Origin: an uncultured Christensenella sp.
GTDB lineage: Bacteria > Bacillota > Clostridia > Christensenellales > UBA3700
NCBI GenBank assembly: GCA_910584975.1
Contig: CAJUEA010000001.1
Location: 205,651 to 269,650, forward strand
DNA: 64,000 nucleotides
Direction: 5' to 3'
How positions within the stretch are numbered: position 1 is the stretch's first letter; the number at the start of each line of letters is the position of its first letter. Made by a program: the position numbers and the translations under genes. Of this stretch, positions 1 through 64,000 are shown piece after piece. The notes beneath the pieces were generated by a model. That model did not search any database, was not told the DNA's origin, and saw only the letters and a list, made by a program, of their open reading frames with translations.

Positions 1-41
1 TGGGCATTAATGTTTATTTTTTTCATTGTAATTAATGGATA

Positions 42-70
42 TTGACAATTAAACTTTTTTTTGATAAAAT
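42..70 (+). promoter_or_regulatory. sigma-A-type promoter of the leu operon
   Basis: TTGACA 42-47, 17-nt spacer, TGaTAAAAT ending at 70, about 75 nt upstream of the leuA ATG. Confidence 0.5.
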
Positions 71-148
71 TAATTAATAAAATTTATACTAAATATTTAT
101 TGTCAGAAATTTTGTTGCATAATTATGCTCATTTAAAGAGGAGTTAAC

Positions 149-1816
149 ATGGATTACAAAAAGTACAAGCGTGGCTATTTTATGCCACAAGGAGAAAACA
201 GCAGCTGGGTGGATAAGGAGTATTTGGACAAGGCTCCTATTTGGTGTAGCGTGGATTTGCGTGATGGTAATCAAGCACTTATCACTCCAATGAACCTCGA
301 GCAAAAAATTGAGTTTTTCAAAGCATTATGCGATATTGGATTTAAAGAGATTGAAGTTGGTTTTCCAGCTGCATCACAAACGGAGTTTGATTTTATCAGA
401 ACATTGATAGAAAACAATTTGATTCCTGAAGATGTTACAATTCAGGTGCTTACACAGGCTCGTCCTCATATTATTGACAAAACATTTGAGGCACTTGAAG
501 GAGCAAAGCAAATTATTGTGCATATGTATAACAGCACATCTTTGGCTCAAAGAGAGCAGGTATTCAAAAAATCTAAGCAAGAGATAATTGACCTTGCTGT
601 GAGTGGTGCAAAATATGCAGTTGAAAAGGCAAAAAGCTTTAAAGGCAAGGTCACTTTTGAATATTCTCCAGAAAGTTTTTCGGGCACAGAGCCGGATTAT
701 GCAGTTGAAGTTATAAACAGCGTGCTTGATATCTTCAAGCCGACAAGTGATAACAAAGTGATAATCAATTTGCCAGTGACGGTTGAGCTTAGTATGCCAC
801 ATATTTATGCAAAGCAGGTGGAATATGTTTGCAAAAACATTAATTGCAGGGAAAATGTTATCATTTCATTGCACCCTCACAACGATAGAGGCACTGCTAT
901 TGCAGATGGCGAACTTGGTTTGCTTGCTGGTGGTGACAGGATTGAGGGCACTTTGTTTGGAAATGGTGAAAGAACAGGTAATGGAGATTTAATTACTTTT
1001 GCTATGAACTTGTATTCTCACGGAGTTGACCCAAAACTTAATTTTGAAAACATGCCTCAAATAATCAAGCTATATGAAAAATTGACACAAATGAAAGTTC
1101 CACCCCGTCAGCCATATGTGGGAGAGTTGGTTTATGCGGCTTTCAGTGGTTCACATCAAGATGCCATTGCAAAAGGTATGGCATACAGAGCAAACAATAA
1201 TGTCCCTTTTTGGAATGTACCTTATCTTGCAATCGACCCTCAAGATGTTGGAAAAGAATATATGGCACATGTAATTAGAATCAACAGCCAATCAGGCAAG
1301 GGGGGCGTGAGCTATTTGCTTGAGAGCGTTTATGGATATGAAATTCCTCTTGCAATGAGGGAAGAGCTTGGCTACACTGTAAAAGGTTACAGCGACAATC
1401 TGCAAAAGGAACTTCAAAATGATGAGGTGCTAAATATTTTTTGCAATGAATATATCAATATTGATAGTCCTATTAGGCTGAATGATTATCAATTCAGTAA
1501 AAACAAAAATGGTTATAATGTCATTTTGGAAGTTCAAAATGGTGGTGTAATTAGGCGTTTAAGTGGCAATGGTAATGGTATGTTGGATAGCGTTTCCAAT
1601 GCCATAAAACACGGGTTAGGTTATCATTATGTATTGACAGATTACAAAGAGCACGCAAAGGAAAAAGGTTCAAACTCTTTGGCGATTTCTTATGTTAGCA
1701 TAAAAATTGATGACAAAGATATTTGGGGCGTTGGTGAGGATGAAGATATTGCAAGTTCATCAATCAAGGCATTGCTTTCTGCAATAAACAGACATTTTAA
1801 GGAGATAAAATTATGA
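149..1816 (+). CDS. leuA: 2-isopropylmalate synthase (long form)
   Basis: 555 aa. [12 protein letters not shown] and [11 protein letters not shown] motifs. AGAGGAG RBS upstream of the ATG. First gene of the leuA-C-D-B cluster. Confidence 0.9.
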
Positions 1817-3075
1817 AAGGAATGACAATGACAGAAAAACTTATCGCTTTGCATTGTGGCAAAGATTATGTTGTTCCAGGTGAACTGGTTATGGCAAATC
1901 TTGATATGATTCTTGCCAATGACATAACTGCACCACTTGCTATTGATGAGTTTGAAAAAGCAGGTTTTGACAAAGTTTTTGACAAGGAAAAAATTGCGTT
2001 GATTATGGATCATTTTGTTCCTTGCAAGGATATCAAATCTGCAATGCAAGTGCAAAAAACAAAGAAATTTGCTGCGAAAATCGGTATTAAACACTTTTAT
2101 GATGCAGGCGAGGCAGGCATTGAACACGCATTTTTGCCAGAAAAAGGACTGGTAAAAGCTGGGGATATGATTATTGGTGCAGATTCTCACACTTGTACTT
2201 ATGGTGCTTTGGGTGCTTTTGCAAGTGGAGTTGGGTCAACTGATTTTGCAGTGGCTATGCGCACAGGTCAAAGTTGGTTTAAGGTGCCAAAAAGCATCAA
2301 GTTTGAATTGGTTGGGAAACCAAAAAGAGGTATTTGTGGCAAAGATATAATTTTGCATATCATCGGAATGATTGGTGTGGATGGTGCAAGATATTGCAGT
2401 ATGGAGTTTGTTGGTGAAGGACTAAAACATCTTAATATGGCAGACAGATTTACCATTGCCAATATGGCGATTGAGGCTGGTGGCAAAAATGGTATTTTTG
2501 AAGTTGATGAAATAACAAAACAATATCTTGATGAGCATTGCAGTTTGCCATACAATGTAGTTAAGGCAGATAAAGATGCAGAGTATTTTCAGACTTATGT
2601 GATTGACCTTTCAAAAATTGATTATCAAGTGGCATTTCCTCATTTGCCTGAAAACATCAAAAAGCCAAGTGAGTGGGGCAGCATTCCTATTGACCAAGTC
2701 GTTATTGGCTCTTGCACAAATGGAAGATATGAGGATATGGTTGCAGCAGCAGAAGTACTTAAAGGCAAAAAGGTAGCAAAAGGATTAAAATGCATTATTA
2801 TTCCTGCAACAATGCAAACATATCTTGATTGTGTAAAAAATGGGTTGGCAGAAATTTTTATCAATGCAGGTGCTTTAATCAGCACTCCAACTTGTGGACC
2901 TTGCCTTGGTGGTTATATGGGTATATTAGCTGACGGCGAAAGGTGTGTTTCCACCACAAATCGAAATTTTGTTGGCAGAATGGGACATATTAACAGCGAA
3001 ATTTATCTTGCAAGTCCAAGTGTTGCGGCTGCAAGTAGTATTTTAGGCAGACTTGCCACTCCGGAGGAAATTTGA
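1813..3075 (+). CDS. leuC: 3-isopropylmalate dehydratase large subunit
   Basis: 420 aa. Aconitase-family Fe-S motifs GSCTNGR and CGPCLG. ATGA overlap with the leuA stop. AAGGAG RBS. Confidence 0.9.
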
Positions 3076-3076
3076 T

Positions 3077-3571
3077 ATGATAGCACAAGGCAGAGTTTTT
3101 AAATATGGCGACAATGTTGATACGGATGTTATTATTCCTGCAAGATATCTGAACACTCAGGACCATGCAGAGCTTGCAAGTCATTGTATGGAGGATATTG
3201 ATATCAATTTTGCAAAAGAGGTTAAGTGTGGTGACATTATCGTTGGTGGTAATAATTTTGGATGTGGTTCGTCAAGGGAACACGCTCCTATAGCAATCAA
3301 AGCAAGTGGAGTAAGCGTTGTCATTGCAAATTCATTTGCAAGAATTTTTTATAGAAATAGCATTAATATCGGTCTTGCGATTGTTGAGTGTGATATGGCT
3401 GAAAAAATCAACAACGGTGATATTGTTAAAGTTGATTTTTCCAAAGGCATTGTGTACAACATAACTCAAAATTGGCAGTGTGATGTGCCTCCTTTCCCTG
3501 AGTTTATTCAAAATATTATTCAAAACAATGGTTACATTAATAGCATAAAAAAGAGTTTAGGTGAGGTTTGA
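3077..3571 (+). CDS. leuD: 3-isopropylmalate dehydratase small subunit
   Basis: Start moved to the ATG at 3077, which follows GGAGGA at 3063-3068. [15 protein letters not shown] and GCGSSREHA motifs. Confidence 0.88.
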
Positions 3572-3572
3572 T

Positions 3573-4637
3573 ATGGAAAAACGCATATGTGTGATTGAAG
3601 GAGACGGAATTGGTCCTGAAGTTATGGCACAAGCAATCAAGGTGCTTGATAGAGTGGCAGAAAAGTTTTCTCACAAGTTTAACTACGAATATCGTCTTGC
3701 AGGTGGCTGTGCTATTGACAAAACAGGTTGCTGTTTGCCAAAGGAAACACTTGATTGTGTTTTGAGCACGGATAGTACTTTGCTTGGTGCTGTAGGTGGA
3801 AACAAATGGGATAGTCAACCTGCGAACAATCGTCCTGAAAAGGCCTTGCTTGGCATAAGAAAAGCTATGCAAGTTTATGCCAATTTGCGTCCACAAAAAT
3901 TGTATCCACAGCTTTCAACTCCTTTAAGGGCAGATGTAATTGCTGATGGCATTGATATTATGATTGTGCGTGAACTTGTAAGCGGCGTTTATTTTGGAGA
4001 GCACAACCAGTGTGTTGAGAATGGAGAGAATGTTGCAGTAGACATTATGAAATACACTGAGACAGAAATCAAAAGAGTTGCAAAAGTTGCTTTTGAACTG
4101 GCTGAAAAAAGAAGTGGCAATTTGTTGCTTGTGGATAAAGCCAATGTTCTTGCAACTTCAAAATTGTGGCGTAAAGTTGCAAGTGAAATGTCAGCTAATT
4201 ATCCAAATGTTAATCTTTCATTTATGTATGTGGATAATTGTGCAATGCAAATAATCAAAAACCCTTCAAAAATCGATGTTATTTTGACGGAAAATATGTT
4301 TGGCGACATCTTGAGCGATGAGGCAAGTGCTTTGACCAGCTCTATTGGCATGGCAGGATCCGCATCTTTAGGAGATGGCAAAAGAGGCTTTTATGAGGCA
4401 ATTCATGGTTCTGCTCCAGATATAGCAGGTCAGGATATTGCAAATCCTATCGGTATGATTTTGAGCGTGGCAATGATGTTAAAAAATTCTTTTGATATGC
4501 AAAAAGAGGCTCAATGTGTGGAAAATGCTGTGCAAAAATTTATTGAAAATGGTTATCGCACAAAGGATATTTTGCAAGAGAATACGACTTTGGTAAAGTG
4601 TAGTGAGGCAGGAGATATCATTTGCAGTTATATTTAA
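3573..4637 (+). CDS. leuB: 3-isopropylmalate dehydrogenase
   Basis: ICVIEGDGIGPEV N-terminus and isocitrate/isopropylmalate dehydrogenase-like body. Start at the internal ATG 3573 after GGTGAGG. Confidence 0.9.
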   Translation: MEKRICVIEGDGIGPEVMAQAIKVLDRVAEKFSHKFNYEYRLAGGCAIDKTGCCLPKETLDCVLSTDSTLLGAVGGNKWDSQPANNRPEKALLGIRKAMQVYANLRPQKLYPQLSTPLRADVIADGIDIMIVRELVSGVYFGEHNQCVENGENVAVDIMKYTETEIKRVAKVAFELAEKRSGNLLLVDKANVLATSKLWRKVASEMSANYPNVNLSFMYVDNCAMQIIKNPSKIDVILTENMFGDILSDEASALTSSIGMAGSASLGDGKRGFYEAIHGSAPDIAGQDIANPIGMILSVAMMLKNSFDMQKEAQCVENAVQKFIENGYRTKDILQENTTLVKCSEAGDIICSYI

Positions 4638-4924
4638 CAAAGACATTAACTGACTTAAAATTTAATGTTAAAAAAGTCTAATTGCATTTTGCATCTAGCT
4701 TTAATAATCATAAAAAAGCAAAAAAAATTTACATATGAACAAACTTGCATTTTTTTGAATAAAGTGTTAATATAAATATAGATAGTTGATATTTTGTCAA
4801 TATTTTTCAAAGTTTGTCATATAATGTTTAATGTCGAATTTGAAAAAATTATAAATCAGACTAATCAATCAATTTATCATAAAATTACCAATTAAGCTTA
4901 TTTAAATTAAGAGAAGGATTGACT

Positions 4925-5536
4925 ATGAAAAAGAAAATTATTTGTCTTCTAGTTGTTTTAATGTTAGCAGTTTGTGCAATCGGGCTTAGTGCTTGTGATT
5001 TGTTTGGTGGAAATGATGGAAATGGCACACAAACTGAACAGCCTGATGGTAATGCCAATAAATTTGATGATAATGCAAGTAGTGGTCAAAAAGCACCAAA
5101 ACTTTCTTACTTGTACAAGTTTGATATTTCAGCATTGCAATTTTCTGATATGATGTATCCAAGTGAAGAAACTGCTGATAATGCAGATTTGGCTGTAAAA
5201 TATGAAGAGTATTTGTGGAAATTGCAAGAATATCAGCTTTATGTAAATGAGATTAATGCGAAATATACAGGTTCTCAATTTGCTTTTTATGATAACAACA
5301 CTGCTGTTTTGACATTTGCAGATGGTAGCACTGCAAATTATCTGTATAGGAAAACTTCAGAATATGATCCTGAAACTAGAACAACTATTTATTACATAGA
5401 TATTCTTACAATAGAAGATGGCAAATATGTGATAGAGCTTTACGCTGTTTTGGACGAAGAGGTTATGTTGTTCAGCACACAAATGGATGATGATGGAATG
5501 TTCAATATGTATTTGCAATTTGTAGTGAGCAAGTAA
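4925..5536 (+). CDS. putative lipoprotein
   Basis: Signal peptide MKKKIICLLVVLMLAVCAIGLSAC with an LSAC lipobox. GAGAAGGA RBS. No recognisable domain. Confidence 0.6.
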   Translation: MKKKIICLLVVLMLAVCAIGLSACDLFGGNDGNGTQTEQPDGNANKFDDNASSGQKAPKLSYLYKFDISALQFSDMMYPSEETADNADLAVKYEEYLWKLQEYQLYVNEINAKYTGSQFAFYDNNTAVLTFADGSTANYLYRKTSEYDPETRTTIYYIDILTIEDGKYVIELYAVLDEEVMLFSTQMDDDGMFNMYLQFVVSK

Positions 5537-5585
5537 AAAATATTGTTCCAATAAAGTTTTTTGAAAATGTAATATTTATTCCATG

Positions 5586-5620
5586 AAACAAGCCGTGATT
5601 AAGTCACGGCTTGTTTGTTT
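5586..5620. terminator. bidirectional intrinsic terminator
   Basis: Perfect 13-bp stem aaacaagccgtga/tcacggcttgttt with loop ttaag, flanked by A and T runs, between convergent genes. Confidence 0.8.
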
Positions 5621-5654
5621 AAAAATTTTGCATTTAATTTATTTTATTATAAAA

Positions 5655-5909
5655 TCATTCGTAACATTCAATTTCCATTGAGTCATAGTCAAAGCTTTCC
5701 ACAAAATCATCGGGTATAAATCTGTGAACATTAAATTCCTTAAAATGTTTGAAATGAATTTGCATTGTAACAGGAGAGGAGATTTCCAAAAGTTCAGCAA
5801 CTTTACGGAGCATATTTTCATAGCTATCAAAATTCAAAGGCATATTGTCTGCATACAATGTGTCTTTAACATTTTTTCCGTCAGTGATTAATCTTGCCCA
5901 AATTTTCAT
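5655..5909 (-). CDS. hypothetical small cytoplasmic protein
   Basis: 84-aa ORF with a GAGGA RBS 9 nt upstream. No motif recognised. Confidence 0.5.
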   Translation of the reverse strand: MKIWARLITDGKNVKDTLYADNMPLNFDSYENMLRKVAELLEISSPVTMQIHFKHFKEFNVHRFIPDDFVESFDYDSMEIECYE

Positions 5910-5967
5910 AAACTTATTTCCTCAGTTGTATTTTGTGTAGGAAAGTGCTTTTTAAACATATTAATTG

Positions 5968-5996
5968 CAAAAAGGTTGCAAGCTACAACCTTTTAT
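5968..5996 (-). terminator. intrinsic terminator after the 6065-6700 gene
   Basis: Stem aaaaggttg/caacctttt with a 7-nt loop, then a U-run on the minus strand. Confidence 0.6.
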
Positions 5997-6064
5997 CTGT
6001 TATTTTTCATTAAATTTTCAATTATAATAAAATTAAAGAATAACAATAGATCACATTTTCAATT

Positions 6065-6700
6065 TTAGATAACCATATAATAGATAAAAGTGCCCAAAAG
6101 TCCAAGTGCTGCCACTCCAAAAATAATGGCGAACTTGACACACGATTTGCTTTGTTGTGTACAATTTTTGCAACCACAGCGGTTGTCAATAGCTTTGCCT
6201 CTCACTAAATAAGCAACAGCAAGAGAAATTAAACCAATGGCTAAAAGTAAAAAACTTAAAGGATGTCTGACTTTGCCTATGTTGAAAAGTGATATAATAA
6301 TTGCTGCCAAAATAAATGGAATGCAAATAAATTGAAGATTTTTCAGCCTATTATCCAGTTTGCTGTCCAACTTACAATGTTTGTTTTGGCTACTTTCAGC
6401 ATTGTCACTTTGATTGCTTTCAATCGGTTGATTATCGCATATTGTAGGGATATTTTCAGAGGATGAGTTTTCACCTAAAGTGTTTGATTGTGCAAAATAA
6501 GTGTTTCTATTCATAAAGTTGTCATTTATGTTATTTTCAGAAACTGGCACTTGTTCAACCATATTTTCAGTGATGTTTGTTTGCTTGTTATGTACAAAAT
6601 CATTGATATTGCTTTGTGCATCAACATTCAAACTATCATCCAAGCTATTTTGAGTTTCAAAATCATTTGTATTTTGAGATTTGTTATCCAAATTGTTCAT
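6065..6700 (-). CDS. membrane protein with an Asn/Gln/Ser-rich low-complexity N-terminus
   Basis: 211 aa. C-terminal half has 3 predicted hydrophobic helices. Directly downstream of the UPF0210 gene. Confidence 0.55.
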   Translation of the reverse strand: MNNLDNKSQNTNDFETQNSLDDSLNVDAQSNINDFVHNKQTNITENMVEQVPVSENNINDNFMNRNTYFAQSNTLGENSSSENIPTICDNQPIESNQSDNAESSQNKHCKLDSKLDNRLKNLQFICIPFILAAIIISLFNIGKVRHPLSFLLLAIGLISLAVAYLVRGKAIDNRCGCKNCTQQSKSCVKFAIIFGVAALGLLGTFIYYMVI

Positions 6701-6726
6701 ATAATTGTTATTACCTATTTTTTAAA

Positions 6727-8076
6727 TTAGTTTTTAAGGCTGTGTAGTGGAGCAGGAATTCTTCCACCTCTGCCAATAAATTTTGCAGGGGAATTTTTGT
6801 TTACTGCAATAATTGGTGCGTGTCCTAAAAGACCACCAAACTCTGCATAATCGCCCACACCTTTGCCAATAACAGGAATAACTCTTACGGCAGTAGTTTT
6901 CATATTTACCATACCAATTGCAGATTCGTCTGCGATAATACCACTGATAACTTCGGCAGGAGTATCACCCGGAATTGCAATCATATCAAGTCCAACAGAG
7001 CAAACACAAGTCATAGCTTCAAGTTTTTCAATGTTAAGGTCGCCACATTCAGTTGCACGGATCATTCCAGCATCTTCACTTACAGGGATGAAAGCTCCTG
7101 AAAGTCCACCAACAGCAGAGCTTGCCATAATTCCACCTTTTTTAACTGCATCGTTTAGCATTGCAAGACAAGCAGTTGTTCCACAAGCCCCCACGCTTTC
7201 AAGCCCGATTTCCTCAAGAATATGAGCAACGCTGTCGCCCATAACTGGAGTAGGAGCAAGAGACAAGTCGACAATACCACAATTAACACCAAGTCTTTTT
7301 GCTGTTTCACGGCATACAAGTGAACCAACTCTTGTGATTTTGAAAGCAGTTTCTTTTATTTTTTCAGCAACTTGAACAAGATCTCCATTTACGCTTTCAA
7401 GTGCATGTTTAACAACACCCGGACCACTAACACCAACATTCAAAGTAAGGTCGTTTTCGCCAACGCCATGGAAAGCACCTGCCATAAAAGGATTGTCCTC
7501 AACAGCATTGCAAAAAACAACAAGCTTTGCGCAAGCAAGACTATCTTTATCTGCAGTTTTTTCTGCGCATTCACGAATTATTTTTCCCATCAACGCAACA
7601 GCATCCATATTTATGCCTGTTTTTGTTGAGCCGACATTGACAGAAGAGCACACCTTGCCAGTGGTTGAAAGTGCCTCTGGAATAGACATAATAAATTGTT
7701 TTTCATATTCAGTCATACCTTTGTGAACCAAAGCAGAATAGCCACCCAAAAAGTCAATGCCAATTTCGTTTGCAGCTTTGTCAAGTGCACGGATAACTTC
7801 CAAATGACCACCATTGTTTGCAGTGATAAGGCTGACAGGTGTAACGCTTACACGCTTGTTGACAATAGGAATCCCCAATTCGCTGCTAAGTTGGTTTGCA
7901 GTTTTAACCAAATTTTTTGCTGATTTTGTAATTTTATCATAAACTTTCTCAGCAGTACGCTTTGGTGTGTCCGCAATACAATCAAGCAATGATATGCCAA
8001 GGGTAGTGGTGCGCACATCCAAATGTTGCTGATTTATCATTTGAATAGTTTCAAAAATTTCTTTATTATTAATCAT
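6727..8076 (-). CDS. UPF0210 (DUF711/PFL-like) family protein
   Basis: About 449 aa. [24 protein letters not shown]-terminus is typical of UPF0210. Start set at ATG 8076 because GAGG abuts the TTG at 8082. Paired with the ACT protein upstream. Confidence 0.8.
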
Positions 8077-8090
8077 TTTCAACCTCTAAA

Positions 8091-8357
8091 TTAAAGTTTG
8101 TGCATAGCATTAAAAATATCTTCGTGTTGAACGCGAATAGTAACTCCCAGTTCTTCTCCAGCTTTTGTCAAAATGTTGCTAAGTTTGGTAACATCGCTGT
8201 TTGCACTGATAGAAACCATCATAATCATAGTGAAATAATCTTGCATAATTGTTTGAGAAATGTCCTCAATATTAATATCCTGTTCGTATAAAATATTGCT
8301 GACTTTTGCAATAATACCTTTTTTGTCCTTGCCAATTACAGAAACAATCGCTTTCAT
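8091..8357 (-). CDS. ACT domain protein (UPF0237 family)
   Basis: 88 aa. MKAIVSVIGKDKKGIIAKVS ACT-fold signature. AAGAGG RBS. Conserved partner of UPF0210. Confidence 0.8.
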   Translation of the reverse strand: MKAIVSVIGKDKKGIIAKVSNILYEQDINIEDISQTIMQDYFTMIMMVSISANSDVTKLSNILTKAGEELGVTIRVQHEDIFNAMHKL

Positions 8358-8538
8358 AATAACCTCTTTTTCTTAAATTAAAATGTTGCACAATCAAATT
8401 GTCGAAAGTGTACCTATTTATTGTAACATATAATAAAAATAAACACAAGATATTTGTCAGAAAAAATAAATTTTCTTGCGTATAATTTTGCATTATTGAA
8501 AGATAATAATGGTGTAACAATGTTACAAGGAGGGGAAA

Positions 8539-8814
8539 ATGATTACAGTAATAGCAATGATATTAATGATTATTGGTGCATTCAACTGGTTTTCAGTTGG
8601 TGTGTTTGATTTTAACTTCGTGGATTGGATTTTCACATCAAACGCATATATCGGTGCCAGAATTTTGTATGGTATCATAGGTGTAGCTGCGTTGTGGTTG
8701 GTATTCTATCTTGCTTACAATAAGTTTAGTGGTAGAAGAATTAACGCACCAGAAAGTGTTGCTGGCAGAAATCGCCATATGAGCAACAATGTGTCAAGTT
8801 CAGAGGAGTATTAA
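8539..8814 (+). CDS. DUF378 family small membrane protein
   Basis: 91 aa. IGAFNWFSVGVFDFNFV motif. AAGGAGGGG RBS. Confidence 0.75.
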   Translation: MITVIAMILMIIGAFNWFSVGVFDFNFVDWIFTSNAYIGARILYGIIGVAALWLVFYLAYNKFSGRRINAPESVAGRNRHMSNNVSSSEEY

Positions 8815-8843
8815 TTTTTCTTTGAGCAGACATTGCAAATATA

Positions 8844-8877
8844 CCGACAAAGGCAAAAGTCTTTGTCGGATTTTTTT
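8844..8877 (+). terminator. intrinsic terminator
   Basis: Stem ccgacaaag/ctttgtcgg followed by a T7 run. Confidence 0.8.
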
Positions 8878-9018
8878 GTCATCATTGCTTGAAAAAAAGT
8901 GTTTATTGTGATAGAATACTAATATAATGATAATTTATGTTTGATGTAAGGCAAAGATTTTTTAAGATTTTATTCGCCTAACCATATCATTAAGCAAATT
9001 TATTATATTGGAGTACAA

Positions 9019-9738
9019 ATGGATATTAAGTGTAAAAATTGTGGTCAAATGATTGACGAAAACGACAAGTATTGCAAATATTGTGGTTATCTTATACCTC
9101 AAAAAGAGGAGGAAATCCCCCTTTCAAAGCTTGCCTTGCAGGATAAAGTGCAAGAGAGCAAAGCAACAATTTATGAGGATGAAATTGTTGGTAGCAGTAA
9201 CTGGAGTTTTGCAGATTTGGCAGTGGTAAAAGAAGGGGACAAAAGCTCGTTATATTCAAAAAGTGTTGTTTATACAATACTTTGCATCTTGCTAGGTGTA
9301 GCGTGTATGATTGCTGCTTTTTTGTGCAAATTTATGATTACAAACAATATGGTTGCGTTGATTTGCCTTTTGATTTTTATGTTTGCAATGATAGTATCTT
9401 ATGGCTTTGCACTGGAGAGATATTACAACACAAAAGGACTTAAAAATCTTGAACAAGACAAAATAACTGTGAAGAAATACGGATTTAAAAAACCTGCAGA
9501 AATACTTATTGACGGATATGTTTTTGAGCTTGTAATAGACAAAGTTTGTCCTGTGTGTGAGGGAGATGTTATTGGAGATTTGCACATCGAAAAGATTGAA
9601 AAAAAGATTGTGGTTGTGTGCAATATAAACAGAAAACACATATTTCAAATTGATGAAAACGCATTTGTATCGGCTCTAAGAAATGGGCAAATTGAAATGC
9701 GAAACAAAGGCAAAAACAAAAATCAACAAAGCAAATAA
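9019..9738 (+). CDS. zinc-ribbon membrane protein (hypothetical)
   Basis: N-terminal CKNCG...CKYCG zinc ribbon, two TM helices, and a second CPVCEG motif. Confidence 0.55.
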   Translation: MDIKCKNCGQMIDENDKYCKYCGYLIPQKEEEIPLSKLALQDKVQESKATIYEDEIVGSSNWSFADLAVVKEGDKSSLYSKSVVYTILCILLGVACMIAAFLCKFMITNNMVALICLLIFMFAMIVSYGFALERYYNTKGLKNLEQDKITVKKYGFKKPAEILIDGYVFELVIDKVCPVCEGDVIGDLHIEKIEKKIVVVCNINRKHIFQIDENAFVSALRNGQIEMRNKGKNKNQQSK

Positions 9739-9750
9739 ATTTAAAAATAT

Positions 9751-9767
9751 GTCAAAAATCGGTATTA
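9751..9767 (+). repeat. recurrent 17-nt motif copy (gtcaaaaatcggtatta)
   Basis: Identical 17-mer to 24136-24152. Intergenic. Confidence 0.7.
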
Positions 9768-9773
9768 AAACAC

Positions 9774-9801
9774 AAAATCGCCTTGTTTAAGGCGATTTTT
9801 T
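9774..9801. terminator. bidirectional intrinsic terminator
   Basis: Stem aaaatcgcc/ggcgatttt between convergent genes. Confidence 0.75.
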
Positions 9802-10307
9802 CAAATAACTCTGCACAAAAGACAACCTACGATTGCACCAATCATTGTGCTGAACAATGACACAGGAATTGCGTATCTCAGTTTAGTAATTTTGCTTGTG
9901 GAAAAATAAACAGCTGTTATGTAAAAAATTGTTTCTGCGGCACCTGCAATGATAGAACCACACCTTGCAATATAAGAATCTACACCATACATAAGATAAA
10001 TTTCGTCCAAAATTGCAAGACTTCCGTTGCCACTAAGCGGACGCAAAATCATAAGTTTTGTCAGTTCCTTTGGTATTCCGAAAAAGCCAAAAACAGGAGA
10101 TAACCATTGCGTTAAAATGTCCGAAATACCACTTATGTTTAAAAGTTCCACTGCAATAAAAATTGCTGCAATAAAAGGAAAAATATCTGCCACAAGTTTT
10201 AATGCAGATTTTATTCCTTCCGTAAAACAATTATAAAGAGGTATTTTTTTGATAAGGGCATAAACAAATATAGTCAGAAAAATTACGGGTACAATATAAT
10301 TTGCCAT
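9801..10307 (-). CDS. spmB: spore maturation protein B (nucleoside-recognition domain membrane protein)
   Basis: Start set at ATG 10307, 4 nt after the spmA stop. Polytopic membrane protein paired with spmA. Confidence 0.75.
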   Translation of the reverse strand: MANYIVPVIFLTIFVYALIKKIPLYNCFTEGIKSALKLVADIFPFIAAIFIAVELLNISGISDILTQWLSPVFGFFGIPKELTKLMILRPLSGNGSLAILDEIYLMYGVDSYIARCGSIIAGAAETIFYITAVYFSTSKITKLRYAIPVSLFSTMIGAIVGCLLCRVI

Positions 10308-10311
10308 AATA

Positions 10312-10878
10312 TCACTCCTTTTCCTTGCTAAATCGTCTGAATAGCATACACAAGCAAATGCCACATATTGTGGAGACAAGTGAGGATAGCAGTGTTGGCA
10401 AAATGATGTCAGCAGGGTTAATACTTCCCATGCTTGCCCTCATGCCCAAAATTGTGGAGGGAAGAAGTTCAAGGCTCGTGCAGTTGATAACGACAAAAAG
10501 AATTATATTGTGGCTTGCGTAAATTTTTCCTTTATCCATTCTTTCAATTGCTTGAATGCCAAGTGGGGTTGCAACAGAACCAATGCCCAGCATGTTTGCA
10601 GAAAAATTCATGCTTATGCTTGCAATAGCATCTTCCGATTCTCCTTTAAAAAGTCTTTTCACGATGGGGGATAGAAGTTTTGCAACCTTTTTGTCCAGTT
10701 TGCTTTGCTCAATAATACGCATAATTGCAATCCAAACGCTGTAAATTGCAAGCAATCTTATGGCAAGAGTAATGGCAGAACTGGCACCATTTATCATTGA
10801 AGAAAGCACGAGTTCGGGAGATTTGTAAATCATAAGAGCTATGCTACTGGTTGTCATTATGAAAAATATAAAGTTCAT
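10312..10878 (-). CDS. spmA: spore maturation protein A
   Basis: 188 aa. Gate/nucleoside-recognition-like membrane protein. SpmA-SpmB gene pair arrangement. Confidence 0.75.
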   Translation of the reverse strand: MNFIFFIMTTSSIALMIYKSPELVLSSMINGASSAITLAIRLLAIYSVWIAIMRIIEQSKLDKKVAKLLSPIVKRLFKGESEDAIASISMNFSANMLGIGSVATPLGIQAIERMDKGKIYASHNIILFVVINCTSLELLPSTILGMRASMGSINPADIILPTLLSSLVSTICGICLCMLFRRFSKEKE

Positions 10879-11087
10879 ATTAAAGTGTATGACGGGCTTA
10901 GGGCTTGTATTCTAAAAGCTTAAAAATTTTAAATAAGCCAAAAAACTATTTACTTTTTTTTAATATAGTGTTAAAATAATAAAATATAGAGCAAAATGTA
11001 AAAATCTGTTGTTTAATCAAATAAATGGCAAATGCTTTTGTAAAAAACAAAAAAGGTCATACTCATTTGTATGAAAAGGAGATAAAT

Positions 11088-13055
11088 ATGTCTGAAAAGT
11101 ATTACATTACAACACCAATTTATTATCCAAGTGGAAAGTGGCACTTGGGAACTTGCTATACCACAGTTATCTGTGATGCGATTGCCAGATTTAAACGAAT
11201 GCAAGGTAAGGATGTATTTTATCTGACTGGAACAGATGAGCACGGACAAAAAATTGAAAAGGTAGCAGCAGAGCACAACACTCCTACCAAAGAATATATT
11301 GACAAAGTAGTAACAGATTTGAAAAACTTGTGGGAGCTGCTTGACATAAGCTATGACAAGTTTATTCGTACTACTGATGATTATCACGAAAAAGCTGTGC
11401 AAAAAATATTCACGAAACTTTATGAGCAAGGGGATATTTATAAAAGTTCATATGAGGGATTGTATTGTACTCCTTGTGAGTCTTATTGGACTGAGGCTCA
11501 ACTTGTGGATGGCAAATGCCCTGATTGTGGCAGACCTGTGGAAATTATGAAGGAAGAAAGCTACTTTTTCCGTCTTTCAAAATATCAAGATAGATTGATA
11601 AAATTGCTTGAGGAAAACACTGAGTTTTTGCAACCTGCAACAAGACAAAAAGAAATGATAAACAACTTTTTAAAACCGGGCTTGCAAGATTTGTGCGTGT
11701 CAAGAACATCTTTTCAATGGGGTGTTCAAGTTCCGTTTGACCCAAAACATGTTGTTTATGTTTGGATTGATGCTTTGACAAATTATATCACAGCTTTGGG
11801 ATATGGTTCAGAAAATGACGAACTGTTCAAAAAGTATTGGCCTGCTGATTTGCATATGATCGGAAAGGAAATTGTTAGGTTCCACAGCATTATTTGGCCT
11901 GCAATTTTAATGGCACTTGATTTGCCATTGCCAAAAAAAGTCTATGGACATGGCTGGTTGATGCTTGGCAGTGACAAAATCAGCAAGAGTAAAGGCAACA
12001 TTATTGACCCATTCATTTTGAGTGAAAGATATTCTTTGGATGCAGTAAGATATTATTTGCTAAGAGAAATACCTTTTGGACAAGACGGAATGTATTCAAA
12101 CAAAGCCTTTTTGTCAAGAATAAACAGCGACCTTGTAAATGACCTTGGCAACCTTGTTTCAAGAACAACTGCAATGGTTGAACAATATTTTGGTGGAGTA
12201 ATTCCTGCACCTCAAACTGCAACTGAATTTGACAGCAGTTTGATTGAAGTTGCAACAAGCACTTATGCAAAAATAAGTGAAAATGTTGACAATTTGCTTA
12301 TTCCTGAGGCAATTGAAAACATTTGGGCGATTATTAGGCGTGCAAACAAGTATATTGACGAAACTTGTCCTTGGATTTTGGCAAAAGACGAGCAAAAGCG
12401 AGGAGAACTTGCAACCGTTATATACAACTTGTGTGAGTGCATAAGATTTTCAAATGTATTCTTGCAAGCATTTTTAACAGAATGTCCGTCAAAGATTTTT
12501 GAAAAATTAGGTATTACTGACAAAAATCTAATGAACTTGAAATCTATTAAAAAGTTTGGCACATTAACTCCTGGCTTAAAAGTTACAAAAGGAGAGGCAT
12601 TGTTCAAGAGAATAGATATTGAAAAAGAATTGAAAGAGCTTGAAAAAATTGCTGAAAGCACAGCAAAACAAGCAAAAGCAGAAAAAAAGGAAGAGAAAAA
12701 AGTGGAAGAAAATGTTTTGAATATAAGCGAAATTACCATTGAGGATTTTGCAAAAGTGGTGCTAAAAGTCGGCAAAGTTACAGCTTGTGAAAAGGTGAAA
12801 AAGGCAGACAAATTGCTAAAACTTACTGTTGATTTGGGCGAAGAAAAAGCAAGGACAATTGTAAGTGGTATTGCAAAATGGTACACTCCAGAGCAAATGA
12901 TTGGAAAGAGTATTGTTGTTGTCAGCAACCTAAAACCTGCAAAACTTCGTGGAATTTTGAGCGAAGGAATGATTCTTTGTGCAAGTGATGATGAGGGCAA
13001 CTTGAGCATTGTTGCTCCTATCACAAATATCAAAGCAGGCAGTGAGGTAAGATAA
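11088..13055 (+). CDS. metG: methionine--tRNA ligase with C-terminal tRNA-binding (EMAP-like) domain
   Basis: Start at ATG 11088 after AAAAGGAG. Class I synthetase motifs (YYPSGKWHLG HIGH-like, KISKSKG KMSKS) and a CPDCG zinc knuckle. Confidence 0.93.
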   Translation: MSEKYYITTPIYYPSGKWHLGTCYTTVICDAIARFKRMQGKDVFYLTGTDEHGQKIEKVAAEHNTPTKEYIDKVVTDLKNLWELLDISYDKFIRTTDDYHEKAVQKIFTKLYEQGDIYKSSYEGLYCTPCESYWTEAQLVDGKCPDCGRPVEIMKEESYFFRLSKYQDRLIKLLEENTEFLQPATRQKEMINNFLKPGLQDLCVSRTSFQWGVQVPFDPKHVVYVWIDALTNYITALGYGSENDELFKKYWPADLHMIGKEIVRFHSIIWPAILMALDLPLPKKVYGHGWLMLGSDKISKSKGNIIDPFILSERYSLDAVRYYLLREIPFGQDGMYSNKAFLSRINSDLVNDLGNLVSRTTAMVEQYFGGVIPAPQTATEFDSSLIEVATSTYAKISENVDNLLIPEAIENIWAIIRRANKYIDETCPWILAKDEQKRGELATVIYNLCECIRFSNVFLQAFLTECPSKIFEKLGITDKNLMNLKSIKKFGTLTPGLKVTKGEALFKRIDIEKELKELEKIAESTAKQAKAEKKEEKKVEENVLNISEITIEDFAKVVLKVGKVTACEKVKKADKLLKLTVDLGEEKARTIVSGIAKWYTPEQMIGKSIVVVSNLKPAKLRGILSEGMILCASDDEGNLSIVAPITNIKAGSEVR

Positions 13056-13819
13056 TGCTTATTGATTCTCATGCACATTTGCTTGACGAAAGGTTAAAAG
13101 ATCACATTGCAGAAATTGTTGGGGAGTACCCTGCAAATGATGTGGAAATAAGTGTGGAGATTGGCGCAGATATGCAGTCTTCGCGTGGGGCAGTGGCACT
13201 TGCAAACAGCTATGACAACATTTATGCTGTTGTGGGATTGCATCCTGAAAGTGCAGAAAGCGCAACGGATAAAGATATTGAGGAAATTGCAATTCTTGCC
13301 AAAAATAAAAAGGTTGTTGCCATTGGCGAAATTGGATTGGATTATCACTACGATTACGATAAAACCATTCAAAAATCGGTACTAATCAAACAAATTATGC
13401 TTGCAGACAAGTTGAATTTGCCAATTGTTATTCATTTGCGTGACGCATATCAAGATATGGAAAACATCTTTGCAGAGTGCAAAAATTATATCAATAATGG
13501 TGTGCTTTTGCATTGCTATTCAGGCAGTAAAGAAATGCTTGACAGATTTGCTTTTCTTGACCCTTATTATGCTTTTGGTGGTGCAATAACTTTTAAAAAC
13601 AATAATAGGGCAGATGTCATTCGTGCAGTCAAAAAGGATAGACTTGTTATTGAAACTGATTGTCCGTATTTGACGCCTGAGCCTAACAGAGGAAAAATCA
13701 ACACCCCAAACAATCTGAAATATATCGCAAAAAGAATGGCTGACGATTTGGGGATTTCTTATGAAGAATTGTCAGAGCTGACCTATCAAAACACAAAAAG
13801 ATTTTATCGCATAAAATAA
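13055..13819 (+). CDS. tatD: TatD family metal-dependent hydrolase (YabD-like)
   Basis: MLIDSHAHL N-terminus and EIGLDYHY motif. 1-nt overlap with the metG stop. Same order as B. subtilis metS-yabD. Confidence 0.88.
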   Translation: MLIDSHAHLLDERLKDHIAEIVGEYPANDVEISVEIGADMQSSRGAVALANSYDNIYAVVGLHPESAESATDKDIEEIAILAKNKKVVAIGEIGLDYHYDYDKTIQKSVLIKQIMLADKLNLPIVIHLRDAYQDMENIFAECKNYINNGVLLHCYSGSKEMLDRFAFLDPYYAFGGAITFKNNNRADVIRAVKKDRLVIETDCPYLTPEPNRGKINTPNNLKYIAKRMADDLGISYEELSELTYQNTKRFYRIK

Positions 13820-13827
13820 AGGACAAA

Positions 13828-14424
13828 ATGGATACAATAACTTATCAAATTGGGAATGGTGTTTATATCAACTTAACAAACAAATGCAGCAATGACTGCG
13901 TATTCTGCGAAAGAAATAGAATTTCTGGCGTGGAAGGATATTATTTGTGGTTGAAAAATGAGCCTACAGCTGAAATGGTAATTGAAAATCTTAAAACATA
14001 TGATTTGAAAGATTTTGACGAGGTTATTTTTTGTGGTTTTGGCGAGCCAACTTATAGATGGAATGAAATCAAAGAGGTGGCTGATTTTGCTCATTCAATA
14101 GGAAAAAGCACAAGACTTAACACAAATGGACAAGGCAATTTGATAAATGGTTATGACATAACTCAAGAAATTGCAAATTATATTGACAAAGTGAATGTCA
14201 GCTTAAACAACGGAAATAGCAAACGCTATAATGAGGATAATCACTCGATTTTTGGGGAAGTTGCTTTTCAAGAAATTCAAAATTTTGCTAAAAAATGCAT
14301 TGAAAAGGGAGTGCATACAACTTTTAGTGTGGTGGATTGCATATCAAAAGAGGAAATTGAGGCAGCAAGACAAATTGCTCTTGCGATTGGAGCAAATTTC
14401 AGAGTTCGCGAGGAAATCAAATGA
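13828..14424 (+). CDS. TatD-associated radical SAM protein
   Basis: 198 aa. CSNDCVFC (CxxxCxxC) cluster near the N-terminus. Wedged between tatD and rsmA. Confidence 0.7.
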   Translation: MDTITYQIGNGVYINLTNKCSNDCVFCERNRISGVEGYYLWLKNEPTAEMVIENLKTYDLKDFDEVIFCGFGEPTYRWNEIKEVADFAHSIGKSTRLNTNGQGNLINGYDITQEIANYIDKVNVSLNNGNSKRYNEDNHSIFGEVAFQEIQNFAKKCIEKGVHTTFSVVDCISKEEIEAARQIALAIGANFRVREEIK

Positions 14425-15239
14425 GCAATATCGAAAATGTTTTGAGAGAAAAAAACTTTAGATTTAACAAACAATTCGGACAAAACTTTATCACCGATAC
14501 AAATTTGCTTGATGCAATGGTGGCAGATAGTGGCGTTACAGCTGACGATGTTGTTGTGGAAATCGGTGCAGGTGCAGGCACTTTGACAAGAGCGATTGCA
14601 AAGGTTGCCAAAAAAGTAATATCATTTGAAATTGACAGAAACTTAAAAGAGGTGTTGGATGTCACTTTGCAAGGGCTTGACAATGTTGAAGTTGTTTTTC
14701 GTGATATAATGAAAGTTACTGATGAGGAAATAAAAAGCCTTGTAGTAGAAAATTTTAAGGTTGTTGCAAACTTGCCATATTACATTACTACGCCAATCAT
14801 AATGAGGTTTTTGGAGTGTGATTTAAAGCCACAAACATTGTCGATTATGGTGCAAAAAGAAGTTGCAGAGCGACTTGTTGCAAAGGCAGGCACGGCAGAA
14901 TATGGTGCGATAACAGCAGTGGTTGACCTTTATGCAAACGCAAAGATAACTCGAATTGTTGGCAAAAACAACTTTTATCCTGTGCCAAAGGTGGATAGTG
15001 CAGTTATTCGTCTTGATATTTGCGATAAAAAGTACGATTGCAACAAAAACAAGGTTAAGCAAATTGTAAAAGCAAGCTTTGCAATGCGGCGTAAAACTTT
15101 GGTTAACAATCTTATGGCTTTAGGCTTGTCAAGGGAGTGTGTGGAAAGTGCTTTAACGCAACTTGGTTTTGATGTTCGAGTGCGTGGCGAGGTGCTTCAA
15201 GTAGCTGACTTTATTGGTTTAGCCAATATTTTGCTATAA
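14421..15239 (+). CDS. rsmA: 16S rRNA (adenine1518/1519-N6)-dimethyltransferase
   Basis: FGQNFI and VVEIGAGAGTLT SAM motifs. NLPYYITTPI motif. ATGA overlap with the upstream gene. Confidence 0.92.
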   Translation: MSNIENVLREKNFRFNKQFGQNFITDTNLLDAMVADSGVTADDVVVEIGAGAGTLTRAIAKVAKKVISFEIDRNLKEVLDVTLQGLDNVEVVFRDIMKVTDEEIKSLVVENFKVVANLPYYITTPIIMRFLECDLKPQTLSIMVQKEVAERLVAKAGTAEYGAITAVVDLYANAKITRIVGKNNFYPVPKVDSAVIRLDICDKKYDCNKNKVKQIVKASFAMRRKTLVNNLMALGLSRECVESALTQLGFDVRVRGEVLQVADFIGLANILL

Positions 15240-15399
15240 GAAAAAATGCATTGTAACACAAAATAAAAGATTAGTGTAAAAATGTAATGATAAGTTAAAA
15301 ATATTTAAATTTTTTGTAAATTTTGTTTAATTTTTCACACTTAGGAATATTTTGTTGTATAATGTAAATATAAATATATTTTTATTTATGGAGGGTTAT

Positions 15400-15972
15400 A
15401 TGAAAAAGAAGTTAGTTTTGATTGTAGCAGTTGTTTTAATTGCTATCACAGCTTGTGCTTGTCTTGCTGGTTGCGTTCCAAACAGACCTGATAGGTATAT
15501 GGGTACTTGGCTTACAAGCAAACATAAAGCTTTGGTTGTTGCTGGAATGGAGTTTGGTATTGACGGCTCAAAATTGCAAGCAAAAATAAGTGATGATTTA
15601 CTTGTTATTTTTGAAGAAAAGGGTGATTCTTTGAATATGTATGTAAAAACTGGTGACAACTGGACTGCCTCTTCAATTACTGTTGAAGATGCAAAGAAAG
15701 ATACTAATGGTAAATACTATGAGCAAATCAAAGAATCTTTAAATAGTGATGAGGCGAAAGAAACCGCTGAGAAAATCCAAGAGAACTTCACTGAACTTTA
15801 TGAAGAGAAAGATGGTTGGTGGTCTTTGAAATCTGACCCAACTGGTTTGACTGGTGCAATGAAGGTTGATGGTAATGATTTTAAAGTAAAAATTGCAGGT
15901 ATTGAAACTACAACAATGATTTTGAACTACAAAATCAGCATCCCAGCAGAAGCTAAAGCTGCTTTGAAATAA
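15400..15972 (+). CDS. putative lipoprotein
   Basis: MKKKLVLIVAVVLIAITACACLAGC lipobox. GGAGGG RBS. Confidence 0.6.
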   Translation: MKKKLVLIVAVVLIAITACACLAGCVPNRPDRYMGTWLTSKHKALVVAGMEFGIDGSKLQAKISDDLLVIFEEKGDSLNMYVKTGDNWTASSITVEDAKKDTNGKYYEQIKESLNSDEAKETAEKIQENFTELYEEKDGWWSLKSDPTGLTGAMKVDGNDFKVKIAGIETTTMILNYKISIPAEAKAALK

Positions 15973-16201
15973 CATTAAATTAACTTTAAAAATAACAAAA
16001 TTATCTCTTGTGCAAGCAGGAGATATTTTGTTTTATTAGACTAAAATTTGCTAGCATCTCGATGGCACAAGTAAAAATTGTGGGCAAAATGTGTATGACA
16101 AGTAAGTTATGTAAAATTAAGTTAAAGTTTTAAAATTTTTAATAAAAATTATAAAAAAAGGTATATAATGAAGATAGACTTTGGGTTGGAGGAAAATATT
16201 G

Positions 16202-17170
16202 ATGAAAAAATTGAAATTGACTTTGGCTGTGCTTCTTACTTTTGCAATAACTTGTGCATTGCTTATTGGTTGTACGCCAGGTAAGCCAGTTGATTATATG
16301 ACTAAATGGACAGAAACCAAAAACAAGAGCTATACAGAAGTTTATTATAGTGATGAGGCTCAAGTTTTTGATGAAACTACTGGAGAACCAAAACCTGCTG
16401 AATTCGGTGGAACTACTAAGGTTGAGACTACATTAATCAAAAATGAAAGCAAAATGATGCTAAAAATGGTTAGCATTACTAATTTGAAAGATAAAAATGG
16501 TAAAGATTCAATCACTGATGATATTAAGCCAGCTTATGCTTTGATATTTGAATTGAATAAAGAAGGCAAATACAACTTGTATGAGTATAAATTGGAAGTT
16601 GTAAAAGAAGGCGATAAGTTTGTTGAAAAAGGCAAATGGACAGCAACTCAAGAGACAAAAGAAAATGTTGAAAGTGGAAATTATGATTTTGGTTACTATA
16701 CATATTCTGCATTGATTGATCAACTTAAAGATTGCGATGAAGAATTTGCAGAAATGAAAGAAGATTTTGAGACAAAATATCCAAAAGAGAAAGGCAAATA
16801 TATTCATACTTTTGAAGATAGTTCAAAACAAACAATTCAAATCAAATCAGGTGAAATGATTATTGATAATATTGACAAAGATGAAAAACTTTCAAGCAGT
16901 GAAAGATTTGTTATAGGCGACAAAATTACAATTGCAAGTGGTGCAAAAGATGCTTTGACAGCTTATCTTGAAACAACTGATGGCACATTTGTAAAAGTAG
17001 AATCTGATGTATATTATATTAGTGTTAATGGTGCTGAATACAAAGTTAACAACAAAGTTGCAGGTTATGACATTTTGAAAGATGCAAAAGCAGGAGATGT
17101 TATTTCTGTAAGACTAACAAAAAATTTCTTTGGCAAATACTCTATTAAAGAAGTTTATGCTATCAAGTAA
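16202..17170 (+). CDS. putative lipoprotein
   Basis: MKKLKLTLAVLLTFAITCALLIGC lipobox. The mature N-terminus weakly resembles the preceding lipoprotein. Confidence 0.6.
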   Translation: MKKLKLTLAVLLTFAITCALLIGCTPGKPVDYMTKWTETKNKSYTEVYYSDEAQVFDETTGEPKPAEFGGTTKVETTLIKNESKMMLKMVSITNLKDKNGKDSITDDIKPAYALIFELNKEGKYNLYEYKLEVVKEGDKFVEKGKWTATQETKENVESGNYDFGYYTYSALIDQLKDCDEEFAEMKEDFETKYPKEKGKYIHTFEDSSKQTIQIKSGEMIIDNIDKDEKLSSSERFVIGDKITIASGAKDALTAYLETTDGTFVKVESDVYYISVNGAEYKVNNKVAGYDILKDAKAGDVISVRLTKNFFGKYSIKEVYAIK

Positions 17171-17202
17171 TTTAAAGTCAATACAATTTTAATTTGAAAT
17201 AA

Positions 17203-17233
17203 AAAATATCCCGAATTTTCGGGATATTTTTTC
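17203..17233 (+). terminator. intrinsic terminator
   Basis: Perfect stem aaaatatcccgaa/ttcgggatatttt followed by a T-run. Confidence 0.85.
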
Positions 17234-17420
17234 TTTGTAAAAATGTGTTTTTTATGTGTTTTTTTTGCAAAAGATTTTAATATCAAACAGCTTTTTTCTG
17301 AAAAACACAATTTTTATGCAAAATAGCATATATTTATTATGAAATGCATAAATAGTATTAAAAAATAGCTTGTTTTTGGCTCCTTTTTAGGGAAAAGTGC
17401 AACATTTAGCCTAAAATGGG

Positions 17421-17449
17421 TTGAATTTTACTTGCAAATATGTTAGAAT
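17421..17449 (+). promoter_or_regulatory. sigma-A-type promoter
   Basis: TTGAAT, 17 nt, TGtTAGAAT, about 28 nt upstream of the 17478 ATG. Confidence 0.5.
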
Positions 17450-17477
17450 GTAGCTATTAAGTTATGAAGGAGATTTT

Positions 17478-18377
17478 ATGAATATTAACGATTATATCAA
17501 AGCAAATTGGGTGCTTTTTAAGCAGATTTACAATGACGATATCGTTCTGGATGCTGTGAGAAAGGAGATAAACAGCGATTCAAAAAAGCTGATTAAATAT
17601 AGTGAGGCATTGCTTGACGGGAAATGGTCAAAGCTTGAGGGGATGCCACCACTCTTTATTTTGTCAACTTTGGCGATATCTTTAAAGCCTGTTTTTGACA
17701 AGTTTATTAAAATGGGATTTAGCGAAAGTGTTTTTTATGACACAATGTCAGATGTGAAAATTTGGGGAGAAGATTATCGTACGCACCATAATGGGGATAT
17801 CGGTGTTACGGAAATAAATTGGTTGCAATTACATTTTTCTTGTCAGATTTTCAAAATTGGAAGATTGCAATATCAAATTTCAAAATATTATTTTGAAAAA
17901 TCTACTGAGTATAATGGTGTAACTTTGAAATATGGGGATAGATGCTACAACATTCATATTCCAAGAGGTGCAAAGCTTGACAGCGTTAGTTGCAAAAAAT
18001 CCATTACTTTGGCAATTGACACTTTGGAGGATATTTTTAGGGATATTCAAACAGATATTATGATGTGCCATAGTTGGTTGCTTAGCCCTTACAATCAAAA
18101 ATTTGTGGCTCCAAACAGCAACATTGCTAAGTTTGCAAAAATGTTTAAAATTGTTGGTGAAAGTGACGAGGTTGAACAACATTTCCGTTGGATATTTGAT
18201 ATTCGTGAGGATAATAAAATTTTTGCAAAATGCAAGAAGAAAAATGGTTACTATTACAATTTGGAAAACTTTACTCCAAAAACTTCATTGCAAGCGGCTG
18301 CCAAAAATTACATTATGGCAGGTGGCGAATTAAGTGTTGGCAAGGGATTGATTGACACAAAAGACATTATTGGCTGA
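17478..18377 (+). CDS. uncharacterised protein, possibly of the N-acyltransferase-like (NAT_N/GNAT_C, DUF5596) family
   Basis: 299 aa. AAGGAG RBS. Family assignment is from memory of similar Clostridial proteins only. Confidence 0.4.
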   Translation: MNINDYIKANWVLFKQIYNDDIVLDAVRKEINSDSKKLIKYSEALLDGKWSKLEGMPPLFILSTLAISLKPVFDKFIKMGFSESVFYDTMSDVKIWGEDYRTHHNGDIGVTEINWLQLHFSCQIFKIGRLQYQISKYYFEKSTEYNGVTLKYGDRCYNIHIPRGAKLDSVSCKKSITLAIDTLEDIFRDIQTDIMMCHSWLLSPYNQKFVAPNSNIAKFAKMFKIVGESDEVEQHFRWIFDIREDNKIFAKCKKKNGYYYNLENFTPKTSLQAAAKNYIMAGGELSVGKGLIDTKDIIG

Positions 18378-18378
18378 T

Positions 18379-19005
18379 ATGAAAAAAAGAGATTTGTTGT
18401 TGTATCTTGTCACTGATAGCGCAATGGCTGCTGGCAGATTGACTGAGATTGTGCAATCGGCTGTTGAGTCAGGTGTGACAATGGTACAACTCAGGGAAAA
18501 GTCAGCAAGTTTTGATGAATTTTGCCATAAGGCACAAGCTTTAAAAAGCATTTGTGACAAATATAATGTTCCTTTGATAATAAATGATAATATTGATGTT
18601 TGTCTTGCTGTTGGAGCAAGTGGCGTTCATCTTGGTAGCAGTGATTGTGATATTGCTACGGCTCGAAAATTGCTTGGCAAGGACAAAATTATTGGTGGCT
18701 CGGCAAGAGATATTCAAACAGCTTTAAAAATTCAAAATGACAGCGCAGATTATTTGGGTGTTGGGGCAGTGTTTGGTACCACAACCAAAAGCGATGCAAA
18801 AGCCATATCTGTGGATATTTTAAAAAATATTTGTCAAAGCGTGGACATTCCTGTTGTTGCCATTGGTGGCGTAAATGAAGGAAATATTGAACTATTAAAA
18901 TCAAGTGGCATCGCAGGGGTTGCAGTTGTATCTTGCATACTAAAGTCTGACAATGTGCAAAATACAACAAAAAATTTGCTTGCAAAATTGCATAAAATTG
19001 TTTGA
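18379..19005 (+). CDS. thiE: thiamine-phosphate synthase
   Basis: Start at ATG 18379, just after the previous stop. LYLVTDS, VQLREK, GVHLG and AIGGV motifs. Confidence 0.88.
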   Translation: MKKRDLLLYLVTDSAMAAGRLTEIVQSAVESGVTMVQLREKSASFDEFCHKAQALKSICDKYNVPLIINDNIDVCLAVGASGVHLGSSDCDIATARKLLGKDKIIGGSARDIQTALKIQNDSADYLGVGAVFGTTTKSDAKAISVDILKNICQSVDIPVVAIGGVNEGNIELLKSSGIAGVAVVSCILKSDNVQNTTKNLLAKLHKIV

Positions 19006-19033
19006 CGAATCACACATTTTCTTTTTAAAAATA

Positions 19034-19062
19034 TTGACTTTTTTGCAGTAAAATGCTAAAAT
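19034..19062 (+). promoter_or_regulatory. sigma-A-type promoter of the thiS operon
   Basis: TTGACT 19034-19039, 17-nt spacer, TAAAAT 19057-19062. Confidence 0.55.
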
Positions 19063-19084
19063 AAAATTGATAAAGGCATATAAA

Positions 19085-19131
19085 TGGGGCACACCACCGA
19101 AAGGGCGTGTTCATTTGTACGCCTTATTTTT
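19085..19131 (+). promoter_or_regulatory. leader hairpin plus overlapping intrinsic terminator; candidate HMP-PP (thiS-motif) riboswitch
   Basis: CACCACC-GAAA-GGGCGTG hairpin. Its 3' arm overlaps the terminator stem GGCGT(19104-19108)/ACGCC(19119-19123), which is followed by a U-run. Lies between the promoter and thiS. Confidence 0.4.
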
Positions 19132-19199
19132 GTTGATTTAGGCAAAAACAGTAAATGATAGACAAAAAGCAACTAAAAAGTTTTTGTATGTGAGGGTAT

Positions 19200-19394
19200 A
19201 TGATTAAAATTAATGGCGAAAAAAAAGAGCTAGCAAATATTAATTTGCTTGATTACTTGCTTAAAAACGGATTCAAAACGGAAGTTTTGGCTGTAGAACT
19301 TAATGGCAGAATTGTTAAAAAAGCAGATTATGCTGTTACAACTTTGTGCGATGGCGACATTGTGGAAATTGTAAGCTTTGTGGGTGGTGGCTGA
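19200..19394 (+). CDS. thiS: sulfur carrier protein ThiS
   Basis: 64 aa ending in GG. Beta-grasp-like sequence. First gene of thiS-F-G-H. Confidence 0.88.
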   Translation: MIKINGEKKELANINLLDYLLKNGFKTEVLAVELNGRIVKKADYAVTTLCDGDIVEIVSFVGGG

Positions 19395-19395
19395 T

Positions 19396-20184
19396 ATGAA
19401 AATTTTTGTAAATGGCAAAGCTGTTGAAGTTGAAACTAACAGCAAAGTTTGTGATATTTTGTCTGGGTATGATGTTTTTGTTCGTAATGGTTACGGAATT
19501 GACAAAAATTCATTGCTTGCAGAGGGCGACAAAATTATTGCTGTCAAAAAAGGAGAAATACCAGACGAGGGCAATTTGAAAGATATGATTTTATCTCGAA
19601 ACGGTGAAGTCAGCAAAAGGCTGGAAAGTGCTTGCGTTTGCATATGTGGTTTGGGTGGGCTTGGCTCAAACATTGCCCAAATGCTTGCAAGGTTAGGTGT
19701 GGGGAGTCTCATTTTGGCAGACTTTGATGTTGTTGACCCAACAAATTTGAACAGACAAAATTATTATATGGATGATATAGGAAGTCTAAAAACTGATGCA
19801 ACAGCACGGATATTAAAAAAAATCAACCCTTATATTAATATCGTCAAAAAAAATGTTTTTGTTTGTGAGGAGAATATTTTGAATATTGTGCAAGATGCAG
19901 ATGTTGTGGTTGAAGCATTTGACAACCCTAAATCAAAAGCATTGTTGGTTAATATTCTGCTTGAGCAAACAGAAAAATATGTTGTGGCAAGTTCGGGTAT
20001 GGCAGGGTATGGCAGTAGCAATATGATAAGGACAAGCAATCCTTTAAAAAGGCTTTATCTGTGTGGGGACAGCACCAGTGAGGCAGCAGAAAGTGTTAGC
20101 CTTATGGCACCTTTGGTAAGTGTTTGTGCAGGACATCAAGCAAATGCAGTGCTAAGAATTTTGCTCGGGCAGTTTGAGATATGA
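19396..20184 (+). CDS. thiF: ThiS adenylyltransferase ThiF with an N-terminal ThiS-like domain
   Basis: E1-like GLGGLGS loop and NLNRQ motif. The first ~55 aa (MKIFVNGKAVEVE...) resemble ThiS/MoaD. Confidence 0.82.
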   Translation: MKIFVNGKAVEVETNSKVCDILSGYDVFVRNGYGIDKNSLLAEGDKIIAVKKGEIPDEGNLKDMILSRNGEVSKRLESACVCICGLGGLGSNIAQMLARLGVGSLILADFDVVDPTNLNRQNYYMDDIGSLKTDATARILKKINPYINIVKKNVFVCEENILNIVQDADVVVEAFDNPKSKALLVNILLEQTEKYVVASSGMAGYGSSNMIRTSNPLKRLYLCGDSTSEAAESVSLMAPLVSVCAGHQANAVLRILLGQFEI

Positions 20185-20308
20185 AAAGAAGATATTGCTA
20201 AAAAGTGATATCATTTGCACTGCAACTTTATTGCTTTAGCAAAGTGAAATTATAATTGAAATTAAAATTTATTTTTACAGATAAAAACTAAAAATAATTG
20301 AAAAAACT

Positions 20309-20325
20309 ATCAAAAATCGATAGTA
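20309..20325 (+). repeat. recurrent 17-nt motif copy (atcaaaaatcgatagta)
   Basis: thiF-thiG intercistronic region. Sits in the spacer of TTGAAA(20298)-17-TAGTAA(20321). Confidence 0.7.
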
Positions 20326-20346
20326 AAAAACAAAAAGGAGTCGTAT

Positions 20347-21114
20347 ATGCAAGATAAATTGGTGATTGGAGGAAAGGAGTTTAACTCAAGGTTCATATTA
20401 GGTTCGGGCAAATTTTCACTAAAGTTTATGCAATCGGTAATTGACAATGCCGAGGTGGAAATGGTTACGGTTGCGCTGCGCAGAGCAAACATTGGTGGGG
20501 AGAATAATATTTTGGATTATATCCCAAAAAATATAACATTGTTGCCAAACACTTCAGGCGCAAGAACTGCTGAAGAGGCTGTGCGAATTGCAAGACTTGC
20601 AAGAGAAATTGGCTGTGGCGATTTTGTGAAACTTGAGATAATTGGAGATAGCAAATACCTTTTGCCAAACAACAGCGAAACAATAAAAGCAACTGAAATT
20701 TTGGCAAATGAAGGTTTTATTGTTATGCCTTATATGTATCCAGATTTGTATGTTGCAAGAGATTTGCAACTTGCAGGAGCAAGTGCTGTTATGCCTCTTG
20801 CTGCACCAATCGGAACAAACAAAGGTCTTAGAACAAAAGATTTTATCAAAATTTTGGTGGACGAAATTGATTTGCCTATCATTGTGGATGCGGGCATTGG
20901 CAAACCTTCTGAAGCGTGCGAGGCAATGGAAATGGGGGTAAGTGCGATTATGGCAAACACTGCAATTGCAACAGCAGGCAATGTGGATATGATGGCAGCA
21001 AGCTTTAAAAATGCAATTATTGCAGGGAGAATGGCTTTTCTTGCAAAAACAGGAAGAGTGCTTGAAAACAAAGCTGAGGCATCCAGCCCGTTGACAGGCT
21101 TTTTGGAGGATTAA
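20347..21114 (+). CDS. thiG: thiazole synthase
   Basis: 255 aa. TLLPNTSG and VMPLAAPIG motifs. AAGGAG RBS. Confidence 0.92.
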
Positions 21115-22272
21115 ATGAAAAATTGTGATACTGATATTATGCAATATCTTGATGGAATGCAAGTGACCAGTCACGAGATTTTGGATAAAGTGGAAAATCT
21201 TTATAACAATTTTGACTATAACACTTTTACTAAGGCTGATGTAAAAAATGCATTGAGTAAAGATGTGCTTTCAATTTCTGATTATGCAGCACTTTTATCG
21301 CCTGCTGCAGATGAATTTTTGGAGCAAATGGCAATTCGTGCAAAGCAGGAAACTTTCAAACATTTTGGAAACAGCGTTGGGCTTTATACTCCACTTTATA
21401 TTGCCAATTATTGCGAAAATCATTGTGTTTATTGTGGTTTTAATTGTATGAATAAAATACATCGTGCTGTGCTTTCTGAACAAGAGATTGATGACGAGCT
21501 TAAAGCCATTGCAAATCAAGGTTTTAAAGAAATATTATTGCTTACAGGCGAGAGCAGAAAAAAATCAAGTGTGGAGTATATCGGCAAAGCTATTACTATT
21601 GCAAAAAAATATTTTGCAACAATCGGCATTGAAATTTATCCTCTTAATAGCGACGAATATGCATATTTGAATAAGCTTGGAGCAGATTATGTAAGTGTTT
21701 ATCAAGAAACTTACAACAGGCAAAAATATGCCGAACAACATCTTATAGGTTCAAAAAGAGTTTTTCCTTATCGCTTTAATGCACAGGAGAGAGCCTTGCA
21801 AGGTGGTATGCGTGGGGTTTGCTTTGGTGCATTGCTTGGTTTGGATGATTGGCGTAAGGATGCCTTTGCAGTTGGGTGCCACGCATATTTGTTGCAAAAA
21901 AAATATCCACATGCAGAGATTAGTTTCAGTTGTCCTCGAATGAGGCCGTTTATCAATAATAGTGAAAACAATCCTAAAGATGTGCACGAAAGACAACTTT
22001 TGCAAGTTATTTTGGCGTACAGAATCTTTATGCCGTTTGCAAGCATAAACATTTCAACGCGAGAGCAACAATCTTTCCGTGATGGCGTTGTAGGTATGGC
22101 GTGCAATAAAATTTCAGCAGGTTCAAAAACTGGAGTGGGTGGGCACAACGGAAATGAAAAGGGGGACGAGCAATTTGACATTTCTGACCCAAGAGACTTG
22201 GTACAAATCAATCAAATGCTTGAGAGCAAAGGTCTGCAACCAGTCTACACAGATAGTCAGTATTTGATTTAG
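21115..22272 (+). CDS. thiH: 2-iminoacetate synthase (tyrosine lyase), radical SAM
   Basis: CENHCVYCGF radical-SAM cluster. Follows thiG directly. Confidence 0.9.
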   Translation: MKNCDTDIMQYLDGMQVTSHEILDKVENLYNNFDYNTFTKADVKNALSKDVLSISDYAALLSPAADEFLEQMAIRAKQETFKHFGNSVGLYTPLYIANYCENHCVYCGFNCMNKIHRAVLSEQEIDDELKAIANQGFKEILLLTGESRKKSSVEYIGKAITIAKKYFATIGIEIYPLNSDEYAYLNKLGADYVSVYQETYNRQKYAEQHLIGSKRVFPYRFNAQERALQGGMRGVCFGALLGLDDWRKDAFAVGCHAYLLQKKYPHAEISFSCPRMRPFINNSENNPKDVHERQLLQVILAYRIFMPFASINISTREQQSFRDGVVGMACNKISAGSKTGVGGHNGNEKGDEQFDISDPRDLVQINQMLESKGLQPVYTDSQYLI

Positions 22273-22365
22273 GCAAAATATTTAATTGACTTTGAATATT
22301 GAGTTATTATTTAATATAAAAAATTGCAGTTTGAAAACTAAAAATAACAAATCAAAAGGTGTAAA

Positions 22366-22917
22366 ATGATAATTTTTACGGATAGAAAAAGTGCAAAAAT
22401 GCCACTTGAAAAGGTGGTGGAAAATTGTATAATAAAGTACAAGCCAAATGCAATTTATTTGCGTGAAAAAGACTTGAGTGATGAAGAATATGCTTTGCTT
22501 GCACAAAAAATAATGCCATTATGTAAGCAAAGTGATACGGCATTTTACATTTGTGAAAGAGAGGAAATTGCAAAAAGTCTTGGGGTTAAAAATTTGCATA
22601 TTAGCGTGAAAAATATTTCAAAAATCGGTACTATTTGCGAATTTTGCAATATTTCCGTATCAATTCATAATGTGGACGAGGTGAAAACTGCTATTCATGC
22701 AGGTGCCACAAACTTGGTTTTTGGACATATTTTTGAAACGCAGTGCAAACAAGGCTTGCCACCTCGTGGATTATGGCAGCTTGAAGAAATATGTAGGGTA
22801 TCAAATGTTCCCGTTGTTGCAATCGGTGGAATAAATTCGCAAAATTGTAACAAAGTACTTGAGTGTGGTGCAAGTGATTTTGCAATCATGAGCAGTGCAA
22901 TGAAATCAACTTTTTAA
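22366..22917 (+). CDS. tenI: TenI/ThiE-family protein (thiazole tautomerase-like)
   Basis: 183 aa. Second ThiE-fold paralogue (VVAIGGIN motif) at the end of the thiSFGH operon. Confidence 0.65.
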   Translation: MIIFTDRKSAKMPLEKVVENCIIKYKPNAIYLREKDLSDEEYALLAQKIMPLCKQSDTAFYICEREEIAKSLGVKNLHISVKNISKIGTICEFCNISVSIHNVDEVKTAIHAGATNLVFGHIFETQCKQGLPPRGLWQLEEICRVSNVPVVAIGGINSQNCNKVLECGASDFAIMSSAMKSTF

Positions 22918-22991
22918 AGTAATTGTATTTTTGCTGACATATAAGTTTTTCAAGTATAGCATTATATGCTCAACATGTCAATGCTATGGTC

Positions 22992-23029
22992 ATTCCGAGT
23001 TTGTCAAGGAATCTCCAACTTGGCTTGTT
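22992..23029 (+). repeat. 38-nt hairpin repeat, copy A
   Basis: attccgagtttgtcaaggaatctccaacttggcttgtt. About 33/38 identical to 30008-30045. ATTCC/GGAAT stem. Confidence 0.7.
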
Positions 23030-23179
23030 AAATAAAGAAAAATGTAATTTTTATTATTGCGATTGCATAAAAGCGTATTAAGTCGTATATGTTATTTTTA
23101 ATAAATGATTGCAATAAGTGATTCGATATCGGTAAATTTGACATTATTTTATAATCTAAAAATAAAAAGAAAAAAAGTC

Positions 23180-23208
23180 TTTACAATTTATTAAAAATGT
23201 TATATACT
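23180..23208 (+). promoter_or_regulatory. sigma-A-type promoter of the thiD-thiC operon
   Basis: TTTACA, 17 nt, TATACT, immediately upstream of the TPP riboswitch. Confidence 0.5.
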
Positions 23209-23211
23209 AAT

Positions 23212-23292
23212 TGTGCAGGGGTACTCTTTTTGAGTTGAGAGGGCAAATGCCCAACCCTTTGAACCTGTTGGTTAATACCAGTGAAGGGAGCA
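23212..23292 (+). promoter_or_regulatory. TPP (THI-box) riboswitch
   Basis: cagggg...ttgagag...accctttgaacctgttggttaataccagtgaagggag matches the THI element core. Followed by a hairpin plus T-run (about 23310-23340). Confidence 0.9.
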
Positions 23293-23346
23293 AAATATAA
23301 CAATTTTGACCCACCTTTAATGGAGGGTTATTTTTTTGGAGGGATT

Positions 23347-24132
23347 ATGCGTACAGCGCTTACGATTGCAGGCTCAGATTGCAGTGGTGGTGCCGGAGTT
23401 CAGGCAGATTTGAAAACAATGTCCGCACACGGCGTTTTTGGAATGAGCGTTATTGTTGCAGTGGTTGCAGAAAACACTGCTAGGGTAATTTCCATTCAAG
23501 ATATGCCTTCACAAATAATATGCGACCAAATGACAGCTGTGTTTGAGGATATAAAAGTTGATGCAGTCAAAATTGGTATGTTATCCAGTCCTGAATGTAT
23601 AAACAGCGTTTACAAAAAACTTTTGGAGTATAAACCACAAAACATTGTTGTTGACCCTGTAATGTATGCAAAAAATGGTTCTCCACTAATGCCAGAGGAA
23701 AGCATAAAAGTGCTTTTAGAAACTATTGTTCCACTTGCCACAGTGATTACTCCAAACATCCCAGAGGCAGAGTGCATTGCAAAAATGTCAATTTCAAGCA
23801 GGCAAGATATGATGACTGCTTGCAAAAAAATATATTCCACAGGTGTGAAAAATGTGCTTGTCAAAGGTGGACATTATGACGGCGAGGCAATGGATATTTT
23901 GTTTGACGGCAAGCAATTTTACACTTTTGTGACAGAAAGGATAAACACAAAAAACACGCACGGTACAGGTTGCACCTTGTCAAGCAGCATTGCAAGCAAC
24001 CTTGCTTTGGGGCATAATGTTTATGAAAGTGTAAAGCTTGCAAAGGAATATGTAACAGGTGCAATCAAACATTCATTGGAGATTGGTAAAGGCAATGGCC
24101 CAACCAATCATTTTTGGAAAATTTTTGAATAA
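23347..24132 (+). CDS. thiD: hydroxymethylpyrimidine/phosphomethylpyrimidine kinase
   Basis: Start at ATG 23347 after GGAGGG. ALTIAGSDCSGGAGVQADLKT motif. Confidence 0.9.
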   Translation: MRTALTIAGSDCSGGAGVQADLKTMSAHGVFGMSVIVAVVAENTARVISIQDMPSQIICDQMTAVFEDIKVDAVKIGMLSSPECINSVYKKLLEYKPQNIVVDPVMYAKNGSPLMPEESIKVLLETIVPLATVITPNIPEAECIAKMSISSRQDMMTACKKIYSTGVKNVLVKGGHYDGEAMDILFDGKQFYTFVTERINTKNTHGTGCTLSSSIASNLALGHNVYESVKLAKEYVTGAIKHSLEIGKGNGPTNHFWKIFE

Positions 24133-24135
24133 TCA

Positions 24136-24152
24136 GTCAAAAATCGGTATTA
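24136..24152 (+). repeat. recurrent 17-nt motif copy (gtcaaaaatcggtatta)
   Basis: thiD-thiC intercistronic region. Sits in the spacer of TTGAAT(24125)-17-TATTAT(24148). Confidence 0.7.
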
Positions 24153-24195
24153 TTTTAGGCTTTTTGCCTGAAAAAGTAAGCAAATCGGAGGAAAT

Positions 24196-25512
24196 ATGAA
24201 AAATTATTCAACACAAATGGAGGCAGCTAAAAAAGGAATAACAACTCCTGCAATGGAGATTGTTGCTGAAAAAGAGAGGATATCTCCACAAGAGATAATG
24301 CGTAAGGTTGCTTGTGGGGAGGTTTCCATTCCTTGCAATATCAATCACAAAAATTTGTCGCCTGAAGGTGTGGGCAGTGGACTTAAAACAAAAGTCAATG
24401 TCAATCTTGGAGTGTCAGGGGATTTGCACGATTATGATATTGAAATGCAAAAAGTGGATATCGCGTTGAAATATGGTGCAGAAGGCATTATGGATTTGTC
24501 AAATTGTGGAAAAACAAATGTGTTTAGACAAAAATTAATAGATAAATCCACTGCAATGATTGGAACAGTGCCAATGTACGATGCAATTGGCTATCTTGAA
24601 AAAGATTTGATGGATATCACTGCTGAGGACTTTTTGAGAGTGGTTGAGGCACACGCCGAGCAAGGTGTTGATTTTGTAACCATTCACGCAGGAATCAACA
24701 AAAGAGTTGTGGAAGGTTTTATGCGTGAAGGCAGAAGAATGAATATTGTGTCAAGGGGTGGTTCACTTTTGTTTGCTTGGATGCAAATGACTGGCAATGA
24801 AAATCCATTTTTTGAGCATTATGACAAGGTGCTTGACATTTTGCGAAAATATGATGTTACAATAAGCCTTGGCGATGCAATGCGTCCCGGTTGCATTGAC
24901 GACAGCACAGATAGCGGACAAATTGGCGAGTTGATTGAGCTTGGTTACTTGACAAAGCGTGCGTGGGAAAAAGATGTTCAAGTTATGATTGAAGGACCGG
25001 GGCACATGGCTCTTAATGAAATTGCAAGCAATATGCAAATGGAAAAAAAGCTTTGCCACAATGCACCTTTTTATGTGTTAGGACCACTTGTTACTGATAT
25101 TGCCCCAGGGTATGACCACATTACATCGGCTATTGGTGGTGCAATTGCTGCATCAAATGGCGCAGACTTTTTGTGTTATGTAACGCCAGCTGAACATTTG
25201 AGATTGCCTGATGTGAATGATGTGCGAGAAGGTTTGATTGCAACCAAAATTGCTGCACACGCAGCAGATATTGCAAAAGGTATTCCTTATGCAAGAGAAA
25301 TTGACAACAAAATGTCCGATTGCAGACACAAAGTGGATTATGAAGGAATGTTCAAATACGCAATTGACCCCGAAAAAGCAAGAGCTTATTATGAAAGCGT
25401 TCCACCAAAAAACAGACATACTTGCTCTATGTGTGGCAAAATGTGCGCAATAAGAACGACAAATATGATTTTGGATGGCAAAAAAGTTGAATTGCAAGAG
25501 GAAAACAAATGA
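24196..25512 (+). CDS. thiC: phosphomethylpyrimidine synthase
   Basis: 438 aa. Conserved ThiC body and C-terminal CSMCG cluster. GGAGGA RBS. Confidence 0.93.
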
Positions 25513-26159
25513 AATTGACAGACAAAATAAAATATGCTGTGTTTGATTTGGATGGCACTTTGTTTGACTCAATGTGGCTTTGGAAAAAGATTGATTATGA
25601 TTATCTTGCAAAGCGTGGGGTGCAAGTGCCTGACGACTATATGAAATGCATAAATCATATGAGCGTAATTGACACGGCTTTATATTCGATAGAACGCTTT
25701 AATCTTAAGGATACACCCGAGCAGCTTATTAGTGAATGGCTAGAAATGGCAAAACAGGCGTATTGTGAACAAATATTGCTAAAACCCTATGCGTTAGAAT
25801 TTTTGCAAATGTTAAAGCAAAAAGATATTCATATGTCAGTTGCAACCTCTTTGAGTTTAGAGCTTGCATTGCCTGCGTTGAAAAGAAATGGAATTTTGGA
25901 ATTTTTTGACAATGTTGTTAACAGCGAGCAAGTAAAGCGTGGCAAAGGATTTCCAGATATTTATCTCAAAGCAATAAGTCACACACAGTTTGAACCGTCA
26001 GAGTGTGTTGTGTTTGAGGATATTTTGCAAGGCGTAAAAGGTGCAAAAGCAGGTGGATTTTATGTGGTAGGTGTTTATGATAAGGAATCTGAACAAGACC
26101 ACAATCAAATGAAAGAAATTGCAAATATGTTCATAAATAATTTTGGAGATTTAATGTGA
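25509..26159 (+). CDS. HAD-IA family phosphatase
   Basis: [10 protein letters not shown] motif I. ATGA overlap with the thiC stop, so co-transcribed with thiDC. Confidence 0.8.
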
Positions 26160-26160
26160 A

Positions 26161-26192
26161 AAGGCTGATTGTATCAGTCTTATTTTTGCAAT
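26161..26192 (+). terminator. intrinsic terminator
   Basis: Stem aggctga/tcagtct (one G-U pair) followed by a T-run. Confidence 0.6.
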
Positions 26193-26455
26193 TTTTGCTT
26201 TTTAATTATCATTATTTGTTTCTAAATTGATAAAACGATATATTTAGTTGAGCAATTATTTAATAATATTGTATAAGTATAGTTTAGAATTTAATTGTCA
26301 AAGCAACCAAATAATTAAAATACAGAAGCAAATCATTCAGCAATTTGGTAATATTTTCCGAAATAATCAAATTTTGATGAAAAATAATATATTTTATATT
26401 AAAAACACTTGCAAATTTTGTGCAAAAAGTTTAATATTGCGATAGGAGGTGGAAT

Positions 26456-27415
26456 ATGCAGGTTCTAATAACTACTGCAATTGCTGTTGCAACAATGCTG
26501 GCATATGCAGTGCCGGGTTTTTTGACAATAAAATGTAAATTGATAAAACCGGAAAGTATATCTGCCTTTTCGGTTATGCTTATGTATGTTTGTCAACCTA
26601 TGCTGACAATCACATCTTTTTTGAATGCAACTTTTTCTTTGAATTTCTTTTGGCAAATGGTTGTTGCATTTGTGCTTGCTGCAGTTTTGCAACTTGGAGT
26701 CATTTTGATTGCTTATGCTTGTTTGAAAAAGCAATACGAAAAAGATATTAAGTATCGCGTGGCAACAGTAGCAACTGCGTTTGGTAATTGTGGATTTATG
26801 GGAGTGCCACTTTTGCAAGCAATTATGCCTGAGGCTGTCAGGGGTAATGCAGTGGTATTGTCAGTTATGTTTTTGTTTGGATTGAACCTTATCGGTTGGA
26901 CTTTTGCATCCTATCTTATCAGTGGAGACAAAAAGTTTATCAGTGCAAAAAAGGCTTTTATCAATCCTGCAATGCTAGGCTTAGTGATTGGCTTGCCACT
27001 TTTTATTTGTGGTGTCAAGCTTCCAACAGAAATTTATAGTTGTGTGGAACTGCTTGGAAAAATGACAACTCCACTTTGTATGATAATTTTGGGTATGCGA
27101 CTTGCCACCATAACTTTGAAGGAAATGTTTTGTTCGCCATTTCAATATGCCATTGTGGGAATAAAGCAACTTGCTATGCCAATGCTTGGAATGTTGCTTG
27201 TGTGGTTCATTCCGTTGGATTTTTATATTCGTCAAACGCTGTTTATTTTGGCTGCCACTCCTGTTGCAAGCATAACTTTAAACTTTGCAGAAATGCTTGG
27301 CAAAGGACAAAAAACTGCTGCAAATCTTGTTTTGCTTGGCACAATCCTCAGCCTTTTGACTCTGCCACTTATGGCTTTGATTATGAATGCTGTGCCTGAT
27401 ATATATGCAGGTTAA
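26456..27415 (+). CDS. AEC (auxin efflux carrier) family transporter
   Basis: 319 aa with about 10 TM helices. AGGAGG RBS. Confidence 0.75.
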   Translation: MQVLITTAIAVATMLAYAVPGFLTIKCKLIKPESISAFSVMLMYVCQPMLTITSFLNATFSLNFFWQMVVAFVLAAVLQLGVILIAYACLKKQYEKDIKYRVATVATAFGNCGFMGVPLLQAIMPEAVRGNAVVLSVMFLFGLNLIGWTFASYLISGDKKFISAKKAFINPAMLGLVIGLPLFICGVKLPTEIYSCVELLGKMTTPLCMIILGMRLATITLKEMFCSPFQYAIVGIKQLAMPMLGMLLVWFIPLDFYIRQTLFILAATPVASITLNFAEMLGKGQKTAANLVLLGTILSLLTLPLMALIMNAVPDIYAG

Positions 27416-27634
27416 GTTCTACCATATCACAGATAATAATGTAAAATAATAATTTTGCGAAAAATTTTGTCTATTTTGTGCATTATTTTAATGTTAAATA
27501 AATAATAAAGTAATAATTGTACATATTAAATTGTATATAAAGCTGTAAATTACAGATGATTTTTACAAAAAATTTAAATTTTTGGTAAAATTTTCTTGCT
27601 AAACAAAAAAAATAAAAAAAATTTCTAAAAAAGT

Positions 27635-27663
27635 ATTGACATTTATTGATAAGTGATATAATA
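27635..27663 (+). promoter_or_regulatory. sigma-A-type promoter
   Basis: TTGACA 27635-27640, then TGaTATAAT (15-nt spacer) or TAATAT (17-nt spacer). Confidence 0.5.
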
Positions 27664-27695
27664 TATTGCAATGAAGCATAACGAAGGGGGGTAAT

Positions 27696-28226
27696 ATGCC
27701 TAGATACAAAAAATGTCCTAGATGCGAACTGAACTATATTTTGGAAGAGGAAGATTATTGCGAAGTTTGCAAGGCTGAATTGAAAGGAATAGATACAAAT
27801 ATTGAGGATGAAGAGGAAGTTCTTTGCCCAAGGTGTAAGCAAAATTATGTTGAACCAGGCGAGAAATATTGCTCTGCATGCTTGCAAAAAATGCAAGGCG
27901 ATTGGGATGAGGATGTGAAAGCCGAAGTGGAAGAGGATGAAGATTTGACATCACTTTCTGAAATGGAAGAGCAAGAATGGGCTGACGACGAAATGGATTC
28001 CTTCGATGATGATGACGGCTTTGGCAATGAGGCAGACTTTATTGATATTGAAGACGACTTTGACGGAAAGGACGAGGAGTCTGAATATGAAGGTGAGGAT
28101 GACTTTGAGGAAGACGAGCTAGAAAAAGACTTTGAAGAAGTTGAAAAATTGCAAGAGTTTGGCGACTTTGATGAGGACGAAGAGGATCTTGACGAAGATT
28201 TTTCTGACGACGCTGATAATTTGTAA
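27696..28226 (+). CDS. zinc-ribbon protein with a poly-acidic C-terminal tail (hypothetical)
   Basis: CPRC...CEVC and CPRC...CSAC pairs in the first 65 aa. The remaining ~110 aa are almost entirely D/E. Confidence 0.6.
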   Translation: MPRYKKCPRCELNYILEEEDYCEVCKAELKGIDTNIEDEEEVLCPRCKQNYVEPGEKYCSACLQKMQGDWDEDVKAEVEEDEDLTSLSEMEEQEWADDEMDSFDDDDGFGNEADFIDIEDDFDGKDEESEYEGEDDFEEDELEKDFEEVEKLQEFGDFDEDEEDLDEDFSDDADNL

Positions 28227-28330
28227 TTTGATTGCAAATTTACTGCTTTTGATATAGAGCTTAATGCTATAAAATTTTAACTGCTTGTAAGGTTATTATA
28301 TAAATTTGTTAATTAAAATTACTATAAAAC

Positions 28331-28363
28331 AAAAGAATGATTTCGCTTGAAATCATTCTTTTT
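28331..28363. terminator. bidirectional intrinsic terminator
   Basis: Stem aaaagaatgattt/aaatcattctttt between convergent genes. Confidence 0.8.
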
Positions 28364-28411
28364 GCTTGAATTAACGTTTTGATGCAAGTTTTACTTTATA
28401 TTACAAATTTA

Positions 28412-28750
28412 TTAAAGAACATTGAAAATTTTCATTGCGTTCTTTTCTTTAGCACGCTTGTATGAAACAAAGATGTCAACAAGAGGCCAAATACCACAAG
28501 TAACCCAACCAAGCAAAAGTTTAGCAATGCCAAGACCTGTGTCGCCAATCATAAATCTGTCTACACCAAATCCACCCAAGAAGATAGAAAACAACAAAAT
28601 GTGTGTAGGGTTGTACAAATTCATTGCACAGATTGTGCTCATAACAGAGTCATCGCACTCTTCAAGTTTTTGCTTCAACAAAATAGTTTTGTCTTCAGGA
28701 ATCTTGCCACTTAGGCTCATCAATAATTGATTAACATTCTCTTTAGTCAT
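28412..28750 (-). CDS. TM2 domain-containing membrane protein
   Basis: FLGGFGVDRFMIGDTGLGIAKLL TM2 motif. Start at ATG 28750 after GGAGG. Confidence 0.75.
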   Translation of the reverse strand: MTKENVNQLLMSLSGKIPEDKTILLKQKLEECDDSVMSTICAMNLYNPTHILLFSIFLGGFGVDRFMIGDTGLGIAKLLLGWVTCGIWPLVDIFVSYKRAKEKNAMKIFNVL

Positions 28751-28896
28751 AAAAACCTCCAAAAAATACAATTTATATTTTTATCATACGATATGTATTA
28801 TTATAAAGCATAAAATTTAACTTGTCAATACAATATGAATAATTTATACCATTTTTTTTCAGTGTTTTGTATAATTGAAATAAGGGGATTGCCTTG

Positions 28897-29241
28897 ATGG
28901 CAAAGATAGGAGAAATGTTCAGATTAAAAGAATTACGAGAGGAAAATGGCCTAAAAAGAAGTGAGCTGGCAAGAGCATTGAATATTAATGCAGGAACAAT
29001 AGCAAATTACGAAAACGAAATTCGTGAAGCACCTTATGAATATCTTGTGTTGTTTGCAAATTATTTTGATGTCAGCATTGATTACTTGCTTGGGAAGGAA
29101 CCAAAAGAAGAAATTGCAAATCCTTTGTCAGGAGCCTTGACAAGCAATGAAAGACAACTGATTTGCTCTTACAGAATGTTGAATAACAAAGCAAAAGAAA
29201 GAGTAAGCGAGTATATTGGACTTTGGAAAAACAACAACTGA
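28897..29241 (+). CDS. XRE-family helix-turn-helix transcriptional regulator
   Basis: LKELREENGLKRSELARALNINAGTIANYENE HTH_3-like segment. Confidence 0.8.
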   Translation: MAKIGEMFRLKELREENGLKRSELARALNINAGTIANYENEIREAPYEYLVLFANYFDVSIDYLLGKEPKEEIANPLSGALTSNERQLICSYRMLNNKAKERVSEYIGLWKNNN

Positions 29242-29326
29242 TTTGAGGCGCGTTAAGTAAGCGCAGTCATATTTTGTCGCAACCTATTATTATTAATTTA
29301 TCAATAGGTCGCTATATTGTGCGAAT

Positions 29327-29360
29327 AAAAAAAGCAAGCTTTGAAATAGCTTGCTTTTTT
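29327..29360. terminator. bidirectional intrinsic terminator
   Basis: Stem aaagcaagct/agcttgcttt with flanking A7 and T6 runs. Confidence 0.8.
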
Positions 29361-29478
29361 GCTTTTGCCACTATATTTAAGAAAAGTTGAAAGAATTTGA
29401 TTATCAATAATACGCTGTACGGAATAAAAAAATATTTTACTATTAATTTTACTATTAAAATAAATTTTTATTAATATT

Positions 29479-29856
29479 TTATCGGAAAAAAGGTTGAGGA
29501 TAAGTATATAAAATTGACTTGTCACGCACAAAATAAGTAACTATGAAAGCAATTCCTATTATCGCAATAATAATAAAAATTATATATTTTTTTGATGTTT
29601 TTTTCAATATAAGTCGTGAATGACATGAAAATAAAAAGGCGAATGGGAAAAGCCAAAAAAGTGGATGTATCTGCCAAGCTATTGCAAATTTACCTTGAAA
29701 AAAAGCTACAATTGCTCTTGTTATTCCGCAAAGTGGGCAAGGAATGTTGAACAATGCAAAAAGAGGGCAAGGCACAAAGATAACAAAAAGTGCCAAAGCA
29801 GTAAGCATTACCATATGCATCAAAATAATTTTAATAATTTTCTTTTGCATTTTCAA
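29479..29856 (-). CDS. DUF2752 domain membrane protein
   Basis: CPLFALFNIPCPLCGITRA (CPxCGxTR) motif. Confidence 0.75.
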   Translation of the reverse strand: MKMQKKIIKIILMHMVMLTALALFVIFVPCPLFALFNIPCPLCGITRAIVAFFQGKFAIAWQIHPLFWLFPFAFLFSCHSRLILKKTSKKYIIFIIIAIIGIAFIVTYFVRDKSILYTYPQPFFR

Positions 29857-29954
29857 CTTTATTTTGTTTTTTGAAATAAATAATCATACGATTTATTTTA
29901 TTATATTTGTAAAAATCAAATTTGTCAACTCAAATTGTATGATTTTTGGTTGGC

Positions 29955-30050
29955 GAATTTGTCATTCTGAACATAATGGGGTTACCACTTGGATTGTTGA
30001 ATATGTTATTCCGAGTTTATCAAGGAATTTCAGATTTGGCTTGTTGAGTG
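29955..30050 (+). repeat. two tandem ~45-nt hairpin-repeat units (copies B1, B2)
   Basis: gtcattctgaac...cttggattgttga followed by ttattccgagtttatcaaggaatttcagatttggcttgttga. B2 matches copy A at 22992. Confidence 0.65.
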
Positions 30051-30199
30051 GAATAAAAGGTATCATTTTGGAAAGTTAAACAAAAATAAACAAGCTGGGT
30101 GAAAACTTGGCTTGTTTTTTGCTTAAAATCGCAAAAATTTTAGGGATTTTTATTCGCCAAAACAAATGTAAAAAAATGTAAAAAATTTGGCTAAAAATA

Positions 30200-30228
30200 T
30201 TGAATTTTTACACGCAATGTGGTATAAT
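30200..30228 (+). promoter_or_regulatory. sigma-A-type promoter of the TetR gene
   Basis: TTGAAT, 17 nt, TGgTATAAT. Confidence 0.6.
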
Positions 30229-30268
30229 ATTTACATTACAAATGATTTAACTAAAACGGAGTGTTTTT

Positions 30269-30853
30269 ATGAGAGTTGACAGCAGACCAATTAAAACAAA
30301 AAAGAGTATTAAACAGGCACTTTTGGTATTGCTTAAGGAGAAAGATATCTCTAGTATTACCATAAGTGAACTTGCAAATTGTGCAAATGTAAGCAGAAAA
30401 ACATTTTATTTGCATTACAAGGATATTTCTCAAATTTTGGAGGATATCAAAACTGATTTGCAAAATTTGTTTGATGACAGCGTAATGAAGGATAAACGAG
30501 TTGGATTTCGTGTGCGCACTTTAAATTTTATCAACAATATTGTGCAAAGGGTTAATGAAGAGGAAGATTATTATGCATTAATGGCAAGTTCAGATTATGC
30601 AAAAATTATCTTTAACCCTATTGAGGACAGATTGAAGGAAGAATTTTTGTACGCATTGGATACAGAAACTAATCTTAAACAAGATGTAAAAGAATGTCTT
30701 ATTGACTTTATGATTGGTGGTATTGTAAACAGCGTGTTAAAATGGGCGAACAATCCTGATGGAATTTCTCCTGCAGAACAATCAAGAATTTTGTTTGAAA
30801 TTATCAACAACAATGTTGCGTGCTATTTAAACAGCAACTTTAATGGATATTGA
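30269..30853 (+). CDS. TetR/AcrR family transcriptional regulator
   Basis: N-terminal HTH (ITISELANCANVSRKTFYLHY). Confidence 0.8.
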   Translation: MRVDSRPIKTKKSIKQALLVLLKEKDISSITISELANCANVSRKTFYLHYKDISQILEDIKTDLQNLFDDSVMKDKRVGFRVRTLNFINNIVQRVNEEEDYYALMASSDYAKIIFNPIEDRLKEEFLYALDTETNLKQDVKECLIDFMIGGIVNSVLKWANNPDGISPAEQSRILFEIINNNVACYLNSNFNGY

Positions 30854-31152
30854 TAAAATATTTTGTTTTTGAAAAATTTTCTTAAACAATAATTTGCTTT
30901 TACGATATTTTGATTAATTTTTGCTTGCGAGATTGACAATTGCAAAATATTGTTTGAAATTTATATTTTAAGTTAAAATGCAAAATTGTAGTATTTTGAT
31001 AAAATTATTGCTTTATTGTGGCAATAGTTTTATTTTAAGATTTTTTTGAATACATTTTATTATCTAAAGTTGCAGCTAAAGTGTGGTGTAGACCTATTTT
31101 TTGCAGCAACGGAAGTAAATTCAAATTAAAAACAGCTTGGTTGGAGGGATAT

Positions 31153-31752
31153 ATGAAAGTTTTGATGATTAATGGCAGTCCACACAAAAATGGTTCCACA
31201 TACACTGCGCTTACCATTGTTGGTGAGGAGCTTAAAAAATATGGCGTTGACTACGAAATTATGTGGGTTGGTGCAAAGCCTGTAAGTGGGTGCCTAGCGT
31301 GCAACACTTGCAAACAAACTGGCAAATGTGTGTTTGACGACATTGTCAATAAATTTATGGAAAAAGGAAAGGATTGTGATGGTTTTGTTTTTGGTTCGCC
31401 TGTTTATTATGCAAGTGCATCAGGACAAATTACAAGCTTTTTGGACAGATTGTTTATGGCTTACAGACAATCAATGAAATACAAGCCTGCTTTCAGCGTA
31501 GTTTGCCAAAGGCGTAGTGGTGCCACAAACACTTATGATCAAATTAACAAATACATTGGTATCAGCAATATGATTCAAGTTCCATCAAAGTATTGGAATA
31601 TGATGATTGGAAGAAATCCTGAAGAAGTTTTGAAGGATGAGGAAGGCATACAGATTATGCAAAATCTTGCAAAAAATATGGCTTGGCTTATCAAAGTGCT
31701 TAAACTTGCAGATAATAATGGTATTGGCACGCCAGACGACCTTTTTTGTTGA
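31153..31752 (+). CDS. NADPH-dependent FMN reductase / iron-sulfur flavoprotein family
   Basis: MKVLMINGSPHKNGSTY flavodoxin-like N-terminus. CLACNTCKQTGKC cysteine cluster. GGAGGG RBS. Confidence 0.75.
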   Translation: MKVLMINGSPHKNGSTYTALTIVGEELKKYGVDYEIMWVGAKPVSGCLACNTCKQTGKCVFDDIVNKFMEKGKDCDGFVFGSPVYYASASGQITSFLDRLFMAYRQSMKYKPAFSVVCQRRSGATNTYDQINKYIGISNMIQVPSKYWNMMIGRNPEEVLKDEEGIQIMQNLAKNMAWLIKVLKLADNNGIGTPDDLFC

Positions 31753-31777
31753 CTTATCAAAGTCGCTATGCTAAAAT
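31749..31777 (+). promoter_or_regulatory. sigma-A-type promoter of nadABC
   Basis: TTGACT, 17 nt, TAAAAT. The spacer tatcaaagtcgctatgc is a degenerate copy of the recurrent motif. Confidence 0.55.
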
Positions 31778-31806
31778 GTATACAATAAATTTATGGAGAT
31801 AAACTG

Positions 31807-32712
31807 ATGGAAGAAATTTTTGAAAGAGTAGCACAGCTGAAGGCAGAAAAAAATGCCGTTATTCTTGCACATTATTATGTGAATGGGGATGTTCAGCAAG
31901 TTGCAGATTATATTGGCGATTCATACTATCTTAGCAAGGTGGCAACAACTCTTTCTGAAAAAGTAATTGTGTTTGCAGGTGTAAATTTTATGGCAGATAG
32001 TGCAAAGGTGCTTAACCCTGACAAAAAGGTCATTTTGCCTGACAGCACAGCTGATTGCCCTATGGCTCATATGGTTACCACAGCACAAATCAAAAAGGTG
32101 AGAGAGCTTTATGAGGATGTTGCAATTGTTTGTTATATCAATTCCACATTGGAGCTTAAGGCAGAAAGTGATGTTTGCGTTACAAGTGCAAATGCTGTGA
32201 AAGTTGTTAAGGCATTGCCAAACAAAAACATATTTTTCATACCAGATAAAAATCTTGCTCATTTTGTGGCAGAACAAATACCAGAAAAACATTTTATTTA
32301 CAACGAGGGTTATTGCCCTGTGCACAACTATATGGCAGTGAAATATGTGGAAGAAATCAAGGAAAAATATCCTGATATAAAAATTCTTGCACATCCAGAA
32401 TGCCCAAGACAAGTGCTTGCTCAAGCTGATTACATTGGCAGCACATCAGGCATTATTGATTTTGCAAAAGCAAGCAAGGATACAAAATTTTTGATTTGCA
32501 CTGAAAATGGTGTGGGACATAAATTGCAACTGGACAACCCTGACAAAATGTTTATTTTTAATGATTTAAGTATTTGTCAAGATATGAAAAAAATTACTTT
32601 GCAAAGCGTGATTAAATCTTTGGAGAGCCTTGCTCCTGAAGTTGAAATTGATTTGGAACTTAGCAAAAAAGCGCTTAAGCCATTGGAAAAAATGTTGGAA
32701 CTTGCAAAATAA
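31807..32712 (+). CDS. nadA: quinolinate synthase
   Basis: 301 aa. ILAHYY N-terminal motif and conserved Cys ligands. Confidence 0.92.
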   Translation: MEEIFERVAQLKAEKNAVILAHYYVNGDVQQVADYIGDSYYLSKVATTLSEKVIVFAGVNFMADSAKVLNPDKKVILPDSTADCPMAHMVTTAQIKKVRELYEDVAIVCYINSTLELKAESDVCVTSANAVKVVKALPNKNIFFIPDKNLAHFVAEQIPEKHFIYNEGYCPVHNYMAVKYVEEIKEKYPDIKILAHPECPRQVLAQADYIGSTSGIIDFAKASKDTKFLICTENGVGHKLQLDNPDKMFIFNDLSICQDMKKITLQSVIKSLESLAPEVEIDLELSKKALKPLEKMLELAK

Positions 32713-32759
32713 TTTTGGATAAATGTTAGCAAAAAAAACAAAAATTTTGCAAACAAACA

Positions 32760-32776
32760 ATCAAAAATCGATACTA
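32760..32776 (+). repeat. recurrent 17-nt motif copy (atcaaaaatcgatacta)
   Basis: nadA-nadB intercistronic region. Confidence 0.7.
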
Positions 32777-32820
32777 TTTTAAACAAAACAACAGATTACT
32801 TAAAGATGAAGGATAACTGT

Positions 32821-34134
32821 ATGGATAATTTTTATGATGTCATTGTGGTGGGGACAGGTGTTGCAGGATTGTATACTTGCATTAAACTTTCAAAGGACAA
32901 AAAAGTGTTGCTACTTACAAAAGACGAAGTGCTGAATTGTGATTCTTATTTGGCACAAGGCGGCATTTGCACTTTGCTTGACGAGGCAGACTATAAGCCA
33001 TATTTTGAAGACACAATGCGTGCAGGCAGATACGAAAATGATATGATTGCCGTGGATGATATGATAAGGCAGTCAAAGGAAATTATCAGCGATTTAATTG
33101 GTAAAGGTGTGGACTTTGACAAAAACGCTGATGGCAGTTTGAACTATACTAGAGAGGGCGGACATTCCACTTTTCGAATTTTGCACCATCAAGATGTTAC
33201 AGGCAAGGAAATTACCTCTAAACTTTATGACAGAGTCAAGGAACTTGAAAATGTTACAATCAAAGAATTTGCACTTGTGATGGATATTATCAAACAGGAT
33301 AAAATTTGTTGTGGCGTAATTGTAAAAGAAAATCAAAAGGATCCAAAGCCAGTTTACGCGAGAGATGTTGTTTTTGCAACTGGTGGTTTGGGAGGTTTGT
33401 TTTTAAACTCTACAAACTTTGGGCATATTACGGGAGATTCCTTTGCAATTGCAATCAGAAATGGTGTGGAATTGAAAAACATAAATTACATTCAAATTCA
33501 TCCTACTGTGCTTTTTTCAAAAGCAAAAGGTAGAAGATTTTTGATATCTGAGTCTGTAAGAGGCGAGGGTGCAAAGTTGCTTAACAAAAATGGCGAAAGA
33601 TTTGTGAATGAATTGTTGCCAAGAGACATTGTTGCAGGAGCTATTTTGCAACAAATGAAAAAAGATAACACAGAGCATGTTTGGTTGGATTTCAGCGATA
33701 TTTCAAAAGATGAAATTTTGCATCATTTCCCTAATATATACAATAAATGCTTGGAAGAAGGCTTTGATGTCACAAAACAGCCAATTCCCGTTGTGCCAGC
33801 ACAGCATTATTTGATGGGTGGAATTCGTGCTGATATTTGTGGGGTAACATCACTTAAGCATTTGTATGCTGTTGGAGAAACTGCAAACAATGGAGTGCAT
33901 GGCGCAAACAGATTGGCTAGCAACTCGCTGCTTGAAAGTTTGACTTTTGCAAAAAATTGTGCAAGAGTGATAAATTACGATAGCTGGTCGGTAGATATAA
34001 AGCAAGTTGACATTGACCTTGCAAAATATGCTGATGTTGAAAAATGGCAATCTGAAAACAAAAAATTGGTGCTTGAAGAAATAAAAAAGAATGATGAGGT
34101 GTTTTATGATAAATGGTGTAACATTAAAGGCTAA
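32821..34134 (+). CDS. nadB: L-aspartate oxidase
   Basis: Start at ATG 32821 after GAAGGA. DVIVVGTGVAGL FAD motif. Confidence 0.9.
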   Translation: MDNFYDVIVVGTGVAGLYTCIKLSKDKKVLLLTKDEVLNCDSYLAQGGICTLLDEADYKPYFEDTMRAGRYENDMIAVDDMIRQSKEIISDLIGKGVDFDKNADGSLNYTREGGHSTFRILHHQDVTGKEITSKLYDRVKELENVTIKEFALVMDIIKQDKICCGVIVKENQKDPKPVYARDVVFATGGLGGLFLNSTNFGHITGDSFAIAIRNGVELKNINYIQIHPTVLFSKAKGRRFLISESVRGEGAKLLNKNGERFVNELLPRDIVAGAILQQMKKDNTEHVWLDFSDISKDEILHHFPNIYNKCLEEGFDVTKQPIPVVPAQHYLMGGIRADICGVTSLKHLYAVGETANNGVHGANRLASNSLLESLTFAKNCARVINYDSWSVDIKQVDIDLAKYADVEKWQSENKKLVLEEIKKNDEVFYDKWCNIKG

Positions 34135-34963
34135 TGTGGATAAATATATTTTGTCTGCTTTGCAAGAGGACATAACTTCTGAGGATGTAACAACCAATGC
34201 AATTATGCCTTATGATATGATGGGCGAGGTGCAATTGATTGCAAAACAAGATGGCATTTTGTGTGGTATTGATGTTTTCAAAAGATGTTTTACCATTGTG
34301 GATGAAGATGTTAAGTTTGACATCAAAAAAATTGATGGACAAACTATCACAAAAGGCGAATTGTTGGGAACAATAACTGGTAATATCAGCGTTTTGTTGT
34401 CTTCTGAAAGAATTGCACTAAACTACTTGCAAAGAATGAGTGGCATTGCAACTTTTACAAATGCGTGCGTAAAACAGTTGGAAGGATACAAAACAAAATT
34501 GCTTGACACAAGAAAAACTACACCAAATATGAGATTTTTTGAAAAGTACGCTGTAAAAATTGGTGGAGCATACAATCACAGATACAATCTTACTGATGGA
34601 GTGCTTATAAAAGACAATCACATTGGTGCTGCAGGAAGTGTGGCAAAAGCTATTGCAATGGCAAAAGAATATGCACCTTTTGTAAGAAAAATTGAGGTTG
34701 AAACGGAAAATCTTGATATGGTAAAACAGGCTGTTGAGGCAGGTGCCGATATCATTATGCTAGACAATATGGATAATTCGACAATGAAAAAAGCAGTTGA
34801 AATCATTGCTGGCAGAGCGGAAACAGAGTGCTCAGGCAATGTAACAAAAGAAAGACTAAAAGAAATTGCTGAAATTGGTGTGGATTATGTTTCAAGTGGT
34901 GCTTTGACTTATGGTGCACCATTGCTTGATTTATCTTTGAAAAATTTGCACGCAATCAATTAA
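34106..34963 (+). CDS. nadC: nicotinate-nucleotide diphosphorylase (carboxylating)
   Basis: Start at ATG 34106 after TGAGGTG, overlapping the nadB 3' end. QRPTase-like body. Confidence 0.88.
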   Translation: MINGVTLKANVDKYILSALQEDITSEDVTTNAIMPYDMMGEVQLIAKQDGILCGIDVFKRCFTIVDEDVKFDIKKIDGQTITKGELLGTITGNISVLLSSERIALNYLQRMSGIATFTNACVKQLEGYKTKLLDTRKTTPNMRFFEKYAVKIGGAYNHRYNLTDGVLIKDNHIGAAGSVAKAIAMAKEYAPFVRKIEVETENLDMVKQAVEAGADIIMLDNMDNSTMKKAVEIIAGRAETECSGNVTKERLKEIAEIGVDYVSSGALTYGAPLLDLSLKNLHAIN

Positions 34964-35344
34964 TTTTAAATTGTAAAATTGTAACAAATTAAAAGTTTAA
35001 TACATATAATAAAATAACAAGCTAGGTGATATTATAGAGTTTATACTCGTGTGTAATAGCACTTAGCTTTTTATATATTTAATTATAAAAAATCACCAAA
35101 ATGTATTATTTTATCTTTATTTTGTCTTTTTGTAAATATTAGGTGTTTTAAAAAGTTATTTTTTCTAAATTGCTATTTGAATTATTTCAAATCTAATAAT
35201 TATTCAATACTTGATTAATATCTATTAGATGAATAAGTAAATATTGATTTTGATATATCAAACAAAATGTATGAGGTTTGCCTAGCGTTTGAGACAAATA
35301 ATAATGAATTATTTTGAAATTTTTTTGGAACAATTACATTTTCG

Positions 35345-35377
35345 GATTAAAGAAAGAGCTGATTGGTACAGCTCTTT
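35345..35377 (-). terminator. intrinsic terminator
   Basis: Stem aaagagctg/cagctcttt directly after the stop of the 35378 gene. Confidence 0.65.
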
Positions 35378-36070
35378 TTAATCGTGTTTGATGTTTTGCA
35401 CAATAACTCCGTGATTTGCTCCAAGCTTGCAAACAACAATAAAAGTGTCTGCAATGCCAGCGTTGTTTGTGCTGATTGTGTAAATTTGCTTTGGTATAAG
35501 ATTGTTTTGTGAAAGAGCAGTGATAACTTCAGCCATTCTTTCTGCCTTGTGAACAAGATAAAAAAGACCACCAAACTTAAGGATTTTGCAAGTGCTTTGA
35601 ATAAGTTGTTCCAAAGTCAGCTTTATTTCGTGGCGTGCAATTGCTATGCTTTCGCAAAGTCTTGTTTCTCCACTGCCTGTTTTGTAATAAGGAGGATTGC
35701 AAACGACTATGTCTGCATATCCACTTGGGATAAAGTCAGAAATATTTTTGACATCTGCATTCAAAATTTCAACTCTGTCCTCAAGTTTATTCATAGCGAC
35801 AGATCTTGTTGCCATATCTGCCATATCCTCTTGAATTTCCACTCCGATGACTTTTTGGCAAGATGTTTTGAGTGCAATTAAAATGCTTATTATTCCACCA
35901 CCTGCACACAAATCGACAACCTTACTTTTGCTGTTTGCACGCACCATATTTGCAAGCATAACAGAGTCAGATGTAAAGCAATATTTATCTTTGTGGCTTA
36001 TGATAAATCGTCCGTCCAAACACAAGTCGTTCAATCTTTCGCCGTCAAGTAAAAAGTCATTGTTTTGCAT
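35378..36070 (-). CDS. class I SAM-dependent methyltransferase (YabB/tRNA m6A37-like)
   Basis: VVDLCAGGGI SAM motif and NPPY catalytic motif. Same position as B. subtilis yabB after yaaT. Confidence 0.8.
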   Translation of the reverse strand: MQNNDFLLDGERLNDLCLDGRFIISHKDKYCFTSDSVMLANMVRANSKSKVVDLCAGGGIISILIALKTSCQKVIGVEIQEDMADMATRSVAMNKLEDRVEILNADVKNISDFIPSGYADIVVCNPPYYKTGSGETRLCESIAIARHEIKLTLEQLIQSTCKILKFGGLFYLVHKAERMAEVITALSQNNLIPKQIYTISTNNAGIADTFIVVCKLGANHGVIVQNIKHD

Positions 36071-36072
36071 AC

Positions 36073-36939
36073 TTATTCCTCAAGTTCGCCATCCAAATCA
36101 GAGTCGTTGTCAACATCGTCATTATAGTGAGTTGCAGATTTTATATCTGACAATTTGTATTCGCCAAAAACAGTTGCACCTTCTTCATTTTGAAATTTTG
36201 CTTTAATTGTTTTGTGCAAAATATCAATGCTATCCACAACAGCCTCACCATCATTTGTCAAAATTGTTGAGCCAACTTTTGGCATTTCACGCAATGTTTC
36301 TGCGTAGTAGTCGTTTTCATATTTAAGGCAACACATAAGTTTGCCACAAACACCACTTATTTTTTGTGGATTAAGCGATAATCCTTGATTTTTTGCCATT
36401 TTGATTGTAACTTTCTCAAAGTCAGCCAAATGTGAGTGGCAACAGCAAACTCTTCCACAAGGTGCAAGTGCGCCCCTCAGTTTAATGTCGTCACGCTCGT
36501 AAATTTGTCTTAGTTCAATTCTTGATTTAAGCACAACGGCAAGGTCTTTAACAAGTTCTCTGAAATCAACTCTGCCTTCAGATGTGAAAGAAAAAATTGC
36601 TTTGCTTTTGTCAAAGGTATATTCGGCATCAACCAGTTTCATTGGGAGGTTGTGTTTTTGAATTTTTTCCAAGCACACATCATATGCCCATCTTTTCTTT
36701 TCCATATTTTCAGCATTTTGCTTTATGTCTTTTTCAGTTGCTTTTCTGATAACATCTTTCAAAGGTTTAACAATTTCGCCATCATCCACAAAATGATTGG
36801 ATGTGGTTACAGTGCCAAACTCAATACCACGAGCAGTTTCAACGATAACTCCGTCGCCAACCTCAAAAGCTATATCCTTTGGATTGAAAAAGTAAGATTT
36901 TTTATTTGAATGGAATTTTACTCCTATAACTTGTTGCAT
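36073..36939 (-). CDS. ricT: PSP1-domain protein RicT (YaaT)
   Basis: PSP1 domain with a cysteine-rich CCCH...CGKLMCCLKYE segment. Follows holB. Confidence 0.85.
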   Translation of the reverse strand: MQQVIGVKFHSNKKSYFFNPKDIAFEVGDGVIVETARGIEFGTVTTSNHFVDDGEIVKPLKDVIRKATEKDIKQNAENMEKKRWAYDVCLEKIQKHNLPMKLVDAEYTFDKSKAIFSFTSEGRVDFRELVKDLAVVLKSRIELRQIYERDDIKLRGALAPCGRVCCCHSHLADFEKVTIKMAKNQGLSLNPQKISGVCGKLMCCLKYENDYYAETLREMPKVGSTILTNDGEAVVDSIDILHKTIKAKFQNEEGATVFGEYKLSDIKSATHYNDDVDNDSDLDGELEE

Positions 36940-37126
36940 ATTTTCTCCTTTATTTTAAAGATAAAAATTTTATCTTTGTTTTAAATTGTCTGTTGTCTTG
37001 TATTGCAAAACATAAGGTTATTTATTCTAATAATTTGTACTTTTATATATTTGTTATCTGCACTTGATAGGGCAGTCATAATAATCAATTGTAATATATA
37101 ATTAAGAATCAAATGATAATCATAAA

Positions 37127-38074
37127 TTAGTTTGCTGTCAGATATTTGATTTCTGCAATTTTCAGCAAAAAGTTTGTTGCCACTGCTTGAGGATTGCAAT
37201 TGCTGTTAAGCCTTTTTGCCGTATCCACAATAAGGTCGGTCAAATTTGCAAGTGTAGCAATGTTGTAGGTTATGGCAAGTGGATTAGGTATATTATTGAT
37301 TATATCCTCAATGGTGCCGGATATAATTCCTTCAAGCACAGAAAGTGAATAAAGCATTTCATCTTTGTCGGTGCCTAGGTGATTTACGAACCCTGCAATC
37401 AATGATGTAGAGGTGTAATCTGTCAGCAAGTTTATCATTTTGTTGTAGTATTCTTTAAATTTTTCGTCTGCAATCAAAGATTTTGCAAGTGTTAAATTAC
37501 CTTTGCTAAATTTGACTGCAAGTTCAATATTTTGTGAATTAGTATCGATTTTCGAAAGTTCTTTTGCAATATTTTGATTGTTCCAAATGTTAAGATAAAG
37601 CTTTTTAACACGAGATTTTATTGTTTGCAGCATATTGGCTTCGCTTTGCACTGCCAAAATGATTATCACGCCTTCCGTTGGCTCTTCCAATGTTTTAAGC
37701 AGTTTGTTTTGACTTGCCTCATTCATACTTTCGGCATTGCATATAACATAAATTTTATAGTTTTTTTCAATTGCAGAAATTGCTGTATCATTGATAAGCT
37801 CTTTTATGTCGTCAACTTTAATGCTTGTGTCTTTTTTCAAAAAGTAAACATTTGGGTTGTTGTGGTGCTCAAGTCTTAGGCACTCGTCACATTCTCCACA
37901 CGCCTCGTGCTTTTTGCAATATATAGTTTGCAGCATAACAGCAACAAAATTATCCAAAGTTTCCTTGTCTTCGGATATTAACATATAGCTGTGAGCAATT
38001 CTGTTTTGTTTTGCGTCTTGCTCAACAATTTTGTAAGCTTTTGATTCTTTTATAACATCGCTGTATTCTATCAC
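37127..38074 (-). CDS. holB: DNA polymerase III subunit delta'
   Basis: AHSYML motif, CGECDEC zinc module and AAA-like body. ATGA overlap with tmk. Confidence 0.85.
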   Translation of the reverse strand: MIEYSDVIKESKAYKIVEQDAKQNRIAHSYMLISEDKETLDNFVAVMLQTIYCKKHEACGECDECLRLEHHNNPNVYFLKKDTSIKVDDIKELINDTAISAIEKNYKIYVICNAESMNEASQNKLLKTLEEPTEGVIIILAVQSEANMLQTIKSRVKKLYLNIWNNQNIAKELSKIDTNSQNIELAVKFSKGNLTLAKSLIADEKFKEYYNKMINLLTDYTSTSLIAGFVNHLGTDKDEMLYSLSVLEGIISGTIEDIINNIPNPLAITYNIATLANLTDLIVDTAKRLNSNCNPQAVATNFLLKIAEIKYLTAN

Positions 38075-38700
38075 TTGATTATTCCTCTTGCTTGCAAATT
38101 GCGAATTATTGCAGTGTGAGTTTCAAACTTGTTGCCTCTTGGTGAAATGCTTATTATGCGGTCAGGGTACATATCGATTGCTTTTTTGTAACCTTCGTAA
38201 ACTCTTTTATGAAATTCCAATGATTGCAATTCCATACGATCGCCTTCGTCACGACCACCTTTTCTTTTAAAAGCGTCCTCTGGAGGAAGGTCAAGAAAAA
38301 TTGTGATATCAGGCATATAATTTCCACAAACAATTTGATTTAAGGAATTGATAATGTCAACACCCAGATTTCTTGCAAAGCCTTGGTAAGCCATTGTGCT
38401 GTCAATAAAACGGTCGCAAATAACAAGTTCGCCACCCTCAATGGCAGGAATGATAACTTGTCCCATAAGTTGTGCACGGGCAGAAGAATAAAGCATTGCC
38501 TCGCAAAGTGGAGTCATTTCGTTGTTTTGTGGGTCAAGTATGATTTTTCTGATTTTTTCACTAAGCATATTGCCACCTGGCTCACGCAAAAACATTGCTT
38601 TCTGTTCAGTTTTTCTAAGGTAGTCTTTCAGCATATTAACTTGTGTTGATTTGCCAACGCCTTCGCAACCTTCAAAAGTGATAAATTTTCCTCTTGCCAT
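38071..38700 (-). CDS. tmk: dTMP kinase
   Basis: FITFEGCEGVGKST P-loop. Confidence 0.92.
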   Translation of the reverse strand: MARGKFITFEGCEGVGKSTQVNMLKDYLRKTEQKAMFLREPGGNMLSEKIRKIILDPQNNEMTPLCEAMLYSSARAQLMGQVIIPAIEGGELVICDRFIDSTMAYQGFARNLGVDIINSLNQIVCGNYMPDITIFLDLPPEDAFKRKGGRDEGDRMELQSLEFHKRVYEGYKKAIDMYPDRIISISPRGNKFETHTAIIRNLQARGIIK

Positions 38701-38861
38701 ATTTTATCCTCTATCGTAATAAATTATTTTATATTGTAGCGTTTACCAAATAGTTTTTAAAATTCTTATTTAACTAATCGATAATATTTGCTAATCGTCA
38801 ATAACAAAGATTAAACTTATTTGAAATTATGATATATCTTATAATGTTTAATTTTCATTTG

Positions 38862-40106
38862 TTAGCTTTTATAAACGGGTATTTTTCCATTGATTAGTCC
38901 AAAAATTTCGCATTTTGTGGTGAGTAAAAAATCAATTATTTCGCTATCCAAAATGTCCCCAGTCGTGATTATCGGAGTGCCAGGAGGATATATCCCTATA
39001 TTGCCAGCAGCAATTCTATCTACGCATTTATCTGCCTGCAAAAATTCAACTTTTTTGCATTTAGTATCGATTTTTGATAGTTTTTTTGTGTTTATTTTGA
39101 TAGCTTTTTCTTGCACATCAATGTTGTTTAAAACTTGTGCCAATGTGCTCAAATGCTTGCAGTTGTAAGGTGTTACTATTGCAACCAAAATATCATAATA
39201 GGTCATTTCCAAAAAGATATTTTGCTCTTCAAGCTTGTTTGCAATGCTTTTTCCGTCCAAGCCTTTTGCACAAATGCAGAGGCGTGTTTTGTCATGCGTT
39301 TCAACAACTTGATATTTGCCACAAAGTTGTTTTTTAAAATTTTCAATTTGTGCAATACAGTTGTTGTATAAAGTTTCGCCGTTTTGTGAAAAATTGCGAA
39401 TAGCATTGTCAATACTTGCCATAGTAAGATAGCTTGGACTTGAGGAGTGCAACACACTTCTAGAATAGTAAAGCAAATCAAAAATTGTTTGGTCATTACA
39501 TAATATTCCTGCCCCACCTGTCAGTACTGGTAAAGTTTTGTGAAAGGAAAGTATTGTGATGTCAGCATCCTTTGTGTCAAGCTGTGGTAGATTTTTGCAA
39601 AAAGCAAAATGTGAACCATGACTTGCATCTACAATTACAACAGCAGAGGTGTTCTGTAATTTGCAAATATCTTTGACTTTTCCAAAATAATCGGGTGTTG
39701 TGATTAAAACAGCATCAAAATCATTTGGATTAATATTGTCTAAATCGTTCGCATATGTAATATTAAAGTTAAATGCATTTGCATAGTTGTGCACAGATTT
39801 GTGGCAGTCGCCAATCAAAAGTAGCTTATTTCCAATATTTTTTGCCGTATGTAGGGCAATTGCAACACCCATGGTTGCACCATTTGTTAGCATCAAAGCA
39901 TATTTTGTGCCGTATGCTTTTGCAATGTTTTGCTCGCAATTTTTAATCACGCCATTGCTTTCAATCAAATTGTCGGAAAAAGATAGTTCAGTAATATCCA
40001 TTGCTGTGGTTATTTGAATATCTTCGCCATTATGAGCAGGCATATGAAAACGAATTGGTTCAGATTTTGCATAATTTAATGCACTTGAAAACAATTTGTT
40101 TTGCAT
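38862..40106 (-). CDS. Orn/Lys/Arg decarboxylase-family PLP enzyme (YaaO-like)
   Basis: FHMPAHNG N-terminus and SFHKTLPVLTGG PLP-lysine motif. Adjacent to tmk, as in B. subtilis. Confidence 0.78.
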   Translation of the reverse strand: MQNKLFSSALNYAKSEPIRFHMPAHNGEDIQITTAMDITELSFSDNLIESNGVIKNCEQNIAKAYGTKYALMLTNGATMGVAIALHTAKNIGNKLLLIGDCHKSVHNYANAFNFNITYANDLDNINPNDFDAVLITTPDYFGKVKDICKLQNTSAVVIVDASHGSHFAFCKNLPQLDTKDADITILSFHKTLPVLTGGAGILCNDQTIFDLLYYSRSVLHSSSPSYLTMASIDNAIRNFSQNGETLYNNCIAQIENFKKQLCGKYQVVETHDKTRLCICAKGLDGKSIANKLEEQNIFLEMTYYDILVAIVTPYNCKHLSTLAQVLNNIDVQEKAIKINTKKLSKIDTKCKKVEFLQADKCVDRIAAGNIGIYPPGTPIITTGDILDSEIIDFLLTTKCEIFGLINGKIPVYKS

Positions 40107-40156
40107 ATTATCCTCCGTGATAGTCTATTTTGTATTGAGTTGCAAGTTTTTTAGTG

Positions 40157-40329
40157 ACAGTTAAAATTCGCGTACAATCATTATAACAGCTAAAGCTCGT
40201 CGCAAAGCAGCCCGGAGGGATATTTTGCAGTGACGAATGCTATTTCAATGAGGAGCGAGCTTGGTAAACAAGCAAATGACGGCAGTCATTTAATTTTAAC
40301 GGCAGTTAAAATTCGCGTACAATCATTAT
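40157..40329. repeat. 28-nt perfect direct repeat pair flanking a 117-nt GC-richer structured insert
   Basis: cagttaaaattcgcgtacaatcattata at 40157-40184 and 40302-40329. The interior contains nested inverted repeats. Confidence 0.85.
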
Positions 40330-40433
40330 ACAATAAAATCTGCATAATTGCAACGCATTTTGTAAATTATATAAAATTCGACTGATTTTTTATATTTTAT
40401 AATAATTATAAAAGTTATATATGACTATAATCA

Positions 40434-40462
40434 TTGACAATAGCAATTTAAAATGTTAGAAT
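40434..40462 (+). promoter_or_regulatory. sigma-A-type promoter of rnj
   Basis: TTGACA, 17 nt, TGtTAGAAT. Confidence 0.6.
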
Positions 40463-40554
40463 GTAATTGGTATCTTTTGGATATTTGGTACTATTTGTAA
40501 ATTTTAGAACTACTTGCGATAAAAATTTATCGATTTATTATATTGGAGAGTGTA

Positions 40555-42198
40555 ATGGCAAAACAACTGAAAATAGCGTTTTTGGGTGGTGTTGGCGAAA
40601 TTGGCAAAAATATGACTGCTGTGGAATATGGCGACAATATTTTTATAATTGATTGCGGCTCAATGTTTCCCACAAACGATACTCCGGGAATTGACTTGGT
40701 AATTCCTGATTTTAATTATATTATAAAAAACAAAGACAAAGTGAGGGCAATTTTGCTTACTCACGGACACGAAGACCATATTGGAGGAATGCCGTATTTG
40801 CTTAAGGAATTGCCTGATGTGAAAGTTTATGGCTCAAAGCTTACTCTTGCACTTTTGCAGCACAAATTGAATGAGGCCAAAATCACAATGCCCAAATGCG
40901 TTTGCGTTGAGGGGGGCAGTGTGGAAAAAATAGGAGTTTTCTCCGTGGAATTTATCAAACAAAGTCACTCTATATCGGGGGCTTTCGCACTTGCAATTTC
41001 TACACCTATCGGCGTTATTTTTCATACAGGCGATTTCAAAATTGACTATACCCCAATTGATGGCGAGCGAGCAGATTTGTCAAGATTTGCAAGATTGGGT
41101 GATGAAGGTGTTTTGCTTATGCTTAGCGAAAGCACTAATATTGAAAAAAATGGCTATTCAATGAGTGAAAGTGCAGTTGGTGCAACAATAGATAAGCTTT
41201 TTGCAAACAATTTGGATTCAAGAATAATAATTGCAACTTTTGCAAGCAATGTGCACAGAATGCAACAGATTATTAATATCTGCGAAAAATATGGCAGAAA
41301 AGTTGTGTTTAATGGCAGAAGTATGCTTAAGGTAAGTGAACTTGCAAGGCAGATTGGCGAGCTTAACTACAAGCCAGGCACTGTGGTTGAGGCAGAACAA
41401 ATGGATAAATATCCTGCACGCAAAATTTGCATTATTTCCACAGGTTCACAAGGCGAGCCGATGAGTGCTTTAACACGAATGGCAAGTGGAGATGACAAAA
41501 TAATTGTTGGCAAAAACGATGTTATTATTTTGTCTTCTTCTCCAATTCCGGGCAATGAAAAATATGTCTACAACACAATTAACAATCTTTATCAAAGAGG
41601 CGCAAAAGTCATTTATGGCTCACTTGGCGATTTGCATGTGTCAGGTCACGCTTGCAAAGAGGAATTAAAACTTATGTTGTCTTTGATCAGACCAAAGTTT
41701 TTTATCCCTGTTCATGGTGAGTATAGGCATTTGAAACAGCATGAAGAACTTGCAATGTCACTAGGTGTTCCTCAAAAAAACATTAGCATTTGTGAAATTG
41801 GCTCTCAAATTGAAATCAAAAAGACAAAACTTGCAACTTGTGAGAGCATTACAGCAGGTAGCGTTTATGTTGACGGGTTGATGGATGTGGATGATATCGT
41901 TTTGCGTGACAGAACACAACTATCAAAAGATGGTTTTGTGGTATGTTTGCTTGGAGTTAGTTTGGAGTCAAATAGTCTTTCTGCACCACCAGATATTATT
42001 GCAAGAGGTTTGCAGTTTACAGATGAAATTTTGGAAGAGATAAAAGAGGCAATCTGCAAAATGTTTGAAGGCTTTTCTTATCATGGTAGCAATGACAGAG
42101 GTAGTTTGAAAGCATCAACAAGAAGAATAATAAACAATATTATCAAAGCAAGACTAAAACAACGCCCAATGATATTGCCTATTATTATGGAAATCTAG
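40555..42198 (+). CDS. rnj: ribonuclease J
   Basis: Start at ATG 40555 after GGAGAG. LTHGHEDHIGG metallo-beta-lactamase motif. Beta-CASP body. Confidence 0.92.
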   Translation: MAKQLKIAFLGGVGEIGKNMTAVEYGDNIFIIDCGSMFPTNDTPGIDLVIPDFNYIIKNKDKVRAILLTHGHEDHIGGMPYLLKELPDVKVYGSKLTLALLQHKLNEAKITMPKCVCVEGGSVEKIGVFSVEFIKQSHSISGAFALAISTPIGVIFHTGDFKIDYTPIDGERADLSRFARLGDEGVLLMLSESTNIEKNGYSMSESAVGATIDKLFANNLDSRIIIATFASNVHRMQQIINICEKYGRKVVFNGRSMLKVSELARQIGELNYKPGTVVEAEQMDKYPARKICIISTGSQGEPMSALTRMASGDDKIIVGKNDVIILSSSPIPGNEKYVYNTINNLYQRGAKVIYGSLGDLHVSGHACKEELKLMLSLIRPKFFIPVHGEYRHLKQHEELAMSLGVPQKNISICEIGSQIEIKKTKLATCESITAGSVYVDGLMDVDDIVLRDRTQLSKDGFVVCLLGVSLESNSLSAPPDIIARGLQFTDEILEEIKEAICKMFEGFSYHGSNDRGSLKASTRRIINNIIKARLKQRPMILPIIMEI

Positions 42199-42342
42199 TT
42201 TATTATTGTTTGAAAAGATGCAGTATTTTGTGCATAGTTAGAACAAAATAAAAAATTGCAAAATAAACTTTTCAATAAGTAGCGTTTGATTTTTGCAATA
42301 CGCAATATTAAAAATATCAAAGTTTTCCGTGTGGAGTTTTGT

Positions 42343-42945
42343 ATGAAAGAATTTAATAAAAAGTTTGAGGAAATAGAAAAGTCTGCACGAGAAAGATATA
42401 TTCCTGTTATACTGGATGACTCAAAAGAGGAACTCTTGCAGTTGGTGAAAGTTGTGCAGCCAAAACGCATTTTGGAAATTGGCACAGCAATAGGTTATAG
42501 TGGGTCGCTTATGTTACTTGAGTGTAAAGATGCAATTCTTGATACGATAGAATTGCTGGAAGAAAGACAGAAAGAGGCAGCTTTAAACTTTGAGATGTTT
42601 GGAGTGAAGGAAAGAGTAAACAGCTATCTTGGTGATGCAATGGAAGTTTTGCCAAAGGTAATCAAAAACAACACCTATGATTTGGTGTTTATTGACGGAC
42701 CAAAAAGCAAATATTTGGCATATTTAAATTTGGTTAAAAGCAACATTGCAAAAGGTGGCTATGTTTTTTGTGATAATGTGCTTTTTAGGGGTATGGTACA
42801 GAGTGGAAGAAAACCGCCTCATAAATTTAGAACACTTGTTGTCGGACTTAGAAAATTTTTGGAGAATATCAAAATTAATAGCGATTTTCGTGTGGAAATT
42901 AAGGAAAAAGGAGATGGCATTGCCATTATAAAAGTATTAAAATGA
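42343..42945 (+). CDS. class I SAM-dependent O-methyltransferase (YrrM/TrmR-like)
   Basis: ILEIGTAIGYS SAM motif and VFIDGPK motif. Followed by a U32 peptidase gene, as in B. subtilis yrrM-yrrN-yrrO. Confidence 0.72.
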   Translation: MKEFNKKFEEIEKSARERYIPVILDDSKEELLQLVKVVQPKRILEIGTAIGYSGSLMLLECKDAILDTIELLEERQKEAALNFEMFGVKERVNSYLGDAMEVLPKVIKNNTYDLVFIDGPKSKYLAYLNLVKSNIAKGGYVFCDNVLFRGMVQSGRKPPHKFRTLVVGLRKFLENIKINSDFRVEIKEKGDGIAIIKVLK

Positions 42946-44156
42946 TTGAATTGTTGGCACCTTGTGGAGATTTTAACAAATTGAAAACTGCACTGCATTT
43001 TGGTGCAGATGCTGTTTATGTTGGTGGCAACAATTATGGACTTAGAAAAGGTGCCAAAAACTTCAGCAACGACGGCTTGGCTGAGGCTGTGCAATATTGC
43101 CATGAGAGAGGTAAGAAATTGTATGTTACTTGCAATATTGTTGCACACAATAGAGATTTTGAAGGGCTTGAAGAATATTTGCAATATTTGGATAATATTG
43201 GTGTGGATGCTGTTATTGTTTCTGACCCGGGGATTATTGTTTTTTGCAAAAAAGTACTAAAAAAAACTCAAATACATTTGTCAACTCAAGCAAATGCCAC
43301 AAACAAATATTCAGTTAAGTTTTGGGCAGATTGTGGTGTAAGTCGAATTGTGCTTGCAAGAGAGCTAAGCGTTGAGGAAATAAAAGAAATTAAAGATTAC
43401 ATTGGGGATGTTGAACTTGAGGCATTTGTGCATGGAGCAATGTGCGTTTCTCATAGTGGAAGATGTCTGTTAAGCAACTTTTTGACACACAGAGATGGCA
43501 ATCATGGCGATTGTGTGCAGGCTTGCAGATGGGAATACGCCATTCACGAAGTTAACAATGACAACAAAAAGCTGATTTTGACAGAGGACGAGAAAGGCTC
43601 TTACATAATGAACAGCAAGGATTTGAATATGCTTGCAAATTTGAAAGATTTGATGGATGCAGGGGTTTGCTCTTTTAAGATTGAGGGTAGAATGAAATCG
43701 CAATATTATGTGGGAACTGTTATCAATGCATACAGAACAGCTATTGATTTGGTGCAAAAAGGTCAAGAAATGCCCGAATATTTGCAAAAAGAACTTGCAA
43801 AGACAGCACACAGAGATTACACCACAGGTTTTTATTATGGCGATAACAATACGATAAGCTATGATAACAATCAAACTGCGGGAGAATATGAGTTTATGGC
43901 TGAGGTTATCGGCTATGACAAGGCAAAAGGTGGCATTTGGGTGGAACAACGCAACAGATTTGCTATTGGTGATTGTTTGGAAATTTTGTCTGCTACTAGA
44001 GAATATCTTAATAAAAATATCATAATCGAGGTTATGGAAAATGTGGATGGAGAGGCTGTTGCTGATGCAAAGCTTGTGCAGCAAAAGCTGTTTATAAAAA
44101 CTGATTATCCACTTTCAAAACACGATATTTTGAGAAAAAAGGTGGTAAAATGTTAG
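42942..44156 (+). CDS. peptidase U32 family protein (TrhP-like)
   Basis: ELLAPCGDFNKLKTALHFGADAVYVGG N-terminus typical of U32. ATGA overlap with the methyltransferase. Confidence 0.82.
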   Translation: MIELLAPCGDFNKLKTALHFGADAVYVGGNNYGLRKGAKNFSNDGLAEAVQYCHERGKKLYVTCNIVAHNRDFEGLEEYLQYLDNIGVDAVIVSDPGIIVFCKKVLKKTQIHLSTQANATNKYSVKFWADCGVSRIVLARELSVEEIKEIKDYIGDVELEAFVHGAMCVSHSGRCLLSNFLTHRDGNHGDCVQACRWEYAIHEVNNDNKKLILTEDEKGSYIMNSKDLNMLANLKDLMDAGVCSFKIEGRMKSQYYVGTVINAYRTAIDLVQKGQEMPEYLQKELAKTAHRDYTTGFYYGDNNTISYDNNQTAGEYEFMAEVIGYDKAKGGIWVEQRNRFAIGDCLEILSATREYLNKNIIIEVMENVDGEAVADAKLVQQKLFIKTDYPLSKHDILRKKVVKC

Positions 44157-45448
44157 AAAAAAAGTGCATTTTATTGTTGTATGGCGAGGGAAGATATGAT
44201 TCCAGTATGATGGCCGTGAAAGAATATATCGAATCTTGTGGAAACGCTTATGTTGTTGCAATAAGCGATAAGGAATTGTACCCATTTTTTAGGTACAAGT
44301 TTGCATTTTATTCATACAGATTTTTAAGCAGAGGTTGTGCGTGGCTTAACAATTTGCATTTAAGTTTTAATACATTTTGGAATAGAGTGAATGTGAATAA
44401 AAGCAAAAAGCAATGCAAGGAAATGATCGCACCTAATGGTGGGTTGAAAGGACTTGCATACAACTGGACTGAACAATACAGAAGGATTAGAAATATTCTT
44501 TTGCGCTACAATCCTGAGGTTGTTGTTTGCAGTACTCCAAAACTATTGCGTGATGCAGCAAAGGCTTGTGATAAGGCTAAACTTAAAAACATTGATATTT
44601 GTGCACTTGTCACAGACTATTGCTTGGATGCAAGATTTGTAAATTTTAAGACAAATAAATATTTTGTTCAAAACAATGATGTTAAGGAAAGGCTCGTATC
44701 TTTAGGGATAGAAGAGGAGAAAATAGATGTTATTGGCACTCCACTTTCCAAGCAAAGCAAAGAGACTTTTGACAAGGGGCAAGTGCTTGAGGAACTTGGC
44801 ATTAACAATGACAAAATGAACATTGTCATTGTGGGGGGAAGATATGGTCAATCTGCTGTGAGAAATGTGTTTACAAGTCTTGCAGAATTGGAAAATGACA
44901 TCAATATCATTGTGCTTAGTGGTGGAAACAACGGCTTGATTAAGTATTGCGAATTGATAACCAAAAACCGTAAGATAGAGGATAAAGTTAAGCTGATTGA
45001 AGGTATTGATAAGTTTGCAAAACTTTATAGCGTTGCAGATATTTTGATAACTTCTCCAACAGCATCAATAACTTATGAGGCGATGTATCACAACAAAAAT
45101 CTTATTTTGTGCAATGGTGGAGATGCACTGGAAAACAGAAATTCGCATTATCTTGCAACAAATCAACTTGCACTTTTGGGCAGAAATAATGATGAGTTGA
45201 TTGCAAGTATATCCAAAATTATGTCAGATGTGGAGTTTGCAAATGATATGATGTATGCACAAAATGAATTTGTAATTCCTGATTGCGACAAGGTTATGGG
45301 CGATATTATTTTGAAACTTGCCGAAAAAAATCGAAATGACAAACTTGAGGAAAAACAACAAGTTAAAAATGCAGGGCTGAAAGAACTTGAAAATCTTGAG
45401 GCAGAAGAGGTTGACACTCATATTGTTGAGGAGGATAAAAATGATTAA
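44150..45448 (+). CDS. glycosyltransferase (MGDG-synthase/UgtP-like, divergent)
   Basis: 432 aa. C-terminal GT-B-like segment (IVGGRYG...LSGGNN...ITSPTASITYEA). N-terminal motif is degenerate. Confidence 0.5.
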   Translation: MLEKKCILLLYGEGRYDSSMMAVKEYIESCGNAYVVAISDKELYPFFRYKFAFYSYRFLSRGCAWLNNLHLSFNTFWNRVNVNKSKKQCKEMIAPNGGLKGLAYNWTEQYRRIRNILLRYNPEVVVCSTPKLLRDAAKACDKAKLKNIDICALVTDYCLDARFVNFKTNKYFVQNNDVKERLVSLGIEEEKIDVIGTPLSKQSKETFDKGQVLEELGINNDKMNIVIVGGRYGQSAVRNVFTSLAELENDINIIVLSGGNNGLIKYCELITKNRKIEDKVKLIEGIDKFAKLYSVADILITSPTASITYEAMYHNKNLILCNGGDALENRNSHYLATNQLALLGRNNDELIASISKIMSDVEFANDMMYAQNEFVIPDCDKVMGDIILKLAEKNRNDKLEEKQQVKNAGLKELENLEAEEVDTHIVEEDKND

Positions 45449-45728
45449 GCATATAGTGATGTATAAATTAAAAAATCCAACAGAGGAAAATTGCAAAGCA
45501 ATGGTGGATAAATTTATGTCTATGCAAGGCAAAATTGACATTTTAAAATCCGTTGTTGCAGGCACTGATTTTGTAAAAAGCTCAAGAAGTTTTGATGTTG
45601 TGCTTGAATGTGTGTTTGGAAGCAGGCAGGATATGGAGGCATATCAAGTGCACCCTGTACATATTCCTGTAAAAGAGTTTGTTGGAAGTTTGATTGAAAA
45701 AGCACATTCAGTTGATTACGAATTTTGA
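45441..45728 (+). CDS. Dabb (stress-responsive A/B barrel) domain protein
   Basis: MIKHIVMYKLK N-terminus and HPVH motif. Start at ATG 45441, overlapping the upstream gene. Confidence 0.75.
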   Translation: MIKHIVMYKLKNPTEENCKAMVDKFMSMQGKIDILKSVVAGTDFVKSSRSFDVVLECVFGSRQDMEAYQVHPVHIPVKEFVGSLIEKAHSVDYEF

Positions 45729-45808
45729 TTTGCAAATGCTATTCAAAAATTTGTGATATTTTGTTTGAGATTAATAAAAAATAGATTAAATGTAAATGAG
45801 GAGTATAT

Positions 45809-46312
45809 ATGATTAAAGCAACAATTAATTTGGAAAATGGCAAAAAAATCAATTTAAATCTTGATGAGGAGTGTGCACCTATTTCAACTGCAAATTTTGT
45901 TAAACTTGCAAAAGCAAATCACTATAATGGTTTGATTTTTCACAGAATAATACCGAACTTTATGTGTCAAGGTGGTGGAATGACTGTGGATATGCAGCAA
46001 AAGGACAATTTGACACCAATCAAAGGCGAGTTTTTGTCAAATGGCGTAAAAAATATGCGCAAACATAAGGCAGGCACAATCAGTATGGCAAGAACAATGT
46101 TCAAGGATAGTGCAACATCTCAATTTTTCATTTGTTCGGTTGATACTCCGTTTTTGGATGGCGAATATGCAGCTTTTGGTGAAGTTGCAGACAAGGATAG
46201 TATGCAAGTTGTGTTGGATATGAGTGTTGTCAAAACTCATTCTGTGGGTTATTTTGACGATGTTCCTGTTGAACCAATAATAATAAAAAATGTGGAAATC
46301 GTGGAGGAATAA
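45809..46312 (+). CDS. ppiB: cyclophilin-type peptidyl-prolyl isomerase
   Basis: FHRIIPNFMCQGG motif. Confidence 0.9.
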   Translation: MIKATINLENGKKINLNLDEECAPISTANFVKLAKANHYNGLIFHRIIPNFMCQGGGMTVDMQQKDNLTPIKGEFLSNGVKNMRKHKAGTISMARTMFKDSATSQFFICSVDTPFLDGEYAAFGEVADKDSMQVVLDMSVVKTHSVGYFDDVPVEPIIIKNVEIVEE

Positions 46313-46318
46313 ATATAT

Positions 46319-47710
46319 ATGGCAAGAATGACACTAAAGGAATTGGGGGAAAGATACAAAGATTTAGGTGGTCAAAAGGTTGAAATAAGTGGTTGGGTGC
46401 GAACAATCCGTGACAGCAAGAATTTTGCTTTCATCGAGCTTAACGATGGCAGCAGATTTAAGACGACTCAAATTGTTGCAGACAGCGACATTACTGACTA
46501 TAAAGCTTTGGTAAGCCAAAATGTTGGTGCTGGTATCAGCGTTGTGGGAACTGTGGTTTTGACTCCTGAAAACAAACAACCTTTTGAAATCAAGGCAGAA
46601 AGTTTTGTGGTGGAAGCAACAAGCACACCAACTTACCCGTTGCAAAAGAAAAGACATTCAATTGAGTTTTTGCGTGAGATTGGACATCTTCGTCCAAGAA
46701 CAAATCTTATGCTAGCAACTTTCAAAATAAGATCTGTTGCTGCACAAGCAATACATAGCTTTTTTGCTCAAAAAGGTTTTGTTTATGTCAACACTCCTTT
46801 AATCACAGGTAGCGATTGCGAGGGGGCAGGTGAGATGTTTAAAGTTACAACGCTTGATTTGGATAATCTTCCAAAAACGGCTGATGGCAAAATTGACTAT
46901 TCAAAAGACTTTTTTGGCAAGCCTGTAAGCTTGACTGTTAGTGGACAATTAAATGCTGAGTGCTATGCTTTGGCTTTTGGTAGTGTTTACACTTTTGGTC
47001 CAACTTTCCGCGCAGAAAAAAGCTACACAGCTCGCCACGCAGCAGAGTTTTGGATGATTGAGCCGGAAATTGCTTTTGCCGACTTGCACGACGATATGGC
47101 TGTTGCTGAGGCAATGATAAAGTATGTTATCAATGATGTTTTGGAAAAGTGCCCTGAGGAAATGGAGTTTTTGAACTCATTTGTGGATAAAGATTTGCTA
47201 AACAGACTTACAAAACTTGTAAACAGCGAGTTTAAAGAAGTTACTTACACAGAGGCAGTTGAAATTTTGATGAAACATAACGACCAATTCCAATTTAAGG
47301 TTGAGTGGGGTGCAGATTTGCAAACTGAGCATGAAAGATTTTTGACAGAGCAAATCTTCAACGGACCAATTTTTGTAACAAACTATCCAAAAGATATCAA
47401 AGCATTTTATATGAGAATGAATGAGGACAACAAGACAGTTGCGGCTGTGGATATGCTTGTTCCGGGTGTTGGTGAAATCATTGGTGGTTCTCAAAGAGAG
47501 GAGAGGTTTGACCTTCTTGTAAATCGTATTAAGGAATTAGGTTTGAGAGAGGAAGACTATTCTTGGTATCTTGACCTAAGAAGATTTGGTGGTGTAAAAC
47601 ACTCTGGTTTTGGTTTGGGATTTGAAAGATTGATTATGTACCTAACAGGCGTAAGCAATATTCGTGATGTAATTCCTTTCCCTAGAACAACTGGTTCTTG
47701 CGAGTTTTAA
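46319..47710 (+). CDS. asnS: asparagine--tRNA ligase
   Basis: 463 aa. Class IIb synthetase motifs ([19 protein letters not shown]). Confidence 0.92.
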
Positions 47711-47801
47711 TAGGTGCTACAAATTTAAATATTAATTGGGAGTGTGATAGCAGTTTTTGTTAAATTGACAAAGAGTGCTATTGCCATTTTAAGGAGGAAA
47801 T

Positions 47802-50237
47802 ATGAGTGAATTGAACAAGCATTTGCTGATTGACATAAAGGATAGTGCAAACAATAATTGCAAGATTTTTGGTGCTGTTCGCATTTCTGTTTTAACAAGC
47901 AAAATGATTAGGGTAGAGGTCAGTGAAAGTGGAAATTTCAATGACTTGCCAACTCAAAAAGTTTGGCACAGAGCTTTTGATATTGTGCAATATGACATTG
48001 CAGATATGGGCAAGAACATAGAAGTTAAAACAGCAAGCATAACTGCCAAAATTAGCAAAGACGGCAAACTGAAAAGTGTGCTTTTGCAAGATGGAAGAAA
48101 TGTCACAAATTTTGAGTCCGGAAATTTGAAAGGCACTTGCAGAACACTTGACGGAACTATTGGTGCTGTTAAACTTGAAGATGGTGTGATATCAAAAAAT
48201 GGTGTGGCAATTTTGGATGATAGTGATTCTTTGGTTTTTGATAATCAAGGCAAATTAAGTGAAAAAACAGCCAAAAATCGGGACTATTACATTTTTGCCT
48301 ATGGATATGACTATCGTCAAGCGATTATAGATTTGTACAAATTGACAGGCGAAACACCACTTTTGCCACGCTATGTGCTGGGCAATTGGTGGAGCAGATA
48401 TCGTGCATATACTCAACAAGAATATTTGAAGGTAATGGATGATTTTACCCAAAAAAATATTCCTATTACAGTTGCAACAGTGGATATGGATTGGCACCTT
48501 GTAAATGATATTGATAAAAAGTATAGGACAGGTAGCATTTATCCTTGGGAGTCAACAGGTTGGACTGGCTACACTTGGAATGAAAAGTTGTTTCCTGACT
48601 ACAAACAATTTTTGAAAGATTTGCACAATAGAAATTTGCGTGTAACCTTAAACTTGCACCCTGCACGAGGAGTCAGAGGCTTTGAGGTAATGTATAAGGA
48701 AATGGCTGAGGCAGTTGGTGTCGACTACACCAAGGAAGAGCCAGTTGAATTTGATTTGACAAACGAAAAGTTTGTCAACAGCTATTTTGATATTTTGCAT
48801 CATCCATATGAAAAGGACGGAGTGGATTTTTGGTGGATAGACTGGCAACAAGGCAAAAAAAGTCAAATGCAAGGGCTCGATCCACTTTATGCTTTAAACC
48901 ATTATCACACTTTGGATAACTCTAGAGACAATAAAAGAGGAGTTATTTTGTCAAGATATGCAGGCGTGGGAAGCCACAGATATCCTTTAGGCTTTTCAGG
49001 TGATACAAACACAAGTTGGGAATGTTTGAAGTTTCAGCCGTATTTTACGGCAAACGCAACAAATTGTGGATACTCTTGGTGGAGTCATGATATAGGCGGA
49101 CATCATTTTGGGGTTAAAGATGATGAGCTGTATTGCAGATGGATTCAGTTTGGTGTATTTTCGCCAATCATGCGTTTGCACTCCACTCAAAATGATATAA
49201 TGGGCAAGGAACCTTGGAATTATTCAGGTATTACAGAGGAAATTGCAAGCAGATATATGCGTTTGAGACATTCTTTAATTCCATATTTATACACAATGAA
49301 TATGCGTACTCACAAAGAAGGCATTGCTTTGATTGAGCCTGTTTATTATGACTATCCAACAGACGAAAGGGCATACAAGTGCAAAAATAATTATATGTTT
49401 GGCAGCAATCTGCTTGCTGCACCTGTCACTGAAAAAACAGACAAAAGAACATTGACTGCACCAAGTCAAGTTTTCTTGCCAAAGGGAATTTGGACGGATA
49501 TTTTTACAGGTAAAGAATATATTGGGGACAATATTTTTGAGGTTAACAGAAATTTGGGAGATATGCCTGTTTTTGCAAAACAAGGCGCAATTATTCCTCT
49601 TGCAGAAAATTGTGGTGTTTTGAATAACTGCGAAAATCCTAAAATTTTAAGACTATTGGTGTTTAAGGGTAATGGCGATTTTACCTTATATGAGGATGAC
49701 GGCGAGAGCTTAGATTACAAAAAAGGCGTTTGTGCTCAAAGGAAATTTGCCGTAAGTAAAACGGAGCAGGATTTGACATTTGAAATCAATCCTGTAAATG
49801 GGGATTTATCTGTTTGCACACAAAGAAAATTTATTGTCGATTTTAAAAATATTGAAAGTTGCGATAAAATTGTGGCATTGCTAAATGATAAGCCAGTTGA
49901 TATCACTGCTTTGTACACTGCAAATTCGGCAAGCAATGTAAACTTGACAAATAATTGTTTGGAGTGTGAAATAAACTTGAAACCAACAGATAGTTTTGTT
50001 GTAAAACTTTGCAATTACAAACAAAAAAGCACGGGCAGTTTGAATGAAAACATCGTTAGAATTTTTGCAAAATATCAGTTTAAAAATACAACAAAATCTC
50101 TAATATACAACAATTTTAAAATGGTAGAAACAAAACAAGACTTGCAAAAAAGTCTTTCAAAACTTGCAACCTCAATCATTCACAAAAGATTATATTCTTG
50201 GTTAAAAGAACTGCTTTATATGTCCTTTGACGACTAA
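47802..50237 (+). CDS. glycoside hydrolase family 31 protein
   Basis: 811 aa. VDFWWIDWQQG and WSHDIGGH catalytic-region motifs. Confidence 0.78.
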   Translation: MSELNKHLLIDIKDSANNNCKIFGAVRISVLTSKMIRVEVSESGNFNDLPTQKVWHRAFDIVQYDIADMGKNIEVKTASITAKISKDGKLKSVLLQDGRNVTNFESGNLKGTCRTLDGTIGAVKLEDGVISKNGVAILDDSDSLVFDNQGKLSEKTAKNRDYYIFAYGYDYRQAIIDLYKLTGETPLLPRYVLGNWWSRYRAYTQQEYLKVMDDFTQKNIPITVATVDMDWHLVNDIDKKYRTGSIYPWESTGWTGYTWNEKLFPDYKQFLKDLHNRNLRVTLNLHPARGVRGFEVMYKEMAEAVGVDYTKEEPVEFDLTNEKFVNSYFDILHHPYEKDGVDFWWIDWQQGKKSQMQGLDPLYALNHYHTLDNSRDNKRGVILSRYAGVGSHRYPLGFSGDTNTSWECLKFQPYFTANATNCGYSWWSHDIGGHHFGVKDDELYCRWIQFGVFSPIMRLHSTQNDIMGKEPWNYSGITEEIASRYMRLRHSLIPYLYTMNMRTHKEGIALIEPVYYDYPTDERAYKCKNNYMFGSNLLAAPVTEKTDKRTLTAPSQVFLPKGIWTDIFTGKEYIGDNIFEVNRNLGDMPVFAKQGAIIPLAENCGVLNNCENPKILRLLVFKGNGDFTLYEDDGESLDYKKGVCAQRKFAVSKTEQDLTFEINPVNGDLSVCTQRKFIVDFKNIESCDKIVALLNDKPVDITALYTANSASNVNLTNNCLECEINLKPTDSFVVKLCNYKQKSTGSLNENIVRIFAKYQFKNTTKSLIYNNFKMVETKQDLQKSLSKLATSIIHKRLYSWLKELLYMSFDD

Positions 50238-50357
50238 TAATATTGTTGTGCAATATCTTTAAATTGAGTTTTTTATATTGCAATTATATTGTTTGATTTT
50301 TCTTGTTATAAAATAATGATAACTTTTAAAATATTTAAAAAAAATTAATAAACACTA

Positions 50358-50386
50358 TTGATATTGAAAAATTATTGTGATATAAT
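50358..50386 (+). promoter_or_regulatory. sigma-A-type promoter of the fucI operon
   Basis: TTGATA, 17 nt, TGaTATAAT. Confidence 0.6.
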
Positions 50387-50387
50387 G

Positions 50388-50414
50388 AATGTGCAACATT
50401 GATTGTTGCACATT
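50388..50414 (+). promoter_or_regulatory. perfect 11-bp inverted repeat (candidate operator)
   Basis: aatgtgcaaca-ttgat-tgttgcacatt, immediately downstream of the -10 box. Confidence 0.55.
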
Positions 50415-50435
50415 ATATTTTTTTGGAGATATATT

Positions 50436-52199
50436 ATGAAATGCAAAATAGGAATTAGACCTGTAATAGATGGACGCTGTGGAGGCATCCGTGAGAGTTT
50501 GGAAGAACAAACAATGAATATGGCAAAATCAGCAAAAGCACTTATTGAAAGCAATTGTTTTTATAGTGATGGCACACCTGTGGAATGTGTGATTTCTAAC
50601 ACGACAATTGGTGGTTCGGCAGAGGCTTGCAAGTGTGAGGAACAATTTGCCACTGAAAATGTAGTGGCGACTTTGACGGTTACTCCTTGTTGGTGCTATG
50701 GCACAGAGGTTATCGACCTTAATCCAAACACAATTAAAGCTGTTTGGGGCTTTAACGGCACAGAAAGACCAGGCGCAGTATTTTTGGCTTGTGCTGTTGC
50801 TGCAAGTGCTCAAAGAGGACTACCTATTTTTTCAATATACGGTAAAGATGTTCAAGATATTGGAGATACTGTGATTCCAGAAGATGTTAAAAACAAAATT
50901 TTGTCTTTTGCAAAGTGTGCAATCGCAGTTGGACAAATGAAAAACAAAACATATGTTGGACTTGGTGCTGTTTCAATGGGTATTGCAGGCTCTTTTCTTG
51001 ACGGCAACTTTATGCAACAATATTTTGGTATTCGTGCAGAATGGGTGGATATGGTTGAGATTGACAGAAGAATTAATCTTGGCATTTATGACAAGGCAGA
51101 GTACAAAAAAGCTTTGGAATGGATGAAAGCAAATTGCAAAGAGGGCATTGATATAAATGACTACAGCAAGCCTCGTATTGTTATGTCAAAAGATAAGCTT
51201 TGGGAATATACTGCAAAAATGGTTGTTATCGTAAATGATATTATGTTTGGCAACCCTAAACTTAAAAAGATGGGATATCCAGAAGAGGCAAATGGCAGAA
51301 ACGCTATTGCAGGTGGTTTCCAAGGTCAAAGACAATGGATTGACAGATTGCCAAACGGCGATTTTATGGAAAGCATTATGAACACTTCTTTTGACTGGAG
51401 AGGCAAAAAAGAGCCATTTATCCTTGCAACAGAAAATGACACTTTAAATGGTATGTCAATGCTTTTAAACAAGCTAATCACAAATCGTGCAAGCGTGTTT
51501 GCTGATGTGCGTACATATTGGTCGCCTGAGGCTGTTCAAAGAGTAACTGGTTGGAAGGCTGACGGCTTTGCTAAAAATGGATTTATTCATATGATTAACA
51601 GTGGTGCAGCCGCACTTGACGGCATTGGTGCATGTAAAGATGAAAATGGCAATGCTTGCATGAAAGAGTGGTGGAAAATTACTGAGGAAGATATCAAGGC
51701 AACAATGGATAATGTAAGATGGTCACAAGCAAATCTTGATTATTTCAGAGGTGGTGGATTCAGTTCGGATTTCAAAACTATTGCCGAAATGCCTATGACA
51801 GCAGTAAGATTGAATATGGTGGACGGATTGGGTCCAGTTTTGCAGATTGCAGAAGGTTACACAGCTGTTTTGCCTGACGAAGTTGACACAATTTTGCAAA
51901 ACAGAACAGATAGAACTTGGCCATCAACTTGGTTCGTGCCAAACTTGACAGGCGAAGGTCCATTTAAGGATGTTTATAGTGTTATGGCAAACTGGGGTGC
52001 AAATCACGCAGCACTTGCTTATGGTCACATCGGTAGTGAGTTGATTACAATTGCATCAATGTTGCGTATTCCTGTAAATATGCACAATGTAAGTGAAGAT
52101 AGGTTGTTCAGACCACACACTTGGACTGCATTTGGCACAAAAGATCTTGAGTCGGCGGATTACAGAGCTTGCAAAACTTACGGACCACTTTACAAATAA
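50436..52199 (+). CDS. fucI: L-fucose isomerase
   Basis: About 587 aa. KIGIRPVIDGR N-terminus typical of FucI. Start at ATG 50436. Confidence 0.88.
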   Translation: MKCKIGIRPVIDGRCGGIRESLEEQTMNMAKSAKALIESNCFYSDGTPVECVISNTTIGGSAEACKCEEQFATENVVATLTVTPCWCYGTEVIDLNPNTIKAVWGFNGTERPGAVFLACAVAASAQRGLPIFSIYGKDVQDIGDTVIPEDVKNKILSFAKCAIAVGQMKNKTYVGLGAVSMGIAGSFLDGNFMQQYFGIRAEWVDMVEIDRRINLGIYDKAEYKKALEWMKANCKEGIDINDYSKPRIVMSKDKLWEYTAKMVVIVNDIMFGNPKLKKMGYPEEANGRNAIAGGFQGQRQWIDRLPNGDFMESIMNTSFDWRGKKEPFILATENDTLNGMSMLLNKLITNRASVFADVRTYWSPEAVQRVTGWKADGFAKNGFIHMINSGAAALDGIGACKDENGNACMKEWWKITEEDIKATMDNVRWSQANLDYFRGGGFSSDFKTIAEMPMTAVRLNMVDGLGPVLQIAEGYTAVLPDEVDTILQNRTDRTWPSTWFVPNLTGEGPFKDVYSVMANWGANHAALAYGHIGSELITIASMLRIPVNMHNVSEDRLFRPHTWTAFGTKDLESADYRACKTYGPLYK

Positions 52200-52200
52200 A

Positions 52201-52231
52201 AATTTGTGGGCAGTTTTTGCCCACATTTTTA
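52201..52231 (+). terminator. intrinsic terminator or attenuator after fucI
   Basis: Stem tgtgggca/tgcccaca followed by a T-run. Confidence 0.7.
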
Positions 52232-52423
52232 AAAGTGAAAAAATGATACATTTTAAAATGCAAAAAATTGTTGTGTTGAAAAGAAAAAAAGCTTAATAAT
52301 TTTTAGTGTTTGCTTTTTATTATGCAGTGTGATTTGAGGTTGTATTTTTAATGTTATAGTTGATTAAAAATCTCACGAATTGAATTATTTGAAAATTATA
52401 ATGTAAAAATGTTAAAAAAATGT

Positions 52424-52440
52424 GTCAAAAATCGGGGTTA
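52424..52440 (+). repeat. recurrent 17-nt motif copy (gtcaaaaatcggggtta)
   Basis: fucI-aldolase intergenic region, 25 nt upstream of the aldolase ATG. Confidence 0.65.
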
Positions 52441-52464
52441 AATTTAAAATTGAGAGGCGAATTT

Positions 52465-53718
52465 ATGGTTAAAAATACAAAAAATGGAGTTTTGGAAACA
52501 ATCAACAGAGTGTATTACAATGGACTTACAACAACCAGTGGTGGTAATATCTCTTGTATGGATGGCAATGGCACAATTTATATTACACCATCTGGTGTGG
52601 ATAAAGGCAGTTTGACGGATGAGGACATTATGACTGTTAAGGCAGATGGCAGTGTTGAAGGCAAACATACTCCTTCAATGGAGTTGCCATTTCATTCAAA
52701 TATTTACAAATGTCGTGAGGATATAAGGGCAGTTGTTCATGCTCACGCACCAAGCGTTGTGGCTTATGCAACTGCAAGAAAAATTCCTGACAGCAGCGTT
52801 GCACCTTGCTATCAAAAAATGTTGGGAAAGGTTGCTGACAGCGTTTATGATTTGCCGGGGTCATTGGCTTTGGGCGATATTGTAAAAGCTAAGTTTGATG
52901 AGGGGTACAATAGTGTTATGATGCACAATCATGGAGCAACAGTTGGTGCAGAAACACTTGAAATTGCTTACAGAAAATATGAAACTTTGGACAATTTGTG
53001 TGCAACACTTATCAATGCAAGCATTTTGGGTGGTGTGAAAAAGTGTGATAATCACGCAGATTACAGCGTAAAAATTGCTAGTGAAAACATTGCGCTTACT
53101 GATGAAGAACTGGCTATTGCCGAGGAAATGGCAGGATTTATCAAAAGAAGTTTTTATCAAAAGTTAATGTCAACAAGTCTTGGCACTTTGTGTGTTAAAA
53201 CTGATAACGGAGATATTTTGTTTAATCCAGATAGTGTTGGAAGAGATAAAATTGAGGCAAAAGACATTGCAAAGTACAGCAACGGAAAGTTTTATAATGT
53301 GTGCGACAAAACTGCCGACTATTTGCAAATTGCAGTTGAAATTTTTGCGCAAATTAAAAAGGCAAAAGTTTGCTTTATTTCTATGCCAAATGCTACTATG
53401 GGATTTAGCATTTCACACAAGTATTTTGATGCAAAATTGATTCCAGAAAGTTATATTATGCTTAAAAATGCTGTTCAGTTGGAGTGTGGTGTTTCTGCAA
53501 AGCAAATTGCTGCAAGTATGGCTACAACCAAACCTCTTGCTATTGTAAATAACGAGTGCGTTATCACAATAGGCAAAAATTTGACAAAAGCGTTTGACAG
53601 ATTGGAGGTTACAGATTATTCTGCAAGGTCAATTATTTCTGCTTGCAATATTGCACAAATCACTCCGATTAATGATGAGCAAAGTGCAGAAATTGACAGA
53701 ACTTTTAATGGATGGTAA
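52465..53718 (+). CDS. class II aldolase/adducin-family protein, tandem two-domain form
   Basis: Domain 1 keeps E (SMELPFH), HAH and NHG metal-ligand positions, as in L-fuculose/rhamnulose-1-P aldolase. Domain 2 lacks them. Confidence 0.75.
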   Translation: MVKNTKNGVLETINRVYYNGLTTTSGGNISCMDGNGTIYITPSGVDKGSLTDEDIMTVKADGSVEGKHTPSMELPFHSNIYKCREDIRAVVHAHAPSVVAYATARKIPDSSVAPCYQKMLGKVADSVYDLPGSLALGDIVKAKFDEGYNSVMMHNHGATVGAETLEIAYRKYETLDNLCATLINASILGGVKKCDNHADYSVKIASENIALTDEELAIAEEMAGFIKRSFYQKLMSTSLGTLCVKTDNGDILFNPDSVGRDKIEAKDIAKYSNGKFYNVCDKTADYLQIAVEIFAQIKKAKVCFISMPNATMGFSISHKYFDAKLIPESYIMLKNAVQLECGVSAKQIAASMATTKPLAIVNNECVITIGKNLTKAFDRLEVTDYSARSIISACNIAQITPINDEQSAEIDRTFNGW

Positions 53719-53723
53719 AAAAT

Positions 53724-54986
53724 ATGCAGTATTTAGCAATTGATCTTGGGTCATCAAGTGCAAGAATTATGCTTGCTGACGGAAATAAAAATTTGGCATT
53801 GACTGAACTTGCAAGATTTCCACACAGTGCAAGTCTTGATAGCAATGGTCATTATCGTTGGGATATTGACAAACTTTTTGCAAGCATTAAAGAGGAAATT
53901 TGTGAGGCAATCAAAAAATATCAAATCAGCTCAATTGGAATTTGTTCGTGGGGTGTGGATTATGGTGTCATCGGGGAAGATGGCAAGCTTATTGATATGC
54001 CATATTGCTATCGTGACAGCCGTGGAGAGTTGATGTTTAAGGAATTGCACAAGCAAATAAGTCAAGAGGAGTTATTTGCATTAAGTGGTATTTATCCAAA
54101 TTCAATCAACACAATTTATCAGCTTTATGCAGATAAAATGCAAGATAGATATGCTGGTAAAATAGTAAAAATTGCAATGATTGCCGATTTATTAGCGTTT
54201 TATTTAACGGGCAATATTCGCATAGAGCGTAGCAACGCAAGCACAACTGGAATTTTGAATTTGCAAGGCACTGATTGGAATTATCAATTGCTTAATAATC
54301 TTGGCTTAGATAGTGAAATATTGCCAAAATTGATTTTTGACGGGGAGCAATACGGAGAGTTTTATGGTGTTCCCGTTGTTGCAGTTGGCACACACGACAC
54401 TGCATCTGCAATATATGCTTTGGAAGGGCTAGATAACAAAACTGCATTTCTTGCGTCTGGTTCTTGGTTGCTGTTTGGAAAAGTGCTTGATAGCCCTGTG
54501 TGCGAAAAAATTGCATTTGAAAATAGGTATACCAATGAAAGGATAAATGGTGGCAAAGTCAGTCTGCTTGACAACATAAATGGCTTGTTTATCATTCAGC
54601 GTCTTGTGAGTGAAAACAACTTAAATTACAAGCAAATTGATGAAAACATTGATGGTGCAAAAGTGCTTGGAGAGTTGGATGTTGACAAACTAATGTCTCA
54701 AGACGATATGACAGGGGATATGAAAAAACAACTTGGCATTGCAGATTGTAATATTTATGATTTGGTTAAAACAGCATATTACTCTCTTGCAAAAAGAGTA
54801 GTTCTTGCAGTTGAAAGACTTGAGCAAGTGACTGGAGAGAAAATTGAAAAAATTGTTATGACAGGTGGTGCAACAAAAGCAAAATATTTTGTGGGAATGT
54901 TAAAAAACCTTTCAAAAATCGATATTATATGCACAAAAAGCGAAGGTGCAACCTTTGGAAATGCACTTCGTCAAAGCAGGGTGTGA
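53724..54986 (+). CDS. FGGY-family sugar kinase (rhamnulokinase/fuculokinase-like)
   Basis: YLAIDLGSSSARIM N-terminus and GTHDTASA motif. Confidence 0.8.
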   Translation: MQYLAIDLGSSSARIMLADGNKNLALTELARFPHSASLDSNGHYRWDIDKLFASIKEEICEAIKKYQISSIGICSWGVDYGVIGEDGKLIDMPYCYRDSRGELMFKELHKQISQEELFALSGIYPNSINTIYQLYADKMQDRYAGKIVKIAMIADLLAFYLTGNIRIERSNASTTGILNLQGTDWNYQLLNNLGLDSEILPKLIFDGEQYGEFYGVPVVAVGTHDTASAIYALEGLDNKTAFLASGSWLLFGKVLDSPVCEKIAFENRYTNERINGGKVSLLDNINGLFIIQRLVSENNLNYKQIDENIDGAKVLGELDVDKLMSQDDMTGDMKKQLGIADCNIYDLVKTAYYSLAKRVVLAVERLEQVTGEKIEKIVMTGGATKAKYFVGMLKNLSKIDIICTKSEGATFGNALRQSRV

Positions 54987-54987
54987 T

Positions 54988-55227
54988 ATGAATGAACTTA
55001 TAAAACACATTGATAAACTGCACACCACAGAGCTTGGAGTTATAAGAATTCGCAGAAATCTAACTTTGGAAAATATCAATGTGGTAGAGTGGTGCAAAAG
55101 CAAATTAACTGACAATAATGCACAAATAACTCGCCAAGGCAAAAATTGGTATGCAACAATAGACAATGTAAAAATAACCATAAATGCCCACAGCTACACA
55201 ATAATAACTGCACATAAAATTAAGTGA
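54988..55227 (+). CDS. DUF3781 domain protein
   Basis: IDKLHTTELGVIRIRRNL motif. Start at ATG 54988. Confidence 0.65.
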   Translation: MNELIKHIDKLHTTELGVIRIRRNLTLENINVVEWCKSKLTDNNAQITRQGKNWYATIDNVKITINAHSYTIITAHKIK

Positions 55228-55515
55228 GTTTTATTTATTTTAAAATATTACAATTGTAAAAAACAAATTATGGTTATCTTTTTTTTGATTAATTTGCAAT
55301 AAACAAAAAAGTGCTTGCATTTTTAATCTTTTTTTGTTATTATGAATATGCTAGTAGTGGGAATAATTTTTGTGTCAGATATTATTTATAATTGCTTTTA
55401 TAATCTTAATTGTACATAATATTGCAATGAGATTTTAATATTTAGCATTTTTAATTATCTCATTATTTGTTAAAAATAGCTATAAGTTATATTTTTTGCA
55501 ATCAAACTTTTACTT

Positions 55516-55867
55516 GGGGATGTTTCGGATTCGACAAGTGGGTGTGAGATTGTGTAAGCGTGCCGTAGGTTCGTCTACGATAAAACGATCGTTTAAATTA
55601 AACGCAAAAAATAATAATCAATTGGCTTTCGCTGCGTAATTAGCGAGCCTGTCGCGCCTGTCGTCCTATCCGATAGGAGTGCGGCATCATTAAGAATAGG
55701 AAGGTCTTTTTGCCAGTGGTGTGGGGCAGAAAGATAAATCAGCACCTCATCAAAATGTAGCCTGTGCAAAAGGCGACATCGCGAAAAATTCAAAATTTGC
55801 ACTTCGCACGAAGAAAGCACAGTTAATCCCCGTTTGGACACGGGTTCAACCCCCGTCATCTCCACCA
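55516..55867 (+). ncRNA. ssrA: transfer-messenger RNA (tmRNA)
   Basis: 5' GGGGATG pairs with 3' CATCTCC plus ACCA. T-arm CGGGGGTTCAACCCCCG. Tag ORF GCA AAA AAT AAT AAT CAA TTG GCT TTC GCT GCG TAA encodes AKNNNQLAFAA. Confidence 0.95.
55853..55867 (+). repeat. attL-like direct repeat (3' end of ssrA)
   Basis: ccgtcatctccacca, identical to 60625-60639. Confidence 0.8.
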
Positions 55868-55875
55868 ATAGTGTC

Positions 55876-55915
55876 GGTGGAAAAGTCTTCTGATTTTTCT
55901 ACCGATTTTTATTAT
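55876..55915 (+). terminator. intrinsic terminator after ssrA
   Basis: Stem ggtggaaaa/ttttctacc (one G-U pair) followed by a T-rich tract. Confidence 0.6.
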
Positions 55916-56169
55916 TTTAGTGATATTTTTGCCCATTTTGACCAAATAAAAGACTTTGAAGAGGAAAATAGTCTTTACAAAGTCTTTATTTTTATTGAAA
56001 ACACTCGACACATTACCATATTATACTACATAATTGTGTCCTGTGAAAAGTGCGAGCTGATGGGAATTAAATTAATGAAATAAAATCATTATCGTTTTTT
56101 AATACTTAACATAGTGCTATTTGTAAAAACAAGTAAAAAACTTTATTGCAAAAAAATGTATTTTTTCAA

Positions 56170-56198
56170 TTGCAAACTTATTATTGTTGTGATATAAT
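56170..56198 (+). promoter_or_regulatory. sigma-A-type promoter of the islet cassette
   Basis: TTGCAA 56170-56175, 17-nt spacer, TGaTATAAT ending at 56198. GGAGGA RBS at 56214. Confidence 0.6.
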
Positions 56199-56222
56199 AA
56201 TAAAAAATACATCGGAGGAAAT

Positions 56223-58703
56223 ATGAGAGAGTTTCTAGCATATACAACAAAATTGCAAAATAGTAATTATAATCATATTGTTTTGATAAAAGAAATTGTT
56301 GACGATAGGCTTGTAAGTATTAGTGATGAAGATTATGCTTTAATTATGCCTGACCATAAACAAATTAGAGTTGATAACCAAGAAAAATGGCTTTTTAATG
56401 ATGATGAGAAAGCGATGATACCGGAAATTGAATTTTGCAAATATGATAATGGTTTGCTAATTTTGAAATATGATGAAACTGAGGCAAAAGGCGATATTTA
56501 CGCCCAAACAAAGTTCTTGGATAATTGTTCTTTGTTGCCGACAAATAAGTTTTTAAGAATAATACAAATAGAAAAATCAATAGATGATATAATGAAGAGT
56601 AAGTCTAATAGAATTGTGGACATACCATCATTTAGTAATTCAATAAATAGCAATATAATTTTGGAAATAGACGGTGTTTATTATGGTCCTATAAAAATAA
56701 GACCTTTTTATTCTAAAGATGGCAAAGTGCTAATCGATTTAAGTAAAGAGTACCAAATTAAAAAAATATCTTCAGATAAAGTTTCTGCTAAAATTGTAAA
56801 AACTAAAGTGGATAGAACTGCTGATGAAAGGATTGGTTTTTTTTGGAAAGAAGAAGATTGTTTTACGGATGAAGCTAGCCTAATAAGATTTTATGATCTT
56901 GAAAAAGAAAAAGAAAAAATTGACAAAATGCTTGATAAAATTGCTACATTAGGCAAAATTGATTTTTCTAAATTGCAAGCAGCTTTTACACAAATTAACC
57001 AAGAGGAATACAGTACAGATGAGTTAAACTCAATAAAATCTGTTTTTGAAAAAGGACAATTAAATTACGCTCAATTTTCCGGAATTGCACAATTGTTTTT
57101 CAACGAATTGGATGATGAGAAAAAAAAATTAATCAATAAATTTTTTGAAGACAATCCTACTGTAATAGAAGGAGAAAAGAAGAAGTATCTTCTAGAGAGC
57201 GACAAAGCAATTGCTGAACAAAATGAGAAATTTTCTAAACTATCAAACGACATTAAAAGTAAGGAAAAACTATTAGACGAACTTAATATTCACAAAAAAA
57301 ATATTGAAGACGAATTAGAACAAATTAAAGTTAATAAGCAAAAATTGTTGGAAGAGCAAGCTTCATTAAACAACGAAAAAATTAATCAGCAAAAAGCATG
57401 CATCGACGAATTAAAATCGGCCATAACAGATCTGGATAAACAAAAAGAAGAAAAACAAGAGGATATTGAAGCTAAAAATGCTAGATTAGTGGAATTGCAG
57501 AAAGACTTGCGTCGATATAAAACTGATTTAAATGGTTTTATTGATCAAATTATTAAAGAAAAAATTTCCGATGATGTTCGCGACCTTTTAATTAATAAAA
57601 TTGAGTTTAAAAATAGTAATAACGATATGGAAGATGATGCTTATAATACTACCAATGATGTGGAAAATTTTATTTCACTATTTGTTGATAATATAAGATC
57701 AGCTAGACCAGCTTATAGCTCGGATTTTATCAAGAATATTTTAATATGCATTTCGCAAAACTTTGCAACTATTTTTGCAGGACCTCCAGGAAGTGGAAAA
57801 ACCAGTATTTGTAATTTGCTTGCAAATGAATTTGGTGTTTATGATAAAGACAGATTCAGTATTGTTGAGGTGGAAAAAGGATGGACTACACCTAGAGATT
57901 TGATAGGATATTTTAATCCTTTTACGAATGCTGTTGAATCAAAGAACCCTAAATTTTTCAAACAGCTACAGATTAGTAATGAAGAATGTGAAAAACAAGT
58001 GACTGATGCTCCTGTAAATTTAGTAGTTTTGGATGAGGCAAATTTAAGTCCTATTGAATACTATTGGTCTTCATTTTCTTCAATCTACGATGATGTATGC
58101 AATGGTAATGTTGAACGACAAGTACATATAAATAATCAAAATAAATTTAAAATCGCAAAAACATTGAGGTTTTTGGGAACTATAAATTATGATTATACAA
58201 CAGAAATGTTATCTGAACGATTTTTAGATCGTGTATGGATTATTAGGTTAGATAATAATTTGTCAATTGATAATATAAACGGCTCAACTATTAAGATTGC
58301 AAATCAAATCCCTATTAATTTTTATGATATTATTGAATATATGACACCTAACACCACCGATTGTTTAGATGAAGATTTGGAAGTAAAATTGGGAAAAATA
58401 ATTGCACATTTAAAAGACATGAAAGTTAATGTTAGTTATAGGGCTTTAGAAAAAATTAAAAAATATTTAATAATCGCTGTTAACAAAGGAATTATTGAAG
58501 AGAAAGATTTAGCATTAGATTATGCTATTTTGCAGAAATTGATAATTTTGATAAATGGTTATGGTGAAGAATATGGCGAAAAAATAAATTTATTAAAAGA
58601 TTTGTGTAATGATTTTTCTTTAAAGAATACAGTTTTAGAACTTGATAAAATTATTGAGAATGGCAAAAAGAATAATGATAACTATTCGTATTTTGGTGTT
58701 TAA
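56223..58703 (+). CDS. McrB-like AAA+ (AAA_5-type) NTPase with an unknown N-terminal domain and a long coiled coil
   Basis: 826 aa. Walker A FAGPPGSGKTS (nt 57780-57806), Walker B VVLDEANLS (D604-E605), then LRFLGTINYDYTTEMLSERFLDRV. Residues ~215-450 are heptad-like K/E/L/N/Q-rich. Confidence 0.7.
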   Translation: MREFLAYTTKLQNSNYNHIVLIKEIVDDRLVSISDEDYALIMPDHKQIRVDNQEKWLFNDDEKAMIPEIEFCKYDNGLLILKYDETEAKGDIYAQTKFLDNCSLLPTNKFLRIIQIEKSIDDIMKSKSNRIVDIPSFSNSINSNIILEIDGVYYGPIKIRPFYSKDGKVLIDLSKEYQIKKISSDKVSAKIVKTKVDRTADERIGFFWKEEDCFTDEASLIRFYDLEKEKEKIDKMLDKIATLGKIDFSKLQAAFTQINQEEYSTDELNSIKSVFEKGQLNYAQFSGIAQLFFNELDDEKKKLINKFFEDNPTVIEGEKKKYLLESDKAIAEQNEKFSKLSNDIKSKEKLLDELNIHKKNIEDELEQIKVNKQKLLEEQASLNNEKINQQKACIDELKSAITDLDKQKEEKQEDIEAKNARLVELQKDLRRYKTDLNGFIDQIIKEKISDDVRDLLINKIEFKNSNNDMEDDAYNTTNDVENFISLFVDNIRSARPAYSSDFIKNILICISQNFATIFAGPPGSGKTSICNLLANEFGVYDKDRFSIVEVEKGWTTPRDLIGYFNPFTNAVESKNPKFFKQLQISNEECEKQVTDAPVNLVVLDEANLSPIEYYWSSFSSIYDDVCNGNVERQVHINNQNKFKIAKTLRFLGTINYDYTTEMLSERFLDRVWIIRLDNNLSIDNINGSTIKIANQIPINFYDIIEYMTPNTTDCLDEDLEVKLGKIIAHLKDMKVNVSYRALEKIKKYLIIAVNKGIIEEKDLALDYAILQKLIILINGYGEEYGEKINLLKDLCNDFSLKNTVLELDKIIENGKKNNDNYSYFGV

Positions 58704-60371
58704 ATGAACTTGAAGTTATATTGTGACAATACCATCATTGATATTGATTTTTGGAAAGAATATGAGCCTGGAGAAATTAGTGAATTAAACGATGATATTA
58801 TTTTCTATGATAATAAACAATATTCAATTTGTTTAGATGAAGAAGATACTTATGAATTATATGTGAATAATGAATTTGTTGAAGATCTAGCAAGCAATAT
58901 GAATTTCTCAAAGTTTTTTGGGAATGTTCAATTTTATTTGAAAGATAAAAAGACACAAAAAATTTTTTCTAGTGATTATTATTGTGTTTCTAGCGATAAA
59001 ATTTCTAGCGAAGATTTTGAAATTATGCTTAATGATATTTTAGAAAATTGTCCAACGCAAGTGTTAGTGAAATGCTTTGGTATGCATAATTCAGAATTGA
59101 ATCCAAACAAGAAAATATCATCAATAAACACAAAAATTAAAGCAATAGAAAACATTATCGTTTATATGGTCAAAAATTTGCATCATTTTGAAGTTAATGC
59201 AAAATCAAAACTTAGTCCAAAATATAAAAAGGTTGATTATTCAAATATTAGCGATATTGACTCAATAACGATTAGTCATATGGCAGAAAATTGCGATGAG
59301 TGGTTTAGGACATCAACGAGTGGAATAAAAATAAATAAAAAATATTTTTTGCCTAATAAAGTGATGACAAAAATAAGCGTTGACAATAAGGCAATATATG
59401 AAAACAAGTCAATTGTTAATTTTTTAAATTATTTAAGAAACGAGTTGTTATTAATAGAAAAAACTTTAGAAAATGCGAAAAATGGATTAATTAGGCATTA
59501 TAGAAAACTAAAAAAAATATATCCAAATTCAAATATTGTAGAATCGTATACTACATTTTATTACGAAAAATTAAATGATAAAGCTAGTGCCTTGAAAAAA
59601 GAATTGACGAAAATACTAATGAGGTTACAGAAATCATTTAGTTGTTGTGCTGATAATGGTTATTGCTTGCCAGCATACACACATATTTTTAGACAAATAC
59701 CTATGTATAGGCAAATGTTTTTATTTATGTTGGATTATGATAATTTAGGTGAAAATTTGGAAACAAAAATTAATTATTTTGTTGATATAATACCTGCATA
59801 TACGATATATGAGCTTTATTGTTTGAATCGAATTATTGAAGGAATTTCGATTCTTGGCGGTCAAAATAAAAATTTCTTTAATTTGGATAACGATGGGTTA
59901 ATTTTTAGTAGTTATTTAGAAATTGATGATGTAGTAATAAAACTTTATTATGAGCCTAAAATCATGAAGTCTCAGCAGAGTTTAAGTTTGGATGTGGCTG
60001 ACTATTATATCGATAGTCAAAATAATATTCAGCTTAAAAAGGTTGCTAAACAAGGATTTGTCCCTGATTTTGTTATCGAAATATTAAAAGATAATAAAAT
60101 CAATTATGTTATACTAGATGCTAAATTTAGCAAAAGGAGTTCTGTTGACAAATATCATCTTTCAAATATTATCAACAAATATGTGGTAAGTATTATTCCA
60201 AAAGATAGCTATACTTTTAAATTAATGACAGGAATAATGTGTTTAAACGGTGATAAAACAATAGTTAGAAATCAAAGAGCTAGTTTAGGATATGAGCAAA
60301 TTGAAATAATGCCTATTAATATCAATAAAAATAAAATTGATGTTAAAGATATATTAAATATGATATGTTGA
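58704..60371 (+). CDS. McrC/DUF2357-like protein with a C-terminal PD-(D/E)XK nuclease motif
   Basis: 555 aa. The ATG immediately follows the upstream TAA. VPD455FVIE...VILD472AK474F motif (nt 60066-60125). Confidence 0.65.
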   Translation: MNLKLYCDNTIIDIDFWKEYEPGEISELNDDIIFYDNKQYSICLDEEDTYELYVNNEFVEDLASNMNFSKFFGNVQFYLKDKKTQKIFSSDYYCVSSDKISSEDFEIMLNDILENCPTQVLVKCFGMHNSELNPNKKISSINTKIKAIENIIVYMVKNLHHFEVNAKSKLSPKYKKVDYSNISDIDSITISHMAENCDEWFRTSTSGIKINKKYFLPNKVMTKISVDNKAIYENKSIVNFLNYLRNELLLIEKTLENAKNGLIRHYRKLKKIYPNSNIVESYTTFYYEKLNDKASALKKELTKILMRLQKSFSCCADNGYCLPAYTHIFRQIPMYRQMFLFMLDYDNLGENLETKINYFVDIIPAYTIYELYCLNRIIEGISILGGQNKNFFNLDNDGLIFSSYLEIDDVVIKLYYEPKIMKSQQSLSLDVADYYIDSQNNIQLKKVAKQGFVPDFVIEILKDNKINYVILDAKFSKRSSVDKYHLSNIINKYVVSIIPKDSYTFKLMTGIMCLNGDKTIVRNQRASLGYEQIEIMPININKNKIDVKDILNMIC

Positions 60372-60451
60372 TTATAGAGTGAAATGGTATGACACTTTTC
60401 ACGCGACACACTTATGAAAATGCCACTTTTCACAGGGCATACACAATAACC

Positions 60452-60481
60452 AAAAAAGCACCAGTGTAGGTGCTTTTTTTG
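60452..60481 (+). terminator. intrinsic terminator of the cassette
   Basis: Stem agcacc/ggtgct with loop agtgta, followed by a T7 run. Confidence 0.75.
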
Positions 60482-60624
60482 TTATAGTTATCATACTAGG
60501 GGGGGGGACGCAAGGGAAAGCAGTTGCCAGTGGCAAGTGCGACCGAAGCAGGCGTGATAGCAAGGGTTTAGCCCCGAGCAAGCTATGCTTGCGAAGTGCA
60601 CATCAGTGCATTGTGGAGTAACCA

Positions 60625-60639
60625 CCGTCATCTCCACCA
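60625..60639 (+). repeat. attR-like direct repeat
   Basis: ccgtcatctccacca, second copy of the ssrA 3' end. Confidence 0.8.
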
Positions 60640-60644
60640 CATTT

Positions 60645-60688
60645 AACCTAATCTTAACCACTTTTGCGGCAAGATTAGGTTGTTTTTA
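60645..60688 (+). terminator. strong intrinsic terminator (probable displaced native ssrA terminator)
   Basis: Perfect 11-bp stem aacctaatctt/aagattaggtt followed by gttttt. Confidence 0.75.
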
Positions 60689-60924
60689 CAACTAACAAAT
60701 TGCCTTGATTGATAAATAAAAAATACTGCCTGTGGCAAATGAAAATATTTAACCTTAAATTACATTGCCCACAAAACAACAATATTGACACCTTAAAAAA
60801 ATATGCTATCCTAAATATATAAAATAATGCTATCTTATTTGTTGGCATTAGTCTTTTAAATTAGTAAATTTTAATGAGACAATCACAATATAATGCAATG
60901 TTTTTGTTGACGGAGGATTTAATT

Positions 60925-61512
60925 ATGAGTTTGGAACATAGGGCTTTTATTTTTGATGATGAAAGATTTGACAGCGAGCTGCGCAATTTGCTGTTGAATG
61001 CAGGATTATCAAATAATATCGATAAAATAAAGAATTTCATTGAACAAAATAAGTAAGAAATTAAAAATCCTTATTATGGTGGAATTATTGATTAAAACTG
61101 GGAAGACACGATGTCTGCAAAGGATGTTCAAGAGTATGCCGATTTTGCAATGACGGCTTATTACGAACCAGACGAAGATATGGGACTTGCTTATGCATGG
61201 GATGCAGTGATAAGCATTTTGAGATCAATTAAATATAAAAAAGCAGAGTATGCTGTGCTTGGTAAGCCTATAAAGAAAAAAGATTTTTGTGTGGATCCTG
61301 GTTGTTGTGGGTTGGGTATTGTCAAGGCTTCAGATGTGGGAAAAATATTTGAACAGCTTTCCGAGCTACAAGATGAGTTCAATGAAATGGCTGAGGAGTT
61401 CGAAAGTGATGACGATATAGAATGCGATGATATAATCTCTGCTTTCGAAGACCTTTTGTCATTGTATGAATCAGCTATGGACGAAGGTTGTGGACTATTG
61501 CTTACATTTTGA
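60925..61512 (+). pseudogene. ORF interrupted by two in-frame TAA codons (or two small adjacent ORFs in the same frame)
   Basis: ATG 60925 follows GGAGGA. TAA at 61054-61056 and 61093-61095 lie in the same frame as the 61111-61512 ORF. Confidence 0.35.
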
Positions 61513-61744
61513 TTTAGTTGTGTTTGAAAACAATATGTCAAAATGCAGTCAACAAAGAGTTTTAGTACAAAATGTTTAAACAATAAGCAAATTATCTACA
61601 AGATACGGAGGAAAGTCAATTATAATTTCATCTATGTTACTATTTCATTAATATTTTTGTGATATAATGAAAAAATAAAAGTAGTGAATTTATTGAAAGT
61701 TTTGCAAATTGTATTTTTTTATTTTATGAATAAGGAGAGGAAGT

Positions 61745-62095
61745 ATGAAAATAGGAGAAGTGTGTTTATTGACTAATGATGTTGTTCGTTTGTCGAATTT
61801 TTATAAAATAGTATTTAATATTGAAAACAATTGCAATGATGAAGTCCATCAATTTATTTTCTCACAAGAAACAACACTTGCTATTTATAACGATGGAACC
61901 CAGAGAAAAAATAACTTCCAAAATATTTGCTTGGCATTTACGGTTGATGATGTTGATAGTGAATTTGAAAGATTAAAAACACTTGGTGTTGAGATCGTGG
62001 CACCACCTACGATGCGACCTTGGGGTGCAAAAAATATGAGCTTTTTTGACCCAGATAAAAATTTGATTATTTTTAGAAGTTTTCCTAATAAATAA
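61745..62095 (+). CDS. VOC (glyoxalase/bleomycin-resistance) family protein
   Basis: 116 aa. AAGGAGAGG RBS. C-terminal PWGAKNMSFFDPDKNLI motif typical of the VOC fold. Confidence 0.7.
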   Translation: MKIGEVCLLTNDVVRLSNFYKIVFNIENNCNDEVHQFIFSQETTLAIYNDGTQRKNNFQNICLAFTVDDVDSEFERLKTLGVEIVAPPTMRPWGAKNMSFFDPDKNLIIFRSFPNK

Positions 62096-62178
62096 ATTGA
62101 AATTTGCACAATCAATTAATCACTATTGATTTTATTTTTCAAAAATATAATTTATTATATTATTAAATACATAACTGT

Positions 62179-63216
62179 TCATATGAATTTTTCAATAGTT
62201 AAACTTAAAATTATTTTAAATATGTCGGATTGTTTATAATTCATTTTTTGCATAGCATAAGTAAAAGAAGAATGTTTGCAAATAAATGGCATAGTGGCTA
62301 TGTCAAATAAAAATTCTTCACCTTTATCATTTATACGAAAATCTGCTCTACCATAACAACTAATTCCTAAAGCTGGAACTATCTTGTTTAATATTTTTTG
62401 AAATCTATTTGGGCAATTAGATTCAAACAAAGAAAAAGTATAGTCATTTTTTGCTGATGAATTAGCATCTAAAAAAGTGTTATTGTTAATTAGAATTTCA
62501 ACTGGTGGTAAAGCAATAACTTGTTCTTTCCATACAAAGAAGGGACATTCTATTTCTTTACCTTCAATAAATTCTTGAATTATCATTGTTTGATTATTTA
62601 TAAAACTTAATTCATCATAATTAAAATCTTTATAATTATAAATATTTTCAGAAATTCCAATACTGCCACTTTCTGCAATTGGTTTAATTATAATTTTCTT
62701 TAAATTATTTGTGGGTGGTTTGGTTCCTATCCAGTTTTTATTTGGTAAATAAGCATATGTTTTGGGACAATTAACATTTAATTGAGATAAAAATTTATTA
62801 TATACAAATTTATTTCTACATAGTGATTGTACAAAAGATCCCGAACCAGTATAAGGTATTTTTAACAAATTACAAAATGCTGGAATTAAGCTTTTTTTAC
62901 CTTCTTTCAAACCATTTCTTGCGAAATTAAACACTATTATATCTTGTTGATCTAATTTTTTATTTAAAATATCAGACATGAACTTTAACTCGTTGAAATA
63001 TACTATATAATTCATTTTCAATTCTTTAATTGAATTTAAAATGTCATTATATTCTTGCTCAGTAAATTTTTCTATGTCGATTGCATCTTCAAGTTGAATT
63101 CCAATATCATCTGAATAACCTTGTACATTTACAAGCAAAACAATAATTTTAGTTATTTGCTTATTAATTTTCTCACTATAATTATATAATTCAGAAATTT
63201 CATTATTTTTTTTCAT
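62179..63216 (-). CDS. divergent ATP-grasp enzyme (D-Ala-D-Ala ligase-like)
   Basis: 345 aa. IIKPIAESGSIGIS, QEFIEGKEIE and GRADFRI motifs in Ddl order. The E-x-N Mg site reads D-I-A. Confidence 0.65.
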   Translation of the reverse strand: MKKNNEISELYNYSEKINKQITKIIVLLVNVQGYSDDIGIQLEDAIDIEKFTEQEYNDILNSIKELKMNYIVYFNELKFMSDILNKKLDQQDIIVFNFARNGLKEGKKSLIPAFCNLLKIPYTGSGSFVQSLCRNKFVYNKFLSQLNVNCPKTYAYLPNKNWIGTKPPTNNLKKIIIKPIAESGSIGISENIYNYKDFNYDELSFINNQTMIIQEFIEGKEIECPFFVWKEQVIALPPVEILINNNTFLDANSSAKNDYTFSLFESNCPNRFQKILNKIVPALGISCYGRADFRINDKGEEFLFDIATMPFICKHSSFTYAMQKMNYKQSDIFKIILSLTIEKFI

Positions 63217-63222
63217 AAGGCC

Positions 63223-63765
63223 TCATATTTTCCTAATATTTTTGTTGATTTCGGATAAAAATTTATCGTTAATAATAATTGGTTCTTTTTTGAGTTCTTT
63301 AAGTATTAAATCATTTAATTTTGTTGCATTAGTTAAATTTAATGGTTTTTGTGTTACATATAGAGTTTTTGCTTCAGGGCAATGAGTATGTCTACCATAA
63401 GATAATAAAATGCCATGACTAAAAAAATATTTTTTTGAATAATCATTTTCAAAGTTTTTTGAATTAAGTAATATAATTAAACAAATATCGTTATCTTCTT
63501 CACTTCTTACATTGATAAAGATAGCATTTTCTTCAATTTCATATGTTCCTTTATAATTATATTTGTTATTATCATCATCATCAATATAATCAAAATTTAT
63601 AAGTATTTCATTATTTTCATATTTGAGATGAGATGTGTCTATTGTGTTAACGTCTAATGTGTTAGCTGTATAAATATATAAGTTTGATAAATATTTTATA
63701 ATTTTTTTATCATCAGTATTTTGACTAGTTTGATTTTGTGTAACAGAATTAAAAATATCTCCCAT
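63223..63765 (-). CDS. hypothetical protein
   Basis: 180 aa. AAAGGAG RBS. Its stop lies 6 nt before the ATP-grasp start. No motif recognised. Confidence 0.55.
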   Translation of the reverse strand: MGDIFNSVTQNQTSQNTDDKKIIKYLSNLYIYTANTLDVNTIDTSHLKYENNEILINFDYIDDDDNNKYNYKGTYEIEENAIFINVRSEEDNDICLIILLNSKNFENDYSKKYFFSHGILLSYGRHTHCPEAKTLYVTQKPLNLTNATKLNDLILKELKKEPIIINDKFLSEINKNIRKI

Positions 63766-63767
63766 GG

Positions 63768-64000
63768 TTAATCTCCTTTTAAATTTTTACAGTAGTTTAA
63801 GAAATCGCGAACCTCATTTACAATATTTTTGATATTGTATTCAGTTTTATCCCCTTTATTAAATTCTAATAAATATACATATAAATTATATATATTAGCC
63901 ATTAATTGTTTTTCTTTTTTAAATATAATAAAATCCGATGAGTTTACAAGTGATTGTAGACATGAAAAATTAATATGTTTTGTATTATTATCAATTTTTA
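63768..64000 (-). CDS. hypothetical protein, 5'-truncated by the window edge
   Basis: Hand translation of the minus strand gives an open frame ...KHINFSCLQSLVNSSDFIIFKKEKQLMANIYNLYVYLLEFNKGDKTEYNIKNIVNEVRDFLNYCKNLKGD*. Stop at 63768-63770, 2 nt before the next ATG. Confidence 0.5.
   Translation of the reverse strand, partial: KIDNNTKHINFSCLQSLVNSSDFIIFKKEKQLMANIYNLYVYLLEFNKGDKTEYNIKNIVNEVRDFLNYCKNLKGD

What the first reader, a model, noticed from the sequence alone, without database searches (positions are those of the whole stretch)
55853..60688. Islet bounded by exact 15-nt repeats of the tmRNA 3' end, with twin terminators and no integrase
ccgtcatctccacca, the acceptor 3' end of ssrA, occurs at 55853-55867 and again at 60625-60639. 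Each copy is followed within 10 nt by an intrinsic terminator (55876-55915 and 60645-60688). That is expected if the distal repeat plus the perfect 11-bp-stem terminator is the displaced native ssrA end. The 4.77 kb in between is visibly more AT-rich and holds only the two-gene cassette. No integrase or recombinase ORF is present. AT-rich accessory DNA also continues to the right of attR. This suggests either a decayed islet or one unit of a tandem island array whose integrase lies beyond the window.
Basis: seen in the sequence. Interest (0 to 1): 0.7.

Follow-up and report, generated by a model that had tools for sequence, protein, structure and literature searches.

The report
Decayed composite islet at tmRNA gene
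The 4.8 kb after the tmRNA gene is a real insertion, shown by an empty site in a related strain; it is a stack of integrase-less remnants carrying a McrBC-like anti-phage cassette in a busy but ordinary integration hotspot.

Summary
The 15-mer CCGTCATCTCCACCA ends the tmRNA gene (55516-55867) and recurs once, at 60625-60639. Terminators follow both copies.

The main prediction also holds. Two contigs from a related strain join the tmRNA CCA end directly to CATTTAACC..., which is window 55867 joined to 60640. At least five other occupants sit at the same point in other strains. All diverge immediately after the CCA end. Only one carries a recombinase, a large serine recombinase.

No integrase or third repeat lies in the islet or in the 7.5 kb beyond the window.

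The interval is composite, with four parts:
- a 167-nt frame with its own terminator;
- a 4.4-kb unit with inverted-repeat ends, holding an NxD-type McrB-like ATPase and a McrC-like nuclease;
- a 181-nt remnant, made of a third terminator plus a GC-rich piece, that directly follows ssrA in other strains;
- the distal repeat.

The core of the cassette is 99% identical to a copy beside a prophage elsewhere. Distant relatives of the cassette sit next to tyrosine or serine integrases.

Verdict: a decayed, CIME-like ssrA islet. It is a new member of a known kind and of modest interest.

The parts
55516..55867 (+). tmRNA gene (ssrA), tag AKNNNQLAFAA, intact
   Evidence: ARAGORN; Rfam RF00023 at 160 bits, E 3.6e-64
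55853..55867 (+). Proximal copy of the 15-mer (attL-like core), the acceptor 3' strand plus CCA of the tmRNA
   Evidence: All seven alleles diverge at the base after 55867
55868..56034 (+). Frame A0: 167 nt of islet DNA that supplies a terminator to ssrA (stem 55873-55906, then a T-run). Seen only together with the cassette (window and L013)
56029..56052 (+). Left inverted-repeat arm CATAATTGTGTCCTGTGAAAAGTG. The possible element terminus is TGTGT at 56035, preceded by ATAAT
   Evidence: the repeat finder I9. The 13-mer CCTGTGAAAAGTG is present only here and inverted at 60424-60436. The sequences are printed
56170..56198 (+). Promoter-like site TTGCAA-17-TATAAT with an extended -10 (TGTGATATAAT). 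Identity to the prophage-adjacent copy starts exactly at TGTG (56188)
56188..60443 (+). Cassette core M. About 99% identical to L043-L046 up to 60420; identity resumes after a 32-nt indel and reaches the shared right end ...GGGCATACACA
56223..58703 (+). Gene 1, 826 aa: N-terminal domain, long coiled coil, McrB-like AAA+ NTPase (Walker A GPPGSGKT, Walker B VLDEAN, NxD motif N655-Y-D657)
   Evidence: PADLOC PDC-M26A, 5e-25; alignment invariants; hhalign versus E. coli McrB, probability 98.1%, E 9e-14
58704..60371 (+). Gene 2, 555 aa: McrC-like, a DUF2357-like N-terminal part plus a PD-(D/E)xK nuclease (P454-D455 ... D472-A-K474)
   Evidence: Pfam DUF2357, weak. Family of 434 representatives. 37 of 52 members hit DUF2357 and 17 of 52 hit PDDEXK_7. 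Invariant residues
60393..60447 (+). Two tandem copies of the right repeat arm (60393-60416 and 60424-60447). The second ends ...CATACACA at 60443 and is followed by ATAAC
60444..60624 (+). Remnant G: ATAACC, then terminator 60452-60479, then the GC-rich segment 60498-60624. In L058, L063 and L066 this sequence follows the tmRNA CCA directly
60625..60639 (+). Distal copy of the 15-mer (attR-like); 20 of 21 identity from 60619
60640..60688 (+). Native ssrA trailer and terminator (stem 60644-60682). Identical in position to the empty-site alleles
   Evidence: L001 homology resumes at 60641

Best explanation
Window 55868-60639 is foreign DNA lodged at the 3' end of the single tmRNA gene. This position is an integration hotspot in this species. 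The DNA is a decayed, composite, integrase-less islet of the kind called a CIME.

The proposed history has three steps.
1. An element integrated site-specifically into the acceptor-stem/CCA end of ssrA. It duplicated 15-21 nt and displaced the native trailer and terminator to 60640-60688. Only its ends survive, as remnant G (60444-60624) plus the distal repeat.
2. Its interior, still seen in other strains as an HTH fragment plus a FAD-protein module, was deleted between short internal repeats. Its recombinase was also lost.
3. A second piece then came to lie between the CCA end and G. It consists of frame A0, which carries its own ssrA terminator, and a 4.4-kb unit with inverted-repeat ends.

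That unit expresses a two-gene McrBC-family system from its own extended -10 promoter. The system pairs an NxD-type McrB-like NTPase with a coiled coil and a DUF2357/PD-DxK nuclease. Its likely role is restriction-type defence against phages.

Today the islet cannot move on its own. It probably spreads and is replaced by homologous recombination in the conserved flanks, or conceivably by a recombinase supplied in trans.

Shown: the insertion, the exact boundaries, the empty site, the absence of a recombinase, the composite make-up, the kinship of the cassette and its second location.

Inferred: the order of events, the type of the lost recombinase and the defence function.
For: Empty site and boundaries:
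- L061 and L065 are empty-site alleles.
- Seven alleles all diverge at the base after the CCA end.
- L001 homology with the window stops at 55867 and resumes at 60641.

Composite structure:
- L058, L063 and L066 carry G directly after ssrA, without A0 or the cassette.
- In L013, G is split by a 1.68-kb HTH-fragment/FAD insert flanked by GGCGTGATAGC.
- L020 and L058 have deletion derivatives.
- Three terminators are present, one at the head of each layer.

No recombinase:
- None in the islet.
- None within 7.5 kb to the right, and no third repeat.

Decay:
- The islet's non-coding ends differ by 12-16% between the window and L013, against 1% in the genes.

Cargo:
- McrB-like by hhalign, 98.1%.
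- NxD motif invariant.
- The partner's family hits DUF2357 and PDDEXK_7.

Portability:
- 99% identity to a copy next to a siphovirus-like prophage end in L043-L046.

Intact-looking relatives:
- A 24-26% identical cassette lies 1 kb from a tyrosine integrase in L069 and directly before two large serine recombinases in L070.
- Another abuts a tRNA 3' end in L014.

Precedent:
- Dehalococcoides ssrA islands have a 20-bp ssrA repeat, and 16 of them carry an integration module (PMC3146451).
- The CIME definition comes from PMC5704250.
Against: - No allele was found that has this islet, or G, together with a recombinase. The integrase-mediated origin of the 15-mer repeat is therefore inferred from precedent.
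- The empty site comes from a more distant strain (flanks 91-94% identical), not from a near-isogenic one.
- The junction between ssrA and A0 has no long repeat, only CA/ATA microhomology. The second event may have been illegitimate recombination, a serine recombinase or transposition.
- The defence function rests on homology only.
- AlphaFold models were too poor to use (pLDDT 39 and 43).
- A direct profile comparison of gene 2 with E. coli McrC was not significant (probability 9%).
Confidence: 0.75

Rival explanations
1. The islet is a still-mobile satellite (a working CIME or mobilizable islet). Its perfect 15-nt attL and attR would be recombined by an integrase encoded elsewhere in the genome or on an incoming element that targets the same ssrA end.
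For: - Both 15-mers are perfect, while the adjacent islet DNA has diverged 12-16% between strains.
- The same site is used by at least one element with a large serine recombinase (L001 and L054).
- Logan contigs from several samples break exactly at the tmRNA end, so alleles coexist in populations.
- Cis-mobilisation of CIMEs by accretion is documented (PMC5704250).
Against: - The proximal copy is conserved because it is tmRNA, so its perfection says little.
- The islet ends share nothing with the ends of the L001 island, so that recombinase is unlikely to recognise them.
- In L020 and L058 the distal repeat has simply been deleted.
- No excision junction or circular form was seen.
Confidence: 0.15
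2. The GC-rich 142 nt ending in the distal 15-mer (60498-60639) is a functional tRNA-like or tmRNA-like small RNA gene of the islet. On this reading the repeat reflects a shared acceptor-end structure rather than an att scar.
For: - The segment has about 55% GC in a 27% GC context.
- It folds into a closed multi-branch structure in which the 5' G-run pairs with GTCATCTCC, leaving an ACCA-like tail (-59.3 kcal/mol, z -3.2).
- It lies between two terminators.
Against: - There is no Rfam match, even with lax filters on the segment alone.
- There is no consensus promoter.
- The G-run that would form the closing stem varies: GGGGGGGGGAC, GGGGTGTGAAC and GGGGGTGAAC. A hairpin base is deleted in L013.
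- The segment is split by an insertion in L013, truncated in L020 and L058, and reduced to 26 nt in L043.
- The T-arm-like hairpin lacks the T-loop consensus.
Confidence: 0.05
3. The interval is one unit of a larger tandem island array whose integrase lies just outside the window.
For: - Accessory AT-rich DNA does continue to the right, at 61530-64453.
- Tandem ssrA arrays exist in Dehalococcoides.
Against: - L007 and L049 cover 7.5 kb beyond the window end. They hold OmdA-like, DUF4180, acetyltransferase, IspDF and glycosyltransferase genes, with no recombinase and no third 15-mer.
- The left side is a conserved sugar operon.
- The right-hand variable block is bounded by different breakpoints and has no ssrA repeat.
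Confidence: 0.03

Closest known systems
Genomic islands integrated at the tmRNA gene. Examples are the Dehalococcoides ssrA-GIs (PMC3146451), and from my own knowledge the ssrA-linked islands and prophages surveyed by Williams 2003, 'Traffic at the tmRNA gene'
   Same: - Insertion at the 3' end of the single-copy ssrA.
[quoted passage not shown]
- Low GC.
- Stacking of several units downstream of ssrA.
- Many units without an integration module.
- In another allele here (L001), a roughly 500-aa serine recombinase lies on the reverse strand next to attL, as DsiB does.
   Different: - This particular islet has no recombinase at all.
- Only the outermost layer keeps an ssrA repeat.
- The crossover lies in the acceptor/CCA end rather than in the T-loop.
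- The cargo is a defence cassette rather than a catabolic operon.
CIMEs, the cis-mobilizable elements of streptococci (definition in PMC5704250)
   Same: [quoted passage not shown] It sits in a tRNA-type target where other elements accrete.
   Different: - No trace of conjugation genes, so the parent may have been a prophage or a small island rather than an ICE or IME.
- Cis-mobilisation was not tested.
- The element is a composite of at least two remnants.
McrBC type IV restriction systems of the NxD clade, including CoCoNuTs (PMC11090510)
   Same: - A two-gene operon.
- A McrB-like AAA+ NTPase with NxD in place of NxxD, and a long coiled coil N-terminal to it.
- A partner with a DUF2357-type N-terminal region and a PD-(D/E)xK nuclease.
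   Different: - No cold-shock, YTH, Ig-like or zinc-ribbon domain was detected.
- Sequence similarity to the described families is weak. PADLOC files gene 1 under the candidate system PDC-M26A.
- The subtype was not assigned.
Chromosomal defence or integration hotspots that turn over by homologous recombination in conserved flanks (a general concept, from my own knowledge)
   Same: One locus between conserved genes holds at least seven alternative contents in one species. Several encode defence-type genes (HEPN_Apea, HNH with a methyltransferase, GmrSD, the McrBC-like pair). Most have no recombinase.
   Different: Here the left border is fixed to the nucleotide at the tmRNA CCA end. That points to site-specific entry events in addition to homologous exchange.

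Membership tests
tmRNA-gene (ssrA) genomic island | Lies immediately 3' of an intact tmRNA gene | tested here: met
   The tmRNA gene is 55516-55867 and the islet starts at 55868
tmRNA-gene (ssrA) genomic island | [quoted passage not shown] | tested here: met
   15 of 15 exact, 20 of 21 extended; 0 of 100 shuffles
tmRNA-gene (ssrA) genomic island | Absent from an otherwise syntenic relative (empty site) | tested here: met
   L061 and L065 join the CCA end to CATTTAACC...
tmRNA-gene (ssrA) genomic island | Encodes its own site-specific recombinase | tested here: not met
   No recombinase domain in either ORF or in the flanks
CIME (cis-mobilizable element) | Keeps attL and attR but lacks integration and transfer genes | tested here: met
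   Perfect 15-mers at both ends and no recombinase or transfer genes
CIME (cis-mobilizable element) | Derived by decay from an ICE or IME | tested here: inconclusive
   There are no conjugation remnants. Distant cassette relatives sit next to tyrosine or serine integrases in proviral contigs
CIME (cis-mobilizable element) | Can be excised or moved with an accreted helper element | not testable with these tools
   Needs PCR for junctions or circles, or mating assays
McrBC family, NxD clade / CoCoNuT | McrB-like AAA+ NTPase domain | tested here: met
   hhalign of A5 versus E. coli McrB: probability 98.1%, E 9e-14, residues 502-790 versus 177-438
McrBC family, NxD clade / CoCoNuT | NxD in place of the NxxD signature | tested here: met
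   G652, T653, N655 and D657 are invariant in 10 homologues and align to the McrB MNTAD motif
McrBC family, NxD clade / CoCoNuT | Extensive coiled coil fused N-terminal to the NTPase | tested here: inconclusive
   Residues 250-470 hit SMC and JetC coiled-coil profiles. The model has a continuous helix at 347-432, but at low confidence
McrBC family, NxD clade / CoCoNuT | McrC-like partner: DUF2357 plus PD-(D/E)xK nuclease | tested here: met
   At family level, 37 of 52 members hit DUF2357 and 17 of 52 hit PDDEXK_7. D455, D472 and K474 are invariant. Direct hhalign to EcoK McrC was not significant, although the DAK motifs aligned
McrBC family, NxD clade / CoCoNuT | Accessory CSD/YTH domains in CnuB; Ig-like domain and zinc ribbon in CnuC | tested here: inconclusive
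   No Pfam hits. The structure models were too poor for fold search
Non-autonomous DDE-type transposable element (for the unit 56035-60443) | Terminal inverted repeats with TG...CA ends | tested here: inconclusive
   The arms are TGTGTCCTGTGAAAAGTG and CACTTTTCACAGGGCATACACA. The exact 13-mer occurs only at these two places, inverted. However, 21 of 24 ungapped identity is reached in 9 of 60 shuffles
Non-autonomous DDE-type transposable element (for the unit 56035-60443) | Target-site duplication | tested here: inconclusive
   The flanks are ATAAT and ATAAC, a 4 of 5 match in AT-rich DNA
Non-autonomous DDE-type transposable element (for the unit 56035-60443) | Further copies with both ends at other sites, or a cognate transposase | tested here: not met
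   The only other context (L043-L046) keeps the right end but lacks the left arm. No matches in IMG/VR

The most novel reading that the evidence does not exclude
The 4.4-kb unit 56035-60443 may be a previously undescribed non-autonomous, inverted-repeat-bounded mobile cassette. It has TGTG...CACA ends, three copies of a roughly 24-nt subterminal motif and flanking ATAA(T/C). It would ferry an NxD-type McrBC defence pair between loci, here an ssrA islet and a prophage-adjacent site that share 99% identity and the same right end to the base. An unknown transposase or recombinase would move it in trans. Breakpoints would fall at the extended -10 promoter TGTGATATAAT.
Probability: 0.12. Interest if true: 0.6.

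Novelty: new member of a known kind. Interest (0 to 1): 0.35.

Why it matters
The locus is a clean, population-resolved example of how the tmRNA gene end works as a docking point.
- One species shows an empty site plus at least six alternative occupants.
- Every allele starts at the same nucleotide after the CCA end.
- In the alleles examined, the occupant supplies its own terminator to ssrA.
- Most occupants have lost their recombinase.

It also shows that an integrase-less islet can be a stack of scars rather than one decayed element. Annotation pipelines that call islands from repeat pairs would miss this.

The cargo adds a small, divergent two-gene member to the NxD branch of McrBC systems. 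The same cassette sits in two unrelated contexts at 99% identity, which makes it a convenient candidate for a phage-defence assay.

None of this changes current concepts.

Tried and rejected
- Collection scans. I scanned the genome collection with the tmRNA 3' 26-mer and the JGI metagenomes with an empty-site pattern. Each gave one unrelated hit: a tRNA-Ala-like gene (anticodon CGC) in a MAG labelled Bacteroidaceae, and an unrelated GC-rich contig.
- Empty site. It was reached only later, through variants of flanking proteins.
- GC-rich segment. BLAST against the phage and plasmid collections found nothing. IMG/VR scans for the segment and for the repeat arms also found nothing. An IMG/VR scan with the tmRNA 17-mer found only generic tmRNA or tRNA ends. 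Rfam found nothing on the segment.
- Cassette proteins. PDB sequence searches gave only P-loop noise. NCBIfam gave nothing useful.
- Structure models. AlphaFold2 with shallow alignments gave pLDDT 39.5 and 43.4, so I ran no fold search.
- Cassette in cultured phages. tblastn gave no hit for gene 2 and one weak hit for gene 1.
- Ideas dropped. I considered that the GC-rich segment is a diverged 3' copy of a foreign tmRNA or an HTH-gene remnant. Only patchy similarity exists, so I dropped both. I also compared the 346-aa proteins of L001 and L043; they are unrelated.
- Organism. I could not name it: no source gives names for its proteins.
Full report
**Observation.** The 15-mer CCGTCATCTCCACCA occurs exactly twice in the 64-kb window, at 55853-55867 and 60625-60639. 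None of 100 shuffles gave as many matches as observed. The first copy is the last 15 nt of a complete tmRNA gene at 55516-55867, with tag AKNNNQLAFAA (ARAGORN; Rfam RF00023, 160 bits). Identity extends to 20 of 21 nt.

Hairpins with T-tails follow both copies. One has its stem at 55873-55906 (-20.8 kcal/mol, z -7.3). The other has its stem at 60644-60682 (-15.5 kcal/mol, z -5.1).

The interval has GC 0.24-0.31 against roughly 0.35-0.38 elsewhere. It contains two convincing ORFs, 56223-58703 and 58704-60371. Neither ORF has a recombinase domain in Pfam, PADLOC or NCBIfam.

**The insertion is real, and the predicted empty site exists.** I recovered contigs that encode the same or near-identical flanking proteins. 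This gave an allelic series for one species.

In L061 and L065 the tmRNA ends ...CCGTCATCTCCACCA and runs directly into CATTTAACCTAATCTTAACCACTTTTGCGACAAGATTAGGTTGTTTTTAC. That is window 55867 joined to 60640, followed by the DUF1877-like gene and the core genes. The flanks of these contigs are 91-94% identical to the window, so the strain is related but not near-isogenic.

The distal repeat and the terminator at 60644-60682 are therefore the displaced native ssrA trailer.

**The site is a hotspot.** Seven different sequences follow the tmRNA CCA end, and all diverge at the very next base:
- the empty site;
- the window type, also seen in L013 at 97.7% identity;
- a type in which CCACCA is followed by ATAACCAAAAAAGCACC..., which is window 60444 onward (L058, L063, L066);
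- an 8-kb island with a 504-aa large serine recombinase on the reverse strand next to ssrA, plus HNH, methyltransferase and HEPN_Apea genes (L001, L054);
- relatives of that island without the recombinase but with the same right end (L059, L062, L064, L067);
- an element encoding a Rep protein (PF02407 plus a helicase domain; L003, L004, L057);
- one further type (L060).

L001 homology to the window stops at 55867 and resumes at 60641. These are the same boundaries as the repeat pair. Among the 48 longest contigs read, only two were empty.

**No integrase, and no array continuing outward.** L007 and L049 extend 7.5 kb beyond the window end. They hold genes for an OmdA-like protein, DUF4180, an acetyltransferase, IspDF and glycosyltransferases. 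They hold no recombinase and no third copy of the 15-mer. The left side is a conserved fucose/rhamnose-type operon.

The AT-rich DNA to the right, 61530-64453, is a separate indel that is absent in L020 and L001. It encodes a glyoxalase, an ATP-grasp enzyme and two unknown proteins, and it has different breakpoints.

**The interval is composite.** The L058-type alleles show that 60444-60588 is a unit that can sit directly at the ssrA end. It consists of ATAACC, the 60452-60479 terminator and the first part of the GC-rich segment. In those alleles it continues into an HTH-gene fragment and a 362-aa FAD-binding protein.

In L013 the same FAD module sits inside the GC-rich segment, at window position about 60561. 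It is flanked by GGCGTGATAGC..., and the contig ends as the GC-rich sequence resumes. In L020 and L058 the module joins window 60720 directly, which deletes the distal repeat and the native terminator.

The simplest reading has three parts:
1. An older island integrated at ssrA and made the 15-21-nt repeat. Its ends are now remnant G, 60444-60624.
2. In the window lineage its interior was lost between short internal repeats.
3. Frame A0 (55868-56034, with its own terminator) plus the cassette later came to lie between the CCA end and G.

Each layer starts with a terminator placed within 10 nt of its left edge. That is what an element needs if it displaces the ssrA terminator. The junction of the second layer shows only CA/ATA microhomology, so its mechanism is open.

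**The GC-rich segment.** The segment 60498-60639 folds with its 5' G-run paired to the 15-mer (-59.3 kcal/mol, z -3.2). This suggested a tRNA-like RNA. I consider that unlikely for four reasons:
- Rfam finds nothing.
- There is no consensus promoter.
- The G-run and one hairpin vary between alleles.
- The segment is split, truncated or reduced to 26 nt in other contexts.

**The cassette.** Gene 1 (826 aa) has a central coiled-coil region that hits SMC and JetC profiles. It also matches the PADLOC candidate PDC-M26A at 5e-25.

Its C-terminal AAA+ domain aligns to the GTPase domain of E. coli McrB with 98.1% probability. Ten homologues share Walker A, Walker B and an invariant G-T-x-N-x-D (N655, D657). 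This is the NxD variant that defines the clade containing CoCoNuTs (PMC11090510).

Gene 2 (555 aa) belongs to a family of 434 representative clusters. Of 52 members, 37 hit DUF2357 and 17 hit PDDEXK_7. P454-D455 and D472-x-K474 are invariant. A direct profile comparison with E. coli McrC was not significant, although it aligned the DAK motifs.

AlphaFold models were unusable. I therefore call the pair a McrBC-family, NxD-clade system of unassigned subtype. Its defence function is inferred from homology.

**The cassette is portable.** Window 56188-60420 is 98.9% identical to L043-L046. After a 32-nt indel the identity continues to the same last bases...GGGCATACACA, at 60443.

In L043-L046 the cassette follows the tape-measure, Dit, tail, reverse-transcriptase, XhlA and holin genes of a GC-45% prophage. 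It sits in GC-27% DNA. Identity begins exactly at the extended -10 element TGTGATATAAT.

In the window, three copies of a roughly 24-nt motif bracket the cassette. One is inverted at 56029-56052 and two are direct at 60393-60447. The exact 10-mer CACTTTTCAC occurs only at these three places in 64 kb, against 0.24 expected. The 13-mer CCTGTGAAAAGTG occurs only as this inverted pair. The outer ends read TGTGT...ACACA and are flanked by ATAAT and ATAAC.

This looks like a non-autonomous transposon, but the support is weak:
- 21 of 24 ungapped identity is reached in 9 of 60 shuffles.
- The other context lacks the left arm.
- No further copies were found.

I report it as an open lead, not a conclusion.

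Between the window and L013 the genes differ by 1% but the islet's non-coding ends differ by 12-16%. The core has therefore been exchanged more recently than its frame.

**Relatives with recombinases.** In IMG/VR proviral contigs, cassettes 24-26% identical keep the two-gene layout, a large AAA+ protein followed by a roughly 600-aa partner. One lies 1 kb from a tyrosine integrase (L069). Another lies directly upstream of two large serine recombinases (L070). A further relative abuts the 3' end of a tRNA gene (L014).

So the family typically rides at the integrase-proximal or att-proximal end of integrated elements. This fits the loss of a recombinase here.

**Comparison with known systems.** The closest described case is the Dehalococcoides ssrA islands. 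They have a 20-bp repeat of the ssrA end, tandem stacking and a CcrB-like serine recombinase on the reverse strand beside attL. Sixteen of these islands carry such an integration module (PMC3146451).

The window islet also matches the definition of a CIME: att sites kept, integration and transfer genes lost (PMC5704250). Its descent from a conjugative element is not shown.

It fails the 'own recombinase' criterion of an autonomous island. It is best filed as a decayed, composite member of the ssrA-island kind. This is ordinary for specialists, with a modestly interesting cargo and allelic series.

Noticed in passing
L003, L004 and L057, directly after the tmRNA (e.g. L003:10881-18031): In other strains the same ssrA end is occupied by an element encoding a CRESS-like Rep (PF02407 plus an RNA_helicase domain), a P-loop protein and a 724-aa coiled-coil/Flg_new protein. 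No integrase appears in the 7 kb seen. It may be an integrated ssDNA phage or plasmid.
   Followed up: partly
L001:10881-18885; L059, L062, L064, L067: An 8-kb island with a 504-aa large serine recombinase, HNH_4, a methyltransferase, HEPN_Apea and a CoiA-like nuclease. It is flanked by two diverged copies of the ssrA terminator hairpin. Shorter derivatives keep the same right end but lack the recombinase.
   Followed up: partly
window 55223-55261 (between the DUF3781 gene and ssrA); L055:18905-20697: Some strains carry a 1.8-kb insertion upstream of ssrA that encodes a 414-aa protein without Pfam hits and an HTH_26 protein.
   Followed up: no
window 61530-64000 (it continues to about 64453 in L007): A second variable block holds a glyoxalase, an ATP-grasp/D-Ala-D-Ala-ligase-like gene, and 180-aa and 163-aa unknown proteins, at GC 0.21-0.26. 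It is absent in L020 and L001. L001 homology ends at 61668, inside a promoter-like TTTTTGTGATATAAT. This is the same extended -10 word at which cassette identity to L043 begins (56188).
   Followed up: partly
window 60925-61512: The DUF1877-like gene is split by a stop codon in the window, into a 43/60-aa ORF plus a 133-aa ORF. It is intact (174-212 aa) in L001, L020, L061 and L065.
   Followed up: partly
window 60499-60507: A G9 homopolymer heads the GC-rich segment. Other alleles have GGGGTGTGA (L013) or GGGGGTGA (L058).
   Followed up: yes
window 55838 and 55544; 60520 and 60547 (ends of L010, L011, L020, L050-L053): Logan contigs from several samples start or stop at exactly these coordinates. 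This suggests assembly-graph branch points at the tmRNA end and inside the GC-rich segment, meaning coexisting alleles or a short repeat in the community. The branch at 60520-60547 is not explained by the alleles recovered.
   Followed up: partly
L043:7576-8703: A reverse transcriptase (PHROG 1423, E 2e-121) lies between the tail genes and the lysis genes of the prophage next to the second cassette copy. It may be a diversity-generating retroelement.
   Followed up: no
L058:16140-17880: In the FAD-module allele the downstream variable block carries a GmrSD-type (type IV restriction) gene pair. This is another defence gene in the same neighbourhood.
   Followed up: no
L014:7955-8188: Downstream of a cassette relative only 28% identical lies GAAAAGTGCCAGACACAAATA. 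It resembles the window's right-end motif (CACTTTTCAC...ACACAATAA), with the inner 8-mer inverted. The contig then ends in the 3' end of a tRNA gene.
   Followed up: no

Follow-up and report, generated by a model that had tools for sequence, protein, structure and literature searches.

A two-gene NTPase and nuclease cassette beside a Christensenella tmRNA gene is a divergent McrBC-type system, probably of the CoCoNuT branch

Two abutting genes in the genome of an uncultured Christensenella sp. pair a coiled-coil NTPase with a candidate nuclease, and they raise the question of what kind of system they form and what that system acts upon. We analysed them within a stretch of 64,000 nucleotides (the window; GenBank assembly GCA_910584975.1, contig CAJUEA010000001.1), for which an earlier sequence-only reading had proposed an atypical McrBC-like defence candidate. 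The evidence presented here points to a two-gene system of the McrBC type (Type IV restriction-like) that belongs to the NxD branch, named CoCoNuT, a reading to which we assign a probability of about 0.78.

The layout of the pair agreed exactly with what had been read from the letters: ORF1 and ORF2 have the lengths and coordinates reported (Table 1), and the ATG of ORF2 follows the TAA of ORF1 directly in a shared frame (...GGTGTT TAA ATG...). The downstream terminator was recovered as a hairpin. The near-consensus promoter claimed upstream of ORF1 is also present, scoring 10/12, but such sites are frequent in this AT-rich DNA (43 comparable sites found against 34.9 expected), so that taken alone it is weak evidence. 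Both genes are under purifying selection, with dN/dS values of 0.41 for ORF1 and 0.29 for ORF2.

Table 1. Features of the cassette and its surroundings (window positions).
Feature	Coordinates	Strand	Details
tmRNA (ssrA) gene	55516..55867	+	ARAGORN; Rfam RF00023, 160.3 bits, E=3.6e-64; 3' end is the islet insertion site
attL-like repeat copy	55848..55867	+	20-nt direct repeat AACCCCCGTCATCTCCACCA, tmRNA T-loop to CCA end
Promoter-like site	56170..56198	+	TTGCAA-17 nt-TATAAT, extended -10 TG; consensus match only
Module common to prophage-borne copy	56188..60420	+	4,233 bp, 98.9% identity, L001 7965-12200
ORF1	56223..58703	+	826 aa; CnuB/McrB-like: N-terminal orphan region, coiled coil, NxD-type AAA+ NTPase
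ORF1 orphan N-terminal region	56223..56927	+	Residues 1-235; putative specificity or sensor module
ORF1 long helix, read as coiled coil	57168..57563	+	Residues 316-447
ORF1 McrB-like AAA+ NTPase module	57648..58700	+	Residues 476-826
ORF1 Walker A	57780-57803	+	G520PPGSGKT, K526
ORF1 Walker B	58020-58037	+	LVVLD604E605AN
ORF1 NxD	58185-58193	+	N655-Y-D657 within GTINYD 652-657; R666, R670 downstream
ORF2	58704..60371	+	555 aa; CnuC/McrC-like partner
Intrinsic-terminator-like hairpin	60452..60479	+	Bidirectional; 11-bp stem
attR-like repeat copy	60620..60639	+	tmRNA 3'-end repeat, 19/20; distal boundary of 4.77-kb islet

The NTPase module of ORF1 has its closest relatives among McrB proteins. 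The Walker A (K526) and Walker B (D604, E605) motifs that had been picked out earlier are present and, like GTINYD, form invariant columns in an alignment of 70 family sequences. A profile of the module reached the E. coli McrB chains of the PDB (6hz4, 6ut6 and 7vsr) with E ~1e-14 and, less strongly, T. gammatolerans McrB (1.6e-6), and hhalign aligned the ORF1 NTPase with EcoK McrB at 94% probability. Foldseek placed the confidently modelled AAA+ part of ORF1 closest to McrB (6hz4_E, 3.5e-8), with McrB scoring just slightly above MCM and dynein AAA+ modules. ORF1 alone gave a sub-threshold score for Pfam AAA_5 (16.8 bits; cutoff 22). The McrB/AAA_5-type assignment is supported by both the sequence profiles and the predicted fold.

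ORF2 opens with a stretch predicted to be rich in beta-strands, followed by a helical region resembling DUF2357 (residues ~65-380, including Y232-E233-N234), and it carries a PD-(D/E)xK core formed by E370, P454-D455 and D472-A-K474. The PD...DxK motif noted earlier (D455, D472, K474) is invariant in the alignment of 62 partner-family sequences, as are E233, E370 and P454. With ORF2 as query, phmmer matched 70 partner proteins; Pfam detects DUF2357 in 49 of the 62 and PDDEXK_7 in 25. In hhalign comparisons, VILD472AK474 falls on IVDAK of EcoK McrC (E=6e-5), and the partner family aligns with CnuC of the P0016 operon (94% probability, E=1.3e-7). ORF2 itself, however, fell under the Pfam DUF2357 cutoff (19.3 bits against 23.3); it matched no model of PADLOC, NCBIfam or PHROG, and a search of PDB sequences with the profile of its family did not retrieve McrC. 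Its predicted structure (pLDDT 39) had no fold match, nor did the six beta-strands modelled for residues 1-90 (pLDDT 22-56), the part of the protein where the CnuC of Type I CoCoNuTs and other McrC proteins of the NxD clade have an Ig-like beta-sandwich. Because the structure model failed, the nuclease fold is read from sequence. The claim of an McrC/DUF2357-type nuclease stood at the level of family domains and the McrC alignment, not at that of the fold. As judged from these alignments, ORF2 is a member of a conserved McrC-like family (DUF2357 plus PD-(D/E)xK) with its catalytic residues intact.

Comparison with EcoKMcrBC shows both the kinship and the distance. In both, an AAA+ McrB-type NTPase is followed at once by an McrC-type subunit; the Walker A and B motifs and the signature-motif Asn and Asp are common, and the D...D-A-K nuclease core aligns. 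The signature motif of McrB is NTAD (NxxD), but in ORF1, as in each of its 80+ relatives, it is NxD; where McrB has its DUF3578 5mC-binding domain, ORF1 has an orphan N-terminal region and a long coiled coil; ORF2 has ~100 aa extra at its N-terminus; and the NTPase cores are only ~22% identical. According to Bell et al. (2024, eLife 13:RP94800; PMC11090510), an NxD motif together with a long coiled coil marks out the CoCoNuT branch within McrBC. In ORF1 the predicted structure contains one 132-residue helix (residues 316-447, pLDDT 50-68), within which residues 318-437 form a run of 120 residues free of Pro and Gly, with a heptad a/d occupancy of at most 0.75; the coiled-coil parts of SMC, JetC and ZorA models match ORF1 as well. 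The description of the pair as McrBC-like is upheld for the NTPase and the partner family, but its supposed atypical character is not, since the features concerned are those that define a described branch.

Among the CoCoNuTs, Type I-C combines a CnuB of the form CSD-YTH-CoCo-McrB with a CnuC of the form IG-McrC_N-PD-DxK (Bell et al. 2024, eLife 13:RP94800). The cassette resembles this type in having two genes in the order B then C, NxD, a coiled coil fused ahead of the GTPase, a Walker B to NxD interval free of any helical insert, and a partner of ~550-620 aa with DUF2357, an intact PD-DxK and, in a low-confidence model, a beta-rich N-terminus. Pfam detected neither CSD nor YTH in ORF1 or 69 relatives, the ORF1 N-terminus being a region that folded with low confidence, and after NxD this family has (Y/H/Q)TT, where CoCoNuTs usually have E or D. 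With Type I-A the cassette shares the restriction to two genes, NxD, a coiled-coil CnuB and YEN(R/Q/K) in the DUF2357 region, and the NTPase cores of two Type I-A CnuB fragments are 29-33% identical to that of ORF1. ORF1 differs from Type I-A in lacking the helical insert (D604-N655 spacing of 50 residues versus ~120 in insert-bearing proteins), and no profile similarity was found between its N-terminus and those of Type I-A. ORF2, at 555 aa, is too short for a CoCo-CSD-CoCo insert and lacks C-terminal zinc-ribbon Cys pairs. Pairwise identities to ORF1 lie at 26-33% for Type I-A fragments, P0016 and NxD proteins for which no coiled coil is predicted alike. In contrast to Types II and III, the islet contains no CnuH helicase, CnuE nuclease or CnuD Hsp70-like gene. 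The NTPase-nuclease pairing is kept in every related locus examined, and no third gene is conserved across 80 related loci, which matches the two-gene Type I layout. On motif and architecture, we assign the cassette a Type I-like layout with CnuB-like and CnuC-like components only; its subtype may be I-C or an unclassified one.

The PDC systems of PADLOC, which are candidate phage defence predictions derived from genomic embedding, provide a further link. All family members tested match the model PDC-M26A, ORF1 among them (E=5e-25), and so does P0016, a protein encoded in a kinase / Upf1-like helicase / CnuB / DUF2357 operon that represents a multi-gene CoCoNuT; the ORF1 match spans only profile positions 139-428 of 724. 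PADLOC models match none of the other family partner proteins either, so PADLOC run automatically would probably not report the system as complete. Together with the CoCoNuT hallmarks, the PDC-M26A match places the cassette, in part, within an already named system, as a divergent representative of a named class and no novel kind of system.

What the cassette acts upon is a separate matter, and one on which the N-terminal region of ORF1 bears directly. This region resembles nothing recognised, as had been stated: Pfam gave nothing for residues 1-236 at E<=0.1, phmmer within the family gave no match, a search of 1.84 billion representatives returned a single marginal match, and the predicted structure lies below pLDDT 50. 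Its G155-P156 pair is invariant across the family. The sequence-only reading had suggested a modification-dependent (type IV-like) or an abortive anti-phage module. In a canonical Type IV system such as EcoKMcrBC, the N-terminal domain would read a modified DNA base, and two complexes would translocate and cut between sites. That ORF1 and ORF2 are homologous to McrB and McrC agrees with this, as does the fact that McrB specificity is normally set by variable N-terminal modules. The reported lack of an adjacent methyltransferase, which fits as well, extends to the whole window and to the gene families that recur around the 80 related loci, none of which is a cognate methyltransferase. However, no modified-base reader was detected, the ORF1 N-terminus showing no similarity to DUF3578/ADAM, EVE/YTH, SRA or Mrr_N, and the NxD deletion and the coiled coil set this branch apart from all characterised modification-dependent McrB proteins. 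We regard modification-dependent restriction of this kind as unlikely here, and that part of the earlier proposal finds no support in any reader domain.

It is possible, though still improbable in our view, that the cassette is an RNA-directed or abortive-infection CoCoNuT, whose N-terminal module would monitor an RNA or translation component and whose complex would degrade viral or host RNA, making the infected cell dormant or killing it in place of restricting DNA. The NxD and coiled-coil branch is predicted to target RNA (PMC11090510). Protection against phages, RNA phages included, has been shown for one Type II CoCoNuT, the Obs locus of Pseudomonas aeruginosa (bioRxiv 10.64898/2026.04.06.716636). 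Moreover, the only domain that Pfam detects in 70 family N-termini is a trigger-factor ribosome-binding domain (Trigger_N; 27.6 bits, above the Pfam cutoff), borne by one family member, the L008 partner. Yet Obs, which shares the core of CnuB (coiled-coil NxD GTPase) and CnuC (DUF2357), is a seven-gene locus that also encodes a HEPN protein and a helicase of the Upf1-like kind, and its CnuC nuclease is probably inactivated, whereas the cassette has two genes, lacks the helicase and HEPN partners, and keeps its nuclease residues. That sole nuclease is of the McrC type, and characterised McrC acts on DNA; no RNA-binding (CSD, YTH, OB, SmpB-like) or HEPN/RNase domain was found in ORF1, ORF2 or 69 other family NTPases.

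The genomic setting shows how the cassette travels. An AT-rich islet at an integration hotspot had been described, and both features were borne out: GC content is 0.26-0.28 in the cassette against 0.34-0.38 upstream, and the 3'-end repeat of the tmRNA gene recurs beyond the pair, the last 20 nt of the tmRNA having two matches in the window against 0 expected by chance. The 4.77-kb islet between these att-like repeats contains no integrase, and the 4.2-kb cassette is its sole cargo. The nearly identical prophage-borne copy (L001) lies behind a prophage holin with both flanks unrelated to those here, and the DNA held in common begins inside the promoter-like site, at 56188. At another locus (L014) the gene pair stands alone between copies of a tRNA-Arg 3'-end repeat, and at a third (L013) a family member with ~31% identity to ORF1 is encoded 334 bp away from a tmRNA gene. 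The family numbers at least 288 loci in 185,579 species-representative genomes and occurs also on 7 viral contigs; its distribution is patchy and strain-variable, on prophages and islets. Its occurrence in a prophage, in viral contigs and in islets that flank tRNA or tmRNA genes shows the cassette to be mobile. On the simplest reading, the islet would be what is left of an element that integrates at tmRNA genes, or else a unit open to mobilisation in trans by an element of this kind.

These observations also bear on a non-immune role, either as an SMC/Rad50-like coiled-coil ATPase and nuclease for DNA repair or chromosome maintenance, or as a decaying remnant. ORF1 has weak matches to SMC, JetC/MukB-like, LmuB and ZorA models, and the islet lacks an integrase, which would agree with this reading too. 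The matches are restricted to the coiled-coil segment (residues ~250-460), however, and the NTPase is an McrB-type AAA+ module with no ABC/SMC head. The ORFs are intact, all catalytic residues are kept and dN/dS is low, while so patchy and mobile a distribution is atypical of housekeeping repair genes. We consider a non-immune role very improbable.

For the CoCoNuT-branch cassette favoured here, we infer a function in defence. By analogy with the E. coli and Thermococcus McrBC systems, ORF1 would assemble into an NTP-dependent hexameric ring, probably using GTP; the DUF2357 stalk of ORF2 would enter this ring and stimulate hydrolysis, and ORF2 would supply the nuclease. The variable N-terminal module, carried on the coiled coil, may sense an invader-specific feature and so license cleavage. 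The substrate is most probably invading phage DNA, at somewhat better than even odds, and less probably phage RNA. The outcome would be protection of the host, or shielding of a prophage's host from competing phages.

It is tempting to speculate, although we hold the idea only tentatively and think it more apt to prove wrong than right, that ORF1, ORF2 and their relatives constitute an as-yet-unclassified CoCoNuT-like type. Such a type would be defined by T(I/V)NxD(H/Y/Q)TT NTPases, by an N-terminal module with a conserved G-P, distinct from both CSD and YTH, and by an McrC nuclease that is always intact. It would carry swappable N-terminal 'bait' domains and travel as the sole cargo of integrase-less, att-flanked tRNA/tmRNA islets mobilised in trans by prophage integrases. 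If so, the bait domains would decide what is sensed, as may be exemplified by the trigger-factor ribosome-binding domain of one member and by an orphan region of ~110 aa in ORF1.

The two-gene cassette next to the tmRNA gene is a divergent new member of a known branch of McrBC-like systems, and it is not a new kind of system because that branch was named and surveyed in 2024. The sequence-only reading had described an atypical McrBC-like pair. Its McrBC-like character was borne out by NTPase profile, hhalign and Foldseek matches to McrB and by a partner family carrying DUF2357 and PDDEXK_7; the pair is less atypical than that reading supposed. The layout is also as described: the ATG of ORF2 follows directly on the TAA of ORF1. 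Both ORFs share one reading frame, and the interval holds no other long ORF.

Features of the cassette and its surroundings, in window coordinates
Feature	Position	Strand	Detail
Sugar-utilisation cluster	47802-55227		GC ~0.36
tmRNA gene	55516-55867		integration hotspot
Promoter-like site	56170-56198		10/12 match, extended -10
ORF1 (CnuB/McrB-like NTPase)	56223-58703	+	826 aa
ORF2 (CnuC/McrC-like partner)	58704-60371	+	555 aa
Tandem duplication	60389-60442		31 bp
Terminator hairpin	60452-60479		
GC-rich stretch	60480-60640		~160 bp
GACGCAAGGGAAAGCAGTTGCCAGTG	60507-60532		26 nt
Repeat of tmRNA 3' end (attR-like)	60620-60639		19/20
Second AT-rich patch	62179-63765	-	GC 0.228

The Walker A (G520PPGSGKT, K526), Walker B (LVVLD604E605) and GTINYD block (652-657) proposed for ORF1 are all present, and their columns are invariant in a 70-sequence family alignment. 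ORF1 alone falls below the cutoff of every Pfam AAA model (AAA_5: 16.8 bits vs 22). A profile of the NTPase module built from ORF1 and five relatives recovered E. coli McrB (6hz4, 6ut6 and 7vsr, E about 1e-14), with matches spanning Walker A to the signature motif, as well as Thermococcus McrB (E=1.6e-6), and hhalign paired the module with EcoK McrB at 94% probability. The AlphaFold model of ORF1 (13 sequences) is confident for residues 476-826 only (pLDDT 70-95); its top PDB match by Foldseek is McrB 6hz4_E (3.5e-8), with other McrB entries, MCM and dynein AAA+ modules scoring close behind. The signature motif is N655-Y-D657, an NxD where McrB has NxxD, and every relative collected shares it. 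This one-residue deletion defines a major McrBC branch, within which the CoCoNuT clade is defined by a GTPase fused to a long coiled coil (Bell et al., PMC11090510). ORF1 has a coiled coil of this kind: in its model residues 316-447 form a single 132-residue helix; residues 318-437 contain no proline or glycine, and heptad a/d occupancy reaches 0.75. In this region the only matches are to coiled-coil segments of SMC, JetC and ZorA; the SMC, JetC, LmuB, ZorA and Exonuc_VII_L matches of ORF1 all stay within the coiled coil and were rejected as compositional. The NTPase core of ORF1 is 41-48% identical within its own family and 22% identical to EcoK McrB. Identity to other NxD proteins, among them Type I-A fragments and P0016, the CnuB of a multi-gene CoCoNuT-like operon, is 26-33%. 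The PADLOC model PDC-M26A also matches ORF1 (E=5e-25); PDC-M26 is a predicted candidate system.

ORF2 taken alone is below threshold for DUF2357 (19.3 bits vs 23.3) and matched nothing in PADLOC, NCBIfam, PHROGs or PDB sequences. By phmmer it matches 70 proteins encoded directly 3' of ORF1-like genes (E down to 4e-32). Among 62 such partners, DUF2357 is found in 49 and PDDEXK_7, the McrC nuclease family, in 25; the PD-(D/E)xK residues first noticed in ORF2 (P454, D455, D472 and K474) are invariant in all 62, as are E233 and E370. E233 lies in a Y-E-N motif also found in the CnuC sequences of the Bell et al. supplement. In hhalign comparisons VILD472AK474 aligned onto McrC IVDAK (E=6e-5), and the DUF2357 region aligned with the CnuC of the multi-gene CoCoNuT-like operon (94% probability, E=1.3e-7). 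The nuclease fold of ORF2 is thus predicted from sequence, since its AlphaFold model (three sequences) is poor (pLDDT 39) and gave no Foldseek match at E<=0.001. The 62-sequence family profile returned keratin and coiled-coil noise from PDB sequences, and no McrC. An OppA match to ORF2 (E=0.022) and an MciZ-like match to A2 were set aside as chance.

Word-indexed searches yielded 16 matches for ORF1 and 3 for ORF2. Scanning 185,579 species-representative genomes for a sequence pattern located 288 loci with NTPase-module relatives, 31-39% identical over the whole module; their hosts are Clostridia, Negativicutes, Anaerobiospirillum, Sutterella, Capnocytophaga and Chitinophaga. A homology search with the 70-sequence NTPase profile, its word index dominated by coiled-coil words, added no family members. 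Across 80 loci complete NTPases measure 820-1370 aa, T(I/V)NxDxTT is always present, and a protein of ~600 aa with PD(F/Y)...(I/L)xDAK nearly always follows within about 20 nt 3'. Because no third gene is conserved (the biggest flank cluster covers 6 of the 80 loci and reflects housekeeping synteny), Types II and III are excluded and the layout matches that of the two-gene Types I-A and I-C. Type I-A CoCoNuTs carry a helical insert between Walker B and NxD, whereas ORF1, with 50 residues there, lacks it; this and the size of ORF2 exclude Type I-A. P0016 has a Walker B-NxD insert, but an assignment to Type I-A on that ground is overturned by its operon (L101 1-9540), which looks like a multi-gene CoCoNuT: it encodes a Ser/Thr kinase, a Upf1-like helicase, a 518-aa protein, the coiled-coil NxD NTPase and a DUF2357 protein. 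PADLOC Mokosh models match the helicase (MkoA, E=4e-100) and, weakly, the 518-aa protein (MkoB) of this operon.

The N-terminus of ORF1 had been called unrecognisable, and within its own family the first 235 residues indeed have no relative. Against 1.84 billion representatives they do have one marginal match (E=3e-4), to P0031 (957 aa), which is built of tandem repeats of ~77 aa; sharing only a short VYYG.(I/L)K(I/V), it was judged uninformative. The N-terminal module of the family is weakly conserved, with an invariant G155-P156, and hhalign gave 0.05% probability for its relation to the CSD region of Type I-A CnuB N-termini. In one family NTPase of 1049 aa (L008 502-3648) the N-terminus scores above cutoff as a trigger-factor ribosome-binding domain (Trigger_N, 27.6 bits). 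Translation-related domains have likewise been described in CoCoNuTs, and the domain suggests that some family members monitor the ribosome.

The cassette occupies AT-rich DNA, as had been noticed (GC 0.26-0.28 vs 0.34-0.38 before it), and the supposed integration hotspot is the tmRNA gene. Since the last 20 nt of that gene recur downstream, where chance predicts zero matches, the cassette is the sole cargo of a 4.77-kb islet with att-like repeats at both ends; the islet contains no integrase. The terminator was confirmed. The promoter match stands, although such sites are common in AT-rich DNA here (43 observed vs 34.9 expected). In a gut MAG (L001), a copy of 56188-60420 with 98.9% identity sits directly behind prophage Dit and tail genes, a DGR-type reverse transcriptase, XhlA and a holin, with flanks unrelated to the window on both sides. 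Recent movement between prophage and chromosomal islet is demonstrable. The copies differ by 9 synonymous and 16 non-synonymous changes in ORF1 (dN/dS 0.41), none within the Walker A to NxD core, and by 6 and 8 in ORF2 (dN/dS 0.29); the cassette is under purifying selection, with all catalytic residues kept. Elsewhere, family members occur on seven IMG/VR viral contigs (the complete pair on four), and in about 10 of 60 loci at most a few hundred bases separate the pair from a tRNA gene. In L014 (6109-11736) the two genes alone form a 5.6-kb islet, with the 3' end of a tRNA-Arg gene repeated (19/20) so that the copies flank it on both sides, and in L013 a tmRNA gene lies 334 bp before a family member that shares about 31% identity with ORF1. 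Extra att-like copies between tRNA gene and pair (L026 5991-6010, L050 5090-5113) suggest arrays of small islets.

Several features of the flanks are recorded here. The tandem duplication directly past the ORF2 stop (ATGACACTTTTCAC... / ATGCCACTTTTCAC...) is missing in the prophage copy and marks the right-hand limit of the module common to both copies. The GC-rich stretch separating terminator from attR-like repeat has no Rfam match; GACGCAAGGGAAAGCAGTTGCCAGTG, within it, recurs 3' of the prophage cassette (L001 12259-12284) in different surrounding DNA. Downstream genes of the islet and of the prophage copy proved unrelated. In L001 the stretch 5576-6969, immediately before XhlA and the holin, encodes the reverse transcriptase (phrog_1423, E=2e-121) together with an accessory protein of 89 aa. 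The second AT-rich patch may also have been acquired; it encodes a 345-aa ATP-grasp/D-Ala-D-Ala-ligase-like protein and a protein of 180 aa that Pfam does not match. The sugar cluster upstream of the tmRNA gene looks like ordinary core genome: it encodes glycoside-hydrolase-like (811 aa), fucose-isomerase-like (598 aa) and aldolase-like (432 aa) proteins, an FGGY kinase (424 aa) and a DUF3781 protein, of which Pfam backs the last two, the other labels being read from translations. The neighbours of the cassette (sugar kinase, DUF3781 protein, glyoxalase, ATP-grasp protein) include no methyltransferase, as previously stated.

By analogy with solved McrBC complexes, ORF1 would form an NTP-driven hexamer, and ORF2 would insert its DUF2357 stalk into this ring, stimulate its hydrolysis and bring the PD-(D/E)xK active site. 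Target choice would fall to the variable N-terminal module carried on the coiled coil. We favour the DNA of invading phage as the substrate, at odds slightly better than even (roughly 0.55), because the cassette shows no detectable RNA-binding or RNase domain and its sole nuclease, of McrC type, is intact. The main rival, to which we give distinctly lower odds, is the RNA targeting proposed for CoCoNuTs. A defensive role is probable given the homology, the location on a prophage and in an islet, and the protection of Pseudomonas by a Type II CoCoNuT against RNA phages and one DNA phage, described in a single experimental report (bioRxiv 10.64898/2026.04.06.716636).

That seven-gene Type II locus is the only one for which we found functional data, and no two-gene NxD (Type I-like) CoCoNuT is known to have been characterised experimentally; the interest of the cassette lies partly in that gap, and otherwise in its minimal size, recent mobility and orphan sensor region. 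Present defence-finder models detect only half of the system. The cassette is compact (4.2 kb), carries a promoter-like site and a terminator of its own, keeps its catalytic residues, is under purifying selection and has moved recently, which makes it a practical minimal model for asking what the NxD deletion and coiled coil do, whether such systems cut DNA or RNA, and what the orphan N-terminal sensor targets.

Follow-up and report, generated by a model that had tools for sequence, protein, structure and literature searches.

We analysed a window of 64,000 nucleotides from an uncultured Christensenella sp., in which a tmRNA gene (ssrA, 55516..55867) was identified by ARAGORN, with the tag peptide AKNNNQLAFAA, and by Rfam (RF00023, 160 bits). 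This gene and all the features described below lie on the forward strand. A repeat search and alignment revealed that the last 20 nucleotides of the tmRNA gene (AACCCCCGTCATCTCCACCA, 55848..55867) form the left copy of a direct repeat. The right copy (AACCACCGTCATCTCCACCA, 60620..60639) is identical at 19 of 20 positions and marks the right edge of an islet that starts directly after the tmRNA 3' end and spans 4.77 kb (about 4.8 kb); within it the GC content dips to 0.26-0.28.

The islet carries two genes, hereafter B and C. The B gene is a real open reading frame of 826 codons (56223-58703), preceded by a GGAGGA Shine-Dalgarno sequence (56214-56219) and by a promoter-like TTGCAA-17-TATAAT element with a TG upstream (56170..56198), the latter proposed from its match to the consensus only. 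The ATG of the C gene (58704..60371, 555 amino acids) stands directly 3' of the B stop codon, and a hairpin followed by a run of T, resembling an intrinsic terminator, lies downstream of C (60452..60479). In the window, neither the list of open reading frames nor ARAGORN placed a gene between the tmRNA gene and B. We searched for the empty tmRNA site in JGI metagenomes and obtained no match. The B-C cassette is best read as mobile cargo, held in a small islet at a tmRNA gene.

The C-terminal part of B (residues 480-826, 57660..58700) was modelled by AlphaFold with a pLDDT of about 90. A preliminary description of this DNA had called it a McrB-type NTPase, and two independent comparisons bear this out. 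With a family profile searched against the PDB, the top matches were E. coli McrB (6hz4, 6ut6 and 7vsr, E=6e-9) over about 155 residues, and with Foldseek the top match of B was 6hz4_E, again McrB (E=1e-9). The profile alignment starts at Walker A and stops at the N of NxxD, an end point that is expected for an indel. We located a Walker A motif, GPPGSGKT, from residue 520 (57780-57803), a Walker B motif, LVVLDEAN, from residue 600 (58020-58043), and an NxD motif, N655-Y-D657 (58185-58193), whose surroundings read GTINYDYTTEMLSERFLDR. In an alignment of 56 NTPase sequences, NxDE-type proteins included, G520, G523, G525, K526, D604, E605, N655, D657, R670 and R740 are invariant. The shortening of NxxD to NxD is the signature of the branch of McrB-like GTPases that contains the CoCoNuTs, according to the available text of Bell et al. 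(2024, eLife 13:RP94800). By these matches and motifs the NTPase of B is of the McrB type and belongs to the NxD clade, with GTP or ATP as its putative substrate.

Upstream of this domain, B contains a coiled-coil helix at residues 313-449 (57159..57569), delimited by AlphaFold and by a heptad score. The full-length model shows a single continuous helix from residue 313 to 432 (pLDDT 71-86), and the heptad register is nearly unbroken over residues 321-449. The score, a simple in-house measure that is not COILS or MARCOIL, rose above the 99.9th percentile of whole-protein shuffles at residues 327-439 and nowhere else, and its observed mean was reached by none of 100 composition-matched shuffles. 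The preliminary description had proposed a coiled coil of about 230 residues at positions ~215-450. That region is indeed nearly free of proline and glycine (1 Pro and 5 Gly between residues 215 and 450) and the coiled coil is genuine, far beyond chance, but its modelled length of about 115-135 residues is about half of that proposed. The remainder, residues 216-312 (56868..57158), appears to be a helical linker with a weak heptad score; it opens with D212 and L219, which are near-invariant in the alignment, and AlphaFold draws residues 227-310 as five short helices at low confidence (pLDDT 39-54).

The C protein is a McrC homologue by its predicted domains, by the gene junction and by its similarity to the partner proteins of related loci (E=1e-21 to 1e-32). 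Its N-terminal region is beta-looking. Pfam recognised a DUF2357-like region (58896-59480, E=7e-4) and a PD-DxK nuclease of the PDDEXK_7 type (59805-60155, E=3e-3), neither of which reaches the gathering score. Eight residues are invariant across 60 partner proteins: E233, Y335, E370, P454, D455, D472, K474 and Y493. They include D455 (60066-60068) and the D472-A-K474 triplet (60117-60125), and we predict from this conservation that the nuclease is intact. Scanning all 555 residues, we detected neither a heptad run above threshold nor a CxxC motif, and the protein matched none of the PADLOC models.

Judged by homology, the cassette is no one-off but a typical representative of a large bacterial family. 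In species-representative genomes we counted about 420 loci, and 98 plasmids also carry the family. It occurs commonly among gut anaerobes and on plasmids of Klebsiella, Citrobacter and Enterobacter; one Klebsiella plasmid copy has an integrase on one side and a TIR-domain gene on the other. Among 79 inspected loci, 70 have the C gene directly downstream of B. Most family B proteins contain a coiled-coil run (at least 56 residues above threshold in 55 of 79), their median length is 871 amino acids and their Walker A motif lies at about residue 554. A survey of the neighbourhoods revealed no conserved third gene beside the family loci. In the text of a paper on McrBC in Klebsiella (PMC12456054), we found nothing that ties its McrBC to the B-C family.

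The N-terminal module of B (residues 1-215, 56223..56867) had been described as carrying no nameable motif, and this agrees with our library searches, in which residues 1-215 matched nothing in Pfam, NCBIfam, PHROGs, PADLOC or the PDB sequences. A phmmer search with residues 1-330 against 1.84 billion representative proteins gave 0 matches, which is a weak null since the protein's own cluster was missed as well, and the module alignment used as a word-index query gave only 5 short matches. We discarded a lenient jackhmmer run, which was contaminated by coiled-coil drift. A reading in which B has about 300 extra N-terminal residues had arisen because the full-length word-index search, dominated by coiled-coil words, yielded nothing but fragments and distant proteins; it was dropped after the genome scan for family loci.

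Family profiles were more informative. The N-terminus of B scored 24.9-26.3 bits against N-module profiles built without the B protein, a score that none of 3000 shuffles reached. The module is carried by 75 of 79 B proteins, and in some cassettes (for example L009 and L011) it is encoded by a separate upstream gene. With a profile of only the two upstream frames of L009 and L011, the score of the B N-terminus lay within the range of chance (156 of 2000 shuffles did equally well), and the link became clear only with a profile of 60 sequences. By these profile scores, the module of B is a divergent copy of a family domain of about 250 amino acids with an invariant Gly-Pro pair (Gly155-Pro156 in B, 56685-56690).

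As to its fold, the AlphaFold models are of very low confidence: the mean pLDDT is 38 for residues 1-232, from an alignment of near-identical sequences only, and below 50 for residues 1-231 when the whole protein was modelled. A hairpin at residues 145-157, around the Gly-Pro motif, is seen in both models. The beta-rich character suggested in the preliminary description thus receives weak support. The region covered by that description (56223-57770) corresponds to residues 1-516, that is, everything before the Walker A motif G520PPGSGKT, and the two peptides quoted in it are present in B, at residues 146-173 and 336-433.

CoCoNuTs in general have a long coiled coil fused to the NxD GTPase or encoded beside it. 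B has the fused form, which it shares with most family members; with the McrC partner also present, the lead towards CoCoNuTs given by the preliminary description proved sound. The same description regarded the cassette as far more minimal than known systems, and perhaps as a reduced or distinct subtype. This does not hold because, in the available text of Bell et al. (2024, eLife 13:RP94800), Types I-A and I-C likewise have no genes beyond the McrB and McrC homologues, and the length and layout of B are typical of its family. For Type I-C, the same text gives CSD-YTH-CoCo-McrB as the order of CnuB and IG-McrC_N-PD-DxK as that of CnuC, with GFD85286.1, MBV0932852.1, KLN96646.1 and MBO4998275.1 as reference accessions (Bell et al. 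2024, eLife 13:RP94800).

Compared by description only, the layout of our cassette fits Type I-C best among the published classes. Both are two-gene operons whose first protein has N-terminal domains, a coiled coil and McrB in this order, with an NxD GTPase that is devoid of a helical insert. In both, the second is a simple McrC made of an N-terminal domain, DUF2357 and an active-looking PD-DxK nuclease, free of a zinc ribbon. Two features set them apart or leave them unmatched. The NxD motif is followed by Y or H in B and in most of the relatives that we retrieved, whereas it is usually followed by E or D as described in the text of Bell et al. (2024, eLife 13:RP94800); and in the place of the CSD and YTH pair of Type I-C, B has the module of about 215-250 amino acids, which may or may not be such a pair.

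The other published classes fit less well. In B, 51 residues separate D604 from N655, leaving no helical insert of about 100 amino acids as in Type I-A; the spacing from Walker B to NxD is about 110 residues in TBC54486.1 and P0016. In addition, C contains neither a coiled-coil/CSD insertion in DUF2357 nor a CxxC zinc ribbon, and the GTPase core of B scores only 59-78 bits in the comparison with Type I-A. Its NxD motif and the TTxxLSxxxLDR around it resemble Type I-A CnuB sequences of the CoCoNuT supplement. Type I-B has its coiled coil on a separate CnuA, as illustrated by the Type I-B-like locus L093, in contrast to the fused one of B. As for Types II and III, we searched the islet and its flanks in the window, and found no CnuH (a UPF1-like helicase), no CnuE (HEPN, Vsr or PLD) and no Hsp70-like module; nor are any of these enriched beside the family loci. 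The preliminary description had likewise noted no extra helicase or Hsp70-like genes. Finally, unlike a CoCoPALM, B has no FtsB-like transmembrane helix (its highest 19-residue Kyte-Doolittle window, 1.29, lies within the ATPase core), and no signal-peptidase-like gene is its neighbour.

We favour, with a probability of about 0.72, a reading of the cassette as a self-contained McrBC-type, NTP-driven nuclease system, similar to Type IV restriction, of the NxD coiled-coil branch, with a role in defence and a layout nearest to Type I-C. Defence against phages or plasmids would be the most likely role. The PADLOC candidate-defence model PDC-M26A matches B (E=5e-25), over residues 313-621 only; members of the family match it with E=1e-25 to 1e-30, and Type I-A-like and I-B-like proteins do so far better (1e-47 to 1e-50). 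With E. coli K-12 McrBC the cassette shares a McrB-type AAA+ NTPase and a McrC with DUF2357 and PD-DxK, and presumably the mechanism of a hexamer plus a nuclease. It differs in having NxD in place of NxxD and in carrying a coiled coil of about 120 amino acids and a module of about 215, where the small DNA-reader domain of E. coli McrB sits directly on the GTPase; the similarity of the cores amounts to only 22-48 bits.

As in E. coli McrBC, the NTPase domains would assemble into a hexameric ring, into which C would insert and stimulate hydrolysis. The coiled-coil stalks, probably pairing between protomers, would hold the N-modules out; these would recognise a feature of foreign nucleic acid, and NTP hydrolysis would license cleavage by the C nuclease. 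Since the literature searched contains no experiment on the B-C family or on any CoCoNuT, we infer both the defence role and this mechanism.

The strongest competing explanation, possible but clearly second to the preferred one, is that the family stands as a lineage of its own, so far unclassified, among the NxD coiled-coil McrBC systems, in which the N-module is a new sensor and not a CSD- plus YTH-like pair. The cores point in this direction, scoring 46-83 bits against Type I-A, one Type I-B-like protein and other NxD representatives while these score 66-233 bits with one another, and so do the motifs, LDEANLS and NNDHTTE in the family versus LDEMNLAR and NxDE[ST]T. We also compared the N-module by hhalign with the N-terminal domains of CnuB and observed no similarity, either for Type I-A (probability 0.4%) or for a Type I-B-like CnuB (0.1%); 61 N-modules gave no match in Pfam or the PDB, and a module encoded by a separate upstream gene is an arrangement that we did not find in the available text of Bell et al. 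2024. Nevertheless, Type I-C, as that text presents it, is exactly a two-gene system with N-terminal domains, coiled coil and McrB, and its census of about 34,000 McrBC systems is unlikely to have missed so common a family. Moreover, the Type I-C reference MBO4998275.1 may, to judge by its accession prefix only, derive from a MAG of gut or rumen origin, which would be the habitat of the family. Possible, though less likely than not, is the more specific proposal of a distinct coiled-coil NxD McrBC type, whose module of about 250 amino acids, with its invariant Gly-Pro and either fused or encoded upstream, would be a sensor with a new fold, distinct from the CSD, YTH and EVE readers, and would recognise a feature other than a modified base.

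It is also conceivable, if unlikely, that a cassette of the same layout targets RNA (tmRNA, tRNA, rRNA or phage transcripts), the kind of target predicted for CoCoNuTs, and acts by abortive infection, not by cleavage of invading DNA. An RNA target is ancestral for the branch as proposed in the available text of the CoCoNuT paper (Bell et al. 2024, eLife 13:RP94800), and the N-module is not recognisable as a DNA-reader domain. Against this, the sole nuclease present is an intact PD-DxK with conserved catalytic residues, no HEPN, helicase or Hsp70-like partner occurs in the window or in the family neighbourhoods, and none of the methods applied revealed an RNA-binding domain. The PD-DxK fold is typically DNA-specific.

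That B is a housekeeping ATPase of the MoxR or SMC kind, as suggested by the names of relatives in their source records ("MoxR-like ATPase", "chromosome segregation protein SMC") and by weak SMC and JetC matches on the coiled coil, is very improbable: such matches extend no further than the coiled coil or the P-loop, McrB comes out best in both the structural and the profile comparisons, B is tightly coupled to a DUF2357 and PD-DxK protein (at the 70 loci mentioned above) and the distribution is patchy and mobile.

In the window, two genes of the kind named "hypothetical protein / AAA family ATPase" are re-annotated here as a McrBC-type restriction cassette. McrBC systems with a coiled coil and an NxD motif are so far known from computation only. 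With its two compact genes, which are easily cloned, and its N-module found both fused and split, the B-C family offers a convenient entry for first experiments.

The cassette consists of B, a motor protein of 826 aa (56223-58703, + strand), followed with zero spacer by C, a McrC homologue of 555 aa (58704-60371, + strand). The preliminary description had covered residues 1-516 of B, and the two peptides it quoted are both found in this protein. On the NTPase domain of B, Pfam gives weak generic AAA matches only; a homologue search with the C-terminal 357 residues alone retrieves a family at 34-39% identity, in alignments that span almost the entire length. In a 56-sequence alignment, Walker A, Walker B (LDEANLSPxEYYW), W554, N655, D657, R670 and R740 are invariant, and N655-Y-D657 aligns at the position of the McrB signature motif NxxD, here shortened to NxD. 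The best PDB match of the family profile is E. coli McrB (E=6e-9), in an alignment that begins at Walker A and stops on the N of NxxD, and Foldseek on the predicted full-length model of B ranked McrB first. We also observed that TTxxLSxxxLDR around NxD is common to B and to Type I-A CnuB sequences in the CoCoNuT supplement. As described in the CoCoNuT paper, this shortening defines a major McrB branch, and fusion to long coiled coils defines a large clade inside it (Bell et al. 2024, eLife 13:RP94800). The proposed relation to CoCoNuT is borne out at the level of the branch, B being an NxD McrB-type NTPase with a fused coiled coil.

The length of this coiled coil had been put at ~230 residues. 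With a simple heptad score devised for this analysis, the region scores higher than all 100 composition-matched shuffles; only residues 327-439 exceed the 99.9th percentile of shuffles, and the heptad register is kept almost without a break from 321 to 449. AlphaFold, run with the 56-sequence family alignment, predicts a single helix at 313-432 (pLDDT 71-86) and five short helices in residues 227-310 (pLDDT 39-54). Thus, the coiled coil is real but about half as long as suggested, about 115-135 residues, with a helical linker ahead of it.

Residues 1-215 of B are unmatched in Pfam, NCBIfam, PHROGs, PADLOC and PDB sequences, in agreement with the statement that the N-terminus carries no nameable motif; it may be beta-rich, as was also proposed, judging only from AlphaFold models of very low confidence. 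An exhaustive phmmer comparison of residues 1-330 with 1.84 billion representatives gave zero matches, a weak null because the protein's own 98%-identity cluster was also missing and the library may lack it. In a jackhmmer search seeded with the family member at locus L091 and using a strict threshold for inclusion, the N-terminal ~250 residues proved to be conserved family-wide; we call this domain the N-module. Residues 1-215 of B score 24.9 bits against the L091-derived profile (best of 3000 shuffles, 11.5) and 26.3 bits against a 60-sequence profile made without the window. The N-module alignment contains an invariant Gly-Pro (G155-P156 in B, within DGVYYGPIKI) and, where the helical linker begins, the near-invariant residues D212 and L219. 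For the modules of 61 members, PDB sequences gave no match and Pfam none that was consistent. The module is present in 75 of the 79 B proteins from the best 80 of ~420 loci, and one subgroup retains only its first ~125 residues. At two loci, L009 and L011, B is devoid of the module and an unannotated ORF just upstream (4594-5514, 306 aa, and 5198-5998, 266 aa, respectively) matches its profile with E=5e-32 and 5e-26, so the N-module exists both split and fused.

The ~420 related loci were found by scanning a single genome for each species. Among the best 80, the median length of B is 871 aa and Walker A lies near residue 554, therefore the window B is typical of its family; the ~300 extra residues suggested by early matches of mostly 330-615 aa were discarded, these matches being fragments from short contigs. 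The partner gene lies immediately downstream in 70 of 79 cases. In the flanks of 70 loci no third partner gene is conserved, these flanks holding scattered integrases, methyltransferases, transposases and housekeeping genes. Hosts include gut and rumen Bacillota, Treponema, Sutterella, Anaerobiospirillum and Capnocytophaga, among others. Family members occur on 98 plasmids, mostly of Klebsiella, Citrobacter, Bacillus and Enterobacter; none was found in the phage collection. At locus L095 (3274-9752 of the locus), from the Klebsiella pneumoniae IncFIB/IncR plasmid NZ_CP058760.1, a cassette encoding B of 839 aa, with the N-module and an NQDE motif, and C of 603 aa is flanked by a tyrosine integrase on one side and a TIR-domain gene on the other; the cluster of this B protein is found on 765 contigs. 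In databases, the family is named "AAA family ATPase", "MoxR-like ATPase", "SMC" or "hypothetical protein".

C matches DUF2357 (the McrC N-domain) and PDDEXK_7 in Pfam, both below threshold, and is homologous to the products of the genes that follow the NTPase gene at related loci (E=1e-21 to 1e-32). Across 60 partner proteins, E233 of a YEN motif, E370, P454-D455, D472-A-K474 and Y493 are invariant, Y232 and N234 are conserved at 97-98% and K492 at 97%. Since the catalytic-motif residues are invariant, the nuclease looks active. C lacks both a CxxC zinc ribbon and a heptad run.

The preliminary description, right on most of its observations and on the CoCoNuT branch, went too far, besides the coiled-coil length, in calling the cassette far more minimal and perhaps a reduced subtype: Types I-A and I-C comprise McrB and McrC homologues only (Bell et al. 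2024, eLife 13:RP94800), so a two-gene cassette is not unusually minimal. In gene content and domain order the window cassette matches the architecture given there for Type I-C, CSD-YTH-CoCo-McrB with IG-McrC_N-PD-DxK (Bell et al. 2024, eLife 13:RP94800), and it may belong to this type. We consider it less likely than not that the family is a lineage distinct from the published types, a reading favored by two comparisons: by bit score its GTPase core forms its own clade, with 46-83 bits against Type I-A, a Type I-B-like protein and further NxD proteins, as compared with 66-233 bits when these are scored against one another, and its N-module has no profile similarity to the Type I-A and Type I-B-like N-domains. 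Type I-A was rejected because B lacks a helical insert separating Walker B from NxD, and C lacks both the coiled-coil/CSD insertion and the zinc ribbon. Type I-B is likewise excluded, since its coiled coil is a separate protein and that of the window cassette is fused in B; the Type I-B layout as described is seen in the three-gene cassette at locus L093 (5084-9649), where a 305-aa protein made up of a helical domain, a coiled coil and a C-terminal domain precedes the NTPase P0008 (628 aa, a more distant NxD relative) and a 592-aa DUF2357 protein. Types II and III were dismissed for want of a helicase, HEPN or Hsp70 partner at the cassette, and CoCoPALM for want of a transmembrane segment in B and a signal-peptidase neighbour.

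The two genes appear to form an operon, framed by a promoter-like site with an upstream TG (TTGCAA-17-TATAAT, 56170-56198), a ribosome-binding site ahead of B (GGAGGA) and a terminator of hairpin and T run (60452-60479). The tmRNA gene stops at 55867, which leaves 355 nt to the start of B, and its last 20 nt (55848-55867) are repeated at 60620-60639 with 19/20 identity. GC drops from ~0.35 to 0.26-0.28 across both ORFs, and the repeats enclose a 4.77-kb low-GC islet containing the two cassette genes only, without integrase. The tmRNA gene (ssrA) is a classic integration site, and the islet looks like a remnant, degraded or satellite-like insertion there. The link between cassette and tmRNA is most simply positional, and we would not read it as backing the tmRNA-targeting idea proposed in the CoCoNuT paper (Bell et al. 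2024, eLife 13:RP94800). Just outside the islet, two adjacent small ORFs (60874-61056, 60 aa; 61111-61512, 133 aa, with a weak DUF1877 match to the C-terminal part of the model only) may be one frameshift-split gene. The lowest GC of the window (0.228) is at 62001-64000, where the minus-strand genes include one for an ATP-grasp/D-Ala-D-Ala-ligase-like protein (62179-63216) and, at 63223-63765, an unannotated ORF of 180 aa.

Domain order, conserved catalytic residues, gene coupling and mobile context are seen in the sequence; for the mechanism we draw on E. coli McrBC, through structural work cited in Bell et al. 2024. By this analogy, B would assemble into a ring into which C would insert, stimulating hydrolysis, the N-modules on their coiled-coil stalks would recognise the target, and the PD-DxK nuclease would cleave in an NTP-dependent manner. 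Because the sole nuclease is an intact PD-DxK and there is no RNase partner, we lean towards DNA as the substrate. The window cassette is a new member of a kind known from computation, and its family is common.
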